The position numbers and the translations under genes were made by a program. 64,000 nucleotides of DNA from the IMG/VR virus record IMGVR_UViG_3300020187_003193; one strand, given 5' to 3'. Shown here one piece after another: positions 1-64,000 of the stretch (its first letter is position 1; each line of letters opens with the position of its first letter). Source of the stretch: a virus. The notes under the pieces are model-generated. The model did no database searches. It was not told the DNA's origin and saw only the letters and a program-made list of their open reading frames with translations.

Positions 1-1
1 A

Positions 2-1015
2 GAACCAGGTACAGGTGCAGATGCATCATGCCTCATTATAGCTAGAGGTGGTAAAATAGACGCCCAGGGTACTGCTCAAAACCCCATCATTTTTACCTCA
101 ATATCCGATAACATCCAAATTGGAGGAGTATACCCTTCATCAGGTCCTTCTTTAAGTATTGATGTAAGAGGATTATGGGGAGGGATTTTAATTTTGGGAA
201 AAGCCCCTGCTTCATTCAATAATAACGTAAGTGAATTACAAATTGAAGGCATCCCAGTTTCAGATACTAACGGATTATATGGTGGTTCAAATCCAACAGA
301 CAATTCAGGTATATTCAAATATGTTTCCATTAGACATGGAGGTGCTGAAATTGGAGAAGGAAATGAAATAAATGGTCTTACTTTAGGAGCCGTTGGTTCG
401 GGTACAGTAATCGACAACGTTGAAGTAATCGCAAATGTTGATGATGGTATTGAATTTTTTGGAGGAACTGTAAACGCTTCTAATCTATTAGTGTGGGGAC
501 AAGGAGATGATGCTATAGACATCGATCAGGCCTATGCTGGAACTATTGATAATGTTTTAGTTATTTTAACTGCAGCATCAGACCATGGTTTAGAAATAGA
601 TGGACCTGAAGGTTCTTTGAATGGCTCATTTACAATTAAAAATACTACAATTATAGGGGCATCTGATGGGTGTACTGCTTTAAGTGCAGATGGAGAAATT
701 GCAGATTTTAGAAGTGGAGCAATGGGAACAACAGATGGTATTTTAGCAAAAGGATTTGCAGAAGGAAAAGATGTTGAATTAGATAATGATGGAGTTGCTC
801 TAAATTATACAAATGGTTTGTTAGTATTTAAAAATTGGAATTTCTTACCAAATGAATCTTGTACAACAGAAATATTAAAAGGAGGTATATTTGATGATAA
901 ATCAGATATAGGAAGTACTTTTGAAGATGATGCTAATACATTTGCAAAAATAGTTCCCGCAGCTGAAGTTGGCGCTAATGAATCAGTATTTAATTGGACA
1001 TTTTATAAAAGGTAA
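2..1015 (+). CDS. 5'-truncated Bacteroidota-type beta-helix-like (lipo)protein
   Basis: Frame is open from position 2 (EPGTGADASCLIIARGGKIDAQGTAQNPIIFTS...), so the 194 start is internal. Repeated DDGIEFFGG / DDAIDIDQAY / DHGLEIDG turns resemble a Bacteroidota cell-envelope family. Confidence 0.55.
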   Translation, partial: EPGTGADASCLIIARGGKIDAQGTAQNPIIFTSISDNIQIGGVYPSSGPSLSIDVRGLWGGILILGKAPASFNNNVSELQIEGIPVSDTNGLYGGSNPTDNSGIFKYVSIRHGGAEIGEGNEINGLTLGAVGSGTVIDNVEVIANVDDGIEFFGGTVNASNLLVWGQGDDAIDIDQAYAGTIDNVLVILTAASDHGLEIDGPEGSLNGSFTIKNTTIIGASDGCTALSADGEIADFRSGAMGTTDGILAKGFAEGKDVELDNDGVALNYTNGLLVFKNWNFLPNESCTTEILKGGIFDDKSDIGSTFEDDANTFAKIVPAAEVGANESVFNWTFYKR

Positions 1016-1025
1016 ATATTAAAAT

Positions 1026-1050
1026 AAAGGGCGCATTAGCGCCCTTTTTT
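1026..1050. terminator. bidirectional intrinsic terminator
   Basis: AAAGGGCGC-ATTA-GCGCCCTTT 9-bp stem with a T-tract on the right and an A-tract on the left, between two convergent ORFs. Confidence 0.85.
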
Positions 1051-1228
1051 ATTTGCAGCATTTAAGATATGCTTGCCACATTTTTTGTGCAGTTTGAACG
1101 TTGATTTTACCCTCATCTAATTGTGTTCGGATAACATCATACATTTCTTTTTTTTCTTCACGAGATCTCTCGTGGGCAAAGGCTAATGTACTCACTAATA
1201 ACATTGCTACTAAAAGTAATTTCTTCAT
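1049..1228 (-). CDS. small secreted protein, 59 aa (not in ORF track)
   Basis: MKKLLLVAMLLVSTLAFAHERSREEKKEMYDVIRTQLDEGKINVQTAQKMWQAYLKCCK*. Clear signal peptide; ATATTTAT upstream on the same strand (1253-1260); ends at the bidirectional terminator. Confidence 0.7.
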   Translation of the reverse strand: MKKLLLVAMLLVSTLAFAHERSREEKKEMYDVIRTQLDEGKINVQTAQKMWQAYLKCCK

Positions 1229-1260
1229 AGTACATGGTTTTAGTTATCGTTTATAAATAT

Positions 1261-1306
1261 TAACGTCATTTTAACGTCATAGTAATATATGAAAGCGTCA
1301 TATGAC
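1261..1306. repeat. CGTCAT repeats in divergent intergenic region
   Basis: TAACGTCAT at 1261 and 1272, GCGTCAT at 1295, palindrome GTCATATGAC at 1297-1306. Confidence 0.6.
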
Positions 1307-1320
1307 ATCCACGTATTTTG

Positions 1321-1351
1321 TTGGATACTTTAAATAGGAGCATTATATTTA
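1321..1351 (+). promoter_or_regulatory. class I promoter TTGG-N19-TATATTTA
   Basis: One of 14 copies with identical 19-nt spacing; 16 nt upstream of an ATG. Confidence 0.65.
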
Positions 1352-1367
1352 TATTAAATCATAAGTT

Positions 1368-1544
1368 ATGAAACTAAAAATAGGTGATAAAGTTAATTTT
1401 GACTTTTTAAGTGAACCCTTAGTAGGGATTATAGAAGAAATACGTCCTTTATCTTACGGGGTAGACCAAGAAGATAGATACTTTATTAATGATGGGTCTT
1501 ACAAATATCCTATTAGAAAAGCAAATATCCAAGGAAAGTTATGA
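1368..1544 (+). CDS. hypothetical protein, 58 aa (not in ORF track)
   Basis: MKLKIGDKVNFDFLSEPLVGIIEEIRP...; follows the promoter; AAGTTATG start context; ATGA overlap with the next ORF. Confidence 0.6.
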   Translation: MKLKIGDKVNFDFLSEPLVGIIEEIRPLSYGVDQEDRYFINDGSYKYPIRKANIQGKL

Positions 1545-1660
1545 AAGAAAAAGAATGGTGCGAATACAGCGGAATGCCTTCCCCCTATTTTTACATGGAC
1601 GACGATAATTGGGACACAATATCTATCCCACCAAACGAAACAACAACAATTGAAGACTAA
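1541..1660 (+). CDS. hypothetical protein, 39 aa (not in ORF track)
   Basis: MKEKEWCEYSGMPSPYFYMDDDNWDTISIPPNETTTIED*; ATGA coupling to the previous ORF. Confidence 0.45.
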   Translation: MKEKEWCEYSGMPSPYFYMDDDNWDTISIPPNETTTIED

Positions 1661-1661
1661 T

Positions 1662-1692
1662 TTGGCTACCCAGGAAATTGTTCGTATATTTA
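1662..1692 (+). promoter_or_regulatory. class I promoter
   Basis: TTGG-CTACCCAGGAAATTGTTCG-TATATTTA. Confidence 0.75.
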
Positions 1693-1717
1693 CGGTATAA
1701 TAATAAAATCAAAGGTT

Positions 1718-1972
1718 ATGGCTAGTAAAGGAAGACCTGCATCAGGTCCAAAAACCCCAATTACAATTATTTTTGCAACATCGAAGAACTCGAATGCTCA
1801 AACCAAAGTAAAAACAATCCGCAATAGATCAATTGATGATTTATTAGATTGTAACTTTGTTATACCTGGCATATCAGCAAAGGCTGTTATCAAGGAAGTA
1901 TTAGTAGGTGAAAGGCCTGAATTTATCAACCCTTACTTAAAGAAACATGGTTTACCAAGTATATCTAAGTAG
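1718..1972 (+). CDS. hypothetical protein
   Basis: 84-aa ORF after the promoter; basic N-terminal GRP motif. Confidence 0.6.
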   Translation: MASKGRPASGPKTPITIIFATSKNSNAQTKVKTIRNRSIDDLLDCNFVIPGISAKAVIKEVLVGERPEFINPYLKKHGLPSISK

Positions 1973-2468
1973 GGAAGAACTACAACAAAAATTTTCCAAA
2001 TTACGCAAGCTAAAATACAATAGATTTCGCTGGTGGAGAATGTACGACGATCCCAAAGAAAAACTCCATCCACGATCATCACTACGTGATCGTATTATGA
2101 ATGGTGATTTTGACTATCCACACTACAAATACCAGGCTATGTGGGTAGAACATGATATAAACGATATGCGTGAGCTACACAAAAACGATCCGGGACGTTA
2201 TGTCGAGGAATCGTCGTTGCTTAGAACACGTAGAAAACGTTTATTAGAGGATTTTGAGAAAGAAGAAAACGAAAAACTCGAATCACTTGTTACTGAATTC
2301 GCAAGGAATTTCAAATGTAGTATAGACGAAGCTAGAAAGGAAATGGAGGAATTCGATGGTACATTACTCGAATTATATTTCCATATCGAAGAAAAATACA
2401 AAATTGTACACATGCCTTATCCCGGAAAAAGGAGAGGAAGACCTGCAAAAAACTTGGCTACGGCATAA
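1947..2468 (+). CDS. hypothetical protein
   Basis: 173-aa ORF in operon context. Confidence 0.65.
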   Translation: MVYQVYLSREELQQKFSKLRKLKYNRFRWWRMYDDPKEKLHPRSSLRDRIMNGDFDYPHYKYQAMWVEHDINDMRELHKNDPGRYVEESSLLRTRRKRLLEDFEKEENEKLESLVTEFARNFKCSIDEARKEMEEFDGTLLELYFHIEEKYKIVHMPYPGKRRGRPAKNLATA

Positions 2469-2484
2469 ACCCTTATTATATTCA
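2454..2484 (+). promoter_or_regulatory. class I promoter
   Basis: TTGG-N19-TATATTCA upstream of the trx-que operon. Confidence 0.65.
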
Positions 2485-2488
2485 TAAA

Positions 2489-2716
2489 ATGAAAACAAAA
2501 GAACAGATTGAACTAGACTTGTACCATGTCAATCAAAGACAAAGCGTACAAAAATTAAAAGAAATTCCAAACCCAAAACTACATCAAACAATTTCATTTA
2601 TTAAATCAGGAATTCGTATAGCAGCCTGTTTAGCTGGTATATGGGGATTCTATGAGATAGGATTTTTAGGATTACTTATAGCAGAAATAGTTGGAATTAA
2701 AGAAGAATTAGTGTAA
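2489..2716 (+). CDS. small membrane protein
   Basis: Hydrophobic C-terminal half. Confidence 0.6.
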   Translation: MKTKEQIELDLYHVNQRQSVQKLKEIPNPKLHQTISFIKSGIRIAACLAGIWGFYEIGFLGLLIAEIVGIKEELV

Positions 2717-2725
2717 ATTACAAAT

Positions 2726-2971
2726 ATGAAACAAATACTTTACTTTAGCGCAGCATGGTGCGGACCATGTAAACAATTAGGACCAACAATGGAAGGTCTA
2801 AGCGACCAAATCAGCTACATAAAAATCGATGTAGACCAAGATCAAGAATCCTCTATTAAATATGGAGTTAGAAATATCCCTACTTTAATTCTCTTAGAAA
2901 ATGGAGAAGTAAAAGGTAGATTAGTAGGAAATCAACAATCAGAAACAATTTTAAATTTTTATAATGGGTAA
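2726..2971 (+). CDS. trxA: thioredoxin
   Basis: WCGPC active site; cis-Pro loop VRNIPTL. Confidence 0.92.
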   Translation: MKQILYFSAAWCGPCKQLGPTMEGLSDQISYIKIDVDQDQESSIKYGVRNIPTLILLENGEVKGRLVGNQQSETILNFYNG

Positions 2972-3479
2972 ATTTGTATCAACAAAAGTATTTGACGGAT
3001 TCAGTTGTGTATTCCGTCAATGGAAAGCAGAAACAACACACTGTAGATTCTTACATGGTTATGGAATTTCATTTAAAGTATGGTTCGAAGGTGAACTAGA
3101 CGATAGAAACTGGGTTTGGGACTTTGGTGGAATGAAAAGAGCTAAAGGACAAATCGATGGTATGTCTCCTAAAGAATGGATGGACTATATGTTCGATCAT
3201 ACTTTCTTAGTAGCTGAAGACGATCCATTTAAAGATTCATTTTTAGCAATGAACGAAGCAGAAGCAGCTCAAGTTAGAGTTATACCAGCTACAGGAGCAG
3301 AACGTTTTGCTCAATATATCTTTGAAAAGTTAAATCCGTTTATTAAGGAAGAAACAGAAGGTAGAGTGAAGGTAATTAGAGTAGAATTTAGAGAACATGG
3401 TAAAAATTCTGCTATGTACGAAGAAACTAGTTCTAACGAAAAACTAGAAACTGTATTAAAAACTTTAAGTAGTTTATAA
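2964..3479 (+). CDS. queD: 6-carboxy-5,6,7,8-tetrahydropterin synthase (QueD/PTPS family)
   Basis: HCRFLHGY, FDHTF and EFREHGKNSA motifs; clustered with queC/queE/folE. Confidence 0.88.
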   Translation: MGKFVSTKVFDGFSCVFRQWKAETTHCRFLHGYGISFKVWFEGELDDRNWVWDFGGMKRAKGQIDGMSPKEWMDYMFDHTFLVAEDDPFKDSFLAMNEAEAAQVRVIPATGAERFAQYIFEKLNPFIKEETEGRVKVIRVEFREHGKNSAMYEETSSNEKLETVLKTLSSL

Positions 3480-4294
3480 TGAAAGTTAGCCACGAAGTTC
3501 CTAAATGTCTTTTAAATAATAGTCCTGAGTTCAACGACTACGACTATTGTTTACCTCACTTGCTTGATCAAGATAAACAGTATCTTAAATATTTTAAGGA
3601 AGCAAAGGTAAAAGGACGTTATATTATTATGGATAACAGCCTCCACGAATTAGGAGAGGCATACGATCATAGCCGTTTAATGTACTGGATAAACGAACTA
3701 GAACCAGATGAATTTATCGTTCCTGATGTATGGGAAAACAAAACCCAAACATTAGTAAACGCTAAACATTGGAAACAATTCACATACCCAGAAAACACTA
3801 CACCTGTAGCAGTTGTTCAAGCTAAGTCTTATGGTGAAGCATACGAGTGCTACCATTTACTAAAAGAATTAGGATATGAGAAAATAGCATTTTCATATGG
3901 TGCTGCTTACTATAACGAAGTATCCCACCACCCTAATATGGATATGGGTAAAGCCTTAGGAAGAATTATAGTTATCAGTATGCTTTTTAAAGCAGGTATA
4001 ATTTCTAAAACAGATAGAGTACACCTTCTTGGTTGCTCTGTTCCACAAGAGTTTGGATGGTATAAAGACCATCCGTATATTGAAACAATCGATACGTCAA
4101 ATCCAATTATGGCGGCTTTAGAAAACGTTGAATATACAGAACGTGGTTTAGATTCTAAACCTAAAGCAAACATGAATGACTTTTTCGATATTGATGGTAA
4201 GAAAGTAGATTATGAACTAGTATTACATAACACTACTATGTTTAGAGAAATAAATGGTTTAGCCTATAACCACAACATACCTGGCACAATTTAA
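3479..4294 (+). CDS. TGT-fold transglycosylase-like protein (DpdA-like candidate)
   Basis: IMDNS, VHLLG and IDTSNP segments resemble TGT/DpdA DSG, HxLG and D-S motifs; lies between queD and queC. Confidence 0.55.
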   Translation: MKVSHEVPKCLLNNSPEFNDYDYCLPHLLDQDKQYLKYFKEAKVKGRYIIMDNSLHELGEAYDHSRLMYWINELEPDEFIVPDVWENKTQTLVNAKHWKQFTYPENTTPVAVVQAKSYGEAYECYHLLKELGYEKIAFSYGAAYYNEVSHHPNMDMGKALGRIIVISMLFKAGIISKTDRVHLLGCSVPQEFGWYKDHPYIETIDTSNPIMAALENVEYTERGLDSKPKANMNDFFDIDGKKVDYELVLHNTTMFREINGLAYNHNIPGTI

Positions 4295-4305
4295 ATTATT
4301 TTAAA

Positions 4306-5100
4306 ATGGCAAAGCATTGCGTTGTTAGTCTTAGCGGAGGGATGGACTCCTCAACATTATTATTAAGAGCATTATCTGAATACGATACTGTAACTGGTAT
4401 CTCATTCGATTATGGTCAAAAACATAGAGTTGAGTTAGAAAGAGCTCAATCATTAATCGATTATCTAGCGGATAATGGTCACAAAGTAACTTATCGTCAA
4501 ATTCAATTAAATGGACTAGTAGATCTACTTGATTCAGCTTTAGTAGATGGAGGAGATGATGTACCAGAAGGACATTATGAGAATGATAACATGAAAGAAA
4601 CAGTTGTACCTAACCGAAACAAAATGTTTGCTTCTATTACTCAAGCTGTAGCTTTATCTATTGCAAATCGTACAAAAGAAAATTGCGATATTGCTTTAGG
4701 TATTCATGCTGGTGACCACGCGATTTACCCAGATTGTAGACAAGAATTTAGAGATGCAGATGATGCAGCTTTTAGAAACGGTAATTGGGATGCAGATCGT
4801 GTAGGTTATTTTACACCATATTTAGATACAGACAAATTTGGTATCTTAGAGGATGGCTTAATTTTATGTGATATGTTAGATTTAGACTTCGATGAAGTTT
4901 ATAAAAGAACCAACACTTCATATAAACCTTACCCATCAGGCAACTCAGATTACAAGTCAGCATCTTCAGTAGAACGTATTGAAGCGTTTATTAAACTTGG
5001 ACGTAAAGATCCAGTTCAATATGAAGATGAGACTGGTGAAGTAAGCTGGGAAGTAGCAAAATCTGCAGTTGAGAAGGTATTAGCCGATCACGTAGCTTAA
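4306..5100 (+). CDS. queC: 7-cyano-7-deazaguanine synthase
   Basis: SLSGGMDS PP-loop, FDYGQKH, VPNRN, YPDCR motifs; C-terminal Zn cysteines absent. Confidence 0.9.
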   Translation: MAKHCVVSLSGGMDSSTLLLRALSEYDTVTGISFDYGQKHRVELERAQSLIDYLADNGHKVTYRQIQLNGLVDLLDSALVDGGDDVPEGHYENDNMKETVVPNRNKMFASITQAVALSIANRTKENCDIALGIHAGDHAIYPDCRQEFRDADDAAFRNGNWDADRVGYFTPYLDTDKFGILEDGLILCDMLDLDFDEVYKRTNTSYKPYPSGNSDYKSASSVERIEAFIKLGRKDPVQYEDETGEVSWEVAKSAVEKVLADHVA

Positions 5101-5107
5101 AAAGGTA

Positions 5108-5192
5108 GGAAGTGTGGCAGAGTGGTCGAATGCGGCAGTCTTGAAAACTGTTGTACTGCAAGGTACCGGGGGTTCGAATCCCTCCACTTCCG
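5108..5192 (+). tRNA. tRNA-Ser (UGA anticodon)
   Basis: GGAAGTG/CACTTCC acceptor stem, anticodon loop CT-TGA-AA (5142-5144), long variable arm, GGTTCGAATCC T-arm, G discriminator; CCA not encoded. Confidence 0.93.
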
Positions 5193-5265
5193 CAAAGGTT
5201 TACTAGTTCCTTAAAAACTAGTTGGTGACGCTCTTGGAACAGGGAAGCCAAAGTTCATTTTTTAA

Positions 5266-5390
5266 TGACTACTAAACGTACTGCGTGTAATGAAAATTCG
5301 GCTGTACAAGTTTACGTGAAACGTGTGACTATACCTTCGAAAAGTATAGGTGAAGCGTGTGAGTAAAAACAACGGTCGATTAGTAGTTCA
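5266..5390 (+). ncRNA. candidate structured RNA between the two tRNAs
   Basis: ACTACTAA (5268-75) pairs with TTAGTAGT (5380-87) and encloses three hairpins. A 33-codon ORF (5265-5366) overlaps it as an alternative reading. Confidence 0.35.
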
Positions 5391-5391
5391 C

Positions 5392-5462
5392 GGGTAGTTC
5401 GTTTAGCGGCAGGACGCTTGATTCCGATTCAGGTAAGGGGGGTTCGATTCCCCCACTATCCA
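5392..5462 (+). tRNA. atypical tRNA, anticodon CCG (nominally Arg), Glu-like body
   Basis: GGGTAGT/ACTATCC acceptor stem, GTTT/GGAC D-stem, CTTGA-TTCCGAT-TCAGG anticodon arm, 4-nt variable loop, GGGGG-TTCGATT-CCCCC T-arm. Confidence 0.8.
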
Positions 5463-5495
5463 CTTAATTTCCAACAATGAATATAGGATTTTCAC

Positions 5496-5503
5496 ATATT
5501 TAT
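5496..5503 (+). promoter_or_regulatory. class II motif ATATTTAT (putative late promoter)
   Basis: 20 nt upstream of the tail fibre ATG; the same motif precedes several other genes. Confidence 0.45.
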
Positions 5504-5523
5504 AGTATATAAACTTGCTATAG

Positions 5524-8145
5524 ATGGCTACACTTACAAATAGGACTATTAGATCGACTTACGGTCAACTTTTACAATTAGAAGATTTACTAATACAAGA
5601 TGGTTTTGGAACCGGCTCTTTAAGTGGTTCATTTGACCTAAGCGGTTCATTTGATCTTAATGGCCCACAAACCATTACAGGTAGTCTAGGAGTAACAGGA
5701 GATACTAAAATTACTGGCTCCTTAGTAGCATCAGGTACATTCATTTCCTTCTCAGGAGATACAGTTATAGTAGGAGATACTCAAATTACAGGTACTTTAG
5801 ATGCAAGTGGAAACTCAACAATAGGAGGTACATTAGATATAGGTGGAAATACAACAGTAACTGGTACGTTTGACGCTTCAGATAGTGCATCCATAGGAGG
5901 TACTTTAGATATAGGAGGAGCAACTACCATTACAGGTTCCACTAATATTTCAGGTTCAGTAGGAGTAGTAGGAAATCTAATCGTAAATGGAACTGCTTCT
6001 ATAGATTATTTAGTTACTACATACCAATCTTCATCAGTAATATATGCTTCAGGTTCAACCAAATTTGGAGATACTTTAGATGATACTCACATATTTTCTG
6101 GAAGTATCAATATGAATGGTCCCGGAGCCGGATTTACAGGTTCAGTAGGAATAGATGGAAATTTAGACGTCAATGGAGATACAGTCATAGTTGGAGATAC
6201 AACTATAACAGGTTCTTTAGACATTTCAGGAAGTGTTACCTTAGTAGGAAATACCATATTAAGTGGATCCTTTAGTGGATCAACTCAAGGAGACTTTACA
6301 GGTATAGGATCGGGATCTTTTAGTGGATCTTTTGAAGGTGATGGAGAAGGTGTAACTGGTATTTTAAGTTCTTCTACTACAATTACAGCATCTCATGCTA
6401 TGTCTATTACAGAAGGATTAACTGCATCTTTTGCAGATAACGCTTCCTCTTCCTCAACTGCTATATCTTCAAGTTACGCCTATAATGCAGACCATCTAGG
6501 CCTAGAAGACAAATCATCAGATTCTGGTGAACATTTTATACTATTATCCGATACAGCAACTGGTACCCATAAAATAGGTACAGATTCTGGGTTTAAATTT
6601 AATACTGCTACTAACACAATAACTGCTACTAAGTTTATTGGAAGTGTAGAAGGTAATGCAACAACCGCAAACACTGCATCTTTCTTATTAGGTTCGATTG
6701 ATAACGCAGTATTTGCTCAAACAGCTTCATTAGCAATATCTACTTCTGTAGTGAATGTTACTACACAATCATTTGCTTCAAGTGGAGATGGTCCATTTAC
6801 AGGATCTTTTTCAAGTAGTTTCTACTCATTCTTTTCAGGATCTGCAACTGGTTCTTACTTAGGAACATTTACAGGTTCACTTTTAGGAAATGCTGCTACT
6901 GCAACCCTAGCCACAACAGCTTCACATGCTTTAAATGTTCCTGCTACGGCTTCTCATGCTTTAACAGCAGTTACAGCTTCACATGCTTTAAATGTACCTG
7001 TAACAGCATCATATGCTATAACAGCTTCACATGCTTTAAATGTTCCTGCTACTTCATCACATGCTTTAACAGCAGTTACAGCTTCTATAGCAAATTCTGT
7101 AAAAGGAAATTCTGTAGCACTAGGAGCAGATACCACCGGAAATTATATTGCAGGAATTACAGCTGGTACTTTAATAGATGTAACAAGTGGAACAGGAGAA
7201 GGCGTAACTACTACTGTAAATGTAGATTTAGCAGAATTATCAACCTCTACAACTAATGGGGATGGTGATTTCTTTGCAGTAATAGATTCCTCTAATGTCC
7301 AAAGAAAATTAACTAAATCCAATATTAATCTTTCAGGATTTAATAATGACTTAAATATAGGAGATATTGAATCAGTTGTAGCGGGAGCAGGTTTAACTGG
7401 AGGTGGAACAACTGGAGATGTTACTTTAAATGTTGGAGCAGGAACCGGTATCAATGTAGCAGCTGATGCTATTTCAGTAGACGTTTCCGATTTTATGACA
7501 AATGGTTCAAATAACCGTGTTATAACTGCTACAGGTGCGGATGCTATGAACGCTGAAGCTAATTTAACATTTGATGGTACTACTTTAACGATAGCAGGTA
7601 ACATTAATACAGGGCAAGGTACTACTGAGGTTTATTTAATGAACCAAAATGTTAGAACTACTGATGGAGTAACATTTACTACTGTAAATACAGGACAAGG
7701 TGCAAACGAACTGTACGCAATGAATCAGAATGTCCGTTCTACAGATGCCGTAACATTTGCTACTGTAAATACAGGACAAGGTGCAAACGATTTGTATGCT
7801 ATGAACCAAAATGTTCGTACAACAGATGATGTAAGCTTTAACTCTATAACAGAAACATCTGCAAAGCGTTTTAAAGAAAATATCCAACCTTTAGAATCTA
7901 ATCCTATCTTAAATTTACGTCCCGTAACATTTGATTGGAAAGAAACAGGAGCTAGTGATATTGGTTTGATTGCTGAAGAAGTAAACGTACATTTACCAGA
8001 ATTAGTTAAGAAAAATGAAGAAGGAGAAGTAGAGGGTATTAAATATTCCAAATTAACTTCTTTACTTATAGATGTTGTTCAAAAACAACAATCCCAAATT
8101 GAAGCTTTACAAAGCGAGATTAAGTGGATTAAAAATAGGTTATAA
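5524..8145 (+). CDS. tail fibre/spike-like structural protein with C-terminal intramolecular chaperone (peptidase S74-like)
   Basis: G/S/T-rich repeats; C-terminal SAKRFKENI...LRPVTFDWK...IGLIAEEV followed by a coiled coil. Confidence 0.8.
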   Translation: MATLTNRTIRSTYGQLLQLEDLLIQDGFGTGSLSGSFDLSGSFDLNGPQTITGSLGVTGDTKITGSLVASGTFISFSGDTVIVGDTQITGTLDASGNSTIGGTLDIGGNTTVTGTFDASDSASIGGTLDIGGATTITGSTNISGSVGVVGNLIVNGTASIDYLVTTYQSSSVIYASGSTKFGDTLDDTHIFSGSINMNGPGAGFTGSVGIDGNLDVNGDTVIVGDTTITGSLDISGSVTLVGNTILSGSFSGSTQGDFTGIGSGSFSGSFEGDGEGVTGILSSSTTITASHAMSITEGLTASFADNASSSSTAISSSYAYNADHLGLEDKSSDSGEHFILLSDTATGTHKIGTDSGFKFNTATNTITATKFIGSVEGNATTANTASFLLGSIDNAVFAQTASLAISTSVVNVTTQSFASSGDGPFTGSFSSSFYSFFSGSATGSYLGTFTGSLLGNAATATLATTASHALNVPATASHALTAVTASHALNVPVTASYAITASHALNVPATSSHALTAVTASIANSVKGNSVALGADTTGNYIAGITAGTLIDVTSGTGEGVTTTVNVDLAELSTSTTNGDGDFFAVIDSSNVQRKLTKSNINLSGFNNDLNIGDIESVVAGAGLTGGGTTGDVTLNVGAGTGINVAADAISVDVSDFMTNGSNNRVITATGADAMNAEANLTFDGTTLTIAGNINTGQGTTEVYLMNQNVRTTDGVTFTTVNTGQGANELYAMNQNVRSTDAVTFATVNTGQGANDLYAMNQNVRTTDDVSFNSITETSAKRFKENIQPLESNPILNLRPVTFDWKETGASDIGLIAEEVNVHLPELVKKNEEGEVEGIKYSKLTSLLIDVVQKQQSQIEALQSEIKWIKNRL
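6916..7092 (+). repeat. coding repeats TASHAL(NVPA/TAV) in tail fibre
   Basis: About seven T-A/S-S-H/Y/I-A units, with near-identical DNA copies (acagcttcacatgctttaa). Confidence 0.85.
7606..7848 (+). repeat. 3 x 81-bp (27-aa) tandem coding repeat
   Basis: NTGQG...MNQNVRxTDxVxF units start at 7606, 7687 and 7768. Confidence 0.9.
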
Positions 8146-8150
8146 AAAGG

Positions 8151-8181
8151 TTGGCTTGTAGCCAATAGGTTATTATATTTA
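8151..8181 (+). promoter_or_regulatory. class I promoter with palindrome TTGGCT-TGT-AGCCAA
   Basis: TTGG-N19-TATATTTA upstream of queE. Confidence 0.75.
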
Positions 8182-8200
8182 CACAAATAAAAGTTATAAT

Positions 8201-8980
8201 ATGTCTTTAGGAAGAATTGAAGACTACAATAAGGTTTTACCTATTGTAGAAATTTACACGGCTGTCCAAAGTGAAGGTTCACGAGCAGGATACCCCACAG
8301 TAGTAATTAGAACAACAGGTTGCACCCACAGATGCTATTTCGGCGAAGGTGGTTGGTGCGATTCATGGTACACTAGTATCCATCCTGAAAAAGGTTCATT
8401 TACATTTAACGATATTATCGAAATGTATAAGGCAAACCCTCACATCAAAGAAATGATGTTAACAGGAGGTTCACCTACAATGCATGGTAAATTAGTAAAT
8501 GAATTAACACACTTCGCACATGAAAATAATATTTTTATCACTATCGAAACTGAAGGATCGCATTTTCTTGAAACTGACTATCCTATCAATTTGCTCTCGA
8601 TTTCTCCTAAGTTCAGCAATTCAGTCCCTGTTATTGGCGTTGAAACCCCTCAAGGTGGAATCACGGACGAAAGAATGGTAAAACAACACAACAAACTTAG
8701 AATGAACTTAGCAGCTATTAAGCTAAGTATCAACTACCACTCAGATTACCATATTAAACCAGTATGGGATGGTAAAGACCAAGGTTCATTAAACGAAATC
8801 TTAGATTTTATCAATGGTATGGAAATACCAAAAGATAAAGTATGGTTTATGCCTGCAGGAGATTCACGAGAAGCTTTATTTAAATCATACCCTTTAATGT
8901 TTGATTGGGTGAGAGATAATGGTTACAGATTAACTTGGAGACCTCACATTATAGCTTTTGAAGATCAAAGAGAGGTATAA
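8201..8980 (+). CDS. queE: 7-carboxy-7-deazaguanine synthase (radical SAM)
   Basis: IYTAVQSEG, GCTHRC...WCDSWYT, LTGGSP, IETEGS and SISPK motifs. Confidence 0.88.
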   Translation: MSLGRIEDYNKVLPIVEIYTAVQSEGSRAGYPTVVIRTTGCTHRCYFGEGGWCDSWYTSIHPEKGSFTFNDIIEMYKANPHIKEMMLTGGSPTMHGKLVNELTHFAHENNIFITIETEGSHFLETDYPINLLSISPKFSNSVPVIGVETPQGGITDERMVKQHNKLRMNLAAIKLSINYHSDYHIKPVWDGKDQGSLNEILDFINGMEIPKDKVWFMPAGDSREALFKSYPLMFDWVRDNGYRLTWRPHIIAFEDQREV

Positions 8981-9150
8981 TGAATAGTAAGTTAGAAGTA
9001 CTTCACGAGATGTGGGTTCAAAAAATAATTGAACCCCATCACATAATTTCTTATTTAGAAAACTTGGATTTCGAATTAATTTCACTTACATTAGAGGGAA
9101 TATCAATACAAAGTAAAGATCAAACAACAAAGTTTATATATGGCAAATAA
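8980..9150 (+). CDS. hypothetical protein, 56 aa (not in ORF track)
   Basis: MNSKLEVLHEMWVQKIIEPHH...; TAATG coupling to queE; overlaps the folE start. Confidence 0.5.
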   Translation: MNSKLEVLHEMWVQKIIEPHHIISYLENLDFELISLTLEGISIQSKDQTTKFIYGK

Positions 9151-9835
9151 CAGAAGAAAACAACACGTAAATTTAGAGGTTGTACAAACCGGTTTCGCAA
9201 ACGGGGTAGCAGAAGGCTTCCCATTCACAGACAATGAAAAATTAAAAATGATAGACGAAGCAGAAGTTGCCTACGGTCAGTTTTTAGATGCTCTTAAATG
9301 TGATTGGAGAAACGATCCAAACTCAATGGAAACACCAAGACGTGTAGCAAAAGCATACGTAAATGACCTGTGGGCAGGTAGATACACGGCGATGAGCGAA
9401 ATAACTTCATTTCCTAGTGATGGTTATGATGGTGTAATTATCGAGCGTAATATACCGTTAACTTCGATGTGTTCGCACCACCACCAAACAATTGGAGGCG
9501 TAGTTCATATTGGATATATCGCCGGAGCAGATGGTCAAGTAATTGGTTTATCTAAATTAAATCGTATTGTAGAATTATTTGGTAGAAGAGGAGCAATCCA
9601 AGAACAATTAACATCAGCCATTCATAATGCTGTAGAAAAAATTACAGAAGGTAACTTAGGTGTAATTGTAACAATCGTAGGAACACATAATTGTGTATCC
9701 TGTAGAGGTGTTAAACATCAAGGAGCAGCAATGGTAACAACTAAAGCATCAGGAGCCTTTAGAGACGATACTAATAATGCTCGTAAAGAGTTTTTTGATA
9801 GTTTAAAAATTAATAACGGAGGACATAATATATAA
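9140..9835 (+). CDS. folE: GTP cyclohydrolase I
   Basis: ETPRRVAK, SMCSHHHQ, GLSKLNR, IQEQLT and HNCVSCRG motifs. Confidence 0.95.
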   Translation: MANNRRKQHVNLEVVQTGFANGVAEGFPFTDNEKLKMIDEAEVAYGQFLDALKCDWRNDPNSMETPRRVAKAYVNDLWAGRYTAMSEITSFPSDGYDGVIIERNIPLTSMCSHHHQTIGGVVHIGYIAGADGQVIGLSKLNRIVELFGRRGAIQEQLTSAIHNAVEKITEGNLGVIVTIVGTHNCVSCRGVKHQGAAMVTTKASGAFRDDTNNARKEFFDSLKINNGGHNI

Positions 9836-9838
9836 GAT

Positions 9839-10504
9839 ATGTTTGATATAACTAAACTAGCTTTAACCATTCCCAATTTTCTTACACATGAAGAATGTGA
9901 TAGATTAATTAATGAATTCGAACAAAGAAAAGAAGAAGCTAACTTTGAAGGTAGCCTTAATTACAATACAAATAAACGTAGACAATCTACTTTTAAAGTT
10001 GTTCCCTTAAAACCACGTACTGATAGTTTTAATTTTATTAAAGAAAAAACAAAATTGGCTATAGATACTTGGATAAATTATTTAGAACAACCTAAATATT
10101 TTTTTACCCATTCATTAAAAAGTTACCTAAATTTTTCTCATAATTATAGGATAATGAAATATGAAACTGGTGCTGAAATACACCCTCATTCAGATCATGA
10201 TTCTGGAATTTACGGTAGTATAAGTTTTAATTTAAACGATGATTATGAAGGGGGAGAGTTTAAATTTTTTAATGGCAATCATACAATACCATTAAGTAAA
10301 GGAGATGCTTTAATATTCCCCGCTGATTTCTTTTGGGTACATGAAGTAACAAAAGTAACTAAAGGAGAAAGATATAGTATAAATAGTTTTATACGTAGCT
10401 ATCCCGAAGATGTAAAAGACAAAGTAGACTACCTTACCAGAGTAATAAATCAGGATTATTTACAAAATACCCCTACAGAGTATTTATTAGGACCCTACAA
10501 TTAA
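9839..10504 (+). CDS. 2OG-Fe(II) oxygenase (P4H-like)
   Basis: HSDHD...YEGGEF...FPA...HEVTKVTKGERYS. Confidence 0.85.
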   Translation: MFDITKLALTIPNFLTHEECDRLINEFEQRKEEANFEGSLNYNTNKRRQSTFKVVPLKPRTDSFNFIKEKTKLAIDTWINYLEQPKYFFTHSLKSYLNFSHNYRIMKYETGAEIHPHSDHDSGIYGSISFNLNDDYEGGEFKFFNGNHTIPLSKGDALIFPADFFWVHEVTKVTKGERYSINSFIRSYPEDVKDKVDYLTRVINQDYLQNTPTEYLLGPYN

Positions 10505-10508
10505 ACTT

Positions 10509-10964
10509 ATGGCATTAAAAGTAGAAAATAAATTATTTTTAAGCTGGGACGATATTGAAAGTATTACTGACGTCTTAGCTGAAAAAATATTAGCATTAGA
10601 TAAAAAACCATTTTACCTTTATGGTTGTCCTAGAGGTGGTCTAATTCCTGCCGTAATATTATCTCATAAAACAGGTATAGCTTACCAACATTTAAACCCT
10701 GCTCAACTATCAAAAACAGCAGATTTGTCCCATATAATGGTTATAGACGACATTTGTGATTCAGGAAAAACTGTAGCAGAGTTAAGAGAAAATTACAACA
10801 AAATACGTGTAGCTACATTACATACTAAAATAGAATCCCCAAACCAACCGGATATTTATGGAAAAGTAGTAGGAGACGAATGGATAACTTACCCTTGGGA
10901 AAAACAAAATTCAGAACCAATACAAGATTATAAAGCAGAAGGATATGGAAGAATTCAACCCTAA
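10509..10964 (+). CDS. type I phosphoribosyltransferase (purine PRT-like)
   Basis: PRGGLIPA, PRPP-binding loop VIDDICDSGKT, WITYPWE. Confidence 0.85.
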   Translation: MALKVENKLFLSWDDIESITDVLAEKILALDKKPFYLYGCPRGGLIPAVILSHKTGIAYQHLNPAQLSKTADLSHIMVIDDICDSGKTVAELRENYNKIRVATLHTKIESPNQPDIYGKVVGDEWITYPWEKQNSEPIQDYKAEGYGRIQP

Positions 10965-11334
10965 AGAAGAATCAAAAGGTATAGGAGATACAATAGCAAA
11001 ATTTACCCATGCTACCGGTTTAGATAAATTAGCAGACACTATTGCTAAAGCTGTAGGTGAAGAAGATTGTGGATGTAACGGAAGAAGAAAAACATTAAAT
11101 GAAATGTTTCCCTATACTAAACCTACTCCACCTGAAGAACCTCCCCATGTTAATACTGCTCCATTAGATGAAACTATTGGAAATTACGAGGTTCTTCAAG
11201 AAATTCATTGTACATTACCCGGAATTGGAAATACGGTTTTAAATAAAGGTACAGTTTTAATTATAACAAAAACCCACCCTCTATATAACGATATTCTCCA
11301 TTATTATAAAATAAACGCAATTAAAAAGTTATGA
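10945..11334 (+). CDS. hypothetical phage protein
   Basis: GIGDTIAK...CGCNGRR motif; coupled ORF. Confidence 0.6.
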   Translation: MEEFNPKEESKGIGDTIAKFTHATGLDKLADTIAKAVGEEDCGCNGRRKTLNEMFPYTKPTPPEEPPHVNTAPLDETIGNYEVLQEIHCTLPGIGNTVLNKGTVLIITKTHPLYNDILHYYKINAIKKL

Positions 11335-11873
11335 GCAAACAATTATCATTATTTAAAGAAGAAGAACTACCGGTATGGGTTAATCCTGTACCATTTGTAG
11401 ATGAAGTAGAAACATTTAATGCCGTAATGGGTAAACCAAACAATTATGTTCCAACAATTCCAAACAGAAAAGAATGGATGTTCGTATATGATTTTATCCT
11501 CGAAGAACTCGAAGAGTATAAAGAGGCATGTGAAAATGGAGATATTGTCGAAATTTTGGATGCTTTATGTGACATTACATATGTTTCTCTTGGAAATGGT
11601 GCAATGCTTCACGGACTTAAAGACAAGATTTTACCTGCTTATGCTGAAGTTCAAGCATCAAATATGTCTAAAGCTTGTAAAACCAAAGAAGAAGCAGAAG
11701 AAACAATGTACTACCGCGAACAAGAGCAAGATGAACCATGCTACTATGAGAAGGTAGGTGATATGTATATCGTGTATCGCACTAGGGATCGTAAGGTAAT
11801 GAAAAATATAAATTACTTTAGACCTGACCTATCTAAAATGTTTACAGATGAAGAACTTTCTACATTCCGTTAA
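11331..11873 (+). CDS. MazG-like/all-alpha NTP pyrophosphohydrolase
   Basis: LEELEEY...EILDALCDITYV acidic motif; SNMSK. Confidence 0.7.
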   Translation: MSKQLSLFKEEELPVWVNPVPFVDEVETFNAVMGKPNNYVPTIPNRKEWMFVYDFILEELEEYKEACENGDIVEILDALCDITYVSLGNGAMLHGLKDKILPAYAEVQASNMSKACKTKEEAEETMYYREQEQDEPCYYEKVGDMYIVYRTRDRKVMKNINYFRPDLSKMFTDEELSTFR

Positions 11874-13161
11874 AAAAGGTCTATTTCCATTTATAATTGC
11901 TTTCGCTGCCTTGTCAGTATCTGCATCAGCAGCATTCTATTCAGTTAGTGGTTTAAGTAAATTATTTGCGGGAGCATCTTTTGAAGTTATTATAATGGCT
12001 ACCTCTTTGGAGGTAGCTAAACTTGTGATTGCCTCACTATTATATCAGTATTGGGACACAATAAACAAGTGGCTTAAATTATATCTTTCTATTGCTGCGC
12101 TAGTATTGGTGTTCATTACTAGTATGGGTATATATGGCTTTTTATCCGCTGCTTACCAAGCAACAGCATCCGAAATGTCAGTTGTAGATAATAAAGTAAA
12201 ATTTTTAACTCAAAAGAAAGATTTCTATGAATCGGATTTGGCAAGGTATGACAAAGACCTTGAGATTATTGGAGCCAATATTAATAATTTATCAACTGCG
12301 AAATCTAGTCAAATACAAGTCCGAGATACCACCTCAACGACAGGTTTCCGTACTACTGTATCTACAACAGAGCTTAGAATGGCTCAAAAACGTATTGAGG
12401 TTGAGGAAGTAAATAGAAAAGCAGTACAAGCAAAACGAGAAGTAGCAGCTGATAGTTTACAAAAATATCAACTTGCTATTCTTGAATTAGAAAATACATC
12501 TGAAGTAGCAGGCGAATTAGGACCACTTAAATATCTATCAGGACTTACCGGGATTCCAATGGATAAAATTATTAACTATTTGTTGTTAGTTATTATATTC
12601 GTATTTGACCCATTAGCAATTTCACTTGTAATAGCTGCTAACTTTGCTTTTGATCAAATTAAACCAAAGAAGGAAGAAGATGATTTAAAAAATTGGTCAA
12701 TAGTAGAAAGCGATGTATGGGATGGTTTAGATGAAATAGAACTTGAAGCCGACCCAAATGACCTTCCAGACATCAACCCTGAAAATGATATTGAGGTAAT
12801 TGAACCTGAAGTAGTTAAACCAGAAACGAAAGAATTTCTAAAAGAGTTAGATGAACTCGAAGATAAAGTATCTCAAAAGGAAATTATAGAAGAACAAGAT
12901 AATAAAATTGAATTCTTATATGGTGAGCTAACTAAAGCAAACGAAGAAATTAATGAATTAGATCGTGCTGCTATTAAAATCGTAGATTCAATTAAACATA
13001 TAGACGATTACTTAAAAAACCACGCTCCATATTACTCCCCAGATATAGCAAATTGGGATGAAATAAAACTTGGATTCGCGGAAGAAAGTGATTATATTGA
13101 TAAACGCAAACCAAGGTCTAAGCCTAAAGGTAAAGACAATGACGACGTAATAATATACTAA
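11848..13161 (+). CDS. multi-pass membrane protein with coiled coil and acidic tail
   Basis: Three N-terminal hydrophobic helices, a coiled coil, one further TM helix (LLLVIIFVFDPLAISLVIAA). Confidence 0.7.
   Translation: MKNFLHSVKKGLFPFIIAFAALSVSASAAFYSVSGLSKLFAGASFEVIIMATSLEVAKLVIASLLYQYWDTINKWLKLYLSIAALVLVFITSMGIYGFLSAAYQATASEMSVVDNKVKFLTQKKDFYESDLARYDKDLEIIGANINNLSTAKSSQIQVRDTTSTTGFRTTVSTTELRMAQKRIEVEEVNRKAVQAKREVAADSLQKYQLAILELENTSEVAGELGPLKYLSGLTGIPMDKIINYLLLVIIFVFDPLAISLVIAANFAFDQIKPKKEEDDLKNWSIVESDVWDGLDEIELEADPNDLPDINPENDIEVIEPEVVKPETKEFLKELDELEDKVSQKEIIEEQDNKIEFLYGELTKANEEINELDRAAIKIVDSIKHIDDYLKNHAPYYSPDIANWDEIKLGFAEESDYIDKRKPRSKPKGKDNDDVIIY
13070..13100 (+). promoter_or_regulatory. 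class I promoter embedded in coding sequence upstream of polB-N
   Basis: TTGG-N19-TATATTGA. Confidence 0.5.
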
Positions 13162-13177
13162 AGAGTAAAATAAGGTT

Positions 13178-14941
13178 ATGTATAAAAAAATTCATGCTCA
13201 AGGTGCTGGTCAAAACAAACACCTCATTCATTTATGGGACGACGAAGGTTACCACCAAATCAAATGGAAGAACCACTCCTATAGAGAAGTAAATTCTGAT
13301 GATGCCCCTTATAGAGGTCTAAATGGTGAAAAACTAGTTAGAACCAACGATGCTAAAAAAGGAGACATGGGATTACATTTCCATGATATATCAGCCCACC
13401 AAAAGTTCCTTATTGAAACCTATGGTATAAACGATGAACCTTCTACTACCCACAGAGAAGTATTTTTCGATATCGAGATTGAAATGGGAGGAGCACTTAC
13501 AGAAGAATATATAGCATCTGCACCTAAACCTGTAACTTCAATTGCTTGGTATGATAAACAAGCAGACCATTGGTCTATTATTATCTTAGATAAAAAGGGA
13601 CAATTAAAACATACTAAAACAGGAGAAAATAAAAATAAGGAGATTATACCTGTTTCACATGAAGCAGATTTACTTGATATGTTTCTCAACAAAATGGAGG
13701 AAATCAACCCTGATATTTTAGTAGGATACAATAGTGATTACTTCGATATCCCTTACCTATATTACAGAATGTGTAATGTTTTAGGTGATTCTGAAGCAAA
13801 GCGTTTATCACCTATTGGGCTAGTAGACGATAAAGTATCTAAAGGCGAATACTGGTATAAAGCAGACCAATTTGTTGATATAATCGGCTTACAATCGCTG
13901 GATTACATGCGATTACATAAAAAATATGGGTGGGAAGACGAACCATCTTGGAAACTAGATGCCATTGGAGAAAAATATGTAGGTATCAATAAAATCGAAT
14001 ACGAGGGTTCACTTGATAGGTTATTTGAAGAAGACATTCACAAGTTTATTCAATATAACTTTGTCGATGTTGAAATCTTAGTTGAACTAGATAAAAAACT
14101 TCAATATCTAGCCTTAACAAAAAACTTAGCACATAAAGGTAAAGTAAATTATAGCGAAGTATATGCCTCCTCTAAAATACATGATGGTGCTATTTCAGCA
14201 TATCTACTTTCAAAAGGAATAATTCCACCAAATCGCCCTATGGGTGCTAAAAAACTTAACTATGCAGGTGGTTATTTATTTTGTCCTAAAGCAGGTTTGT
14301 ATAAATATATGTTTGATGAGGATTTAACTTCTTTATATCCTTCAATCATTATGTCCCTAAACATAGGACAAGAAACCTTTATGGGAAGGATTGTACCTGA
14401 AGATTTACCCGAAAACTTACAAGATTTTGGTCCATATAGTGGTAAACCAGACCGTAACAATTATTTCGGACTAAGTGATTTAAAAAATATGGACCCTGAA
14501 AGGGAACTTATTATTAAAAATCATAGAGAAAAAGCAGCTACAGTTACAGTAGAAAAACTTATAGCTTTAATAGAAAAGAATAAATGGACTGTATCCGCAA
14601 ATGGTTGCTTTTTTAGAACAGATAAAGAATCGGTATTATCAACTATCCTAAACAAATGGTTTGATGAACGTGTTTTGTATAAAAATAGAATGAAAAAAGC
14701 ATACAAAGCAGGCGATACAGAGGGTGGAGAAAAAAACCACTTACTACAGTACACAATGAAAATCCTACTTAACTCACTTTATGGAGCAACAGCATTACCT
14801 TCATTTAGATATGGAATGCCTATGTCAATACTATCAGAAGCAATTACATTGTCAGGATGGAGAATTATACAAGAATCAGCACTATGTGCTAACAGACATA
14901 TGAATAAAGTAATTAAAAACGAAATTAAAATAGAACTATAA
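13178..14941 (+). CDS. polB: family B DNA polymerase, N-terminal part (3'-5' exonuclease plus motifs A and B)
   Basis: FFDIEIE, GYNSDYFDIPY, YNFVD (Exo I-III); DLTSLYPS; KILLNSLYG; stops before motif C. Confidence 0.92.
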   Translation: MYKKIHAQGAGQNKHLIHLWDDEGYHQIKWKNHSYREVNSDDAPYRGLNGEKLVRTNDAKKGDMGLHFHDISAHQKFLIETYGINDEPSTTHREVFFDIEIEMGGALTEEYIASAPKPVTSIAWYDKQADHWSIIILDKKGQLKHTKTGENKNKEIIPVSHEADLLDMFLNKMEEINPDILVGYNSDYFDIPYLYYRMCNVLGDSEAKRLSPIGLVDDKVSKGEYWYKADQFVDIIGLQSLDYMRLHKKYGWEDEPSWKLDAIGEKYVGINKIEYEGSLDRLFEEDIHKFIQYNFVDVEILVELDKKLQYLALTKNLAHKGKVNYSEVYASSKIHDGAISAYLLSKGIIPPNRPMGAKKLNYAGGYLFCPKAGLYKYMFDEDLTSLYPSIIMSLNIGQETFMGRIVPEDLPENLQDFGPYSGKPDRNNYFGLSDLKNMDPERELIIKNHREKAATVTVEKLIALIEKNKWTVSANGCFFRTDKESVLSTILNKWFDERVLYKNRMKKAYKAGDTEGGEKNHLLQYTMKILLNSLYGATALPSFRYGMPMSILSEAITLSGWRIIQESALCANRHMNKVIKNEIKIEL

Positions 14942-15204
14942 TGGCATTAACAAAACAAGTATTAAGACAAGGAGTTCACGTAATGGTAAACGATCACCAC
15001 GCTACAAAAGAAGAACTCATAGAAATGAGCCAAGATTGGAGTGAAAAAAGAGAAGTATTTTTCCGTAAAATGCTCCAACAGGGAGGAAAATTTAAGTTTG
15101 ATGGAATAAACTTTGAAATTAAATTAAGAGAGCGTATACTAAACAGTGAAGGTGAAATTGATGCAGGTGTAGTTAAATTACCCGGAGACGGTACAAGATT
15201 TTAA
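14941..15204 (+). CDS. hypothetical protein
   Basis: 87-aa ORF, TAATG-coupled to polB-N. Confidence 0.65.
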   Translation: MALTKQVLRQGVHVMVNDHHATKEELIEMSQDWSEKREVFFRKMLQQGGKFKFDGINFEIKLRERILNSEGEIDAGVVKLPGDGTRF

Positions 15205-16646
15205 TGGAGAAATTTGTCTGGATTACAGGAGGTGATGAGGCTTACATGAAAATGGTTAAAGTTCTTGCCAAGAGTTTACTTAAATATTCTAGGCATAAAC
15301 TTATAGTATATGGATTTAATTGTGACCCTAATATTAATCTTCCAAATGTAATTCAAAGAAGAGTAAATTTTACTCCTAAAAACACCCATTACTTTAGCCA
15401 TGAACCTGATTTAATTAATAAAGATTATTCTTTATATTATGGTAAATATATAGCAAGTTTATATTCATTAGAAGAAAAGTTTGAAAAATTTGCTTGGATA
15501 GATGGTGATGCTTTTGTTACTAAAAATATAGACAAATCCTTAAAATACCTGCCCGAAATCCCAGAATATCCTCTTTTTATGAGATATTATCACCCAGATA
15601 TGGCCCAATGGAAATTACATGGTCAGATTAAATTGGATGGGAGATATGGAATGGAATTAGCCTATATTAAAAAAATTACCCGTAACCCAAACAATAGAAT
15701 TATTGCTACGGGATTCTATTTCTATGATAAACGTAGTAAATGGTTTTTTGATAGGTGTATGGAATGGTATTCTGAACTGAGTAACAGAAGTTTAAGGGTA
15801 TTTGTAGATAATAATGCCTTCTCAGAGGAAAGGGTAGCAAATTGTATCTTATGGCAAGAAAACTTAACTAAATATCTTCCAATTACATGGAACAATTACT
15901 ATAGTTCACCTGAAGAAACTAAAGTAAAAAGTATTTATTTAAAAAAAGGGTTTGATGTAATGTACGATGAAAGTACACTAGAACCATATTTTATACATGG
16001 GCCTGATCCATCAGTAATTAAAAAGGACCATGAAGTATTATCTAACACTTTTAATGATTACACTTGTACTAAATTAATGATAGTAGCTCACCCTGATGAC
16101 GAATTAATATTTGGGGGAGGGGAACTTATAAATAATGCCCAAGACTATAAAGTGATATGCTTAACTAATTCCTCAAATGAAATTCGTAGAAAAGAATTTT
16201 CAAAAGTAATGAAGGAATTACAAGTAAAGTCTTGGGAAATGTGGAATTTAAAAGATGATTTATATTCATTTAATGATTTAGATATTCTAAAATTAAAAAC
16301 AATAATCCTTAATAGAAAATGGGAGAAAATAGTCACCCACAACCCCATAGGAGAATATGGTCACCCTCAACATAGAGCTATATTTGAAGCTGTTAAAAGT
16401 ATAACTAAAAATTTCTACGTATTTGGCAAATCCCCTAAACGGTTAGATTTAGAAACTTTAACAACTAAAATAAATATCTTAAACCTATACTCCTCAGAAA
16501 GTGACATAATAGTCCAACTATTAAATAAATCCGGAGATTGGTTTAAAAGCAACGATGATAATACAAACTACATTGAACACGAATCTATAGAAAAATATGA
16601 TTCAGAAAAAGATACTACCCCCTATATAGCTTGTTATGAAAAATAA
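15204..16646 (+). CDS. fusion: GT-A-like glycosyltransferase plus PIG-L/LmbE-like de-N-acetylase
   Basis: N-terminal WIDGDAF (DxD); C-terminal VAHPDDE and THNPIGEYGHPQH. Confidence 0.7.
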   Translation: MEKFVWITGGDEAYMKMVKVLAKSLLKYSRHKLIVYGFNCDPNINLPNVIQRRVNFTPKNTHYFSHEPDLINKDYSLYYGKYIASLYSLEEKFEKFAWIDGDAFVTKNIDKSLKYLPEIPEYPLFMRYYHPDMAQWKLHGQIKLDGRYGMELAYIKKITRNPNNRIIATGFYFYDKRSKWFFDRCMEWYSELSNRSLRVFVDNNAFSEERVANCILWQENLTKYLPITWNNYYSSPEETKVKSIYLKKGFDVMYDESTLEPYFIHGPDPSVIKKDHEVLSNTFNDYTCTKLMIVAHPDDELIFGGGELINNAQDYKVICLTNSSNEIRRKEFSKVMKELQVKSWEMWNLKDDLYSFNDLDILKLKTIILNRKWEKIVTHNPIGEYGHPQHRAIFEAVKSITKNFYVFGKSPKRLDLETLTTKINILNLYSSESDIIVQLLNKSGDWFKSNDDNTNYIEHESIEKYDSEKDTTPYIACYEK

Positions 16647-17667
16647 AGAATGTTTTTTAGTTACCGCTTATTGTAATACAGAAGAGAAAAAACAAGTATT
16701 ATTAAATACTTTAAATTCTCTAAAAAGGTATAATAAAGAAATTATACTATTTTCTCATTTTCCAATTACAGAAGAAGAAAATCTTTTAACAAATTATTCT
16801 GTATACGATTATAGTAATCCTATGATTGACATAAATGAGGGTTCTATACTTCATTGGAAAATGGTTGAAAATTATAGACTATGTACCTTGTATGTAGACT
16901 ATGGTTACGCTGCAGTACAACAATGGAAAAGAGGGTTACTTTTTGCAAATATGTTAGAATTTGAAAAGGTATATGTTTTAAATTATGATTTAAATGTAAC
17001 GGATGATTTAGTTTATCTTTCTGAAAAGGGTTTAATGAATCACAAAAGTGTATTATTAGACTATGATTTACCTCAAAGTGAAAGGTCGGCTCATATGTCA
17101 TGGGCAGCCATTAAACCTCTTCATTTTGCTAATAATATATTAGAAATAAATTATCAAGATTACTTAAAAACAGCTCACGGCAGAATCCCAGAGGGATATA
17201 TATTTAATAAATTTAATTCAGATGAAACCCAATTAATCTTACCTGACCAATGGCAACCCATAGCCACAACTTTAATTAGTATGGGGGATAAAGGTTTTGT
17301 AGAAGAATATTATACTGGAGATGGGTTTAAATGGATTTTAGGCCAAGAAAAAATATATAACCAAGGCGAAGAAACATTAACAAATAAAACGGTATTATTC
17401 TTTTGGGACATAGAAAAAGAATTAGATGTTGAAGTTTTTATTGATGGTAAAGCAATACCTTTAAGAGATATAAAAACTACTGACAGAACCCTTCAAATAT
17501 ATGTTCCAATACCTAGTAACGAAATGGAAAATTATGTTGGTAAGTTTATAAATAATACATTTGAATATGTAGAAGACAGATTAAGAATTACCATAAATGG
17601 TTTGGAGATCGATAAAGAATTACTTAGATTAAGCACTATATCAGCAATCGAAACTATAAATGACTAA
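16636..17667 (+). CDS. hypothetical protein (possibly GT-like)
   Basis: 343-aa coupled ORF; NYD motif only weakly suggestive. Confidence 0.55.
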   Translation: MKNKECFLVTAYCNTEEKKQVLLNTLNSLKRYNKEIILFSHFPITEEENLLTNYSVYDYSNPMIDINEGSILHWKMVENYRLCTLYVDYGYAAVQQWKRGLLFANMLEFEKVYVLNYDLNVTDDLVYLSEKGLMNHKSVLLDYDLPQSERSAHMSWAAIKPLHFANNILEINYQDYLKTAHGRIPEGYIFNKFNSDETQLILPDQWQPIATTLISMGDKGFVEEYYTGDGFKWILGQEKIYNQGEETLTNKTVLFFWDIEKELDVEVFIDGKAIPLRDIKTTDRTLQIYVPIPSNEMENYVGKFINNTFEYVEDRLRITINGLEIDKELLRLSTISAIETIND

Positions 17668-18856
17668 CTTAGATTATACCCAACGTACTAAATGTGCCTC
17701 ATGCGAATCTACGGAACTTCATACCATTCATGATTTCGGTATAGTTCCATTAGCAGGATACTTTCCAACAGAAGAAGAAAAAACCATTAGATCCGACTAT
17801 CCCTTAAAATGGCAAATTTGTAAAAAATGTAGTTTAGTACAAACCGATCATTTAATAGATCCACAAACATTATTCAAAGATTATAGATATATCTCCTCAG
17901 TAGGAATGCAACGTCATTTTAACCAATATTCTGAGTGGTTAGTTAATAATGGAGTAAATAAAGATATTGAAATTTTAGAATTTGGGTGTAATGATGGTCC
18001 ATTACTATTAGCCTTAAAAGAAAAAGGTATAAATGCTACAGGTATAGACCCTGCAACTAATATTACAAAATTAGGTAGGGATAAAGGATTAAACATTATA
18101 GACGATTTTTTTAATACTGAAAATGTAGAAAAATATAGTTTAACCAATAAATTCGATTATATTTTATCAAGCAATTCATTTGCCCACATAAGCGACATAC
18201 AATCAGTAGTTAAAGGCGTTACACATGCTTTAAAACCAAATGGTAAATTCATTGTTGAAGTACAATACTTAATTGATTTAGTAGACAAATTCCAATTTGA
18301 TTTTATATATCATGAACATTTATATTACTACACTTTAACAAGTCTACAAAATTTGTTAAGCCCTTATGGTCTAAGTATTATTGATTTCGAACGTATCCCA
18401 ATTCATTCTGGATCAATTAGAGTTATAATAGGTAGAAGTGAAGAACATGAAATTAGTAATAGCGTTTATCTACAAATAGAAAACGAAAAGGAATATTTAA
18501 ATTTAGATACCTTTAGTACTAAAGTAGAAGAAGCATTAAATAATTTATCTAATTTCTTTAAAGAAAACAAAAACAAAACAATTATAGGGTATGGAGCCTC
18601 AGGTAGGGCTAATATGATAGTTAATCAATTAAAATTAACTACAGACGATCTAAAGTATATAGTAGACGAATCACCTGAACGTTATAATAGGTATATGGCT
18701 AACCAAGAAATACCTATAATTTCTTTAGAGGATTTAAACGAAAAAGGAGATTACATTCTACTATTGGCATGGAATTTTTCGGATATGATCATTGAAAAAA
18801 CTAAACATTTAGGTATCCCATATGTTATACCTTTCCCAAATCTTAAAATAGTATGA
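17660..18856 (+). CDS. NDP-sugar C-methyltransferase-like SAM methyltransferase
   Basis: N-terminal CASC...CKKC, LEFGCNDG, YHEHLYYY, C-terminal GYGASGRAN. Confidence 0.8.
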   Translation: MTNLDYTQRTKCASCESTELHTIHDFGIVPLAGYFPTEEEKTIRSDYPLKWQICKKCSLVQTDHLIDPQTLFKDYRYISSVGMQRHFNQYSEWLVNNGVNKDIEILEFGCNDGPLLLALKEKGINATGIDPATNITKLGRDKGLNIIDDFFNTENVEKYSLTNKFDYILSSNSFAHISDIQSVVKGVTHALKPNGKFIVEVQYLIDLVDKFQFDFIYHEHLYYYTLTSLQNLLSPYGLSIIDFERIPIHSGSIRVIIGRSEEHEISNSVYLQIENEKEYLNLDTFSTKVEEALNNLSNFFKENKNKTIIGYGASGRANMIVNQLKLTTDDLKYIVDESPERYNRYMANQEIPIISLEDLNEKGDYILLLAWNFSDMIIEKTKHLGIPYVIPFPNLKIV

Positions 18857-19776
18857 AAGGAGAAAAAATTTTTATAACAGGAGGAGCCGGGTATTTAGGA
18901 TCCCATTTAGTAGAACGTTATTATAGTGATAATGAAATAACTGTTTATTCAAGAGATGAAGCAAAGCATTATTATCTTAAAAAACGTTTTCCTAAAATTA
19001 ATTGTATTATAGGAGATGTACGTAATGCGGATTTACTAATAAGATCTGCTAAAAACCATACAATTGGTATATTTGCCGCCTCATTAAAGCAAATAGAATC
19101 TGTAGATCAAAATGTAGAAGAAGCAGTTAGGGTATTAATTGATGGTTCTATTAATTCTCGAAGAGCAGCTGAAGAAAATAATTTTAAAGCTGCATGTTTT
19201 ATATCATCTGATAAATCTCGCGCTGCTACTACCCTATATGGTTCTATGAAGTTCATTGCAGGAGAATCCTTTATAGTAAACTCAGAAAAATCACAAGTAA
19301 ATTTATCATCAGCCATATATGGTAATGTTTTAAACTCTACAGGTAGTATTATACCCTTAATATGGGATTCTATTAATAAAAACTATCCACTTACCCTATA
19401 CTCAGAAGAAATGACTAGGTTCATGATTGAGATACAGGAAGCAATTGATTTAATTGAAATCGGTTTAGAATTAGATGGTGTAAATATTATACCTAATTTA
19501 AAATCATTTTTAGTTAAAGATTTATTTGAAATATATTCTGAGAAGTTTGGGTTACAATATAAAAACGGTCAACCCCGTATTTCTGAAAAAATACATGAAG
19601 TAATGATAGCCCAAGAAGAAGTTCCTAGAACTACTTTAAAAGATAAAGTTTACGTAATGCATTATAACAACATATCAGAATCTCCAATTCCACATGAATT
19701 TACAAGTGCGTATTCTTTAGTGTCTAAGCAAGATCTAGATCGTATATTACAGACATATAATTATTTTAAACCATGA
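18853..19776 (+). CDS. UDP-HexNAc 4,6-dehydratase-like SDR (PseB/CapD family)
   Basis: ITGGAGYLG, YSRDEAKH, ISSDK, LYGSMK, YGNVLNSTGSIIP. Confidence 0.8.
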   Translation: MKGEKIFITGGAGYLGSHLVERYYSDNEITVYSRDEAKHYYLKKRFPKINCIIGDVRNADLLIRSAKNHTIGIFAASLKQIESVDQNVEEAVRVLIDGSINSRRAAEENNFKAACFISSDKSRAATTLYGSMKFIAGESFIVNSEKSQVNLSSAIYGNVLNSTGSIIPLIWDSINKNYPLTLYSEEMTRFMIEIQEAIDLIEIGLELDGVNIIPNLKSFLVKDLFEIYSEKFGLQYKNGQPRISEKIHEVMIAQEEVPRTTLKDKVYVMHYNNISESPIPHEFTSAYSLVSKQDLDRILQTYNYFKP

Positions 19777-20156
19777 AAGTAGAAATATCAAACGGGGAGC
19801 TATTAGATAAAATTTCAATTTTAGAGTTAAAAATGCTTAGAATTGAAGATGAAGAAAAATTAGTTAACATCAAAAACGAATTTAATACACTAAACCCATT
19901 AGTAGTAGAATTGTTTGAGCAATATGGTAGTGAATTACAAACCCATTATCTGGAATTAGCTAAAATAAACGGCAAATTATGGGATATAGAGGATTGGATT
20001 CGAGATTGTGAACGTGAAAATAGATTTGATAAAGAATTTGTAGAATTAGCCCGTTCTGTGTATATTACCAATGACCAAAGATCAGAGGTTAAAAAATTAA
20101 TCAACTTGCTAACAAATTCAGGACTAGTTGAAGAAAAGTCATATAAAAAGTATTAA
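19773..20156 (+). CDS. DUF6165-like protein
   Basis: ISNGELLDKISILELK...LWDIEDWIR...SVYITNDQR. Confidence 0.7.
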   Translation: MKVEISNGELLDKISILELKMLRIEDEEKLVNIKNEFNTLNPLVVELFEQYGSELQTHYLELAKINGKLWDIEDWIRDCERENRFDKEFVELARSVYITNDQRSEVKKLINLLTNSGLVEEKSYKKY

Positions 20157-21082
20157 TGAAACACATAGAAGATACACCTTGGTTTATTTGCGATGAAGAA
20201 GACGTAAACTACTGTGCTTACGTTGACACGGATTCAAACTACTTTAATGCGGAACCTCTTCTAAAACACTTATATCCTAACTTTGAAGAATTCCCGGAAG
20301 AAGAAAAGGATGATATACTAGAAAAGGTTGCGTTAAAATATCAAGATGTTATAAACGAAGAATACGACAATTTAGCTCGCAACTGCTTCAATATACAAGG
20401 TACACATCGTCTCGAAATGAAAACTGAATGTGTTATTCGTTCAGCATACTTTAGAGCAACACGTAGATATGCTCAGTGGATTACAAAACAAGAAGGTATT
20501 GTAAAAGAATCACTTGATGTAAAAGGATTAGAATATAAAAAATCTAACTTTCCTAAAGTGTTTGGTAATTTCTTTAAAAATGTACTTGAAGATGTTTTAA
20601 AAGGAACACCTCAAGGAGAAATCGATACAAGAATTTTGGATTTCAAACAAAAGATATTACATTCAATGCCAATTAATGAGTTAGGAAACCCACAAGGTGT
20701 AAAAACTCTAAACAAATATATTGAACGTAAACCAGTAGGCACAGAAATATTTACAGTAATCCGTAAAGGAGCACCTGCTGCAGTACGTGCTACAATTAAA
20801 TATAATGATTTATTAAAATATTGGAAATTAGATAAGACATATAGTCAAATTGTTCAAGGTGATAAAGTAAAATGGATTTACTTAAAAAAGAACCCATTTC
20901 AAATTGAAGCGTTAGCTTATCTTGATTTTGATATGCCTGATAAAATTAAAGATTTCTTAGATAAATTTGCTGATAAAGAAAAAGTATTTGACACAATATT
21001 ATTAAATAAATTAGAAGGTTTTTACGAAGATTTAGAATGGAGGTTAAATACAAACCCTTACGTTAACCAGTTTTTTACATGA
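20156..21082 (+). CDS. polB: family B DNA polymerase, C-terminal part (motif C, thumb)
   Basis: YVDTDS near the N-terminus, RRYA, VKGLEYKKS. Confidence 0.9.
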   Translation: MKHIEDTPWFICDEEDVNYCAYVDTDSNYFNAEPLLKHLYPNFEEFPEEEKDDILEKVALKYQDVINEEYDNLARNCFNIQGTHRLEMKTECVIRSAYFRATRRYAQWITKQEGIVKESLDVKGLEYKKSNFPKVFGNFFKNVLEDVLKGTPQGEIDTRILDFKQKILHSMPINELGNPQGVKTLNKYIERKPVGTEIFTVIRKGAPAAVRATIKYNDLLKYWKLDKTYSQIVQGDKVKWIYLKKNPFQIEALAYLDFDMPDKIKDFLDKFADKEKVFDTILLNKLEGFYEDLEWRLNTNPYVNQFFT

Positions 21083-21780
21083 TTTATATTTTTGATGTCG
21101 ATGGAACATTAACTCCCTTCCGAGGGTTAATTGACCCCAGTTTTAAAACATTTTTTCAATCATTTATTAAGAAAAATAGTGTATGGTTAATTTCAGGCAG
21201 TGATAAAGATAAAACAATTGAACAATTGGGTTTTGATATATGGGGTTCAGTAGAACGTTGCTACCAAAATTCAGGCAATCAACTTTTTATTAATAATAAG
21301 TTAGAATACCAACATGAGTTTAATCTTCCAACCCAATGTGAAGATTTATTAAAAAGGTTTTTAGAAAAATCTAAATATCCCTACCGATATGGAAATCATA
21401 TTGAACAACGAGAGGGTGCTGTTAATTTTTCTGTTATAGGTAGAAGTTGTAACCAAGAGCAAAGAGAACATTATGGAGCATGGGATAAAAAACATCAAGA
21501 ACGTAAGAAATTTGCTTGTAAAATTAGAGAAAAACACCCAGGGTTAGATGCTGTAGTAGGTGGAGAAATTAGTATTGATATATATGAAAAAGGTAAAGAC
21601 AAAGGACAAATTGTAAAAGATATAAAAGACAAATTTATATTCTTTGGAGATAGACTACAACCAGGGGGGAATGATTTTCCTATACAACAACAAATTATTT
21701 CTCAAAAACGGAAGGATTGTAAAATTCATCACGTAAAGAGTTGGAAAGACACTGAAAAATTATTACATTTATTAACATGA
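21079..21780 (+). CDS. HAD-IIB phosphomannomutase (eukaryote-type PMM-like)
   Basis: FDVDGTLT, IEQREGAVNFS, GGEISIDI, FFGDRLQPGGND. Confidence 0.82.
   Translation: MIYIFDVDGTLTPFRGLIDPSFKTFFQSFIKKNSVWLISGSDKDKTIEQLGFDIWGSVERCYQNSGNQLFINNKLEYQHEFNLPTQCEDLLKRFLEKSKYPYRYGNHIEQREGAVNFSVIGRSCNQEQREHYGAWDKKHQERKKFACKIREKHPGLDAVVGGEISIDIYEKGKDKGQIVKDIKDKFIFFGDRLQPGGNDFPIQQQIISQKRKDCKIHHVKSWKDTEKLLHLLT
21741..21771 (+). promoter_or_regulatory. class I promoter upstream of putative clamp gene
   Basis: TTGG-N19-TACATTTA. Confidence 0.45.
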
Positions 21781-22496
21781 AAAAAAGTTATATTATAGAC
21801 AATATCCAAAAATATTTTTTGGGTGGATTAGTAGGTGAAGTTATATGGACTATATCGAATGGTAAAGTAGAAATTAACTTTGAAACCTCAACAAAAGATG
21901 CAATTGGTAATTTAGTATTTGATTTAGCATTAGAGGATAATGAAATAGGTATTTACAATACAGATTCATTATTAAGACTATTAAGTATTACAAATGAAGA
22001 TGTTCAACTCGAACTGTCTAAATCAAACACCGGTTTAGTAAATAAACTTAAAATTAAGGATAATAAATTTGATTTAGATTATAATTTAAGTGATATAAGT
22101 ATTATTCAAGCTGTAAGGAAAGTAGGTGAAGCAGATTACGATTTTACATTTCAAATTAATGACGAATTTATATCCAATTTTACTAAAGCACATAACGCTT
22201 TAGAAAAAACACCTCAATTCACTATCAATACAACTACCACAGCACAAAACGAAAATGTTGTTGAAATGTTGTTAGGTGAACGTTCAACACATGCTAATAA
22301 AGTTAAATTCACTGAACCCGCTACATTCACAAAACAAAGCGATATACTACCATTTTCAGCATTAGTATTTAGAGAAATATTATCATCAAATAAAGGTGCG
22401 GAAGGTACAATGAGTGTAAGTAATAAAGGATTAGCAAAACTAGAATTTAAGACAGATACAACTTTATCAAAATATTTTATGGTAAGGTTACAATAG
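21777..22496 (+). CDS. putative DNA sliding clamp (gp45/PCNA-like)
   Basis: 239 aa, two-domain alpha/beta pattern, C-terminal GLAKLEF...KYFMV; follows polB-C and lies upstream of the clamp-loader genes. Confidence 0.55.
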   Translation: MKKSYIIDNIQKYFLGGLVGEVIWTISNGKVEINFETSTKDAIGNLVFDLALEDNEIGIYNTDSLLRLLSITNEDVQLELSKSNTGLVNKLKIKDNKFDLDYNLSDISIIQAVRKVGEADYDFTFQINDEFISNFTKAHNALEKTPQFTINTTTTAQNENVVEMLLGERSTHANKVKFTEPATFTKQSDILPFSALVFREILSSNKGAEGTMSVSNKGLAKLEFKTDTTLSKYFMVRLQ

Positions 22497-22520
22497 CATA
22501 TATTTATAGCAAACCTTGAC

Positions 22521-23031
22521 TCTAGAGCGAGTTAGTTATGTAAATGTTATATTAAATCAATTTTTAAACCGACGATCTTAGGACGTCACAAACGTAAATC
22601 ATTATGAGTACATTATTTTATGAACGTAATCCGTTCGACATTTTAGTTAGAAATTTCTTTCAAGACGCTAGCCAATATTCACCGCTAGACCAAACCAAAT
22701 TATCCCACCCAGTAGACATCTATACAAACGACAAAGGACTTATCTTTGATGTTGCCTGTACTGGTATCGCTAAAGAAGACATTGAAATTTTACTTCAAGA
22801 CAATGTTCTTCGCATTAATTACACAAAAGCTAAAGAAGAAGAAGATGTAGACTATATCCACAAGGGTATTGCTAAACGTTCTTTTAACTTTGGTTGGAAA
22901 ATCGATTCTAAATTCGATTTATCAAAAGCCATAGCAAAATTCGAAAACGGATTATTGACTATTAGTGTACCTTTCGCTAAAGGTTCAGAGTTAAAAACTC
23001 TACAAATCAAGTAAATATTTCTCGCTCTAGA
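22521..23031. repeat. 11-bp inverted repeat bracketing the sHSP gene
   Basis: TCTAGAGCGAG (22521-31) and CTCGCTCTAGA (23021-31). Confidence 0.75.
22604..23014 (+). CDS. small heat-shock protein (Hsp20/alpha-crystallin)
   Basis: PVDIY...DVACTGIAKEDIEI...HKGIAKRSF...AKFENGLLTISVP. Confidence 0.92.
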   Translation: MSTLFYERNPFDILVRNFFQDASQYSPLDQTKLSHPVDIYTNDKGLIFDVACTGIAKEDIEILLQDNVLRINYTKAKEEEDVDYIHKGIAKRSFNFGWKIDSKFDLSKAIAKFENGLLTISVPFAKGSELKTLQIK

Positions 23032-23032
23032 C

Positions 23033-23063
23033 TTGGTTTATCGAACGAATGTTCGTATATTTA
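23033..23063 (+). promoter_or_regulatory. class I promoter
   Basis: TTGG-TTTATCGAACGAATGTTCG-TATATTTA; spacer contains the CGAAC-GAAT-GTTCG hairpin. Confidence 0.75.
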
Positions 23064-23097
23064 CATATAAGAAATAATAACAAACACACAATCAGTT

Positions 23098-23379
23098 ATG
23101 GCAAATCCAAATTTTAAAGGCAGACCAAAAGGGTCTGGAAAGAGTACATTCATCGAGGATGTATTATTAGGCGACTATAAAATCGTTGTAGACGAATATA
23201 GTTACAATGTAGTAGATACTACAAAAGAAAAAACTATTGGTTTCTATACTAATCTAGGAACAGCAGTTTTAGCAATAGCTAAACATCAAACAAATCAAGA
23301 TGGTGTATTTACCTTAAAGGAATATGCTAAAAACTTTGAAACAATTCATACTAATTTAAAAGAAGCAATTTTAAGATGA
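23098..23379 (+). CDS. hypothetical protein
   Basis: 93 aa, N-terminal KGRPKG (AT-hook-like). Confidence 0.6.
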   Translation: MANPNFKGRPKGSGKSTFIEDVLLGDYKIVVDEYSYNVVDTTKEKTIGFYTNLGTAVLAIAKHQTNQDGVFTLKEYAKNFETIHTNLKEAILR

Positions 23380-23666
23380 ACAAATTAAGACCAGTTAATG
23401 GGAACGTTATATTACGTCCTATCGAGGAAGAAGAATTAATGGCTGGAAACATCATTATCCCCGATATGGGTAAAGAAAAACCAGAAATGGCTGAAGTAAT
23501 AGCAATTTCTAATGTTTACAATTTTAATACTGATACAATAGTTCCTACAGATTTAGAAGTAGGTATGAAAGTATTATTACCAAAAATGGGTTCTCAAACT
23601 ATTACATTAGACGGAGAAGAATATTACATTACAGCACAAAATTCAATTTTATCAATAGTAGAATAA
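23376..23666 (+). CDS. groES: co-chaperonin GroES
   Basis: LRPVNGNV, mobile loop AGNIIIPD, KVLLPK, SILSIVE. Confidence 0.9.
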   Translation: MNKLRPVNGNVILRPIEEEELMAGNIIIPDMGKEKPEMAEVIAISNVYNFNTDTIVPTDLEVGMKVLLPKMGSQTITLDGEEYYITAQNSILSIVE

Positions 23667-23669
23667 GTT

Positions 23670-25304
23670 ATGACAGAAACAAGTTTCGGAAAAGAATCCA
23701 AGAATCAACTATTAGAAGGAGTTAAGAAACTCAATAATAGCGTAGCATCAACATTAGGGCCAGCTGGTAGAACAGTACTAATTAAAGAACCTAATGGTGA
23801 AATTAAAGTTACAAAAGATGGTGTTACTGTAGCAAAGGCATTTAAAGAACTTGAAAATCAAGTTGAATCTATTGGTGCAGAATTAGCTAAAAAAGTATCT
23901 GTAAAATCTGCTAACGAGGTAGGTGATGGTACAACAACTTCTACAGTATTAGCCACTGCTATTCTTGAAGAAGGAATCAAACAAATCAATGATGGTTCTA
24001 ATCCGGTTGATATCAAGAAAGGTATTGACGAGGCAGTAAACACTGTAAAAGAAGCATTAAAAGAACTATCTGTTGAAATTACAGAAGATTCACAAATTAA
24101 GGAAGTAGCTACTATTTCAGGTAACAACGATGAAGAGATTGGAACCTTAATTTCAACAGCTTTAGATAAAGTAGGTAGAGATGGAGTTGTAGCAATCGAA
24201 GAATCTAAAACTGGAGAAACTTCACTTGAAGTAGTAGAAGGTATGCAATTCGAACGTGGTTACAAATCACCATATTTTGTTACAGACAACGATTCAATGG
24301 CAGCGGTTTTAAACGACCCTTACATTTTAATCTATGATGGTAGAATTACACAAGCCAGTGAATTGCTTAATGTATTAAACAAAGCAAGTGGTGAAAGTAA
24401 ACCTTTACTTATTGTAGCTGAAGACATTGATGGAGAAGCATTAGCTACCCTCATTGTAAACAAAATGAGAGGAACTATTCAAGTTGTTGCTGTTAAAGCC
24501 CCTGATTTTGGTGATAGAAGAACTATGGCTTTAGAAGATTTAGCTACTGTAACAGGTGGTACTGTAATCTCTAAAAACAAAGGACATAAACTAGATAAAC
24601 TACAATCAATCCAATTCGGTGAATTATTAGGTAAAGCTAGAACAGTTAATGTTACTAAAGACAAAACTACTATCGTAGATGGTAAAGGCGGTGAAGAAGC
24701 TATTACAGCAAAAGCTAGTGAAATCAAATCCCAATTAGATAACGCAACATCAGCATTCGAAAAAGAAAAATTACAAGAAAGATTAGGTAAACTAATTGGA
24801 GGTGTAGCAATCATCAACGTTGGTGGAAATAGCGAAATCGAAATTAAAGAGAAAAAAGATAGAGTAGAAGATGCTTTATTTGCTACAAAAGCAGCATTAG
24901 AAGAAGGAATCCTAATCGGTGGTGGAACAGCATTATTTTACGCTGCACAGAAAATTAGCAGAGATGGAACAGACGATATTTCTGTAGGTAGAAGAATTGT
25001 ACGTAAAGCAATTCAAGAACCATTCTTCAAAATCTTAACAAATGCTGGACATGAAACAAATGATATTACATATGCTTCATTTAACTTGCTAGCAGATGAA
25101 AATACATGGAACGGATTAAATTATAAAGATTTAACTGTAATGGATTTCAAAGCAGCAGGTATTATTGACCCTAAAAAAGTTACAAGAATAGCAATAGAGA
25201 ATGCAGCATCAATCGCAGGAACTATTTTAACAACAGAATCAGTTATCTTTGAAAAGAAAGAAGATGATGACGAGACACCAAACCCAATGGCGGGAATGAT
25301 GTAA
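23670..25304 (+). CDS. groEL: chaperonin GroEL
   Basis: TLGPAG, TKDGVTVAK, GDGTTTSTV, EGMQFERGY, KAPDFGDRR, ERLGKL, GIIDPKKV. Confidence 0.97.
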   Translation: MTETSFGKESKNQLLEGVKKLNNSVASTLGPAGRTVLIKEPNGEIKVTKDGVTVAKAFKELENQVESIGAELAKKVSVKSANEVGDGTTTSTVLATAILEEGIKQINDGSNPVDIKKGIDEAVNTVKEALKELSVEITEDSQIKEVATISGNNDEEIGTLISTALDKVGRDGVVAIEESKTGETSLEVVEGMQFERGYKSPYFVTDNDSMAAVLNDPYILIYDGRITQASELLNVLNKASGESKPLLIVAEDIDGEALATLIVNKMRGTIQVVAVKAPDFGDRRTMALEDLATVTGGTVISKNKGHKLDKLQSIQFGELLGKARTVNVTKDKTTIVDGKGGEEAITAKASEIKSQLDNATSAFEKEKLQERLGKLIGGVAIINVGGNSEIEIKEKKDRVEDALFATKAALEEGILIGGGTALFYAAQKISRDGTDDISVGRRIVRKAIQEPFFKILTNAGHETNDITYASFNLLADENTWNGLNYKDLTVMDFKAAGIIDPKKVTRIAIENAASIAGTILTTESVIFEKKEDDDETPNPMAGMM

Positions 25305-25326
25305 TTTTAATTTAAATTAAATAAAA

Positions 25327-25494
25327 ATGAGTAAACAAGAAGTTTTTGAACAAATCGACGCTTTGTATGAGACATTCAAAGCAGAGAACGCTGGAACAAC
25401 AAAAGCATCTCAACAAAGAGCTAGAAAAGCAATTGGTGAGATTAAAAAGCTAGTTACGGAATACCGTAAAGCTTCAGTTGCAGAAAGCAAGTAA
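25327..25494 (+). CDS. histone H1-like Hc1-family small basic protein, 55 aa (not in ORF track)
   Basis: ...GTTKASQQRARKAIGEIKKLVTEYRKASVAESK* matches the RARK...RKAS pattern of the Hc1 family. Confidence 0.7.
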   Translation: MSKQEVFEQIDALYETFKAENAGTTKASQQRARKAIGEIKKLVTEYRKASVAESK

Positions 25495-25500
25495 TTTATG

Positions 25501-25530
25501 TGGGGAAGCTTGGCTTCCCCATTTATTTTT
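25501..25530 (+). terminator. intrinsic terminator overlapping the next promoter
   Basis: TGGGGAAGC-TTG-GCTTCCCCA followed by TTTATTTTT. Confidence 0.75.
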
Positions 25531-25540
25531 ATTATATTCA
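25510..25540 (+). promoter_or_regulatory. class I promoter
   Basis: TTGG-N19-TATATTCA upstream of the clamp loader. Confidence 0.65.
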
Positions 25541-25556
25541 CACAAATTAAGGTTAC

Positions 25557-26468
25557 ATGCTAGTTAGAGAACATACATTATTTACAGAAAAATTCCGCCC
25601 AACTGATCCCGCAGATTACATTGGAAATGATGGTTTTAAACAAGATCTAAACCAATGGATCGAAAAACAAGACTTACCACATCTATTATTATACGGTGCA
25701 GCAGGAACAGGTAAAACTACTGCTGCTAAACTAATTACAAGTAATATAGATTGCGATTTCTTATACGTCAACTGTTCAGATGAAAATGGTATAGAAACAA
25801 TTAGAGATAAGGTAAAATCATTCGCATCTGCTGCGACATTCCGCGCTTTAAAGGTGGTTATAATGGATGAAGCTGATTTTCTAACGATCAACGCACAAGC
25901 GGCATTACGTAACGTAATTGAAACATTTTCTATTACAACACGTTTTATCTTTACTTGTAACTATGTTGAACGTATAATCGATCCAATACAATCTAGAACA
26001 TCAGTATACGAAATAACACCTCCATCAAAAGGCGAGGTTGCCAAAAGATGTGTTAATATATTACAAGGAGAAAATGTTGAATTTAATAAAGAGGATTTAG
26101 TTGAAATTATCAACAAAACATACCCTGATATTAGAAAGACATTAAATTTATTACAATCATGTGTTAAAGACAATAAACTTGAACTCAATAAAAAGATTGT
26201 AAACCAAAAACAATACACAGATAAAATCATTGAATTGATTTCATCTAACGAACCTAGTGCTTTTAATCAAATACGTCAAATCGTAGCAGATTCAAACATT
26301 AGAGATTATAATGAATTATACAGAGCCTTATATAACAATTTAGATTCATTCCATAACCCAGTGTTAGGTACCATTATTATTGCCGAATCACAATATCAAT
26401 CCGTAATGGCTCCGGATAAAGAAATTACCTTTATGGGATGTATCGCTAACTTATTAAAACCATTCTAA
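25557..26468 (+). CDS. clamp loader AAA+ subunit (RFC small/gp44-like)
   Basis: FTEKFRP, GAAGTGKTT, IMDEADFL, QAALRN, PIQSR. Confidence 0.92.
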   Translation: MLVREHTLFTEKFRPTDPADYIGNDGFKQDLNQWIEKQDLPHLLLYGAAGTGKTTAAKLITSNIDCDFLYVNCSDENGIETIRDKVKSFASAATFRALKVVIMDEADFLTINAQAALRNVIETFSITTRFIFTCNYVERIIDPIQSRTSVYEITPPSKGEVAKRCVNILQGENVEFNKEDLVEIINKTYPDIRKTLNLLQSCVKDNKLELNKKIVNQKQYTDKIIELISSNEPSAFNQIRQIVADSNIRDYNELYRALYNNLDSFHNPVLGTIIIAESQYQSVMAPDKEITFMGCIANLLKPF

Positions 26469-26692
26469 TGGAACAACCACAAATGAATTTGGATTTATCC
26501 AAAACAACAGCAATTGACACACCTTCTGGAGGTAAAGTTTGGCAGCAAGGAATGATACTAAGAAAAGTATCTAAATTTATTACTGGAACTAGTGAAGACG
26601 CTATTGTCCCAATCCCAGTATTTTATGATCCAGAAAATGGTGCTATTTTAGAAGACACTTTACCAAAAGAACTAAGAGAAGAATACAAGTAG
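26468..26692 (+). CDS. hypothetical protein
   Basis: 74-aa coupled ORF. Confidence 0.6.
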   Translation: MEQPQMNLDLSKTTAIDTPSGGKVWQQGMILRKVSKFITGTSEDAIVPIPVFYDPENGAILEDTLPKELREEYK

Positions 26693-27103
26693 ATGACAAT
26701 TTTTGACTGGTTAGCCAATATTAGCTATGAAAAGAAACCATGGTCGTCGTTTTCGAGCGACGATCAAGGATCTTTTAACCCATTCATGATAAATCGCTTT
26801 ATCAGTATGAAGGAGGAGAACATTGAATTGGTTAACTTAGTCCAAAAATATCAGTATCTTCCAAAAGATCAATTGTATGCTTTTTATTGTAAAACTATAC
26901 CACAGAAAAAAACATTCTTCAAGTATATTAAACCAAGTAAAAAGACATATAATCAAGAGGTTATAGATAAATTAGCTTCATTTTTTAATATTAGTACAAG
27001 AGAAGCAATTGAATTTGAACCTTTACTAAGTAAAGCAGAAATACAAAACATACTTTCTTTAACAGGAGTAAGTGATAAAGAAATTAAAAAATTATTAAAA
27101 TGA
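26693..27103 (+). CDS. putative clamp loader accessory subunit (gp62-like)
   Basis: FNPFMINRFISM segment resembles gp62; adjacent to the gp44-like gene. Confidence 0.6.
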   Translation: MTIFDWLANISYEKKPWSSFSSDDQGSFNPFMINRFISMKEENIELVNLVQKYQYLPKDQLYAFYCKTIPQKKTFFKYIKPSKKTYNQEVIDKLASFFNISTREAIEFEPLLSKAEIQNILSLTGVSDKEIKKLLK

Positions 27104-27330
27104 AACCACATCTATATAAAATGTTAAAAACAGAGGCTGAAGCAGAAAAAGCTAAAGCTTTATTATCTCTTGAATTATTATCTAATAATGCCGTTGGGAT
27201 TGGAGACCATACCACAGGTGATTTTTATTCTAATGCTACTGAGGCTTTAGTAATGTTAGTTGATGCTGATGATAAACTAAAAGCTCTAGAAAATTACTTT
27301 GAAGAAAATAAAAATACTTTACAAGGATAA
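27100..27330 (+). CDS. hypothetical protein
   Basis: 76-aa coupled ORF. Confidence 0.6.
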   Translation: MKPHLYKMLKTEAEAEKAKALLSLELLSNNAVGIGDHTTGDFYSNATEALVMLVDADDKLKALENYFEENKNTLQG

Positions 27331-27638
27331 TGAGTGATTCAGTTAAAAAATACTTTGAAGATATGAGTTCAAATAAAGAGTTATACACAATGACTATTGA
27401 TAAACCTACCACGGGTGCTCAATGGTATTCAGACACTACATTTCCAGATAAAAAAGACAAATACGTTCAAGCTGTAAAAGAACGATTTGAACAACGTTCA
27501 CAAACTGGTATTAAAAAATACAATACAACCCTCGAGCGAGATGATTTGAATTTGCAAGACTGGTTATTACATTTACAAGAAGAATTGATGGACGCAACAT
27601 TGTATATCGAACGTTTAAAAGAAGAGGTTGGAAGTTAA
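27330..27638 (+). CDS. hypothetical protein (NTP-PPase-like acidic helix)
   Basis: GIKKYNTTLER...LQEELMDATLY. Confidence 0.55.
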   Translation: MSDSVKKYFEDMSSNKELYTMTIDKPTTGAQWYSDTTFPDKKDKYVQAVKERFEQRSQTGIKKYNTTLERDDLNLQDWLLHLQEELMDATLYIERLKEEVGS

Positions 27639-28575
27639 TTACGCAACAGATAAAGTAGTATCATTTTCCCAATATTCTATGTACAAGCATTGTCCACATA
27701 AGTGGTATTTGCAGTATGTAAAAGGATATAAGGACGATAAACCTAATATTCACTTCGTGTTTGGAACCGCGATGCACGAGGCTATACAACACTACCTACA
27801 AACAATGTACGATGTATCCATAAAGGCAGCTGACGATATTAATATCAAGCAGTTCTTTAAGGAACGAATGACAGAGGAATATAAAAAATACCAAAAGAAA
27901 AATAAAGGAAAACATTTTTCTACACAAGAACAACTATCAGAATTTTACCATGATGGTATTGGTATTTTAGAGTGGTTTAAAAAACATAAGTACGGTAGAA
28001 AAAACAATTTTTCTAAAAAAACCATGGAATTAGTAGGTATTGAAATCCCATTAATTCTTCAACCAATCAAAGAACGCCCTAATATTAAATACATGGGGTA
28101 TGTTGATTTAGTTACTAAAGATAAAAATAGTGGAGAATACACGATTTACGATATAAAAACATCTACTAAAGGATGGAGTAAATGGGAAAAAGGAGACATT
28201 ACAAAATCCCAACAACTACTACTCTATAAAAACTACTACTCAGAACTATTTAAAGTTCCTAAAGATAAAATTAACGTAGAATTTTTTATTGTTAAAAGAA
28301 AAGTATTAGATTTTGAGGACGAGAAGTTAATGTCACCTCACCAAGCATACCGTGTTCAAAATTTCCGTCCAACTGACAATCCAAAACGTCTAAGAGAAGC
28401 AAAAGAAGATTTTATAGAATTTATTAGGGATTGCTATACAGCGGAGGGACAACCCCTAGATAAAGAATTTCCTAAATGCCCCTCTAAACTATGTGATTGG
28501 TGTGAATTCGGAAAAAACCGAGAATTATGCGGTGAAGGTTTGTCTCCTGATGAAAAGTTTTTTACATTAGAGTAA
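27628..28575 (+). CDS. PD-(D/E)XK exonuclease (RecB/Cas4-like)
   Basis: SFSQY...CPHKWY...GTAMHE...YVDLV...DIKTS...QLLLY...CDWCEF...C. Confidence 0.82.
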   Translation: MEVNYATDKVVSFSQYSMYKHCPHKWYLQYVKGYKDDKPNIHFVFGTAMHEAIQHYLQTMYDVSIKAADDINIKQFFKERMTEEYKKYQKKNKGKHFSTQEQLSEFYHDGIGILEWFKKHKYGRKNNFSKKTMELVGIEIPLILQPIKERPNIKYMGYVDLVTKDKNSGEYTIYDIKTSTKGWSKWEKGDITKSQQLLLYKNYYSELFKVPKDKINVEFFIVKRKVLDFEDEKLMSPHQAYRVQNFRPTDNPKRLREAKEDFIEFIRDCYTAEGQPLDKEFPKCPSKLCDWCEFGKNRELCGEGLSPDEKFFTLE

Positions 28576-28619
28576 AAGAAAAATGTTTGTTATATATTTA
28601 TATACAAATAAAATAGATT

Positions 28620-28811
28620 ATGAGCAAACAAGGTTTACAATTAACAAGTGTCAAAGTACACAGAGACTTATTCGAAGAATTTAAAATCGAATGTGTTAAA
28701 ACAAAATTTAGTTTACAAAAACTAGCAGATAGAGCACTATACCTCTATTTAACATCAGATGAATTTAGAAGTAAAATTCACAACCAAACAAATCTAACAT
28801 TAGATAAATAA
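28620..28811 (+). CDS. small ribbon-helix-helix-like DNA-binding protein
   Basis: LTSVKV strand followed by two amphipathic helices; ATATTTAT at 28594. Confidence 0.5.
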   Translation: MSKQGLQLTSVKVHRDLFEEFKIECVKTKFSLQKLADRALYLYLTSDEFRSKIHNQTNLTLDK

Positions 28812-28818
28812 AGTTTAC

Positions 28819-30255
28819 ATGAAAGAAGGTTATTTACCAAAAGATCAAAGGAAAAAAATTCTATTCCTTTGTGACGACATCCGCATGCACTCCGGTATTG
28901 CAACAATGGCACGAGAAATTATATTAGGAACATGCCACAAATACAATTGGGTTAATTTAGGTGCAGCAATAAACCACCCCGAACAAGGAAAACGTATTGA
29001 TTTAAGTCAAGATACAGGTAATCGCGCAGGTGTACCTGATGCTTCTGTATTTTGTTACCCACAAAACGGGTATGGTGATTCTACTATAATTCGCCAAATG
29101 CTTAAAACCGAAAAACCTGACGCTATATTCTTCTTTACAGATCCAAGATATTGGGAATGGTTATTTCAAATTGAAAATGAGATTCGTACCAAAGTACCTA
29201 TGGTATATTTAAATATTTGGGATGACCTACCTGCACCAATGTATAATGAATCATATTATGAATCGTGTGATACATTATTAGCAATCTCCAAACAAACTGA
29301 AAACATTAATAAAATTGTTTTAGGTGAAAAAGCTAAAGACAAAATTATAGCTTATGTACCACATGGTATAAATGAAGAACAATTTTTTCCAATTACTGAA
29401 AAACATGAAAAGTGGGATAAATTACAAGAAGCTAAAAAGCAATTATTTGGTGATAAAGAATATGAACATGTGTTCTTCTTTAATTCAAGAAATATTAGAA
29501 GAAAAGCCATATCTAACCTTATAGCGGCATACTCAGTATTTAAAGAAAATTTACCTGAAGATAAAAGAAATAAAGTAGCATTAGTACTACACACTCAACC
29601 TATAGATGAAAATGGTACAGATTTATATGCTGTAAGAGATTTATTCCTAGGAGAAGATGAAAGTGTAAAATTCTCAAGTGGAAAAATATCAACTGAAGGT
29701 ATGAACTACTTGTATAATTTAGCTGATATTACAATATTGCCTTCTAATGCCGAAGGATGGGGGTTAGCATTAACTGAATCAATGATGGCTGGAACTATGA
29801 TTATGGCTAATGTTACGGGTGGTATGCAAGACCAAATGCGTTTTGAAGATGAAAATGGAAATTGGATCAAATTTGATGAAAATTTCCCTTCAAACCATTA
29901 CGGAACTTATAAAAAACATGGTAAATGGGCTATACCCGTATTCCCATCAGTAGCTACATTAGTAGGTTCACCAAAAACACCATATATTTTCGAAGATCAT
30001 CTTGATTTTAAAGAATTGGCTAAAGCAATGAACCAATCTTATGAAATGTCTACTGAAGAAAAATTAGAGGGTGGTAGAGCAGCCCGCGAATGGGTTACTT
30101 CAGATGAATCAATGATGTCAGCAAGAAGAATGAATGAAAACGTTATCAAATACATGGATGAAACTATCAATAACTTTACTCCAAGAAGAAAATTTGATTT
30201 CGTTAAAATTGAAAAACTACCAGTTAAAAAATTAAGACATAAATTAGTATATTAG
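28819..30255 (+). CDS. glycosyltransferase, GT-B (GT4-like)
   Basis: HSGIATMARE, VPHGI, NSRNIRRK, PSNAEGWGLALTESM. Confidence 0.85.
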   Translation: MKEGYLPKDQRKKILFLCDDIRMHSGIATMAREIILGTCHKYNWVNLGAAINHPEQGKRIDLSQDTGNRAGVPDASVFCYPQNGYGDSTIIRQMLKTEKPDAIFFFTDPRYWEWLFQIENEIRTKVPMVYLNIWDDLPAPMYNESYYESCDTLLAISKQTENINKIVLGEKAKDKIIAYVPHGINEEQFFPITEKHEKWDKLQEAKKQLFGDKEYEHVFFFNSRNIRRKAISNLIAAYSVFKENLPEDKRNKVALVLHTQPIDENGTDLYAVRDLFLGEDESVKFSSGKISTEGMNYLYNLADITILPSNAEGWGLALTESMMAGTMIMANVTGGMQDQMRFEDENGNWIKFDENFPSNHYGTYKKHGKWAIPVFPSVATLVGSPKTPYIFEDHLDFKELAKAMNQSYEMSTEEKLEGGRAAREWVTSDESMMSARRMNENVIKYMDETINNFTPRRKFDFVKIEKLPVKKLRHKLVY

Positions 30256-30257
30256 TT

Positions 30258-31553
30258 ATGAGTAAACCATTTATAGTAGTTAGCTGCCCCTTAGATACAT
30301 TTTCAGGTTACGGTGCACGTGCAAGAGACGTAGCAAGGGCATTAGTTAATTCAGACAAATATGATGTTAAATTTATATCTCAAAGATGGGGAAATACTCC
30401 ATTTGGTTTCTTAAAAGAAGATAATCCTGAAGATAAAAAATTATTAGATAACATTATCCCCCCACAATTACAAAGACAACCTGATGTTTGGATCCAAATA
30501 TCTATCCCAGATGAATTTCAAAAATTAGGTAAATTTAATATTGGTATTACTGCCGGGATTGAAACTGATACATGTGATGTAAGATTTATTCAAGGTGCTA
30601 ATAACATGGATTTAATTTTAGGCTCATCTAAACATTCATTAGCAGCTTTACTAAACACTCAGTATGAGCAAAAGGATAAAGCGAATAATACTACAGGCGT
30701 AGTTAAATTTGAAAAACAAGCAGATATATTATTTGAAGGTGTAGATTTAGAAAAATATTTTTATATCGAACCTAAAGATTTACCTAAAACTGAATTAGTA
30801 GAATCATTAGACACAATTGATGAAGCATTTTGTTTCTTATTTGTAGGACATTGGTTAAAAGGAAGTTATGGTGAAGACAGAAAAAATGTAGCTGTATTAG
30901 TTAAAACATTCTTAGAGACATTCAAAAACAAAAGCAAACAACCTGCTCTGATTATGAAAACAATGTCTGGTCCAGCTTCAATAATGGATAGAGAAACTAT
31001 ATTACAACGTATAGATGCTATTCGTAAAAGCATAAGTGGAAAATTACCTAACATTTATCTAATTCATGGAGAAGTAGATGATGAAGATGTAAACCATTTA
31101 TATAACCACCCTAAAGTTAAAGCAATGATTAACTTAACTAAAGGTGAAGGTTTTGGACGTCCATTACTTGAATTTACCCAAAGTAAAAAACCGGTAATTG
31201 CTTCAAACTGGAGTGGACATTTAGATTTCTTAAATCCTGAATTTGCAAGTTTAATACCAGGTGAACTAAAACCCGTACACGAATCAGCTATTCAAGATAG
31301 GTTAATTATTAAAGATTCTAAATGGTTCTCAGCTGATGTAAGTTTTACATCTTTATTATTAAAAGACTATTTTAATAGCTATAAAGGATATGCTGAAAAA
31401 GGAAAACGCTTATCACACTATTGTAAAACTAATTTCTCATTTGAAAAAATGCAAGAAAAATTAGAGGCAATAATGGATGCTAATGCACCTAAAAAGGTAG
31501 AAATTAAATTACCTAACATCAAGAAAATCTCATTACCTAAAAAACCATCATAA
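30258..31553 (+). CDS. glycosyltransferase, GT-B (GT4-like)
   Basis: SGYGARARD, FLFVGHW, RKN, KGEGFGRPLLE, NWSGHLDF. Confidence 0.85.
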   Translation: MSKPFIVVSCPLDTFSGYGARARDVARALVNSDKYDVKFISQRWGNTPFGFLKEDNPEDKKLLDNIIPPQLQRQPDVWIQISIPDEFQKLGKFNIGITAGIETDTCDVRFIQGANNMDLILGSSKHSLAALLNTQYEQKDKANNTTGVVKFEKQADILFEGVDLEKYFYIEPKDLPKTELVESLDTIDEAFCFLFVGHWLKGSYGEDRKNVAVLVKTFLETFKNKSKQPALIMKTMSGPASIMDRETILQRIDAIRKSISGKLPNIYLIHGEVDDEDVNHLYNHPKVKAMINLTKGEGFGRPLLEFTQSKKPVIASNWSGHLDFLNPEFASLIPGELKPVHESAIQDRLIIKDSKWFSADVSFTSLLLKDYFNSYKGYAEKGKRLSHYCKTNFSFEKMQEKLEAIMDANAPKKVEIKLPNIKKISLPKKPS

Positions 31554-32008
31554 TGAAAGACAGTCTACAAGAATGCCCTAAATGTAGTAGCGATGCGTGT
31601 TATGTAACACCAATAAATTCTACAAATAATAAATACTTCTGTTTCGGTTGTGGTTTTGAAACTACAGATTTTATGAAACAGAGTGAATTTAATTTTGAAG
31701 AATATGAAGATACAATCCCAGAACTTTACAAAGATATTAAAGTAATGGATGATGAAACACGTGTTTGGTACCCAACAACTATAAACATTCACAATAAAGG
31801 AACAGTATTCGTTCACGGAACCGATGCTACAAATTGGGAATGGGCAGGTGTAAAAGTTAAAGAAGTATCTGAAGAAGAAAAAGGTAAATTTAAAATACCT
31901 GGTACTGACGAATACTATGCCCATAAAACAGATATGACTACTTTAAAGAAATTTGGTAGACATGACTTTATGGAGGCACTAGATTATATTAACTTTTTTG
32001 AAGAATAA
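31553..32008 (+). CDS. Zn-ribbon-containing hypothetical protein
   Basis: CPKC...CFGCG. Confidence 0.6.
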   Translation: MKDSLQECPKCSSDACYVTPINSTNNKYFCFGCGFETTDFMKQSEFNFEEYEDTIPELYKDIKVMDDETRVWYPTTINIHNKGTVFVHGTDATNWEWAGVKVKEVSEEEKGKFKIPGTDEYYAHKTDMTTLKKFGRHDFMEALDYINFFEE

Positions 32009-32009
32009 T

Positions 32010-32645
32010 ATGGGTATATCATTTTTTGTAACAGCATATAACGAATACGAAGAGTTAAAACGTCTATTAGGACAATTAACTCAAGTAGTTAAACATTCTG
32101 ATGAATTAGTTATTCAACTTGATTCTAAAGCTACAACTGAAGTAATTACGTTAGTAGACGAATTTATCTTAAAAAATAAGGATTCTATCCTAATTAAAAA
32201 ATGCCACTTTGATTTAAATGGGGATTTTGCTTCATTTAAAAATAATGGCAAAAGTTATTGTACTAAAGAATGGATATTCCAAATCGATGCAGATGAGACC
32301 TTATCAGAAACATTTAGTACCATAATTCATCAAGTATTAGAATCAAATGAAGAAATTGATTTAATAGCAGTTCCTCGTGTTAATATTGTTAAAGGTTTAG
32401 AACAAAACGATGTTATAAATTGGGGCTGGCAACTTAATAGCCATGGGTGGGTTAATTGGCCTGATAGCCAACATAGAATCTTCAGAAACAAACCCGAAAT
32501 TAAGTGGGAAAATAAAGTCCACGAAAAAATTGTAGGCTGGAGAACATACGCTGATTTACCAAGCGAAGATGATTCATATGCTTTATATCATATAAAGGAT
32601 ATAAATAGACAAAGACAACAAAACAAATTTTACTCAACGTTATGA
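32010..32645 (+). CDS. glycosyltransferase family 2
   Basis: TAYNEY, WIFQIDADE, WPD...RIF...VHE. ATG at 32010 preferred over the 31998 start. Confidence 0.8.
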   Translation: MGISFFVTAYNEYEELKRLLGQLTQVVKHSDELVIQLDSKATTEVITLVDEFILKNKDSILIKKCHFDLNGDFASFKNNGKSYCTKEWIFQIDADETLSETFSTIIHQVLESNEEIDLIAVPRVNIVKGLEQNDVINWGWQLNSHGWVNWPDSQHRIFRNKPEIKWENKVHEKIVGWRTYADLPSEDDSYALYHIKDINRQRQQNKFYSTL

Positions 32646-33544
32646 AAACATTAATTACAGGGGGTGGGGGACTAGTAGGTTCAGCCATGAAATCCGAACT
32701 TAAGTTAACTCGTGAATTTTGCGATTTAACAGATAGAAAACAAACAGAGGCTTTATTCAAAACCATTATACCCGAAGGTGTAATACATTGTGCTGGTAAA
32801 GTAGGAGGTATTGGAGGAAACTCAAATTATAAAGGTGAATATTTTTATGATAACTTAATGATTAATACTAATGTAATTGAGGCTTCTCGTAAAGCAGGCG
32901 TTACACGATTAGTAGCATTCTTATCAACTTGCGTATTTCCAGATAGTGTAAATTATCCCCTTACTATAGACCAAATCCATACAGGAGTTCCACATACCTC
33001 AAATGATGCTTATTCATATGCTAAACGTATGGCGGATGTTCAAATTAATGCCTATAGAGAACAATATGGTATTAATTATACGTCAATAATCCCATCCAAC
33101 ATTTATGGTCCTAATGATAATTTTTCATTAGTACACGGGCATGTAATGCCTATGTTAATTCATAAACTATACTTAGCTAAGAAAAATAAAACAGACTTTA
33201 CTGTATGGGGTAGTGGGAAGCCGTTAAGAGAATTCATATATTCCAAAGATGTAGCACGTTTAGCAGAATGGACACTTGAAAATTATGAAGGAACAGAACC
33301 TTTAATATTCAGTGGAGATGAAGAAATTTCAATTAAAGAATTAGTTGATATTTTAGTTGCTGAATTTAAATTCAAAGGTAAAGTTATATTTGACGAATCT
33401 AAACCAGATGGACAATTCAAAAAACCATCAGATAATTCAAAAATAAAAGAACTATATCCTGAATTCGAATACACACCATTAGAAGTAGGAGTAAAGGAAA
33501 CAGTTAATTGGTTTATAGAAAATTATGAAACATCAAGAAAATAG
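32642..33544 (+). CDS. fcl: GDP-L-fucose synthase
   Basis: ITGGGGLVG, KVGGI, LSTCVFP, YSYAKR, NIYGPND, WGSGKPLREF, KPDGQFKK. Confidence 0.9.
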   Translation: MKTLITGGGGLVGSAMKSELKLTREFCDLTDRKQTEALFKTIIPEGVIHCAGKVGGIGGNSNYKGEYFYDNLMINTNVIEASRKAGVTRLVAFLSTCVFPDSVNYPLTIDQIHTGVPHTSNDAYSYAKRMADVQINAYREQYGINYTSIIPSNIYGPNDNFSLVHGHVMPMLIHKLYLAKKNKTDFTVWGSGKPLREFIYSKDVARLAEWTLENYEGTEPLIFSGDEEISIKELVDILVAEFKFKGKVIFDESKPDGQFKKPSDNSKIKELYPEFEYTPLEVGVKETVNWFIENYETSRK

Positions 33545-34076
33545 TTTTGAATTTAAATCTATTATTCAAGCAGGAGTTTGGACAACTACCTTAAATGATT
33601 TAAATATTGAACATTGGATTAAGAGTTCTTATAATTACCAAATAAAACATCCTCATAGTGTATCTAAAAGTAATACAGGGGGGTGGCAATCTGAGGCTAA
33701 TCTCCATTCTAATTTAGATTTTTATCCTTTAGTAGAGTATATTAATACTCTTCAAAAAAAGATAACTAAAAACCCCAATATAAAAATAGATAGCATGTGG
33801 GTTAATATATCTCCCCATGGGGCTCACAACGTTATCCATACTCATGAACCTACCGAATCTAAATCTACTCAAAGTAATCTTTCAGGGGTTTTATATTTAA
33901 AGATACCAAAACAAAGTGGAAATATATTTTTTTATAACCCCCTTTCTATAAATGATTGTTTTTCATTTACCCCCATTCAAAACCAAATAATATTTTTCCA
34001 CCAAATTCTACCCCACTCAGTAAGTCCTAATTTAAGTCAAGAAGATAGAATATCGATAGCATTTAATTTTAATTAA
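33525..34076 (+). CDS. putative 2OG-Fe(II) oxygenase (TIGR02466-like)
   Basis: GGWQS, WVNI...HTH, SGVLYL, LPHSV, RISIAFN. Confidence 0.75.
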   Translation: MKHQENSFEFKSIIQAGVWTTTLNDLNIEHWIKSSYNYQIKHPHSVSKSNTGGWQSEANLHSNLDFYPLVEYINTLQKKITKNPNIKIDSMWVNISPHGAHNVIHTHEPTESKSTQSNLSGVLYLKIPKQSGNIFFYNPLSINDCFSFTPIQNQIIFFHQILPHSVSPNLSQEDRISIAFNFN

Positions 34077-34080
34077 AAAT

Positions 34081-35058
34081 ATGAATAAAAAAGTTGCATT
34101 AATTACAGGTATAAACGGCCAAGATGGTTCTTACCTAGCTGAATTTTTATTAGAAAAAGGTTATGAAGTATGGGGCACTGTAAAACGTAATTCTGTAGCC
34201 GAAAACCAAACATCACGCTTAGACGAAATTTATCCTCAATTAATAGGTAAATTACAATATGCTGATTTAACTGACTTAGCCTCACTAATCTCAGTAATAC
34301 AACAATGTCAACCTAACGAAATCTATAATTTAGCGGCGCAATCCCACGTTAGAATATCGTTTGACCAACCCATATACACAGCACAAGCAACGGGCATTGG
34401 AACGTTGAATTTACTTGAAGCCATACGTTTAACTAAACCCGATGCTAAAATGTATCAAGCATCAAGTAGTGAAATGTTTGGTAATAGCATAGACGAAGAT
34501 GGTTTCCAAAGAGAAACTACGCCATTAGTACCTGTATCTCCTTATGGATGTGCTAAAGTATACTCATACAATATTTGTAACAACTACAAAAATTCATATG
34601 GTATGTTTGTTTCAAATGGTATTTTATTTAATCACGAATCACCAAGACGTGGTACAAACTTTGTAACAAATAAAGTAGTTAAAGGTGCTGTAATGATTAA
34701 AAAAGGTTTAAAACAAGACTTATCACTAGGTAATTTAGATGCTACCCGTGATTGGGGACATGCTAAAGATTATGTTAAGGCAATGTGGATGATGCTGCAA
34801 CTAGACAAACCAGATAACTTTGTATGTTCTACAGGTGTATCACACTCAGTAAAAGATTTAGTTGCTTATACATTTGGTAAGTTAGATTTAGACTGGAAAC
34901 AATACATTAAACAAGATCCTAAATTTTTACGTCCTGAAGAATTAACAGACTTAAAAGGTGATAGTACAAAATTACGTACTGCTACAGGGTGGAAACCCGA
35001 ATATACATTCGAAACAATGATTGATGAAATGGTTGAATATTGGATGGAAACACTATGA
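34081..35058 (+). CDS. gmd: GDP-mannose 4,6-dehydratase
   Basis: ALITGINGQDGSYLAE, LAAQSHV, QASSSEMFG, SPYGCAK, FNHESPRRG, RDWGHA. Confidence 0.95.
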   Translation: MNKKVALITGINGQDGSYLAEFLLEKGYEVWGTVKRNSVAENQTSRLDEIYPQLIGKLQYADLTDLASLISVIQQCQPNEIYNLAAQSHVRISFDQPIYTAQATGIGTLNLLEAIRLTKPDAKMYQASSSEMFGNSIDEDGFQRETTPLVPVSPYGCAKVYSYNICNNYKNSYGMFVSNGILFNHESPRRGTNFVTNKVVKGAVMIKKGLKQDLSLGNLDATRDWGHAKDYVKAMWMMLQLDKPDNFVCSTGVSHSVKDLVAYTFGKLDLDWKQYIKQDPKFLRPEELTDLKGDSTKLRTATGWKPEYTFETMIDEMVEYWMETL

Positions 35059-35885
35059 TATTAAAAATAAAACATTTCGACGAAGCTGTTTTTAGAGGCA
35101 AAATGGAACACCTTAAGGATGTTCCATTCACTCTATTTGTAGACGACATCCCACAAGTACAAGAGGATTTAAGTGAAATAAATGTTTTAGTATTACAGGA
35201 ACCAAATATCTACTTTGGCCTACACGATTGGGCAATAGCCAACCAACAATACTTCTCAGTTATATTAACATGGGACGAGAAAGTATTAAACAATTGTGAT
35301 AACGCAATGTTTTTACCTTTTGGACATACTTGGTTTAGAAAAGCTGAATACGAAAAAACATATGATAAAACATTCCAAGTATCTCATTTAGCAGGTGCTT
35401 TAAATAAAACATATGGACATTCACTTAGACACGAATTAACATCTAGAGAAAACGAATTAAAAATACCAACTAATTTTTATAAAACATATGGAAATAGAAG
35501 CGATATTGATGATGCTAGAAAGGGCAAGATTGAAGTTTTTGGAGGAAGTGAATTTGGGGTTGCGATTGAAAACACTAATCATAGGGGGTATTTTACAGAA
35601 AAAATCCTAGATTTATTTTTACTTAAAACCATTCCAATATATTGGGGCTGTTCAAACATTGGAGACTTTTTTAATACAAACGGTATTATTCAAGTAAACA
35701 ACGTCGACGATATTACTAATAAAGTAAATTCTTTAAACGAAAAATATTATAGTGTCTGCAAAAAAGCTATAGATGAAAATTACAAACGTGCCCTTAAATA
35801 TGTTGATTACGAACAAAACATAGTTGACACTATAACAAATTTATTTACAGAAAATGGGATACTGGCCTTACCTTTATCTGTTTAG
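35055..35885 (+). CDS. GT10-like (alpha-1,3/4-fucosyltransferase-like) glycosyltransferase
   Basis: VAIEN...GYFTEKI...IPIYWG signature; directly after gmd. Confidence 0.7.
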   Translation: MILKIKHFDEAVFRGKMEHLKDVPFTLFVDDIPQVQEDLSEINVLVLQEPNIYFGLHDWAIANQQYFSVILTWDEKVLNNCDNAMFLPFGHTWFRKAEYEKTYDKTFQVSHLAGALNKTYGHSLRHELTSRENELKIPTNFYKTYGNRSDIDDARKGKIEVFGGSEFGVAIENTNHRGYFTEKILDLFLLKTIPIYWGCSNIGDFFNTNGIIQVNNVDDITNKVNSLNEKYYSVCKKAIDENYKRALKYVDYEQNIVDTITNLFTENGILALPLSV

Positions 35886-36357
35886 ACGATACAAATCTGA
35901 TTGTACTCTGTTTTTCGAAACAGGAACATACATGGGTGATTCAGTACAAGATGCCTTAGATGTAGGATTTGAACGTGTTATATCAATAGAAGTTGAAGAA
36001 CGTTTTTATGATCATTGCGTACAACGTTTTAAACCTTTACACTATTGGAACAAAATTAATTTATTTTTAGGTTCTACTGAAGATAATATCGAAAAGTTAA
36101 TCCAAGAACACGTAGATGAAAGAACTATGTTTTGGTTAGATGCACATGATACAGGCAGCCCTTATAAAACCGAAATAGAAGCTATTTTAAAACATAAAAG
36201 AAATGACCATGTTATTATAATAGACGATATCGAAAAATATAAAATCGATACAAATTGGATTAAAAATACCTTGGCTTCCCACAATCCTCTTTATACATTC
36301 ACATTAACAAACATCCACCCCGATACGGGTGGTCAATTTATAGCATATATTCCATGA
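35854..36357 (+). CDS. putative class I SAM-dependent methyltransferase
   Basis: FFETGTYMG, ISIE, FWLDAH, IIIDD. Confidence 0.55.
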   Translation: MGYWPYLYLFRRYKSDCTLFFETGTYMGDSVQDALDVGFERVISIEVEERFYDHCVQRFKPLHYWNKINLFLGSTEDNIEKLIQEHVDERTMFWLDAHDTGSPYKTEIEAILKHKRNDHVIIIDDIEKYKIDTNWIKNTLASHNPLYTFTLTNIHPDTGGQFIAYIP

Positions 36358-37664
36358 AAGAAATTTTAGACCAAGTAGGTGAATTTATTAAAGCAAAAGA
36401 AACCAAATGGGAAGCAGGTAAAGACTTAGTTCAATATGCTGGTCCTTATATTGACGAAAAAGAACATCAAGCAGTAGTTAGAACTATGCTTGAAGGTTGG
36501 TTAGTATTAGGTAAAGAAGGTGGTTTATTTGAAAGACGATTCCCTAAAAAATTAGGTAAATACTTAGGTGTATTAACTAATAGCGGTTCAAGTGCTAACT
36601 TGCTTATGATGTTAGCTTTAACCTCAAAACGTGGTTTAAACTTACCTAAAGGAACCAAAGTAATTACCCCTATAGCTGGATTCCCAGCTACACTATCCCC
36701 AGCAATACAAGTAGGATTTGAACCTATATTTGTTGACATTGAACTTGAAACATTAAATCTAGATTTAGACCAAGTTGAAAAAGCATGTCAAGAACATCCC
36801 GATGCTAAAATTATAACATTTGCCCACGTATTAGGTAATCCACCTAACATGGATAGGCTAATGGAAATCGTAGAAAAATATGATTTAATTTTATTAGAAG
36901 ATTGTTGTGATGGTTTAGGTACAACTTACGATGGAAAATTATTAGGCTCATTTGGTAAAATGGCTAGCTGTTCATTCTACCCCGCACATCACATTACAAT
37001 GGGTGAAGGAGGATTCGTAGCATGTAATGATAGAGAAACAGAACGTATCCTAAGAAGTTTTAGAGATTGGGGACGTGGGTGTTATTGTGCTGGAAAAGCT
37101 AACGCTTTAAGAGATGGTAGCTGTGGATGTAGATTTAATAACTGGATGCCTAGCTTACCAGATGAAATATTTGATCACAAATATATCTACGAAGAAATTG
37201 GTTATAACCTTAAACCAACCGAATTACAAGCGGCAATGGGAAATGCCCAATTAGAAAAGTTAGATGAAATAGGTGTATTACGTAGACGTAATCATGCTGC
37301 TGTAGTAGATATTTTTAAACAATACGAAGATAAATTTATATTACCTAAAGCACAAGACAAATCAGACCCTGATTGGTTCGCTGTAGCATTAACAGTTAAG
37401 GATGGTGCTGGATTCACAAGAACAGAGTTTTGTGAATACTTAGAGGATAATTTAATTCAAACTCGTCCTTACTTCGCAGGTAATATTATGTTACAACCAG
37501 CATATAGTCATTTAATTGATGCTGAAAAAGTAATTAAGGATTTCCCTATAGCAAGAAAAGTAACAACGGATACATTCTTCTTAGGATGCAGCCCAGTAAT
37601 CACATTAGAACAAATAGATTATATTAGAACAATTGTAAATAAATTTTTCACAGATGAGCAGTAA
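36354..37664 (+). CDS. rfbH: CDP-6-deoxy-4-keto-hexose 3-dehydrase (E1, DegT/DnrJ fold)
   Basis: NSGSSANL, FAHVLGNP, EDCCD, SFYPAHHITMGEGG (His in place of Lys), RDWGRGCYC...CGCR, GYNLK, FFLG. Confidence 0.88.
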   Translation: MKEILDQVGEFIKAKETKWEAGKDLVQYAGPYIDEKEHQAVVRTMLEGWLVLGKEGGLFERRFPKKLGKYLGVLTNSGSSANLLMMLALTSKRGLNLPKGTKVITPIAGFPATLSPAIQVGFEPIFVDIELETLNLDLDQVEKACQEHPDAKIITFAHVLGNPPNMDRLMEIVEKYDLILLEDCCDGLGTTYDGKLLGSFGKMASCSFYPAHHITMGEGGFVACNDRETERILRSFRDWGRGCYCAGKANALRDGSCGCRFNNWMPSLPDEIFDHKYIYEEIGYNLKPTELQAAMGNAQLEKLDEIGVLRRRNHAAVVDIFKQYEDKFILPKAQDKSDPDWFAVALTVKDGAGFTRTEFCEYLEDNLIQTRPYFAGNIMLQPAYSHLIDAEKVIKDFPIARKVTTDTFFLGCSPVITLEQIDYIRTIVNKFFTDEQ

Positions 37665-37779
37665 GTTTTTTGGAAATAGTTTAACGCCAAATACAAAGGC
37701 GGATAAGAGTAAAGTAAAATCAAATAAAGGTAGAAGTACCGTTAAACAAGTTGTAAAAAAGGCAGGACGTGGTAAATAA
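37654..37779 (+). CDS. small basic protein, 41 aa (not in ORF track)
   Basis: MSSKFFGNSLTPNTKADKSKVKSNKGRSTVKQVVKKAGRGK*; fills the gap between two coupled genes. Confidence 0.45.
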   Translation: MSSKFFGNSLTPNTKADKSKVKSNKGRSTVKQVVKKAGRGK

Positions 37780-38740
37780 AAAAGATAGAAAATATGCCGT
37801 AGTAGTCACGGGCTGCTTTGGTTTCATAGGTAGCTATGTAACTACAGCATGCCTTGCTAAAGGCTGGCATGTAATGGGAGTAGATAAGATGACTTATGCC
37901 TATCGCGAAGATGCTTATGATTCATTCATGGAACATCCACGTTTTTCGTTTATAAACAGCGATATAAACGATTTGGAATTCCTACATGAGTGTGATTATA
38001 TAATAAACACTGCCGCCGAAACCCACGTTGGAAATTCAATAGTAAAAAGTGATGAATTTGTAAAATCCAATATAAATGGTGTTCATAATTTACTTGAACT
38101 AATCAAAAACTATAGAGGAGAAGGTAAAAACAAACCAATACTATTACATTTCTCAACTGATGAAGTATATGGAGATATTACAGAAGGAGAACATATCGAA
38201 ACAGATATGCTTAAACCATCTAATCCATATTCAGCAACTAAAGCAGCAGCAGACCAACTTATTACAGCTTGGGGTAGGACACATGAAATACCCTACGTAA
38301 TATTACGCCCAACAAATAATTACGGCGAAGGACAATATGTTGAAAAACTTATACCAAAAGCAGTTAAGTATCTTACATTAGGTAAAAAAATCCCATTACA
38401 TAATGAAGGTACACCAATTCGTAATTGGTTACATGCTAAAGATACAGCTGAAGCCGTAATTACAATAATCGAATCAGGTGTTAAAAACGAAATTTATAAC
38501 ATTTGTGGAGGTTATGAACAAAGCAACATTGATACAATTAAAAAAGTATTAAAATGGCAGTTAGGGGATGATATAAACATTAATGATTATTTAGATTTTT
38601 CTTATTCAAGAAAAGGACAAGATGTTAGATATGCCTTAAATGATGATAAATTAAGAGCATTAGGATGGGAACCTAAAGCTAATTTCGATGAAGAAATTCC
38701 ACACATAGTAATATATTACAACAAAAACTTTATATGGTAA
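37769..38740 (+). CDS. rfbB: dTDP-glucose 4,6-dehydratase-like SDR
   Basis: VTGCFGFIG, DKMTYA, AAETHV, HFSTDEVYG, PYSATKA, NNYG, RNWLH. Confidence 0.85.
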   Translation: MVNKKDRKYAVVVTGCFGFIGSYVTTACLAKGWHVMGVDKMTYAYREDAYDSFMEHPRFSFINSDINDLEFLHECDYIINTAAETHVGNSIVKSDEFVKSNINGVHNLLELIKNYRGEGKNKPILLHFSTDEVYGDITEGEHIETDMLKPSNPYSATKAAADQLITAWGRTHEIPYVILRPTNNYGEGQYVEKLIPKAVKYLTLGKKIPLHNEGTPIRNWLHAKDTAEAVITIIESGVKNEIYNICGGYEQSNIDTIKKVLKWQLGDDININDYLDFSYSRKGQDVRYALNDDKLRALGWEPKANFDEEIPHIVIYYNKNFIW

Positions 38741-39363
38741 CTAAAAAATCCTTAATAGAATTTGAAAATCGAATAGGAGATGCCTTTAATAATGGTGAAA
38801 TAGCAGCTCCCATCCATTTATATAGTGGAAATGAAGATATGTTAATTGAAATATTTAAAAAAATTAACATTGAAGAGGATTGGGTATGTTGTACTTGGAG
38901 AAACCATTATCAAGGGTTATTAAAAGGTATACCTGAAGACGTTATGGAAGCTAACATACGTGAAGGTAAATCTATGGTAGCCAATTTACCTGAATATAAA
39001 TTTATTTGTAGTTCAATTGTTGGAGGTATACCTTCAATAGCAACCGGAATAGCATTAGCAATCAAACAACAAGGTAAATCTAATAGAGTATGGTGTTGGG
39101 TTGGTGACATGAGTTCAGAAACAGGACATTTTCACGAAGCCTACAAATATTCCTTAAACCATGATTTACCTATTACGTTCATAGTAGAAGACAATAAAAA
39201 ATCAGTATGTACTCCAACTCAAGAAATTTGGGGTAGAGAAACTCCATATTATTTGGATTCTCATTATATGGGTGGTATTTTAGAACAGAAAAACTTATTA
39301 TATTACCAATATGATAATACTAAATACCCACACGCTGGGGCAGGTAAAAGGGTACAATTTTAA
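38734..39363 (+). CDS. ThDP-dependent enzyme, E1-alpha-like subunit
   Basis: HLYSGNE, TWRNHY, SSIVGG, ThDP motif GDMS...EDN. Confidence 0.82.
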   Translation: MVTKKSLIEFENRIGDAFNNGEIAAPIHLYSGNEDMLIEIFKKINIEEDWVCCTWRNHYQGLLKGIPEDVMEANIREGKSMVANLPEYKFICSSIVGGIPSIATGIALAIKQQGKSNRVWCWVGDMSSETGHFHEAYKYSLNHDLPITFIVEDNKKSVCTPTQEIWGRETPYYLDSHYMGGILEQKNLLYYQYDNTKYPHAGAGKRVQF

Positions 39364-39372
39364 TATACAAAT

Positions 39373-39909
39373 ATGAAATACTTTGATAGCCTTAAAGAGG
39401 CAATGAGTTTATTAGCAAACCACCCTAAAACCTTATTTATTGGACAAGCGGTCGAATATGAAGGAACCGGATTATATGATTCTTTATCCCATTTACCATC
39501 TGAAAAAAGGTTAGAATTACCTGTAGCGGAATACTTACAATCGGGTATAGCAAATGGAATGGCTATTGAAGGGATGATTCCTGTATCTACATTCCCAAGA
39601 TGGAATTTTTTATTAATGGGTGTTGACCAAATTGTAAACCATTTAGATAAGTTTAAAAGTATGTCTAATGGCAAACTAAATCCTAAGGTTATTATTAGAG
39701 TGGCAGTTGGAAGTGAACATCCCGTAGACCCACAATGTCAACATAAGGGTAACTTCTCGGAAGCGTTTAGACAAATGACATCTAATATAGAAGTTATAGA
39801 ACTAATTGAACCCGAAGACATCATTCCCGCATATGAAAAGGCACTAAATAGAGAAGACGGAATTAACACTATATTAGTTGAATATGCTGACTTTTGTAAA
39901 ACAAAATAA
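39373..39909 (+). CDS. ThDP-dependent enzyme, E1-beta/transketolase pyrimidine-binding subunit
   Basis: IGQAV, LPVAEYLQSGIANGMA, DQIVNH, HKGNF; lacks the C-terminal domain. Confidence 0.82.
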   Translation: MKYFDSLKEAMSLLANHPKTLFIGQAVEYEGTGLYDSLSHLPSEKRLELPVAEYLQSGIANGMAIEGMIPVSTFPRWNFLLMGVDQIVNHLDKFKSMSNGKLNPKVIIRVAVGSEHPVDPQCQHKGNFSEAFRQMTSNIEVIELIEPEDIIPAYEKALNREDGINTILVEYADFCKTK

Positions 39910-40743
39910 ATGAAAATATTAGTTACGGGTGGTAATGGTTTTGTAGGTAAAAACTTAATCAAATCATTACAAGATAAATACGACGTATATTCTCCTAGTA
40001 GTAGCGAATTAGATTTAACGGATAGCCAACAAGTTAAAACGTATCTACAAACTAAATATTTTGATGTTATAATACATTGTGCTATTAAAGGTGGTAGTCG
40101 TTTACAACCTGATACTGCTGAAACTATGTACCAAAATTTATCTATGTATTTCCACTTAATGGATAATAGAGATAGATTTGGTAAATTTTTTAACTTTGCT
40201 TCGGGTGCTGAATTTGATAGACGTAAAGGAATCCATCCTATTCCTAGAAATAATAATTTAAATACAAGTTGGCCTATTGATTACTATGGAATGTCTAAAA
40301 ATATAATCAGTCGATTATTGAAAACAGATAGACATAGCTACAATTTTAGAATATATGGTGTATTTGGGACTGGTGAAGACGATACACGATTTATTAATTC
40401 AAGTTTACTTAAAATAAAACAAAATTTACCAATTGAAATTCACGAGGATAAATTAATGGATTTTGTCCATATAGATGATTTAACTAGTGTTATAAACTAT
40501 TATTTAAGTAATCCTGAATATCCTTTGGATAGCGAGGTAGAATTAGTATATTCACAGAAATATACATTATCAAGATTAGCTACTTTAATTAAACAAATTA
40601 CTGAATCACAAGTTAGTATTAATATTAATAGTACAACTAAAGGTAAAAGTTACATAGGTGATGGAGTAGGAATAGATGATATTGTATTGTTTAATATAAA
40701 AGGTTTAGAAGCTGGAATTAAAAAAATGTGGAATGAATTATAA
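39910..40743 (+). CDS. NAD-dependent epimerase/reductase (SDR)
   Basis: VTGGNGFVG, SGAEF, YYGMSK, RIYGVFG. Confidence 0.82.
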   Translation: MKILVTGGNGFVGKNLIKSLQDKYDVYSPSSSELDLTDSQQVKTYLQTKYFDVIIHCAIKGGSRLQPDTAETMYQNLSMYFHLMDNRDRFGKFFNFASGAEFDRRKGIHPIPRNNNLNTSWPIDYYGMSKNIISRLLKTDRHSYNFRIYGVFGTGEDDTRFINSSLLKIKQNLPIEIHEDKLMDFVHIDDLTSVINYYLSNPEYPLDSEVELVYSQKYTLSRLATLIKQITESQVSININSTTKGKSYIGDGVGIDDIVLFNIKGLEAGIKKMWNEL

Positions 40744-41644
40744 AATTACCTATCACTTACTTCCTTGGGAAATAGATTACGCAATGTTATCCTTTACCCA
40801 ATTTAAAAAATCAAAATACCATTTAACCGAAGACGACACAATTGAAATATCAGCGTGTCTAAACTTATCTTCGTACTTGATTGATTGGGATAATAGTAAA
40901 TTACCTAAACAATTTTTTATAGATAAATTTAATCAGTTATCTAATTTATTAGTTGATTACAAATATACTCCTAAAATATACGACGGAGACGAATTATATG
41001 GACATTTAGATTTCCAACGAGAATCAATTTCACCTGAAGTTGATTTTTATATGAATGTTTGTCCTGATATGTACTTTAGTGAATACTTACTTACATATTT
41101 AATTGCTTCATCTAAAAAAGCACCTAATAAGTATTTTGTTATTACCCCTGAAATAAATAAATTATGGGATGGAACATGGGACGAAATATCAAACGAAAAT
41201 GTTGGAGCAACTTATGATACTTGGAATCAAGTAGACATTTATGATGTTAGATATAACTCTAAAGTAAGTGAACAAGATATAGAATTAAACGAAACCCAAA
41301 AATCAAAATGGGCGGGTTGGTTTGATTTATATAGTAAATCGTTTATGGAAGAACTTTGCCCAATACAAGATGATTGGAAAGGATATGGTCCACACGATTG
41401 GTACTCTTTAATGATAACTGAATACATTAAAGACCAAGGAGTAGATTTCCAACAATGGGTACTACGTGGCGAATCCATATTTGAATACTCAGTTGGTCCT
41501 TTATTAGAGGGTGGTTTTTCAAAATATTATAAAGATTTACTTACACTAAAAAAAGTACCTAATCAAAGAGAAATATTTGAATCTAGAATGAAAGAATATC
41601 TTGATAGAGGATTAGTGAAATTAAAAGAAAAAAATATAATATGA
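40733..41644 (+). CDS. hypothetical protein (possibly GT-A-like)
   Basis: 303-aa coupled ORF within the glycan island; GYGPHD segment. Confidence 0.55.
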   Translation: MNYKITYHLLPWEIDYAMLSFTQFKKSKYHLTEDDTIEISACLNLSSYLIDWDNSKLPKQFFIDKFNQLSNLLVDYKYTPKIYDGDELYGHLDFQRESISPEVDFYMNVCPDMYFSEYLLTYLIASSKKAPNKYFVITPEINKLWDGTWDEISNENVGATYDTWNQVDIYDVRYNSKVSEQDIELNETQKSKWAGWFDLYSKSFMEELCPIQDDWKGYGPHDWYSLMITEYIKDQGVDFQQWVLRGESIFEYSVGPLLEGGFSKYYKDLLTLKKVPNQREIFESRMKEYLDRGLVKLKEKNII

Positions 41645-42462
41645 TTCATTTAGTACTAGGCTCAGCAGGACAAATTGGTTCCCATTTAGTAAATTACCTT
41701 AAGAAACAAGGTGAAAAAGTATACGAAATAGATATTCTCAATAACGAATGGGAGGATTTACGTATACAAAATAATATGGTATTAGATGAATATCTTTTAG
41801 AAGCTGATATAGTATATTTTTTAGCATTTGATGTTGGTGGAGCTAAGTATTTAGAACAATATCAAGACACAAGTGAATTTATAATGAATAATATGAGAAT
41901 AATGTCAAACACATTTGACGCTATTCAACAATCGGGCACACCTTTTATATTTGCTTCATCTCAAATGGCTGAAATGTCCTATTCAAGTTATGGAATGTTA
42001 AAGGCATTAGGAGAAAAAGTAACTAAAGATTTAGATGGCTTATTAGTTAAGTTTTGGAATGTATATGGTAAGGAGCATGATGAAGAAAAATCTCACGTTA
42101 TAACCGATTTTATTAAAATGGCCAAAGAAGATGGTGTTATTAAAATGAGAACTGATGGTACAGAATCTCGACAATTTTTATACGCAGATGATGCTTGTGA
42201 AGCCTTATATACTCTAGCTAAACAATATGATACTTTACCCAAGAATGAAGAATATCATATTTCTAATTTTGAATGGAATACAATTAGAGAGGTAGCAGAT
42301 TTTTTAGATGTAGTAGCAAGTTGTAAAGTAATACCTTCAGATAGAAAAGATGAAACACAAAAGAATGCTATGAACGAACCCGACCCCTTTATCTTGAAAT
42401 ATTGGAAACCAACAACCTCATTAAAAGATGGTATAATGAAACTTTATAATTTAGAAGACTAA
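41641..42462 (+). CDS. NAD-dependent epimerase/dehydratase (SDR)
   Basis: LGSAGQIG, FASS, YGMLK, WNVYG, RQFLYADD. Confidence 0.8.
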   Translation: MIHLVLGSAGQIGSHLVNYLKKQGEKVYEIDILNNEWEDLRIQNNMVLDEYLLEADIVYFLAFDVGGAKYLEQYQDTSEFIMNNMRIMSNTFDAIQQSGTPFIFASSQMAEMSYSSYGMLKALGEKVTKDLDGLLVKFWNVYGKEHDEEKSHVITDFIKMAKEDGVIKMRTDGTESRQFLYADDACEALYTLAKQYDTLPKNEEYHISNFEWNTIREVADFLDVVASCKVIPSDRKDETQKNAMNEPDPFILKYWKPTTSLKDGIMKLYNLED

Positions 42463-43145
42463 TGCAAGGAATCGTAATACAAGGACCTACAAACTATTAT
42501 AAAGAAGTAGCAGACCATTATTCACAATATCCAAATGTAGTTTGGTCTACATGGAGTGATGAAAGTATAGTTCGTTTAGAATACATTCGTTCTAAAGGAA
42601 TCGAAGTTGTCTTAGTAGATAAACCTCAATTCCCAGGTTATATGAATGTTAATATGCAAGTTAAATCTACATATGAAGGCATAAAATATTTAGAGGGTAA
42701 AGTAGATGAAGTATTAAAGGTTAGAAGTGACACTATTATATCTAATTTACCCTCCTTAATGGATGGTTTAAAAGATCAACAATTATCATTTATGGCTACT
42801 TGTAAAACAGGTGTTAGAACAGACTTAGCTTACGATTTAGAATACTATCATACATCACACGATTATCCTTCAGACAATGTAATTTATGGTAAGGTAGAAG
42901 ATATGTTAATAATGTTTGACTTTCAAATAGACGAGTTATTACCTATTCCCCCTGAATCCCTTATTACTTGGAATTATATGACAAATATGAATATGGAATT
43001 TAAATTAAATTACCAACATTTAGTTGATAATGGTATAAGTTTCTTTACTGATATTTGTTTAGACAAAGAAGTAGGTGTACATTGGTTAAAACAAGATGTT
43101 AATTTAGTTGATTGGTATAAAGATAGAAAAGTATATGAGTGGTAA
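42462..43145 (+). CDS. hypothetical protein, WavE-like
   Basis: IVIQGP, WSTW, LKVRSD pattern resembles the WavE LPS-synthesis family. Confidence 0.45.
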   Translation: MQGIVIQGPTNYYKEVADHYSQYPNVVWSTWSDESIVRLEYIRSKGIEVVLVDKPQFPGYMNVNMQVKSTYEGIKYLEGKVDEVLKVRSDTIISNLPSLMDGLKDQQLSFMATCKTGVRTDLAYDLEYYHTSHDYPSDNVIYGKVEDMLIMFDFQIDELLPIPPESLITWNYMTNMNMEFKLNYQHLVDNGISFFTDICLDKEVGVHWLKQDVNLVDWYKDRKVYEW

Positions 43146-44511
43146 AAAATTAATAATATTTGATTTAGATGGTGTTTTAGTAAGCACAAAAGACTTACAT
43201 TACGAAGCACTTAACTCTGCTTTAAACGAAGTAGATTCTAAATACATAATTAATAGACAAGACCATTTAAAAACATTTGATGGTTTAAAATCAAGTGAAA
43301 AACTTGATATGTTAACTAAGGATAGGGGTTTACCTCAAGAATTACATTCCCAAATCTGGAATCGTAAACAAGAACTTACTATACAACAACTACAATATAT
43401 CAAACCTGACCAGTTCATTAAAATGACCTTTAAAGAACTAAGACGAAGAGGATATAAATTAGCTTGTTGTTCAAATGCTATTAGACGTTCAGTGCTGACA
43501 ATATTAGCTAAACTTGATTTAATTGAAGAATTAGATTTAATTATATCAAACGAAGATGTAAAACAAGGTAAACCACATCCTGAAATGTATTGGAAAGCAA
43601 TGTCCATAATGGGGGTGTTACCTGAAGAAACATTGATAATAGAAGATTCACCAGCTGGGTTATTAGCAGCATCACGTTCAAGAGCGGATGTATTACGAGT
43701 TGATACTCCAAAGGATGTAAACATAAAAAACATAGCAGAAAAATTAAATATAAAGAAAATGGGAAAAGTTCCAAAATGGCAAGGTGGTAAATTAAATGTT
43801 TTAATACCAATGGCAGGTGCGGGTTCAAGGTTCCAAGCAGCGGGTTATACATTTCCAAAACCATTAATTGAGGTTAAAGGTAAACCAATGATACAAGTTG
43901 TAGTTGAAAACCTAAATATTGATGCCAACTTTATCTATGTTGTTCAAAAAGAACATAGAGAAAAATATAATTTAGATACATTACTTAACCTAATCACCCC
44001 CGGCTGTAAAATAGTAGAAACAGACGGTATGACTGAGGGTGCTGCTTGTACAGCATTATTGGCCAAAGAACATATCGATGCAGATGCCCCTTTATTCTTT
44101 GCTAATTCAGACCAATTTGTAGAATGGGATTCAAACGAATTCTTATATAAAATGAATGAAACAGATGCCGATGGAGGTATAGTATCATTTAAAGCAACTC
44201 ATCCAAAATGGAGTTTTGCTAAAGTAGATGAAAACGGATTAGTAACCGAAGTAGCAGAAAAGAATCCAATATCCGATATAGCAACAGTAGGATATTACTA
44301 TTGGAAACACGGTTCAGACTTTGTAAAATATGCTGAACAAATGATAGAAAAAAATATACGTGTTAATAATGAATTTTATGTTTGTCCTGTATTTAATGAA
44401 GCAATAGCCGATTGTAAAAAAATTAAAACATTTGACATTCCTAAAATGTGGGGGATAGGTACACCTGAAGATTTAGATTATTTTTTAAAAAACTATAATG
44501 GAGAAATATAA
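43135..44511 (+). CDS. fusion: HAD phosphatase plus sugar-nucleotidyltransferase-like domain
   Basis: FDLDGVL, CSN, KPHPE, IEDS; then LIPMAGAGSRF...PKPLI, NSDQ, GIGTPEDL. ATG at 43135. Confidence 0.82.
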   Translation: MSGKKLIIFDLDGVLVSTKDLHYEALNSALNEVDSKYIINRQDHLKTFDGLKSSEKLDMLTKDRGLPQELHSQIWNRKQELTIQQLQYIKPDQFIKMTFKELRRRGYKLACCSNAIRRSVLTILAKLDLIEELDLIISNEDVKQGKPHPEMYWKAMSIMGVLPEETLIIEDSPAGLLAASRSRADVLRVDTPKDVNIKNIAEKLNIKKMGKVPKWQGGKLNVLIPMAGAGSRFQAAGYTFPKPLIEVKGKPMIQVVVENLNIDANFIYVVQKEHREKYNLDTLLNLITPGCKIVETDGMTEGAACTALLAKEHIDADAPLFFANSDQFVEWDSNEFLYKMNETDADGGIVSFKATHPKWSFAKVDENGLVTEVAEKNPISDIATVGYYYWKHGSDFVKYAEQMIEKNIRVNNEFYVCPVFNEAIADCKKIKTFDIPKMWGIGTPEDLDYFLKNYNGEI

Positions 44512-45058
44512 ATTATACCAATCTAACCTAATAAGGGATAATCACTCCCTATTCGAATTCCAGTGTAAGAAAGCTCACGAATTTATTCTTCAAGACTATA
44601 ATACTAATAATAGTACTTGGGCATATGAAAAATATAATATATTTAATTTAACATCAGGTAGCCTTTTATTTTACAAGTTATATAAGGAATTAAATTATCA
44701 TATAAGAAGTTTTATAGGAGATGATAGACCCTTATGGATTGGTAGCTGGTTAAATTATGACGCTGGTGAAAAAGTTGAACAAAATTTGAAATCCCATTAT
44801 CATGAAGGTTTATACCACGGTTATATATCTATTACCCCTCAAAACACTAAAACCATCTTTCATAATGGGGTTGAAATAGATAATAAAATAGGTCAAATTT
44901 ATGTAGGACCTGGAAATAATCACGATTATAATAATAAAGACTGGGACCATTATGTTAAAATAACCAAACCATATAATGGCATAAGAATTACTTTAGGCTT
45001 CGACTTATTTACCTCTCAAAATAGAAAACTAGGTAAAACTTTTATACCTTTATTATGA
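44498..45058 (+). CDS. hypothetical protein (cupin/2OG-oxygenase-like)
   Basis: WLN...HYHE...HGYISI...HYV...RITLGFD. Confidence 0.45.
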   Translation: MEKYKLYQSNLIRDNHSLFEFQCKKAHEFILQDYNTNNSTWAYEKYNIFNLTSGSLLFYKLYKELNYHIRSFIGDDRPLWIGSWLNYDAGEKVEQNLKSHYHEGLYHGYISITPQNTKTIFHNGVEIDNKIGQIYVGPGNNHDYNNKDWDHYVKITKPYNGIRITLGFDLFTSQNRKLGKTFIPLL

Positions 45059-45495
45059 TTTTAATATCACATCGTGGTAATATAAATGGTAAACAACCTG
45101 ATAAGGAAAACCACCCTAACTATATCTTTGAAGCTATAAAGCAAGGGTTTCAAGTTGAAATCGATGTTTGGTTTATAGTTGGTAAATTTAAATTGGGGCA
45201 TGATGAACCAACATACGATTTCCCTCTTGACTTACTAAAACACCACTCAAATAAATTATGGATTCATACTAAAAATTTGGATGCTATAGGCCAACTTAAT
45301 ATATTAGACAAAACAGGTGTTTATTTAAACTATTTTTGGCATCAAGAAGATGATGTAACATTAACTTCAAAAGGATATATTTGGGCTTACCCAAATATTA
45401 AATGTGAAAATAGTATAGCAGTAATGCCACCTGAAAATTATAACCTAGAAGGACATATAGGAATATGTTCCGATAACATAATACAATATAAATGA
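45055..45495 (+). CDS. short GDPD/PLC-like phosphodiesterase-fold protein
   Basis: LISHRGN...EN...VEIDVW...GHD...WIHTKN...CSD. Confidence 0.65.
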   Translation: MILISHRGNINGKQPDKENHPNYIFEAIKQGFQVEIDVWFIVGKFKLGHDEPTYDFPLDLLKHHSNKLWIHTKNLDAIGQLNILDKTGVYLNYFWHQEDDVTLTSKGYIWAYPNIKCENSIAVMPPENYNLEGHIGICSDNIIQYK

Positions 45496-46367
45496 AATTA
45501 AGCGCTATTGTTGTTGCAAGAAATGATAATTATGGAGGCGATCTAAATGATAGAGCCACTTATTGTTTAAACTCTCTAATCGATACATTCGATGAAGTAA
45601 TATTAGTAGATTGGAATTCCCCTAACAACCATCCATTACTTTGGGATATTGAAAAAAATATACAAGGTAAAGGTAACCTAAAACATATAGTGGTTACACC
45701 TGAAATAGCATCTATGCTTACTAATAACGACCCACATGCTCAGGTATGTAATGAGGTATTAGGTCGTAATATTGGTATTAGACGTGCCACAGGTGATTAT
45801 ATTGTATCAACAAACATTGATGTAATTGCCCCACGTAGAGATGAGCTGGAAGCAACGATTAAAAACGACTTAAACGATAACACATTCTATACTATATCAC
45901 GTAGACATACTGAATGGAAGGACATTGAAGCGTTTCATGGTGGTGAAAGGAAATATGGTGAATGGCGTGAATTAAGAGACCATTTAATCGAAAATAGTGA
46001 AGAACGTACTACAGGTGAAGCCGTAGTTGAAGGTGATAACTATAGTATTATAAATTGCTGTGGTGACTTCCAATTAGCACATAAAAATATTTGGAACGAA
46101 ATACGTGGATTCGAGGAAGAGCTTATTTATGTTCTATATAGCGATACAAACGTTCAAAAGAAGGCACTTAAACATGGTTTTGAACTTAAAGCAATCTACT
46201 CACCAGCATTATTTCATATCTACCATGGTAAAGGTGGAGGTGGTTTTTTAGATGGTATTAATAGAAAAGTAAATGATATGTATAGAGCTGTTACTGCTCA
46301 AGAAAAAACCGAAAATGCTGATACATGGGGATTCGAACCTATTGAATTCGAATACGAAACTCTGTAA
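45492..46367 (+). CDS. GT-A (GT2-like) glycosyltransferase
   Basis: ARNDNYG, LVDWNS, RNIGIRRATGDYIVSTNID, GDFQ, GFEE. Confidence 0.75.
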   Translation: MKLSAIVVARNDNYGGDLNDRATYCLNSLIDTFDEVILVDWNSPNNHPLLWDIEKNIQGKGNLKHIVVTPEIASMLTNNDPHAQVCNEVLGRNIGIRRATGDYIVSTNIDVIAPRRDELEATIKNDLNDNTFYTISRRHTEWKDIEAFHGGERKYGEWRELRDHLIENSEERTTGEAVVEGDNYSIINCCGDFQLAHKNIWNEIRGFEEELIYVLYSDTNVQKKALKHGFELKAIYSPALFHIYHGKGGGGFLDGINRKVNDMYRAVTAQEKTENADTWGFEPIEFEYETL

Positions 46368-46391
46368 TATTTATACCAAAACACAATTACG

Positions 46392-46790
46392 ATGTCAAAT
46401 TTAAAAGAATATTTCTTAGACGAAAATTATACTAATCCTACTTTAAACGAAGATGGAGAAAACCAAGAAGATGGTTCTTTGTCTTATAAAATAAAGTTAG
46501 GTGATAAACGATACAAATTAAGTTTCGATGTCAACAAAAACCCAACAAAGAAAGGTATTAAGGTAAAATTCTTCCCATTAGATGATGCTGGAAACGAAGT
46601 ACCTAACCCCTCACCTGAACAAATTGGTATGTTACAAAATGATGTTGCTACTCAGTTGGCACCTAAATTTAATGATTTTAAACTTGAATTTGATGAAGAC
46701 GAAGATGCACCTGAAAAGAATGTAGCAGCCTTCCAAGTTCCATTATCATCATTCGTATCATTTGTAGCAAACGTCGTATTTAAAAGTTAA
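46392..46790 (+). CDS. hypothetical protein
   Basis: 132 aa; ATATTTAT at 46367. Confidence 0.65.
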   Translation: MSNLKEYFLDENYTNPTLNEDGENQEDGSLSYKIKLGDKRYKLSFDVNKNPTKKGIKVKFFPLDDAGNEVPNPSPEQIGMLQNDVATQLAPKFNDFKLEFDEDEDAPEKNVAAFQVPLSSFVSFVANVVFKS

Positions 46791-46791
46791 C

Positions 46792-47133
46792 ATGAGCAAA
46801 CCCAGAAAATTAATAAACGTTAAAGTATTAGGTGCTTCACAAACCCACCTACGAGAGTTTGTTAATGAAAACAAAGGTTCACTATTTGCTGAAACCTTTG
46901 CTGGTATAAAACAAGCCATTCGTAAAAATCAAAAAGTAGCTACTATATGTAGTGTTAATACTAATAGTGCTACTGCAGTTATAGAAAAACAAGGTTGGGA
47001 AAACGCCTTAAGTTCATCTTTAGGATACTATGAATCGATAGATGAGTTTGAAATGTGTAAAGAAATTAACACAACACTAAAATTGTTACGAAATGAGGAC
47101 AGATCCCTTACACTTACTAAAACAATCTCTTGA
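46792..47133 (+). CDS. hypothetical protein
   Basis: 113-aa coupled ORF; C-terminal YESIDEFEMC segment. Confidence 0.6.
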   Translation: MSKPRKLINVKVLGASQTHLREFVNENKGSLFAETFAGIKQAIRKNQKVATICSVNTNSATAVIEKQGWENALSSSLGYYESIDEFEMCKEINTTLKLLRNEDRSLTLTKTIS

Positions 47134-47515
47134 TCAACTATTACAAGCTGATACGTCTATAAAGAGAAAGAATAAAAAAGCATTCGATCAAAAACGAGAT
47201 TTATTTATACATCTAATAAATCAATTTGAATATGCTATTTCCAAATCATATTTGCTAGAAAAAGACTTCGCTATAGATTTATCTAAGTATGAAGAAAACT
47301 TCTATCAAGTTATAGATTCACTTGTATTACTTTCATTTGGTAAAGAAATATACGAATTATTGTCATTTTATTTCTATGAACGTTGGAACCCAGATGGAAC
47401 ACAAAATGGAATTATTATAGAAGAAACTGATGAGGAAATAATGATAGAAAATGCTGAAGAACTCTGGGCAATCATTGTTAGAATAAAACCTAATATATTC
47501 GATGGGAAAGGGTAG
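47093..47515 (+). CDS. hypothetical protein
   Basis: 140-aa coupled ORF. Confidence 0.6.
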   Translation: MRTDPLHLLKQSLDQLLQADTSIKRKNKKAFDQKRDLFIHLINQFEYAISKSYLLEKDFAIDLSKYEENFYQVIDSLVLLSFGKEIYELLSFYFYERWNPDGTQNGIIIEETDEEIMIENAEELWAIIVRIKPNIFDGKG

Positions 47516-48134
47516 AAAACCGAGGCCGATATCTAAAGAGGAAATATTGCGTGCGATGAAGATGACTAAATCGAACGCCGCTGCAAGCAGATACTTAAGA
47601 TGTAGTCCTCAACATTATAGAAAATTCGCTAAGGTATTTGTAGACGAAGAATCAGGTAAAACATTATTTGAACTACATAAAAACCAACAAGGTAAAGGTA
47701 TACGAAAACACTTTGGCGGTAAAGAACCTAGACTAGACGAATTAATGTCAGGTGAAACATACGTTGACTCATATGATATAAACAAATACAAATCTCGATT
47801 AGTACAAGAAGGTATTATTAAGGAGGAATGTTGTAGATGTGGTCATAGTGAACAACGTGTAAGTGACTTAAAAGCTCCACTACTAATTGCTTTTAAAGAT
47901 TATAATAAAAAGAATTGGAAATTAGATAACTTAGAACTACTATGTTATAATTGTTATTTCCTTTATGTTGGAGATGTATTCGATAAAAAACAAATTGAAG
48001 GTATCCAAGAACATAAAAACGTACTTAAAGTCGACCAAGTTGATTGGGAAATGGACGAGAATATGCTTGAACATTTTAAAGAACTTGGTTTAGTAGACGA
48101 CACCCCAGAAGAAGATTATATTTCCCGATTGTAA
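47502..48134 (+). CDS. HNH-fold Zn-binding protein, catalytic residues apparently degenerate
   Basis: CCRCG...LLIAFKDYNKKNWKLDNLELLCYNCY; N-terminal HTH-like segment. Confidence 0.55.
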   Translation: MGKGRKPRPISKEEILRAMKMTKSNAAASRYLRCSPQHYRKFAKVFVDEESGKTLFELHKNQQGKGIRKHFGGKEPRLDELMSGETYVDSYDINKYKSRLVQEGIIKEECCRCGHSEQRVSDLKAPLLIAFKDYNKKNWKLDNLELLCYNCYFLYVGDVFDKKQIEGIQEHKNVLKVDQVDWEMDENMLEHFKELGLVDDTPEEDYISRL

Positions 48135-48173
48135 TTAGACTTGTTCATATTTATCCGTGAAACGGAAAATAAT

Positions 48174-48650
48174 ATGAAACAATTCTTAATTATATTGGGA
48201 ATGTTTCTACTCCCATTTGTTACAACAGCACAACAAGTTATTCAAATAGGTGAAGTAGAAAACAATATTAAGCTAGGACCCTTTGCAAACAATAGGGACT
48301 TAGCTTTTGGTGTTCAAAATATACTTGAAGAATTAATTCAAGATAAAGGACACGACTTATCCCCCAAATCAGAAACAGTTCTACACGTAGAACTTCTATA
48401 CTTCGACGTTAAAAAAACTAACGTCCAACTTGCTGTATATTCTAAAAATACAGAAGCTACAGAAATCATTGCAAGAGCTTACTTAACTATTAAAGGTAAA
48501 AAGAAGAAACCTGTAGTAGCTAAAGGACAAGCAAAGTCTATCTCAACAGCCACCTTAATAATAGACCAGGGTGGTCAGTTTTCCCAAACAAATGTTTCAA
48601 CCGCTTTAAAGAAGGTTTGTATTGAATTAATTGATAAACTTAAACTATAA
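48174..48650 (+). CDS. exported CsgG/HfaB-like protein 1
   Basis: Signal peptide followed by Gln (MKQFL...TAQQ); alpha/beta pattern parallels the 52543 ORF. The 48141 start overlaps the ATATTTAT motif, so 48174 is preferred. Confidence 0.5.
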   Translation: MKQFLIILGMFLLPFVTTAQQVIQIGEVENNIKLGPFANNRDLAFGVQNILEELIQDKGHDLSPKSETVLHVELLYFDVKKTNVQLAVYSKNTEATEIIARAYLTIKGKKKKPVVAKGQAKSISTATLIIDQGGQFSQTNVSTALKKVCIELIDKLKL

Positions 48651-50384
48651 ATGAAAAAATTATTATTATTCTTATTGCTAATTTTACCTTTGACTTTGTT
48701 TAGTCAAAATGTACAATTTGGATTAAAATTCTTTGACACTGAAACTAATGCCATAGTTGATGTAAATAATCCTATAGAAGAAGCAAAAACTCTACGAATG
48801 GAATTACATATGACAGCAGTAGGTACTGCAGACTATGATTCGTTAGTAAATTTCAAATACCTATTTTTAGACGTACAATATAACAGTCAAATACTAACCG
48901 CAGATCCAGTACCAAGTGCATTCCCAGGTGTAGTAGCATTACAGGATGCTGGACCTATTACACAAAGTTATGATTTTCCTAATACCTCTTTTAGTCTACT
49001 ACAAGGTGATTTAAGAGATAGCTACAATAAATGGAACACCGGCACAGCTACATACTCAGAATATAATGCGAAATGGAGTGTAGCTAGAATAGCAATACAA
49101 CTTTCAGATAAAAATTTACAAGACCTATTAGATAGTGCATCGTATTCTACAGTTACACCTATCTTTACAATGTTCTTTACAGTAAAACCCGATACAGCTA
49201 CTGCTGCTGAAAAGGAATTTAGACTTACTCTTGCAAACGTAGAAGATACTAACGGAGACCAAATTACATCTCCAATTTATGCTTCTAAACCAAACGGACA
49301 ATTCCTGTTCGGTATAGAACAAGCTGTTACTTATAACGCTACCTTACATTTTAATTTACCTGAAGCATTAGTTCCTACTAACTTTAGGGTAACAATAGGA
49401 ACAACAAACAGTACTTTAGGTCCTTTTACATTAGATTCAAACGCAGATGTAATACTAACTGATGTAACATTAGATCAAGAGTATTATGCATGGAATTTAG
49501 AACCAATAGATGCATCATATATTCCAAACGTACATACAGTAACCGATGCTTATAGGTCATTCCAGTACCTAACAGATGTAGGAATAAATGGTACTGATAC
49601 AACTTATGATAACTTCGGTTTATTCTCAGCTGACGCTAATCTCAACCAAGCATTCAACTCAGCAGATACATACGGCCTTCTAGCTTATGTTTTAGGATTA
49701 GATGTAGCAGGAGAGTTTTGCCTTCCACAACAAAATGATGATGGTACTTGGTTTCATGGATGTACTGCAACCGTACTATATGAAAACTACACAATAGAAA
49801 AGTTAGGAGCAGAATTAGATATAAGAAAAACAGAAAGTGAACAGACAGAAGCACCTCAATATTGGAATGGAAACTTTACTCCAACAGAAAACTTATTAAC
49901 TTTTGATTTTGCTTTCTGGCATCATGTTGATTTAGATCAATCACATAGTACTTCATTCCCAGCTAATCTAGCAGCAAAAGCAGCTAAATCAGGATTAAAC
50001 CTAAGTAGGAAAGCAGTAGGAACAACTACATTAGACTTAGTTAGTATAATAGAAGATGGGTTAGTAAAAGTTGAGTTAACTCATGACGGGTTAGATATCG
50101 TAGGGTTACAAGCAAGAATAAAATACGATACTTCTAAATTAGTACTTAAAAATGTAATTTACGATACAGGTAATACAGTGACTAATTTCTCTAAACCATT
50201 CGAGGGTGAATTATTATTTGGAGGATTATCCACAGATGGTAAATCTACTATTAAAAAAGGAAAAGCATTTACACTTGAATTTACCCCAATAGGAACAGTA
50301 AACAATGTAACAGGGTTATTTTACTTTGAAAATACCGATGCTGTAAAGGCAAACGGTGATAAAATAAACTTAAACATACAATAA
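48651..50384 (+). CDS. exported protein with cohesin-like domains and a dockerin-like Ca-binding motif
   Basis: Signal peptide then QN; DVQYNSQIL and GLQARIKYDTSKL cohesin-like strands; DANLNQAFNSADTYGLLAYVLG. Confidence 0.55.
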   Translation: MKKLLLFLLLILPLTLFSQNVQFGLKFFDTETNAIVDVNNPIEEAKTLRMELHMTAVGTADYDSLVNFKYLFLDVQYNSQILTADPVPSAFPGVVALQDAGPITQSYDFPNTSFSLLQGDLRDSYNKWNTGTATYSEYNAKWSVARIAIQLSDKNLQDLLDSASYSTVTPIFTMFFTVKPDTATAAEKEFRLTLANVEDTNGDQITSPIYASKPNGQFLFGIEQAVTYNATLHFNLPEALVPTNFRVTIGTTNSTLGPFTLDSNADVILTDVTLDQEYYAWNLEPIDASYIPNVHTVTDAYRSFQYLTDVGINGTDTTYDNFGLFSADANLNQAFNSADTYGLLAYVLGLDVAGEFCLPQQNDDGTWFHGCTATVLYENYTIEKLGAELDIRKTESEQTEAPQYWNGNFTPTENLLTFDFAFWHHVDLDQSHSTSFPANLAAKAAKSGLNLSRKAVGTTTLDLVSIIEDGLVKVELTHDGLDIVGLQARIKYDTSKLVLKNVIYDTGNTVTNFSKPFEGELLFGGLSTDGKSTIKKGKAFTLEFTPIGTVNNVTGLFYFENTDAVKANGDKINLNIQ

Positions 50385-50386
50385 CC

Positions 50387-50779
50387 ATGAAGATTACAAA
50401 ATTTAGAATATTCAATTTATTTATGCTTCTATTAGTACTAATGAATCAATGTACTGCAGATAGTATAGAAGTAGTAGAATATGAATATCAAGGATTATTT
50501 CCTGAAAAACTAAAAATAACTGAATTAGTAGGTATAAAATTAGAAAGCAATTTCGCTACTACAGAAGTTAATATGAACGTAAAATTAAATACTACTGGTA
50601 AATACTATATTAAAGTAATCACTAATTTAGGTAAAGTAGTATCTAAAGAACAAGTTAAAGGTGAATTAGGAGATAACCTATTTACAGTCTATACAGCAAC
50701 TCTACCTAAAAGTTCCTACAGGATAGAATTGTATTTAGAAGATGAAAAAGTAGGAGCTACATCAATAAATTTATTATGA
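50387..50779 (+). CDS. putative lipoprotein with Ig-like beta domain
   Basis: Hydrophobic stretch then Cys (LLVLMNQC); beta-rich C-terminus. Confidence 0.55.
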   Translation: MKITKFRIFNLFMLLLVLMNQCTADSIEVVEYEYQGLFPEKLKITELVGIKLESNFATTEVNMNVKLNTTGKYYIKVITNLGKVVSKEQVKGELGDNLFTVYTATLPKSSYRIELYLEDEKVGATSINLL

Positions 50780-51300
50780 GAAAATTAATTTTAGGATTAG
50801 CGTTATTAGTTACAGCAGCCTGCACTAACCCATCAATGGAACGTGGCTTTGAAAGCCTTAACGCAGCTGTATCAGACCTACAGACACAATTTGACGAACT
50901 TAACATACCACAAATAATAGCCGATTTAGATACATTAAATCTTCAGGTTGGTGAAATGATAGTAGATGTAGAAGAGTATTCTAAACAAGTAGAAGAATTT
51001 AATGCTCAAGTATTAGAGTTACAAGCTAGATTAGAAGCAATGTTAATACAGGTACAGGGTATAACTGAAACTGTAAACGGGATGACGGTAACTGCAGGAG
51101 GATTAGCAACATCTCAACAAATGCAAGATTTATTATCTCAAGTAGAAGAATTTGGAGCAGGAGTTGATATTTTAGTAGCAAGAGCAGATTATGATTATGA
51201 TGGTGTAGTTAACGCATTGGATAAATGCCCAGATACGCCTATTACCGAGGTAAGCAATGTAGATACAGATGGATGTTCTCCATCACAATTAGAGGATTAA
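50776..51300 (+). CDS. lipoprotein with coiled coil and thrombospondin type-3-like Ca-binding repeat
   Basis: LLVTAAC lipobox; heptads; DYDYDGVVNALDKCPDTP...VDTDGCS. Confidence 0.7.
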   Translation: MRKLILGLALLVTAACTNPSMERGFESLNAAVSDLQTQFDELNIPQIIADLDTLNLQVGEMIVDVEEYSKQVEEFNAQVLELQARLEAMLIQVQGITETVNGMTVTAGGLATSQQMQDLLSQVEEFGAGVDILVARADYDYDGVVNALDKCPDTPITEVSNVDTDGCSPSQLED

Positions 51301-51301
51301 G

Positions 51302-51589
51302 ATGAAAGAATTTTTAGAAGATTTTAAAAAACAAATTATAGCAGGAGTTGGAGTAGCAATAGCTACTATTTCGACTTTGTTTATAGATGTAGTAAAAGAG
51401 AAATTAGGGTTAGTAGATGAAGAGCCTGTTCAAATAGAACAAGTCACTGAACAATCATCTACACCTAATATAACAATAAACATCCCAGAACAGAAAAAGG
51501 ATACGGTTGTGAAGAAAGTATATGTTAAACCACCACCACCAAAAAAGACTGAAACCGAAAAAAGAAAAGATGACGGTTTTGATTGGTAA
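51302..51589 (+). CDS. small membrane-anchored protein
   Basis: N-terminal TM helix. Confidence 0.55.
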   Translation: MKEFLEDFKKQIIAGVGVAIATISTLFIDVVKEKLGLVDEEPVQIEQVTEQSSTPNITINIPEQKKDTVVKKVYVKPPPPKKTETEKRKDDGFDW

Positions 51590-51604
51590 TTAAAAAACAC
51601 AATT

Positions 51605-51850
51605 ATGGCTTTTAAAGATATGTTTAAAGACAAAAACGACATCAACGAAAAATCTGTTATTGGATTTTCTTCATTCGTTGTAATGACATTATTTGCAGTA
51701 GCAGATTTAGTAACTGGCTACGTAGGACAAGATTTAGTAATTAATGAATTTATTTACAATTCATTTGTAATAATAACATTAGGTTGTTTTGGTATAGCTG
51801 AAGCAGGTAAAATGTTTGGAAAAAAAGATAACAATAACGAAGAAGAATAA
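51605..51850 (+). CDS. two-TM protein (holin-like)
   Basis: Two hydrophobic helices and a charged tail; directly upstream of the amidase. Confidence 0.45.
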   Translation: MAFKDMFKDKNDINEKSVIGFSSFVVMTLFAVADLVTGYVGQDLVINEFIYNSFVIITLGCFGIAEAGKMFGKKDNNNEEE

Positions 51851-51854
51851 GATT

Positions 51855-52346
51855 ATGGCAATAGTACCTAAAGGAATTATAGTTCACTCAATGGCAGAAT
51901 ATTTAAAAATGCCTGAGGGACCAATGAAAGCCCACGATTTCATTAAATCCGTAAAACTTTCAGTACATGGTTACATCCACCCAGATGGAACTTACGAAAA
52001 ACAAGTAGAAACACCCGGTAAAGCATTTCACGCTGGACAATCTAAGTTTGGAGACTTAGAGAATCTAAACTCACATTTTTTAGGATTTGAACTATTGGTA
52101 CCAGGCGAACACGATTTTGGGACATTTAGTAAAGCAATAGAAACACCTGGAACGTATACAGCTGAACAATTTAAAACAGCAGTAGACGTTTGTAAACACT
52201 GGATGAAACAATATAACATACCAGCTGACGCAGTAGTAAGACATTCAGATGTATCAGGTGATGATATTAGAGGTAAAGGCAAGGGTAAAACAGACCCAGG
52301 TTCAGCTTTCGATTGGAAAGCATTTAAAACAGCATTAACAGTTTAA
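51855..52346 (+). CDS. N-acetylmuramoyl-L-alanine amidase (Amidase_2-like)
   Basis: IIVHSM, SVHGYI, AFHAG, LGFE, VVRHSDV, KTDPG. ATG at 51855. Confidence 0.8.
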   Translation: MAIVPKGIIVHSMAEYLKMPEGPMKAHDFIKSVKLSVHGYIHPDGTYEKQVETPGKAFHAGQSKFGDLENLNSHFLGFELLVPGEHDFGTFSKAIETPGTYTAEQFKTAVDVCKHWMKQYNIPADAVVRHSDVSGDDIRGKGKGKTDPGSAFDWKAFKTALTV

Positions 52347-52348
52347 AA

Positions 52349-52543
52349 ATGAAAAATATGTTACAATCTTATATAAATTTCTGGAAAGAAGCAGATACAC
52401 TACTTGATTATGCTATCAATATATGGGTTACTGCTTTAGGAATCATAGCACTTACCGGCTTTGGTAAAGTAATATTTGAATTAATAACCAATCCATCCCA
52501 ATTTAGCAATGCCACATTTGGGATATTTGATACATTAGGATAA
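52349..52543 (+). CDS. small membrane protein
   Basis: One TM helix; coupled ORF. Confidence 0.5.
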   Translation: MKNMLQSYINFWKEADTLLDYAINIWVTALGIIALTGFGKVIFELITNPSQFSNATFGIFDTLG

Positions 52544-53253
52544 TGAAATATTTAATAACGTTTTTATTAGGACTGAATTTCTGCTTTGGACAAACATTAG
52601 GTAAAACTATAACAGAAGATTATACTGCTGGATTTGAAACAGCAGCTTCAGTATATACTATACCTGAATATATGGGCGAACCCGTACCTGTAGCTATATT
52701 ATCAATAGGTGTAAGCCCTGAAGTATTAGAACAATACCCTGAATTAGGTGACTATAGAGTAGGATTAGGTTTATCTAATATTACAGTTGCATTTATGGAA
52801 GAGACATTCCGCTTTGAATTCGTTGAAACTAAAGATGAAATCAAAAACAGAATGGTTACTCAATATAAAGCATCAGCTAAGGGATTATTAACTGAAAAGT
52901 ATGAGTTAAAAGGTAATATTGTAGGAGCTAAATACTTTGGGTACATAGAAGTATATGATTTTTCTATCTCAGAAGATGAAACAGTAAACCTAAAAGATGG
53001 AGTAACCAATAAACTAGTAACTAGATTAGGTCTACAAGTTAGATTAGTAGACGCACAATCAGGATTGTATATGACAGGATCTGGATTAGGAAAATCAACT
53101 ACAACTAGAGAAGTTACTTTATTAAACGATGAAAACTTAGAAGAAGTAGCATTCAACCAATCATCAATAGGAACAGCTACTAAAAAAGCATTAAATACAG
53201 CCGTATACAAGATTGTAAAGCGTATGCGTCAAAAGAAAATATTTGACCACTAA
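52543..53253 (+). CDS. CsgG-like (curli transport/HfaB family) exported protein
   Basis: Signal peptide then Q; PVAILSI, FRFEFVE, VRLVDAQSG...GSGLG, ATKKALNTAV. Confidence 0.65.
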   Translation: MKYLITFLLGLNFCFGQTLGKTITEDYTAGFETAASVYTIPEYMGEPVPVAILSIGVSPEVLEQYPELGDYRVGLGLSNITVAFMEETFRFEFVETKDEIKNRMVTQYKASAKGLLTEKYELKGNIVGAKYFGYIEVYDFSISEDETVNLKDGVTNKLVTRLGLQVRLVDAQSGLYMTGSGLGKSTTTREVTLLNDENLEEVAFNQSSIGTATKKALNTAVYKIVKRMRQKKIFDH

Positions 53254-54935
53254 TGAAAAAACTTCTACTAATATTATTTTTAGTAGGTTTTAGTAATTTA
53301 TATTCTCAAAATCTTATACAAACCTATGTAGATAGGTGTACTGGAGCAGTGAGTGTATTTACTGTTCCTATGAATGGACAGGCAACTGTTGTATTTTATA
53401 ATAAGGCTAGAACGTTTACCTCACAGCAATTTCAAAATGGCGAATTGCAAGCATGGCTTGAAGAAACATACTTATGGTGGGCGTCATTAAACCCATGTTC
53501 AACAGCAACTACAAACGCTACAACAACACAAGCCCAAACACAACAGACAACCCAACAAGCAACTGATGCTGCCGCTGCGGCTGCGGCTGCTGCAGCAGCC
53601 TCTGCCCCCCCACCTGTACCTGCATCACCTCCACCTATAGCAACTACAGCACCCACACAAACAGCTACAACAGGAACTACTGCAACTACAGGAACAACTG
53701 GTTCTACTACTACCGGTACCACAGGAACAACTGGAGGTGATACTTCAACAACTGGTACTACAGGTACAACTAATACTAGTTCAAATGATACATCAACAAC
53801 AAACAACCAATCGTCTAGTAGTTCATCTTCAGGCGATACTTCTTCAAGTTCAGATACTAGCTCTTCAGGCTCAACTGAAGGGAATTCATCTGGAGATGGC
53901 GGTGGAAGCACTGAAGGGGGAAATTCAAGTAGTGAATCGAATGATGGAGGTTCATCAACAGAAGAGACAAAAACTGAAGAGACTAAAACAGAAGAAACTA
54001 AATCTGAAGAAAAAACTGAAGAAGTAAAGGAAGAAAAGACGGAAGAAACTAAAGAGGAAACTAAGGAAGAATCTAAAGAAGAAACCAAAGAAGAAGAGCA
54101 AAAGGAGGAAACTAAAGAAGAGGAATCTAAGGAAGAAGAAAAAACGGAAGAAAAGGAAGAGGAGAAGAAGGAGGAGAAATCTGATGAGGAAAAGGAAAAG
54201 GAAAAAGAGGAAGAAGAACAAAAGAAAAAGGAAGAGGAAAAGAAAAAGAAGAAAGAAGCTAGACAATTAGCCCCTCCAATTATAACAGCTAACGTAGCTA
54301 TGATGCAAGGACCGGATGGTTCTTATAGCTATGCTTCTACATTTGGTGTATCACGTTCTTCTCTGATGGGGGATAAGACATATGGTTTAAATACAATGGT
54401 CTGGAGTAACCTTCAACAGTTTATGGTGAATGCTAGTTTTACTAAAATCCATATCAATAAAGAAGGTAGACCATCAAGGGTATACTCAGCATCAATAGGA
54501 GGTGCTAAAATGTTTACTACAGTAATGGGAATGATGAACCATAGTGTAGTATTTTTAGGTAAAAAAGGTTCAGCAGCTGGATTCGCTTTAGGAACATCAA
54601 TAACTGCACTTGACTTAAATGTAGTTAACGGATTAATATACTATGATGAAAACATATTATCCCAATCAGTAACTGGATTCTATACAAAACCAATTCCATT
54701 AGGTAGAGTATCAGTATCACCTATGGTAGCAATATCATCTCCCTTTGTATCATTAGAGACATTCTCACGTCGTACAACATGGAGTACAGATGTAATGTTT
54801 ATAGGTGGACTAAGTGGAACATTTAATTTAACTAAACGATTTGGAATGAATTTAGGTATAAACGCTGTTACATCAACATTACCTAATTTTCCTGTACTAG
54901 TAAATTATACAATAGGTTCTCGTTTCTCTTTCTAA
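53253..54935 (+). CDS. exported protein with long low-complexity linker and C-terminal beta-barrel-like domain
   Basis: Signal peptide then QN; A/P/T/G/S tract, then E/K tract; alternating beta pattern ending in terminal Phe (GSRFSF). Confidence 0.65.
   Translation: MKKLLLILFLVGFSNLYSQNLIQTYVDRCTGAVSVFTVPMNGQATVVFYNKARTFTSQQFQNGELQAWLEETYLWWASLNPCSTATTNATTTQAQTQQTTQQATDAAAAAAAAAAASAPPPVPASPPPIATTAPTQTATTGTTATTGTTGSTTTGTTGTTGGDTSTTGTTGTTNTSSNDTSTTNNQSSSSSSSGDTSSSSDTSSSGSTEGNSSGDGGGSTEGGNSSSESNDGGSSTEETKTEETKTEETKSEEKTEEVKEEKTEETKEETKEESKEETKEEEQKEETKEEESKEEEKTEEKEEEKKEEKSDEEKEKEKEEEEQKKKEEEKKKKKEARQLAPPIITANVAMMQGPDGSYSYASTFGVSRSSLMGDKTYGLNTMVWSNLQQFMVNASFTKIHINKEGRPSRVYSASIGGAKMFTTVMGMMNHSVVFLGKKGSAAGFALGTSITALDLNVVNGLIYYDENILSQSVTGFYTKPIPLGRVSVSPMVAISSPFVSLETFSRRTTWSTDVMFIGGLSGTFNLTKRFGMNLGINAVTSTLPNFPVLVNYTIGSRFSF
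53515..54255 (+). repeat. coding low-complexity tracts (TTG, S/G, EEKK)
   Basis: Direct reading of the translation. Confidence 0.85.
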
Positions 54936-54984
54936 AGTAATGCACAGGAAACTTGGCTACCCGGGAAGCCATTCGTATATTTAC
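54934..54984 (+). promoter_or_regulatory. class I promoter cassette, copy 1
   Basis: AAAGTAATGCACAGGAAACTTGGCTACCCGGGAAGCCATTCGTATATTTAC. Confidence 0.8.
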
Positions 54985-55012
54985 CACGTTGAAATTATAA
55001 AAATATAAAGTT

Positions 55013-55180
55013 ATGCAAGTATTAAGATTTTTTAATGATGAATTAAGTGGAAACGAATGTGCTATTGTTTGGAATGGTAAAGAAGAAATTTGTGTTACAG
55101 CTGATGAAGCTTGGGATATAGAAGCACAAGCACAATCACGTCAAGATGCTTATGAATTAAGAGGTGAAAGAGGTTGGTAA
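55013..55180 (+). CDS. acidic hypothetical protein, 55 aa (not in ORF track)
   Basis: MQVLRFFNDELSGNECAIVWNG...; follows the promoter; AAGTTATG start context. Confidence 0.6.
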   Translation: MQVLRFFNDELSGNECAIVWNGKEEICVTADEAWDIEAQAQSRQDAYELRGERGW

Positions 55181-55200
55181 TTAAATTAAAATAAAAAGTT

Positions 55201-55419
55201 ATGAAGAAAAAACAAGCAGAAAATCTAATTATTGCAGTTCTACTATATGCCCTATTAGCATTACTATGGGAACAAATAAAACCTATAGCCTTAAAGCTAG
55301 ATAAATCTATCTTCCCAGAACATAAATTTAAAAACAAAATGTTATATAAATTAAGATGGTATATATGTCTCCTTTTATATTATATAGGATACTGGGTGTA
55401 TTTTACCAACTTTTCTTAA
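55201..55419 (+). CDS. small membrane protein
   Basis: Two hydrophobic segments. Confidence 0.5.
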   Translation: MKKKQAENLIIAVLLYALLALLWEQIKPIALKLDKSIFPEHKFKNKMLYKLRWYICLLLYYIGYWVYFTNFS

Positions 55420-55469
55420 AAGTAATTCACAGGAAACTTGGCTACCCGGGAAGCCTAGCGTATATTTAC
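55419..55469 (+). promoter_or_regulatory. class I promoter cassette, copy 2
   Basis: AAAGTAATTCACAGGAAACTTGGCTACCCGGGAAGCCTAGCGTATATTTAC. Confidence 0.8.
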
Positions 55470-55511
55470 GTGTTCGAATGGTTCGGGCGTTAAATTAAAA
55501 TTATAAAGGTT

Positions 55512-56321
55512 ATGTTAAATTATCAAAACACAGAGTTCAAAAGTTTAGAAAGATTAAGAGAAACAACTCCATCAATTTTTACAAAAACAAGTAGCGAAAG
55601 TACTTCAGACAAGTACACACACATTCCAACTGATACTGTAATTCGTGATTTAGAATTATTAGGATGGGGAGTAGTTGATGCTAAAGAAGTTAAAGCAAGA
55701 AAAGATACAACTAAAGGTTTCCAAAAGCACTTAGTAGTACTTAGAAACCCAGATGTAGTAATTGATGGTGCAGATGGTGATACAGTTTACCCACAAATTT
55801 TATTAACTAATAGCCACGATGGTAAAAATTCATTTTCATTCCAAGCAGGATTGTTCAGATGTATATGTGAAAACGGATTAGTTATAGCAACTACACAATT
55901 CGAAAGCCATAAAGTAAGACATATGGGTTATGATTTCGAAGCGTTACAAGAAGTAATTAAATCATTAGTTGAAAAATTACCATTAACTGTTGAATCAATG
56001 AATAAAATGAAAGCAACGGAATTAACTCAAACTCAAGCATTCGAATTTGCTACCGCATTATTAGAAGAAAGAGTTAAAGGTACTGATAATAAAATCACTG
56101 AGTTAGCAGTTGTAGGTGTTTTACAAACACAACGTTCACAAGATGAAGGATTAGGGCTTTGGGAAACTTTCAATCGTGTACAGGAAAACATAATGGAAGG
56201 TAATTTCCTGTACAAAACACCAAAAGGTAAGCTTAGACAAGCACGTCCAATCAAGAATTTTAAGCAAGATATGGACTTAAACCAGAAATTATACGAACGT
56301 GCCTTAGAGTTTGTAGCATAA
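55512..56321 (+). CDS. DUF932-family protein
   Basis: SDKYTHIPT, LLTNSHDG, AGLFRCICENGL, WETFNRVQEN. Confidence 0.8.
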   Translation: MLNYQNTEFKSLERLRETTPSIFTKTSSESTSDKYTHIPTDTVIRDLELLGWGVVDAKEVKARKDTTKGFQKHLVVLRNPDVVIDGADGDTVYPQILLTNSHDGKNSFSFQAGLFRCICENGLVIATTQFESHKVRHMGYDFEALQEVIKSLVEKLPLTVESMNKMKATELTQTQAFEFATALLEERVKGTDNKITELAVVGVLQTQRSQDEGLGLWETFNRVQENIMEGNFLYKTPKGKLRQARPIKNFKQDMDLNQKLYERALEFVA

Positions 56322-56330
56322 AAAAATTAA

Positions 56331-56357
56331 TTGCCCCCGAAAGGGGGCAATATTTAT
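56331..56357 (+). terminator. intrinsic terminator
   Basis: TTGCCCCC-GAAA-GGGGGCAA followed by TATTTATT. Confidence 0.8.
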
Positions 56358-56378
56358 TAATATATAATTATATTTCAT

Positions 56379-56900
56379 ATGACACCACAAGAAACTGAAA
56401 AAATTAAATTAATGCAGTTATTTAAGCAAGGTAAAATCGATACATTACCCGATGTAGATAGTGATGCATATAAAGCCTCAAAAGTAAAAGATATGATGTC
56501 TAAAGCAAACACAAATGAATCTAATATTGAAGAAATGACTCGTGATACATTTGAACGTATGGATGGTTTAGTTAGTCAAACTTTATTAAAGGAATTTTTA
56601 AATACCTTTGAAGAAATCTATAGTGATTATCATGAAAGTGGGGATCCATTTGATTCTAGTGAGGTAATAGATTATTTAAGTATTATGATGCAAAATCGTG
56701 CTGAAGATGCTAGATTAGATTCTAGTTTCCCTACAAACGAAGCCTCTAAACCAGGTTACCACGCAGATGGAACACCAAAATCAGATGCTGAAATGGATGA
56801 TGATGAAAGAGAACAATTTTATCTTGATTTAGACGACGTTAACGAAGAAACAGTTGACGAAGGTGTAAAATGGATGAAACGTTTTAGTGGAGTAAAATAA
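56379..56900 (+). CDS. acidic hypothetical protein (possible internal head protein)
   Basis: ATATTTAT at 56350; several x-N/D-E sites; C-terminal WMKRFSGVK. Confidence 0.55.
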   Translation: MTPQETEKIKLMQLFKQGKIDTLPDVDSDAYKASKVKDMMSKANTNESNIEEMTRDTFERMDGLVSQTLLKEFLNTFEEIYSDYHESGDPFDSSEVIDYLSIMMQNRAEDARLDSSFPTNEASKPGYHADGTPKSDAEMDDDEREQFYLDLDDVNEETVDEGVKWMKRFSGVK

Positions 56901-56923
56901 GCTAAAAATATCTATAAAAACGT

Positions 56924-56954
56924 TAGGCTGCCGTAGGCAGCCTTCGTATATTTA
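56924..56954 (+). promoter_or_regulatory. class I promoter with 8-bp hairpin
   Basis: TAGG-N19-TATATTTA; AGGCTGCC-GTA-GGCAGCCT. Confidence 0.75.
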
Positions 56955-56979
56955 TGTATTGAAATAAAAAGGTTATATT

Positions 56980-57381
56980 ATGGCATTGTGGAAAGTAAAT
57001 AATGAGATAGTTTATAGTGAAAACGCATTATCCCTATCTCCAAACGAAGCAAATGGAACAATGATTACAAGGCACTTCTATAAAGTCCCTAAATCAAATG
57101 TACGAGGTGGTTTCCTAACTAATGAAAAAGGTACATTTCATACTCCATCTTGGATTAAAGTACACCCTAAAACAACATTAAACGATATAATATTTCCTGA
57201 AATAAAGGTTGCTAAAGCAAAGGAAAAGCGTATCATCGAATTCGCATCATCTAGTAGCGATAAAAAATATTACGTTACAGTTATAGACTCTAAAACAATT
57301 AAATGTTCTTGCCCGGGTTCATGGAGAAGCAATGGCAATTGTAAGCACATTAAGGAAGTTAGAGAAAGTTTAACTAAATAA
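56980..57381 (+). CDS. SWIM zinc-finger protein
   Basis: YYVTV...CSCPG...CKHI. Confidence 0.75.
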   Translation: MALWKVNNEIVYSENALSLSPNEANGTMITRHFYKVPKSNVRGGFLTNEKGTFHTPSWIKVHPKTTLNDIIFPEIKVAKAKEKRIIEFASSSSDKKYYVTVIDSKTIKCSCPGSWRSNGNCKHIKEVRESLTK

Positions 57382-57387
57382 TATTAA

Positions 57388-57969
57388 ATGAGAAAATCAA
57401 CCAAAATTGTTCTATCATTATTATTGGTATCATTAGTAATAAGTGCCTATACAGCCCTTACATTACCAAAACAAGAACCCATTGTAGTAAAACAAATCCC
57501 ACTACAACCAATATCAGTTAAAATTGAAATTAAAAGCGAACTACCTGTGATTAAAAACCATACAGCATTTTTAGATGCGATTGGGCATTATGAGAGTAGT
57601 AATCGATATGATATCGTTAATCGCTTTGGTTACATGGGTAGATACCAATTTGGTAAGTCAACACTTAAATCACTAGGTATAAATGTATCACGTAAAACGT
57701 TCTTAAATAGTCCTCATTTACAAGAAGAAGCTATGGATAGATTGTTAACTGAAAATTACAAGTCACTAAGACGCTATCTAAAAAAATATGATGGTAAAGT
57801 AGTACATGGTGTATTTGTAACCAAATCAGGTACATTAGCAGCAGCACATTTAGTAGGTGCAGGTGCAGTTAGTAAATGGTTTAGACGTGGTACACAAGCT
57901 AAAGATGGTAATGGAACCCGTTTAACAACTTATATGAAAGTATTTGCTAATTACGATTTAGATATATAA
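57388..57969 (+). CDS. membrane-anchored lysozyme-like/transglycosylase protein
   Basis: N-terminal TM helix; FLDAIGHYESS...GYMGRYQFG; LAAAHLVGAG. Confidence 0.65.
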   Translation: MRKSTKIVLSLLLVSLVISAYTALTLPKQEPIVVKQIPLQPISVKIEIKSELPVIKNHTAFLDAIGHYESSNRYDIVNRFGYMGRYQFGKSTLKSLGINVSRKTFLNSPHLQEEAMDRLLTENYKSLRRYLKKYDGKVVHGVFVTKSGTLAAAHLVGAGAVSKWFRRGTQAKDGNGTRLTTYMKVFANYDLDI

Positions 57970-57981
57970 ATAAAATAAGTT

Positions 57982-58230
57982 ATGAAAGAACAAGATTTAA
58001 TAGATTTAGGATTTGAAAGATATGATATATCAGCAGAAGAATCAGGAGATAAACCTTACTTCTACTTCACATATAACATTACAGATGAATTATGTTTGAT
58101 ATCAACTGATAATGATGAAGCTAAAAGAAGGGGATGGTATGTAGAATTATTTGATTATGAGAATATTGAAATTAGCAACCTAGAAGACTTAAAAACTCTT
58201 ATTAGTGTTATAGAAAGAAATAAGTTATGA
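57982..58230 (+). CDS. hypothetical protein
   Basis: 82-aa ORF; AAGTTATG start context. Confidence 0.6.
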   Translation: MKEQDLIDLGFERYDISAEESGDKPYFYFTYNITDELCLISTDNDEAKRRGWYVELFDYENIEISNLEDLKTLISVIERNKL

Positions 58231-58529
58231 AAGTAGGTAGTTACGTAATATGTGTAGACGATAGTTTTTCAGCGGAACAAATGTCTAAACTAAGTCGAAT
58301 ACCTAAAAAGGACGACTACTATACTATTAGAGATGTAGTTGAGTATCCTAAATACAATAGGATAGGTGTTCGTTTAGAGGAAATAAGTAATCCTGAAATT
58401 GAGATGGATGGTGGTATGCATGAACCAACTTTCAATATATTTAGGTTCGCCGAATTAGATGTTCCACCTTCACTTGAAGCTGAAATTGAAAACCTAATAT
58501 CAACTGATATAGAAATAGAAACATTATGA
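58227..58529 (+). CDS. hypothetical protein
   Basis: 100-aa coupled ORF. Confidence 0.6.
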   Translation: MKVGSYVICVDDSFSAEQMSKLSRIPKKDDYYTIRDVVEYPKYNRIGVRLEEISNPEIEMDGGMHEPTFNIFRFAELDVPPSLEAEIENLISTDIEIETL

Positions 58530-58747
58530 CAACTAATTACTTAGAGAAGTTCATACTCAACTCAGTTAGAAAATATGTTCCTGAAGGAATACATCCTGAA
58601 CTTCATATCAATTGCCAAGCACAAATGTATGAGATTATAATGACACTTATAAAGGAAGACAAAACTCCCGCGAAGTTGTCAGTAGTCATATATTTATCGA
58701 AGTCATATAAAGACATTTTATATTCGAAATATTCACAACTAAATTAA
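58526..58747 (+). CDS. hypothetical protein
   Basis: 73-aa coupled ORF. Confidence 0.5.
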   Translation: MTTNYLEKFILNSVRKYVPEGIHPELHINCQAQMYEIIMTLIKEDKTPAKLSVVIYLSKSYKDILYSKYSQLN

Positions 58748-58751
58748 ATTT

Positions 58752-59039
58752 ATGAAAACATTATTAATTGTATTATTAGTATTAGCGGTTGCAGCTGGAG
58801 CAGTTTATGTCGCTACAAAGTATTTTAAATCCTTCAAAGACGAAGACAAAGATGGAATTCCAGACGTAGTTGAAGACAAATATGAAGACGTAAAAGAAGA
58901 CGTTGAAGATGCTATCGAAGACGTTAAAGAATTTGCTGAAAAAGCAAAAGACAAAGTAGAAGACATCGTTGAAGAGGTTAAAGACTTACCTAAAAAGGTA
59001 ACTCGTAAGAAACCGGGACGCGCTACTAAGAAAAAATAA
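58752..59039 (+). CDS. membrane-anchored charged protein
   Basis: N-terminal TM helix, DKDGIPD, helical E/D/K tail. Confidence 0.6.
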   Translation: MKTLLIVLLVLAVAAGAVYVATKYFKSFKDEDKDGIPDVVEDKYEDVKEDVEDAIEDVKEFAEKAKDKVEDIVEEVKDLPKKVTRKKPGRATKKK

Positions 59040-59042
59040 TCG

Positions 59043-59645
59043 ATGAATAAGTTTTTATTGACAATATTGGCTATGGCTACCTTTATAGGTGGCCATTCCC
59101 AGACTTTGCGAAACAAAGTTACAACTGGAAATGATGTATTCACTGTAGTATATTCTGAATTCTTAGAACAACCCTTAAATGTAAAATATAGTATTACAAA
59201 CCCAAACGGGACAGCGTCACGTAAGGGAATGAATTTCTATAAAAACGATTCAATCCACACTTCAGATAACGATGACTACAAATACAATGAGTGGGATAAA
59301 GGACATATGGCACCCGCTGCTGACTTTGTAGAATCAAGAGATAAACTATATAAAACATTCTCCTACCTAAATTCAGCATTACAACATAAATCACTCAATC
59401 GTGGTGAATGGAAATCATTAGAGACATTTGAGAGATTATTATGGGTTGAAAAAGGAAAAATTGATGTTGAAATTGAAATTATATTTGAACCTGTACCCTT
59501 TAGAGTAGAAGCAGGTGCTGCTATACCAACAGCATTTAAAAAACACTTAGTGTATAAAGATGGAGCGTTATGTTTCTTCTTTCCAAATATAGTTCCTGAA
59601 CATGAAGGGTTCGAACATTATAAAATAGAATGTGAAAAACATTAA
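59043..59645 (+). CDS. exported DNA/RNA non-specific endonuclease (NucA/Serratia type)
   Basis: Signal peptide then Q; DKGHMAPA; NSALQHKSLNRGEW; IPTAFKK. Confidence 0.85.
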   Translation: MNKFLLTILAMATFIGGHSQTLRNKVTTGNDVFTVVYSEFLEQPLNVKYSITNPNGTASRKGMNFYKNDSIHTSDNDDYKYNEWDKGHMAPAADFVESRDKLYKTFSYLNSALQHKSLNRGEWKSLETFERLLWVEKGKIDVEIEIIFEPVPFRVEAGAAIPTAFKKHLVYKDGALCFFFPNIVPEHEGFEHYKIECEKH

Positions 59646-59652
59646 AATAAAC

Positions 59653-59683
59653 TTGGCTCCGTAATGGAGCCTTTTTATATTCA
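59653..59683 (+). promoter_or_regulatory. class I promoter fused to terminator-like hairpin
   Basis: TTGG-N19-TATATTCA; GGCTCC-GTAAT-GGAGCC followed by TTTTT. Confidence 0.75.
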
Positions 59684-59710
59684 CATATATTAATCATAAA
59701 ACAATAAACA

Positions 59711-59917
59711 ATGTCGTATTTTTCAGTATTAGTTGAGTTGGAAGGCGAACCAAAACGAAATGGTGCCCCAACTAAAGTCCGCGAGATGTATTTAGTAGAT
59801 TCTATGTCAGTAACTGAGGCAGAAGCAAAAACCGTAAAAAAATTACGAGACGAGGGAACACTTACAGATTTCCAAGTAACTAAAGTAACGGAAACTAAAT
59901 ATTTAGACATACTATAA
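59711..59917 (+). CDS. DUF4494-like protein
   Basis: EMYLVDSMSVTEAEAK pattern typical of a Bacteroidota family. Confidence 0.65.
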   Translation: MSYFSVLVELEGEPKRNGAPTKVREMYLVDSMSVTEAEAKTVKKLRDEGTLTDFQVTKVTETKYLDIL

Positions 59918-60060
59918 TGAGTAAACATTCAGCAAAACAAAATTACGAACAAGTAATGGAATGGTTAGAGACAGTTAAACGTCCTAAAAAAACATCTACA
60001 CCTGCTTCATTCCAAAAACAAAGTAGATTAGACTATTACAAACAAAAAGGTAATAAGTAA
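59917..60060 (+). CDS. small basic protein, 47 aa (not in ORF track)
   Basis: MSKHSAKQNYEQVMEWLETVKRPKK...; TAATG coupling. Confidence 0.5.
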   Translation: MSKHSAKQNYEQVMEWLETVKRPKKTSTPASFQKQSRLDYYKQKGNK

Positions 60061-60145
60061 TTAAATTTATAATATTTATTAATGATATTTCGATAGTTTG
60101 AAATACAAAAAATAATTAAAATTTAAACTTATAAAATCAAAAACA

Positions 60146-60403
60146 ATGGCTTATTTTCACGCAGTAAATACAGGAAAAGGATTCATTACTCACGCTGATA
60201 GCGAATTATCTCATGTGGCAGGATATCCTGGGGATGTGTGGGTGACAGAAAACACAACATGGGCAACTAGAGTAGGGGCTACATCTAAAACAAAAGAAGA
60301 AGCCCAAGCATTAGTTAATGCTGCTATAGAAGGTCAAGTATATGACGAAGACTTCCCTCATGAAGAATTAAGAGGACAACAAATCACTTCTATCCTTCCT
60401 TAA
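60146..60403 (+). CDS. hypothetical protein
   Basis: 85 aa; ATATTTAT at 60072. Confidence 0.6.
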   Translation: MAYFHAVNTGKGFITHADSELSHVAGYPGDVWVTENTTWATRVGATSKTKEEAQALVNAAIEGQVYDEDFPHEELRGQQITSILP

Positions 60404-60473
60404 AAAATAAGTAGGAATATTAGATTAAATATTATATATTACAATATAAACAAAATAAAATAAAGTTATACAA

Positions 60474-61196
60474 ATGTCCGAAAATAAACAAGCAACAGAT
60501 CTTACTATTACAGATGATCTAAAACCAATTTTATCAATTTTAAAAGAAGAAGATGCTAAAGCCATAATAGCATTACAAGAAGAATTAACAGATACTTGGA
60601 CTAAAAAACAAGTTTTTAGAACTGAAACAGAAATGAGAATTTCAGTTTTGAATGACGGTAAGCACCCCACACAAGCCTCTAAATATTGGCAATCTATAAG
60701 GGAGCAAAATGGTATGTTTGAATCTGTTTTAACAACGGCTTTTGACTTACGTCGAAATACAGTTAAAAGATTAAAATTAGAACGTAAAATGGAAAAGGCT
60801 ATACAGGATGGGGACGAAATTAAACAAATGGAAATCCAAATTGATTTAGATGAAAACTTATATCAAAAAGTGGGAATGGAACAATCTACACATGACCGTA
60901 TTCGCGAAATAAAACTATGGTCTCAAATTAAAGAAGAATTAAATGATGGCTCATTTAATGATAAAGATGTAAATGCCCATCAAGCTGAAACTTTCCAATT
61001 TGCCCTCCAAAATAGAGTTAATTCTTTAGGACCTAACTCAAATCAAGGAGAAGTACTAAATGCTGTAGGTCCCTTACAAACAATAGAAAGATTAAAAACA
61101 GAAGATGGTAAGTTATTAAACTTTAAAGAAGCTAAGGAGGCCTTGCTACTTCAAGCTCAAGAACAACAAAAACAACTAGAACAATCTAAAGAATAG
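60474..61196 (+). CDS. coiled-coil hypothetical phage protein
   Basis: FRTETEMRISVLNDGKHPTQASKYWQSIREQ motif. Confidence 0.65.
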   Translation: MSENKQATDLTITDDLKPILSILKEEDAKAIIALQEELTDTWTKKQVFRTETEMRISVLNDGKHPTQASKYWQSIREQNGMFESVLTTAFDLRRNTVKRLKLERKMEKAIQDGDEIKQMEIQIDLDENLYQKVGMEQSTHDRIREIKLWSQIKEELNDGSFNDKDVNAHQAETFQFALQNRVNSLGPNSNQGEVLNAVGPLQTIERLKTEDGKLLNFKEAKEALLLQAQEQQKQLEQSKE

Positions 61197-61201
61197 ATAA
61201 T

Positions 61202-61789
61202 ATGTTTTTATATTCTAAAGAAGGTGCACTATCACCCGAGTTATGTAACTCTTTTATAGAGACATTTGAAGCATCAGACGAAAAAAAACCTGGTGTTTTG
61301 TATGGAGCTAACGGGCAATCTTCTACAGATTCAAAAAAATCAACTGACATAACATTTCACCCTGGATATTTGCAACACAATATCTGGGGTTCTTTGTTAT
61401 CTCAATTGGTAAAGGTAGTAGAAAAAGGCAAAGAAGACTATATAGTAAGACACCAACTTGCAATGAGCAAGTTAGATCCATTTCAAATGTCACCTTTATT
61501 CAATATGCAAAGATATGAACCTAGTGAAGGCTTTCATGGCTACCATTGTGAAAGAGCTAGTTTAGAATATTCAAATAGAGTGTTGGTTTGGATGATATAC
61601 CTAAATACAGTTACAGATAGAGGAGAAACAGAATTTTATTATCAACATCATTTTGAAACCCCAATACAAGGTAAACTAGTAATATGGCCTTCAGATTGGA
61701 CTTACCTACATAGAGGTATAGCTTCACAAACACAAACAAAATATATCTTAACAGGATGGTATGACCATATTGAAATACCTAAAAATTAA
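61202..61789 (+). CDS. 2OG-Fe(II) oxygenase
   Basis: FHGYHCE, WMIYLN, GETEF, WPSDWTYLHRG, KYILTGW. Confidence 0.85.
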   Translation: MFLYSKEGALSPELCNSFIETFEASDEKKPGVLYGANGQSSTDSKKSTDITFHPGYLQHNIWGSLLSQLVKVVEKGKEDYIVRHQLAMSKLDPFQMSPLFNMQRYEPSEGFHGYHCERASLEYSNRVLVWMIYLNTVTDRGETEFYYQHHFETPIQGKLVIWPSDWTYLHRGIASQTQTKYILTGWYDHIEIPKN

Positions 61790-61814
61790 AATGTTTTAAA
61801 AATAAATAAATGTT

Positions 61815-62408
61815 ATGTTGAAATTTTACCCAAAACAATCAGTATTATTCCCAACCCCAATGTGGGAGGTACCCATCGAAAATGTTGATAACTTATCAAT
61901 AAAAGAATATATCTTAAAATTAAGACAAACAGATCCCGGAGTAGAAATTTCTAATAAGGGTGGGTGGCATTCCAACGACATACATCACCCTTTACCCCCT
62001 GCTTTAGAAGAACTTATTAGTGATTTAACTCTATTTATAAATGACTATTGTAAGCAAACTACAGATATAGATGATTTAGTATTGGGAAATTGGTGGGTAA
62101 ATATTAATGGGAAAAATGATTACAACATCCCTCATGACCATCAAAATTCTGTACTATCCGCTGTTTATTATGTAGAAGTACCCAACCCTAATACTGGTGA
62201 TCTAATTATTCATAGAGACGATAATTCACGTTTCTTTTTAGGTAAGTATAGAAAAAATAAAACCCATTTTAGTTCACATAGTTATAGTATCTCTCCCAAT
62301 ACAGGACAAGTAATAATTTTTCCCTCTTGGATGAAACACTCTGTAGAAAAAAATAATTCAGATGCTGAGCGCATTTCTATTGCATTTAATTTTGTAATAC
62401 AAGGTTAA
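61815..62408 (+). CDS. putative 2OG-Fe(II) oxygenase (TIGR02466-like)
   Basis: SNKGGWHS, WVNIN, PHDH, SAVYYV, FPSWMKHSV, RISIAFN. Confidence 0.82.
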   Translation: MLKFYPKQSVLFPTPMWEVPIENVDNLSIKEYILKLRQTDPGVEISNKGGWHSNDIHHPLPPALEELISDLTLFINDYCKQTTDIDDLVLGNWWVNINGKNDYNIPHDHQNSVLSAVYYVEVPNPNTGDLIIHRDDNSRFFLGKYRKNKTHFSSHSYSISPNTGQVIIFPSWMKHSVEKNNSDAERISIAFNFVIQG

Positions 62409-62453
62409 ATCATTATATTAGTAAAATTATACACTATTAAATTTTAATTTATT

Positions 62454-63095
62454 ATGCCAATCGATTATCAAATCCACGGAATATTTCCAACACCAATTTT
62501 AACTACCATCCTCCCCCAGGAATTAGGAGAGGTTGTACCTTGGTTTTACAAACAAGAAATGGAAACTGACAAAGAAAGCAGTGAAGAGTATGGTGAACGT
62601 TCTAAAAATAGTTATATATTAAATGAACCTGAATGTGCCCAATTAGGAAATTATATATTAAATATAGCCTACGAATTTGGCAAAACCTCAGGATTTGATT
62701 ATAACTCATACAAATTCAGCCAATCCTGGATATCCTATAAATACCCAGGCCAATACCATACGGTACATACTCACCCAAATAGTCTAATTTCAGGAGTACT
62801 TTATTTTGGAGAACCTGTAGAAGAAACACCAGCAGTAAAATTTCATAAACCTATAATGGGTGTGAATGTTTCTCATATATCTCCTAAAATGTTAGCAGAT
62901 AAAAGAGAATCAAAATATGCTTGGTCTGAATTCTCTGTAGAATTTACACCTGGTCTTTTGCTTCTATTTCCATCCCATTTACATCATTCAGTTCCTTTAA
63001 ATAAAACAGATACTACACGTTGTAGTTTAGCATTCAATATTGTACCATCAATTGGATTGGGAAATGAAGAATCACTAACAGAACTTAAATTTTAA
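62454..63095 (+). CDS. putative 2OG-Fe(II) oxygenase (TIGR02466-like)
   Basis: HTVHTHPNSLISGVLY, FPSHLHHSV, RCSLAFN. Confidence 0.82.
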   Translation: MPIDYQIHGIFPTPILTTILPQELGEVVPWFYKQEMETDKESSEEYGERSKNSYILNEPECAQLGNYILNIAYEFGKTSGFDYNSYKFSQSWISYKYPGQYHTVHTHPNSLISGVLYFGEPVEETPAVKFHKPIMGVNVSHISPKMLADKRESKYAWSEFSVEFTPGLLLLFPSHLHHSVPLNKTDTTRCSLAFNIVPSIGLGNEESLTELKF

Positions 63096-63096
63096 A

Positions 63097-63978
63097 ATGG
63101 AGGAAAAATACTTTATTTGGCACATACAAGGAGGCTTAGGTAAAAATATAGCAGGGTCTGCTTTAGTAAAAACCATTAAAAATACTTATCCTGATAGAAA
63201 GCTCATTATGGTGACCTCTTGGCCAGAAATATATCTAAACAACCCAGATGTAGATAGAGTATATCAATTAGGTCAATCTCCCTATTTTTATGAAGACTAT
63301 ATCGAAGGTAAAGATGTAATTATATCTAAACACGAGCCCTATCATCAAACAACCCATATTACAAAAGAAAAACACTTACTTGAAAATTGGTGTGATCTAA
63401 TGGGATTAAAATATACAGGACAATTACCTGTTATTATACCAAATTATGCTCAAGGTCTACTTTTAGGTTTATGGCAAAGACAAAAACCCATTATGGTTAT
63501 CCAATCTGGAGGAGGACCAATGGAAGGCCAAAGATATTCATATTCTTGGACAAGGGATATTCCAATTGAAGTAGCACAAGAAATAGTTAAAAAATTTTCT
63601 CAACAATACCACATTATACAAATCACAAGACCCGATGGATATCAACTGGAAGGTGTAGAACGAATAGATCAGAAAATGTCTAATATGGAATTATTTTCTT
63701 TACTTGTTGTCTCTAAAAAACGTGTATTAATAGATTCAAGTTTACAACACGCATCTGCTGCTTTAAACTTAAAATCAACAGTTCTATGGATAGGAACTTC
63801 ACCTAAAGTATTTGGGTATGAAATGCATACTAATGTAGAGGCAAAATTACCTAAAAGAGCAAATCAACTTATAGGCTCGTACACATTTGATTTTCAATTT
63901 GAAAATAATATGCATGAGTGCCCTTATATGAATATTAATGACATTTTGGATATTAATTTAGTATTATCTTCTATATAA
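63097..63978 (+). CDS. GT9-like (heptosyltransferase-fold) glycosyltransferase
   Basis: IQGGLGKN...SAL, NNPDVD, VLIDSSLQHASAAL...VLW. Confidence 0.65.
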   Translation: MEEKYFIWHIQGGLGKNIAGSALVKTIKNTYPDRKLIMVTSWPEIYLNNPDVDRVYQLGQSPYFYEDYIEGKDVIISKHEPYHQTTHITKEKHLLENWCDLMGLKYTGQLPVIIPNYAQGLLLGLWQRQKPIMVIQSGGGPMEGQRYSYSWTRDIPIEVAQEIVKKFSQQYHIIQITRPDGYQLEGVERIDQKMSNMELFSLLVVSKKRVLIDSSLQHASAALNLKSTVLWIGTSPKVFGYEMHTNVEAKLPKRANQLIGSYTFDFQFENNMHECPYMNINDILDINLVLSSI

Positions 63979-64000
63979 TTTTTTATCTCCTATTTTATTT

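Follow-up and report, generated by a model that had tools for sequence, protein, structure and literature searches.

Replicative DNA polymerases are textbook examples of catalytic cores built from a single chain, and the natural splits of such enzymes are, to our knowledge, confined to a few cultured Aeromonas phages, in which the cut lies in the fingertip, and to one archaeal group. Both precedents had been named in an earlier note on the DNA studied here and proved to be real (Aeromonas phages 44RR and 25, PMC2988022; Methanothermobacter, PMC2677866, PMC3061061). Among T4-related phages, gp43 is split into 43A and 43B in Aeromonas phages 44RR2.8t, 25, 31, and 65 as well as in Acinetobacter phage 133 (Petrov and Karam, via PMC2988022; map in PMC3061061), and the Aeromonas 43A and 43B proteins co-purify and are active (PMC2988022). 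The PolB of Methanothermobacter thermautotrophicus is reported to be split within its palm, ~83 residues past the fingertip on the C-terminal side and without an intein (PMC3061061), its two chains reconstituting an active enzyme (Kelman et al. 1999, via PMC2677866, PMC4104785, PMC3061061), the split itself being thought to stem from faulty intein excision (PMC4104785). A split Pfu polymerase is comparable to the wild type, and an engineered Pfu split combined with a point mutation makes broader use of modified nucleotides (PMC3061061). Other two-piece replication genes include the split-intein PolB of Nanoarchaeum equitans and the ‘fractured genes’ of marine metagenomes (Choi 2006; Dassa 2009, PMC2677866), while the split NrdA of Aeromonas phage Aeh1 and the T4 gp60/gp39 topoisomerase are essential enzymes that were cut by insertions and reassemble non-covalently (PMC2988022, PMC3045599). 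In the literature surveyed, mostly outside subscription journals, no account was found of a phage PolB that is cut between motif B and motif C.

We analyzed a 64-kb stretch of viral DNA (hereafter the window), in which two polB ORFs, their polymerase motifs, and the end of the first ORF at ...EIKIEL had previously been read from the letters alone, all of which was borne out. The N-half (13178..14941, + strand, 587 aa, ending ...VIKNEIKIEL) comprises the N-terminal domain, the 3'-5' exonuclease, the first part of the palm, the fingers, and the helix after motif B, and contains, all on the + strand, Exo I (FDIEIE, 13466-13483), Exo II (YNSDYFDIPYL, 13727-13759), Exo III (YNFVDVEIL, 14054-14080), motif A in palm part 1 (DLTSLYPS, 14321-14344), and motif B in the fingers (KILLNSLYG, 14759-14785). 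The C-half (20156..21082, + strand, 308 aa, beginning MKHIEDTPWFICDEEDVNYCAYVDTDS) opens with a conserved head (MKHIEDTPWF), followed on the same strand by the motif C hairpin (YVDTDS, 20219-20236) and the RRY of the KKRY-type motif in the remaining palm (20459-20479), and also holds the thumb and a C-terminal tail ending ...NPYVNQFFT, located where gp43-type enzymes would have their clamp-binding tail; F306 (...NQFF) is nearly invariant among relatives whose ends are otherwise variable. The Exo motifs and Pol motifs A, B, and C are intact across both halves.

Sequence and profile searches placed the two ORFs on successive parts of the same enzyme. The N-half matched PF00136 (2.7e-19) and PF03104 (6.2e-15) in Pfam; against PHROG 262 (DNA polymerase) it covered positions 22-569 of 856 (2.9e-107) and the C-half covered positions 565-851 (6.5e-50). 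The N-half also aligned with RB69 gp43 (1.7e-46), reaching RB69 residue ~610, with the exonuclease region aligned to RB69 161-434. A PDB search with the lone C-half as the query gave no match, and a 15-sequence C-half profile was required, which aligned with RB69 608-885 (1.3e-7). A fused relative, P0123, is co-linear with the locus, its residues 1-561 corresponding to 13178-14917 and 586-871 to 20219-21079. Jointly, the two halves thus span a full RB69-type enzyme.

Alignment to RB69 gp43, which the earlier note had proposed as a way of mapping the break, placed it in the palm between motifs B and C, at about residue 608 and 21 residues ahead of YVDTDS. The same note had described a Cys/acidic N-terminal extension of the C-half; this head is mostly alignable, with ICDEEDVN corresponding to RB69 608-615 (VCGTEGEA), and relative to RB69 only ~10 residues, MKHIEDTPWF, are extra. 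Within the head, M1, K2, H3, P8, W9, C12, D16, and N18 were invariant among 15 sequences, and given this high conservation a role of MKHIEDTPWF as an assembly interface is plausible. P0123, the closest fused relative (55% and 51% identical; sister with an SH-like support of 100, FastTree), has an in-frame linker of 26-30 aa where the halves are broken. The RB69-like fold was checked on this fused relative, the halves being compared with RB69 by sequence: its AF2 model (pLDDT 90.9) matched RB69 gp43 in Foldseek (E 9e-54, TM ~0.8), and the sole internal low-confidence stretch was the linker at 561-583, with values < 50 at 570-579. Judging from the model, the cut lies in a predicted flexible surface loop that leads from the helix after motif B to the motif C beta-hairpin.

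The gap of ~5.2 kb is wholly coding and consists of six intact + strand ORFs. The first encodes a conserved small protein of 87 aa (14941..15204) that is the commonest junction occupant in relatives, has no match in Pfam, PHROG, or the atlas, and was modeled by AF2 with a pLDDT of 63; its homologues occur in the gap of 12 aligned loci, and genomes of the ATGA type carry a 37%-identical copy ~9 kb from polB. The possibility that this protein is a third subunit of the polymerase, linked to its split, was considered and rejected, as ATGA-type junctions lack it and the homologue lies ~9 kb off. It is followed by a protein of 480 aa whose C-terminal domain is a PIG-L-type de-N-acetylase (15204..16646; PF02585, 3e-15, residues 291-400), a 343-aa protein without a family match in Pfam or PHROG (16636..17667), and a sugar C-methyltransferase-type protein (17660..18856) with a Zn-binding N-domain, a SAM methyltransferase domain, and a C-methyltransferase C-domain (PF08421, 1.1e-11; PF13489, 1.5e-19; PF08484, 8.2e-28). 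The last two ORFs encode a short-chain dehydrogenase of the polysaccharide-biosynthesis type (18853..19776; PF02719, 2.6e-40), i.e., of the nucleotide-sugar 4,6-dehydratase/epimerase type, and a 127-aa DUF6165 protein (19773..20156; PF19662, 3.3e-15), homologues of which also sit in the gaps of two relatives (L065 and L069). A separate IMG/VR viral contig (L011) bears the same sugar cassette between its polymerase halves with 69-85% protein identity (75% for the de-N-acetylase protein, 69% for the 343-aa protein, and 85% for the dehydrogenase). Taken together, the cargo is a putative sugar-modification cassette. A preQ0/7-deazaguanine pathway is present in the same genome, as are large sugar islands.

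Downstream of the C-half, a phosphomannomutase (PMM; 21079-21780, + strand; PF03332, 1.1e-27) and a sliding-clamp candidate of 239 aa (21777-22496, + strand) follow, both joined by ATGA overlaps; the latter was designated by its position (as in Mel-JY01 and L001) and by one weak PHROG match to a family of unknown function. Overlapping stop and start codons (TAATG, ATGA, or longer overlaps) were present at ten of the ten junctions from the N-half through the gene after PMM, so that the stop/start linkage previously noticed for the six intact gap genes held at every junction, and the halves, the cargo, PMM, and the clamp candidate appear to read as one operon. A scan for promoters and terminators gave fewer promoter-like sites than shuffled sequences did, and none of the + strand terminator candidates was convincing.

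Among relatives, 3,262 stand-alone C-halves were recovered, the best 120 of which were mostly 307-308 aa long; thousands of sequences, 66-98% identical, share the two-ORF layout. The junction was visible in 75 IMG/VR loci, of which 46 had overlapping stop and start codons (43 ATGA, 3 TAATG), two had a spacer of 9-43 nt, and 27 held at least one ORF, with 0.2-5.9 kb of cargo from at least a dozen families (e.g., a mannose-6-P-isomerase-type cupin, Smr, DUF2452, GIY-YIG, a PLP cysteine-synthase-like protein, a 2OG oxygenase, an FkbM methyltransferase, and DUF6165). The comparison suggested in the earlier note, i.e., a search for relatives with the same break and different cargo, was therefore positive among these loci. 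One locus (L085) had a C-half and no N-half within its 1.6 kb of upstream sequence. Because most relatives show a plain stop/start overlap with an empty junction, the split is ancestral to the clade and predates the cargo, which was gained later. The clade itself is a very large group of uncultured, mostly marine phages for which a two-cistron polB is the normal state.

At least two further lineages are cut at this site as well, with at least three lineages verified at the DNA level in all, and the split recurs in a huge phage of 484 kb. The tree (FastTree, representatives only) requires at least 14 changes between split and fused states, a count that is only suggestive, as frameshifts introduced by sequencing could account for some of the isolated ‘split’ rows outside this lineage. 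The locus of P0192 was sought in viral contigs and none was found. Relatives of the window polymerase also include split-intein C-halves.

Compared with the described systems, the locus has most in common with Aeromonas 43A/43B, i.e., a two-cistron T4-type family B replicase without an intein and a replication module with the clamp and clamp loader nearby; the gap of phage 25 holds a free-standing GIY-YIG endonuclease, as does that of one relative here (L033). The cut, however, is a different one: in our alignment, 44RR 43A (498 aa) ends in the fingertip and 43B (391 aa) holds both motif B (KILINSLYG) and motif C, a difference with which the profile coordinates of PHROG 2062 and 1918 agree, whereas the break described here comes after motif B and the following helix, ~90-100 residues further downstream. 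The catalytic aspartate motifs are consequently on different chains. The junction is mostly an ATGA overlap instead of an untranslated spacer, the cargo comprises up to 5.9 kb of metabolic genes, the reported maximum in the Aeromonas group being ~3 kb, and the scale is thousands of marine sequences vs. a handful of cultured phages. The reported break of M. thermautotrophicus PolB is likewise free of inteins, in the palm, and apparently near motif C, but that enzyme is an archaeal PolB3 whose genes are 85 kb apart and lack a cargo island. Fractured genes resemble the locus as two-piece replication genes of marine metagenomes, sometimes with a nuclease in between, but these and the N. equitans PolB are rejoined by protein trans-splicing, whereas the present locus lacks intein pieces. 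NrdA and gp60/gp39, in turn, are other enzymes with a single homing-endonuclease insert as opposed to a variable multi-gene island.

Two relatives that are 100% complete according to CheckV (63-68% identical) had PF00136 at the two halves only, with no PolA and no DnaE, and the 64-kb window had no further polB-like sequence; the intact polB elsewhere that had been raised as an objection is thus missing from the window and from both complete relatives. The dN/dS ratios of 0.04-0.17 in both halves indicate purifying selection. We consider it very likely that two non-covalently associated chains make up the sole replicative polymerase, a family B enzyme of the RB69/T4 gp43 type. In this way, the varied cargo of the relatives, selection, and the lack of a second polymerase support the earlier idea that the replicase has two subunits and that cargo is inserted at its break, between motif B and motif C. 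In chain A (587 aa), the N-terminal domain and the exonuclease are combined with motif A and the motif B-bearing fingers; motif C belongs to chain B (308 aa), together with the remaining palm, the thumb, and the C-terminal tail. The two halves presumably associate into a composite active site; as the catalytic aspartate motifs are on separate chains, neither half would be expected to polymerise alone.

With the two-cistron layout being ancestral, most members are predicted to be translationally coupled through the ATGA overlap, and the junction tolerates insertions and has gained cargo repeatedly; in the window it contains six sugar-modification genes, predicted to be translationally coupled, that read as one operon with the replication genes. 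Cargo may gather here as this would be the sole harmless insertion point inside an essential, well-expressed operon. The conserved polymerase coding flanks may act as homology arms for the exchange of cassettes between co-infecting relatives, and the free-standing nucleases of some gaps (SegE-like GIY-YIG, Smr-like) may assist. Equal output of the two chains across 5.2 kb and six cistrons is not guaranteed. A further-reaching version, in which the palm cut is an adaptive design, the loop before motif C a recurrent and possibly selected break site, the junction a ‘socket’ for cassette exchange by homologous recombination, and the two-chain active site one that might alter nucleotide handling, seems rather doubtful to us.

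Frameshifting or readthrough could fuse the chain in relatives of the ATGA type, the state in the window then being derived and possibly impaired. The C frame of these relatives is -1 with respect to the N frame and open for 3-30 nt before the ATG, and a bicistronic -1 frameshift Pfu clone offers a laboratory precedent for coupled synthesis (PMC3061061). This explanation is nevertheless very unlikely: there is no conserved slippery heptamer, the bases ahead of ATGA vary freely among loci, gapped loci show all three frame relations, the conserved head begins exactly at the ATG, and in the window fusion across 5.2 kb is impossible, yet the same purifying selection acts on both halves.

Inteins and introns classically target motif C of family B polymerases, and the halves might accordingly be rejoined into one chain by trans-splicing, by a split intein, or by a group I/II intron that harbors the six ORFs. 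In LR756508.1, both motif B and motif C do contain inteins, a split-intein C-piece (...ILVHN, followed by S) is present in several metagenomic C-halves, and others seem to be cut inside motif C. For the locus at hand we regard such rejoining as highly improbable, as a scan of the whole window at the Rfam gathering threshold returned two tRNAs only and no intron, neither half contained an intein, Hint, or LAGLIDADG domain according to Pfam, the stop/start overlap in 46 relatives leaves no room for splicing elements, and the gap ORFs are intact and conserved relative to L011. In addition, the 10-aa tail of the N-half (VIKNEIKIEL) and the 18-aa head ahead of the motif C strand lack the length needed for the halves of a split intein, and the head does not end with HN followed by Cys, Ser, or Thr, in agreement with the earlier observation that neither half has split-intein termini.

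It is just as improbable that the halves are decaying remnants in a genome replicated by another polymerase of the phage or the host: 5.2 kb of foreign genes inside a gene do resemble an insertional knock-out, and the sequence of this genome is known from the 64-kb window, but all catalytic motifs are intact, both halves are under the purifying selection given above, the two-ORF layout is conserved among thousands of relatives, and PolB, PolA, and DnaE alternatives are absent from the two complete relatives and the window. An assembly chimera, listed in the earlier note as a possible objection, or a gene-calling artefact might be suspected from the metagenomic source and from short ‘split’ proteins in other lineages that could be frameshift errors, but has a negligible chance of being correct, given that the exact C-half protein is present on 19 contigs reaching 183 kb in length, L011 carries the same cassette in the same place, and the break point is common to 75 loci.

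The two-chain polymerase proposed here appears to be new in its different cut, in the placement of two catalytic aspartate motifs on separate proteins, and in being the apparent norm in an abundant, uncultured marine clade. It would serve as a natural test case for the assembly of a family B active site from two chains, and the permissive loop could be of use to polymerase engineers. Annotation pipelines that expect a single polB of ~850 aa miss or mislabel such split genes. Finally, the junction appears as a defined hotspot where auxiliary metabolic genes accumulate and are probably exchanged among phages, which bears on the spread of auxiliary genes as well as on sugar-modification genes expressed together with replication genes.

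The family B DNA polymerase (polB) of the window, of the RB69/T4 gp43 type, is encoded on the + strand by two complementary ORFs, an N-half of 587 aa (13178-14941; Pfam DNA_pol_B 2.7e-19, DNA_pol_B_exo1 6.2e-15) and a C-half of 308 aa (20156-21082). As positions 22-569 of the PHROG 262 DNA polymerase profile (856 positions) were covered by the N-half and 565-851 by the C-half, the two make up one enzyme end to end, without omission or duplication. The N-half bears Exo I (FDIEIE), Exo II, Exo III, motif A (DLTSLYPS), and motif B (KILLNSLYG), whereas the C-half bears motif C (YVDTDS, 20219-20236) together with the RRY(A) of a KKRY-type motif. The alignment of the N-half to RB69 gp43 extends to approximately residue 610 and a profile of 15 C-halves matched RB69 608-885; the cut therefore falls within the palm, downstream of the helix after motif B and upstream of the beta-hairpin with the motif C aspartates. 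No intein domain was found in the halves with Pfam, no intron in the window with Rfam, and no further polB-like sequence within the 64 kb. The split is a real feature, and the earlier note, which had described two polymerase genes 5.2 kb apart without an intein, is supported with three corrections, concerning the break site, the age of the cargo and the start of the C-half.

The 5.2 kb between the halves are filled by the six intact genes noted earlier, all of them + strand ORFs. The first (14941-15204) encodes an 87-aa protein without a match in Pfam, PHROGs or the atlas. Pfam assigned a PIG-L deacetylase domain to the second product (480 aa), returned nothing for the third (343 aa), and placed the remaining three as an enzyme of the sugar C-methyltransferase type, one of the Polysacc_synt_2 dehydratase/epimerase type and a DUF6165 protein. 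Stop and start codons overlap (TAATG, ATGA or longer) at all 10 junctions from the N-half through the C-half and a phosphomannomutase to the next gene. On inspection of the bases upstream of the coupled starts in 13150-22500, no obvious Shine-Dalgarno-like sequence was seen (e.g., TATAAAAAGTATTAATG before the C-half), a pattern compatible with coupling by termination-reinitiation or with a host that relies little on such sequences. The replication module continues beyond the C-half (21079-26468) with the phosphomannomutase, a clamp candidate, Hsp20 (22604-23014), GroES (23376-23666), GroEL (23670-25304), and a gp44-type clamp loader (25557-26468; PHROG 168, 3e-77). To our knowledge, chaperonin genes within a replication operon are unusual.

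When the C-half was searched against proteins of similar length, 3,262 relatives were found. Nearly all of the top 120 were 307-308 aa long and 80-100% identical, and many lay on contigs of 100-250 kb; 19 contigs carry the identical protein. Eighty IMG/VR loci were fetched and the junction was visible in 75. In 46 of these the halves overlap by stop/start codons (43 ATGA, with the TGA stop of the N-half over the ATG of the C-half, and 3 TAATG), two have a spacer of 9-43 nt, and 27 have a gap (210-5,938 bp) with at least one ORF, including all 10 loci nearest to the window (C-half ≥ 78% identical). The two-gene polymerase is thus the norm of a large clade and no private accident of the window genome. 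The proposal that the break had become a cargo-insertion site holds in that relatives share the break with different cargo, but the split is older than the cargo.

The commonest junction cargo is the 87-aa protein (MALTKQ...FFRKMLQQGG...PG..F), a 37% identical copy of which lies ~9 kb from polB in genomes with ATGA-joined halves (G002:C1:75260-75460, in a complete relative). Other gaps hold a mannose-6-phosphate-isomerase-type cupin, a DUF2452 protein, 2OG-Fe(II) oxygenases, an FkbM methyltransferase, DUF6165, and a PLP-dependent cysteine-synthase-like enzyme (PF00291, 2e-62), which is the sole cargo in L019 (421-1326) and L020 (9126-10004); the gap of L024 equals that of L019 in length (888 bp). 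Smr-like (LDLHG) ORFs, among them one of 70 aa (L030 9792-10004, L056 6427-6636, L013 1867-2088, L031 4019-4240), and a SegE-like GIY-YIG endonuclease (L033 204-641) are candidates for mobile nucleases, which could promote the turnover of cassettes. The L011 gap contains the sugar cassette of the window plus two more genes, with cargo proteins 69-85% and polymerase halves 77-80% identical between the two, which fits a cassette inherited together with the polymerase. Gene orders at the junction look like nested, stepwise island growth. Since the cargo of other members is quite different, the link between sugar genes and polymerase looks positional, not functional.

When 1.8 billion cluster representatives were searched exhaustively, 2,241 matched. 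The nearest fused enzyme among them is P0123 (873 aa), with 55% identity to the N-half and 51% to the C-half; in place of the N-half tail and C-half head it carries 26-30 linker residues in frame. Its AlphaFold2 model (mean pLDDT 90.9, pTM 0.86; Foldseek E 9e-54 and TM ~0.8 against RB69 gp43) has one internal low-confidence stretch, 561-583 (< 50 at 570-579), flanked by helix 531-560 and by the hairpin of motif C (584-595). The break of the window aligns to ~570/571, so that the cut lies, by this model, in a flexible, disordered loop already there in the fused form. The head had been viewed as an N-terminal extension; mostly it is not, as ICDEEDVN aligns to RB69 VCGTEGEA (608-615), and only ~10 head and ~7 tail residues are extra compared with RB69.

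In a FastTree phylogeny of the C-half region of the representatives, the window clusters with four other split representatives, with the fused P0123 as sister (SH-like support 100). The break state of the window requires 19 changes across the tree as a whole, of which well-supported branches force no fewer than 14, the exact count being uncertain because some isolated rows may be sequencing artefacts; the recurrence of the break site is clear. Stand-alone C-halves of 277-320 aa start 9-25 residues before DTDS, and these are only 30-40% identical to that of the window, with unrelated heads. The same cut was verified at the DNA level in two other lineages. One is L084, on a 180 kb contig and 36-38% identical, whose halves are separated by two unrelated ORFs. 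The other is LR756508.1, an uncultured phage of 484 kb; four other ORFs lie between its polymerase halves, and motifs B (KILIN/CFTPG...) and C (YTD/SCPGF...VVHN/TDS) each carry an intein. Its split polB and a downstream clamp-loader-like ORF, with an apparent Walker A intein (GTGK/CLGY...VCHN/TS), occupy 3364-6417, 9423-11288, and 12679-14073. Locus L085 (1-2569) encodes a 301-aa C-half, 64% identical to representative P0144, preceded by 1.6 kb with small unrelated ORFs and no N-half; either the halves are far apart in that phage or the contig is chimeric. Further classes of representatives are ORFs starting inside motif C, Aeromonas-fingertip-type pieces, and split-intein C-halves, of which P0155, P0195, P0220, P0229, P0242, and P0247 bear a ~45-aa split-intein C-piece (...HTFFANDILVHN/S; ...ILVHN/S) at the motif C site and look like the 'fractured' family B polymerases of Dassa 2009. 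Stand-alone pieces of 418-470 aa (P0149, P0165, P0180, P0186, P0191, P0257, P0262) have their Met start in the variable region after motif A, which may be a further natural break site.

The precedents invoked earlier, Aeromonas phages and Methanothermobacter, are indeed two-chain enzymes (PMC2988022, PMC3061061), but the break of the window differs from that of Aeromonas. In phage 44RR2.8t, whose annotated polymerase genes are 43 (498 aa) and 43B (391 aa), the cut aligns to the fingertip before motif B, so 43B has both motifs B and C, whereas the window is cut after motif B, in the palm. All five T4-like phage splits then known were in the fingers, the split of phage RM378 separates its N-terminal domain from its palm domain, and split enzymes co-purify and are active (PMC3061061, PMC2988022, PMC2677866). 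PMC3061061 places the Methanothermobacter split in the palm, ~83 residues further on than the phage finger splits, and the Methanobacteriales split has been ascribed to faulty intein excision (PMC4104785). In the literature searched, with partial coverage, no description of a phage PolB with its break between motifs B and C, or of the present clade, was found.

Varying bases before ATGA and the occurrence of all three frame relations in gapped loci argue against fusion of the halves by frameshifting. In two CheckV-100%-complete relatives (~164 kb), PF00136 matched solely at the two halves, and neither an intact polB elsewhere nor a family A or DnaE polymerase was found. Both halves are conserved under selection (pairwise dN/dS 0.04-0.17), and C-half residues M1, K2, H3, P8, W9, C12, D16, and N18 are invariant in 15/15 sequences (66-94% identical); therefore, the start is fixed and the head constrained. 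The split polymerase is very probably the working replicase of the phage. Its two chains would assemble non-covalently into an RB69-like enzyme, with an active site probably built from motif A of one chain and motif C of the other, and the overlapping stop/start codons would couple their translation. Cargo would gather at the junction because nowhere else in this essential, well-expressed operon would an insertion be harmless. The conserved flanks of the junction would promote the swapping of cassettes by recombination, a process that free-standing nucleases in the gaps may assist.
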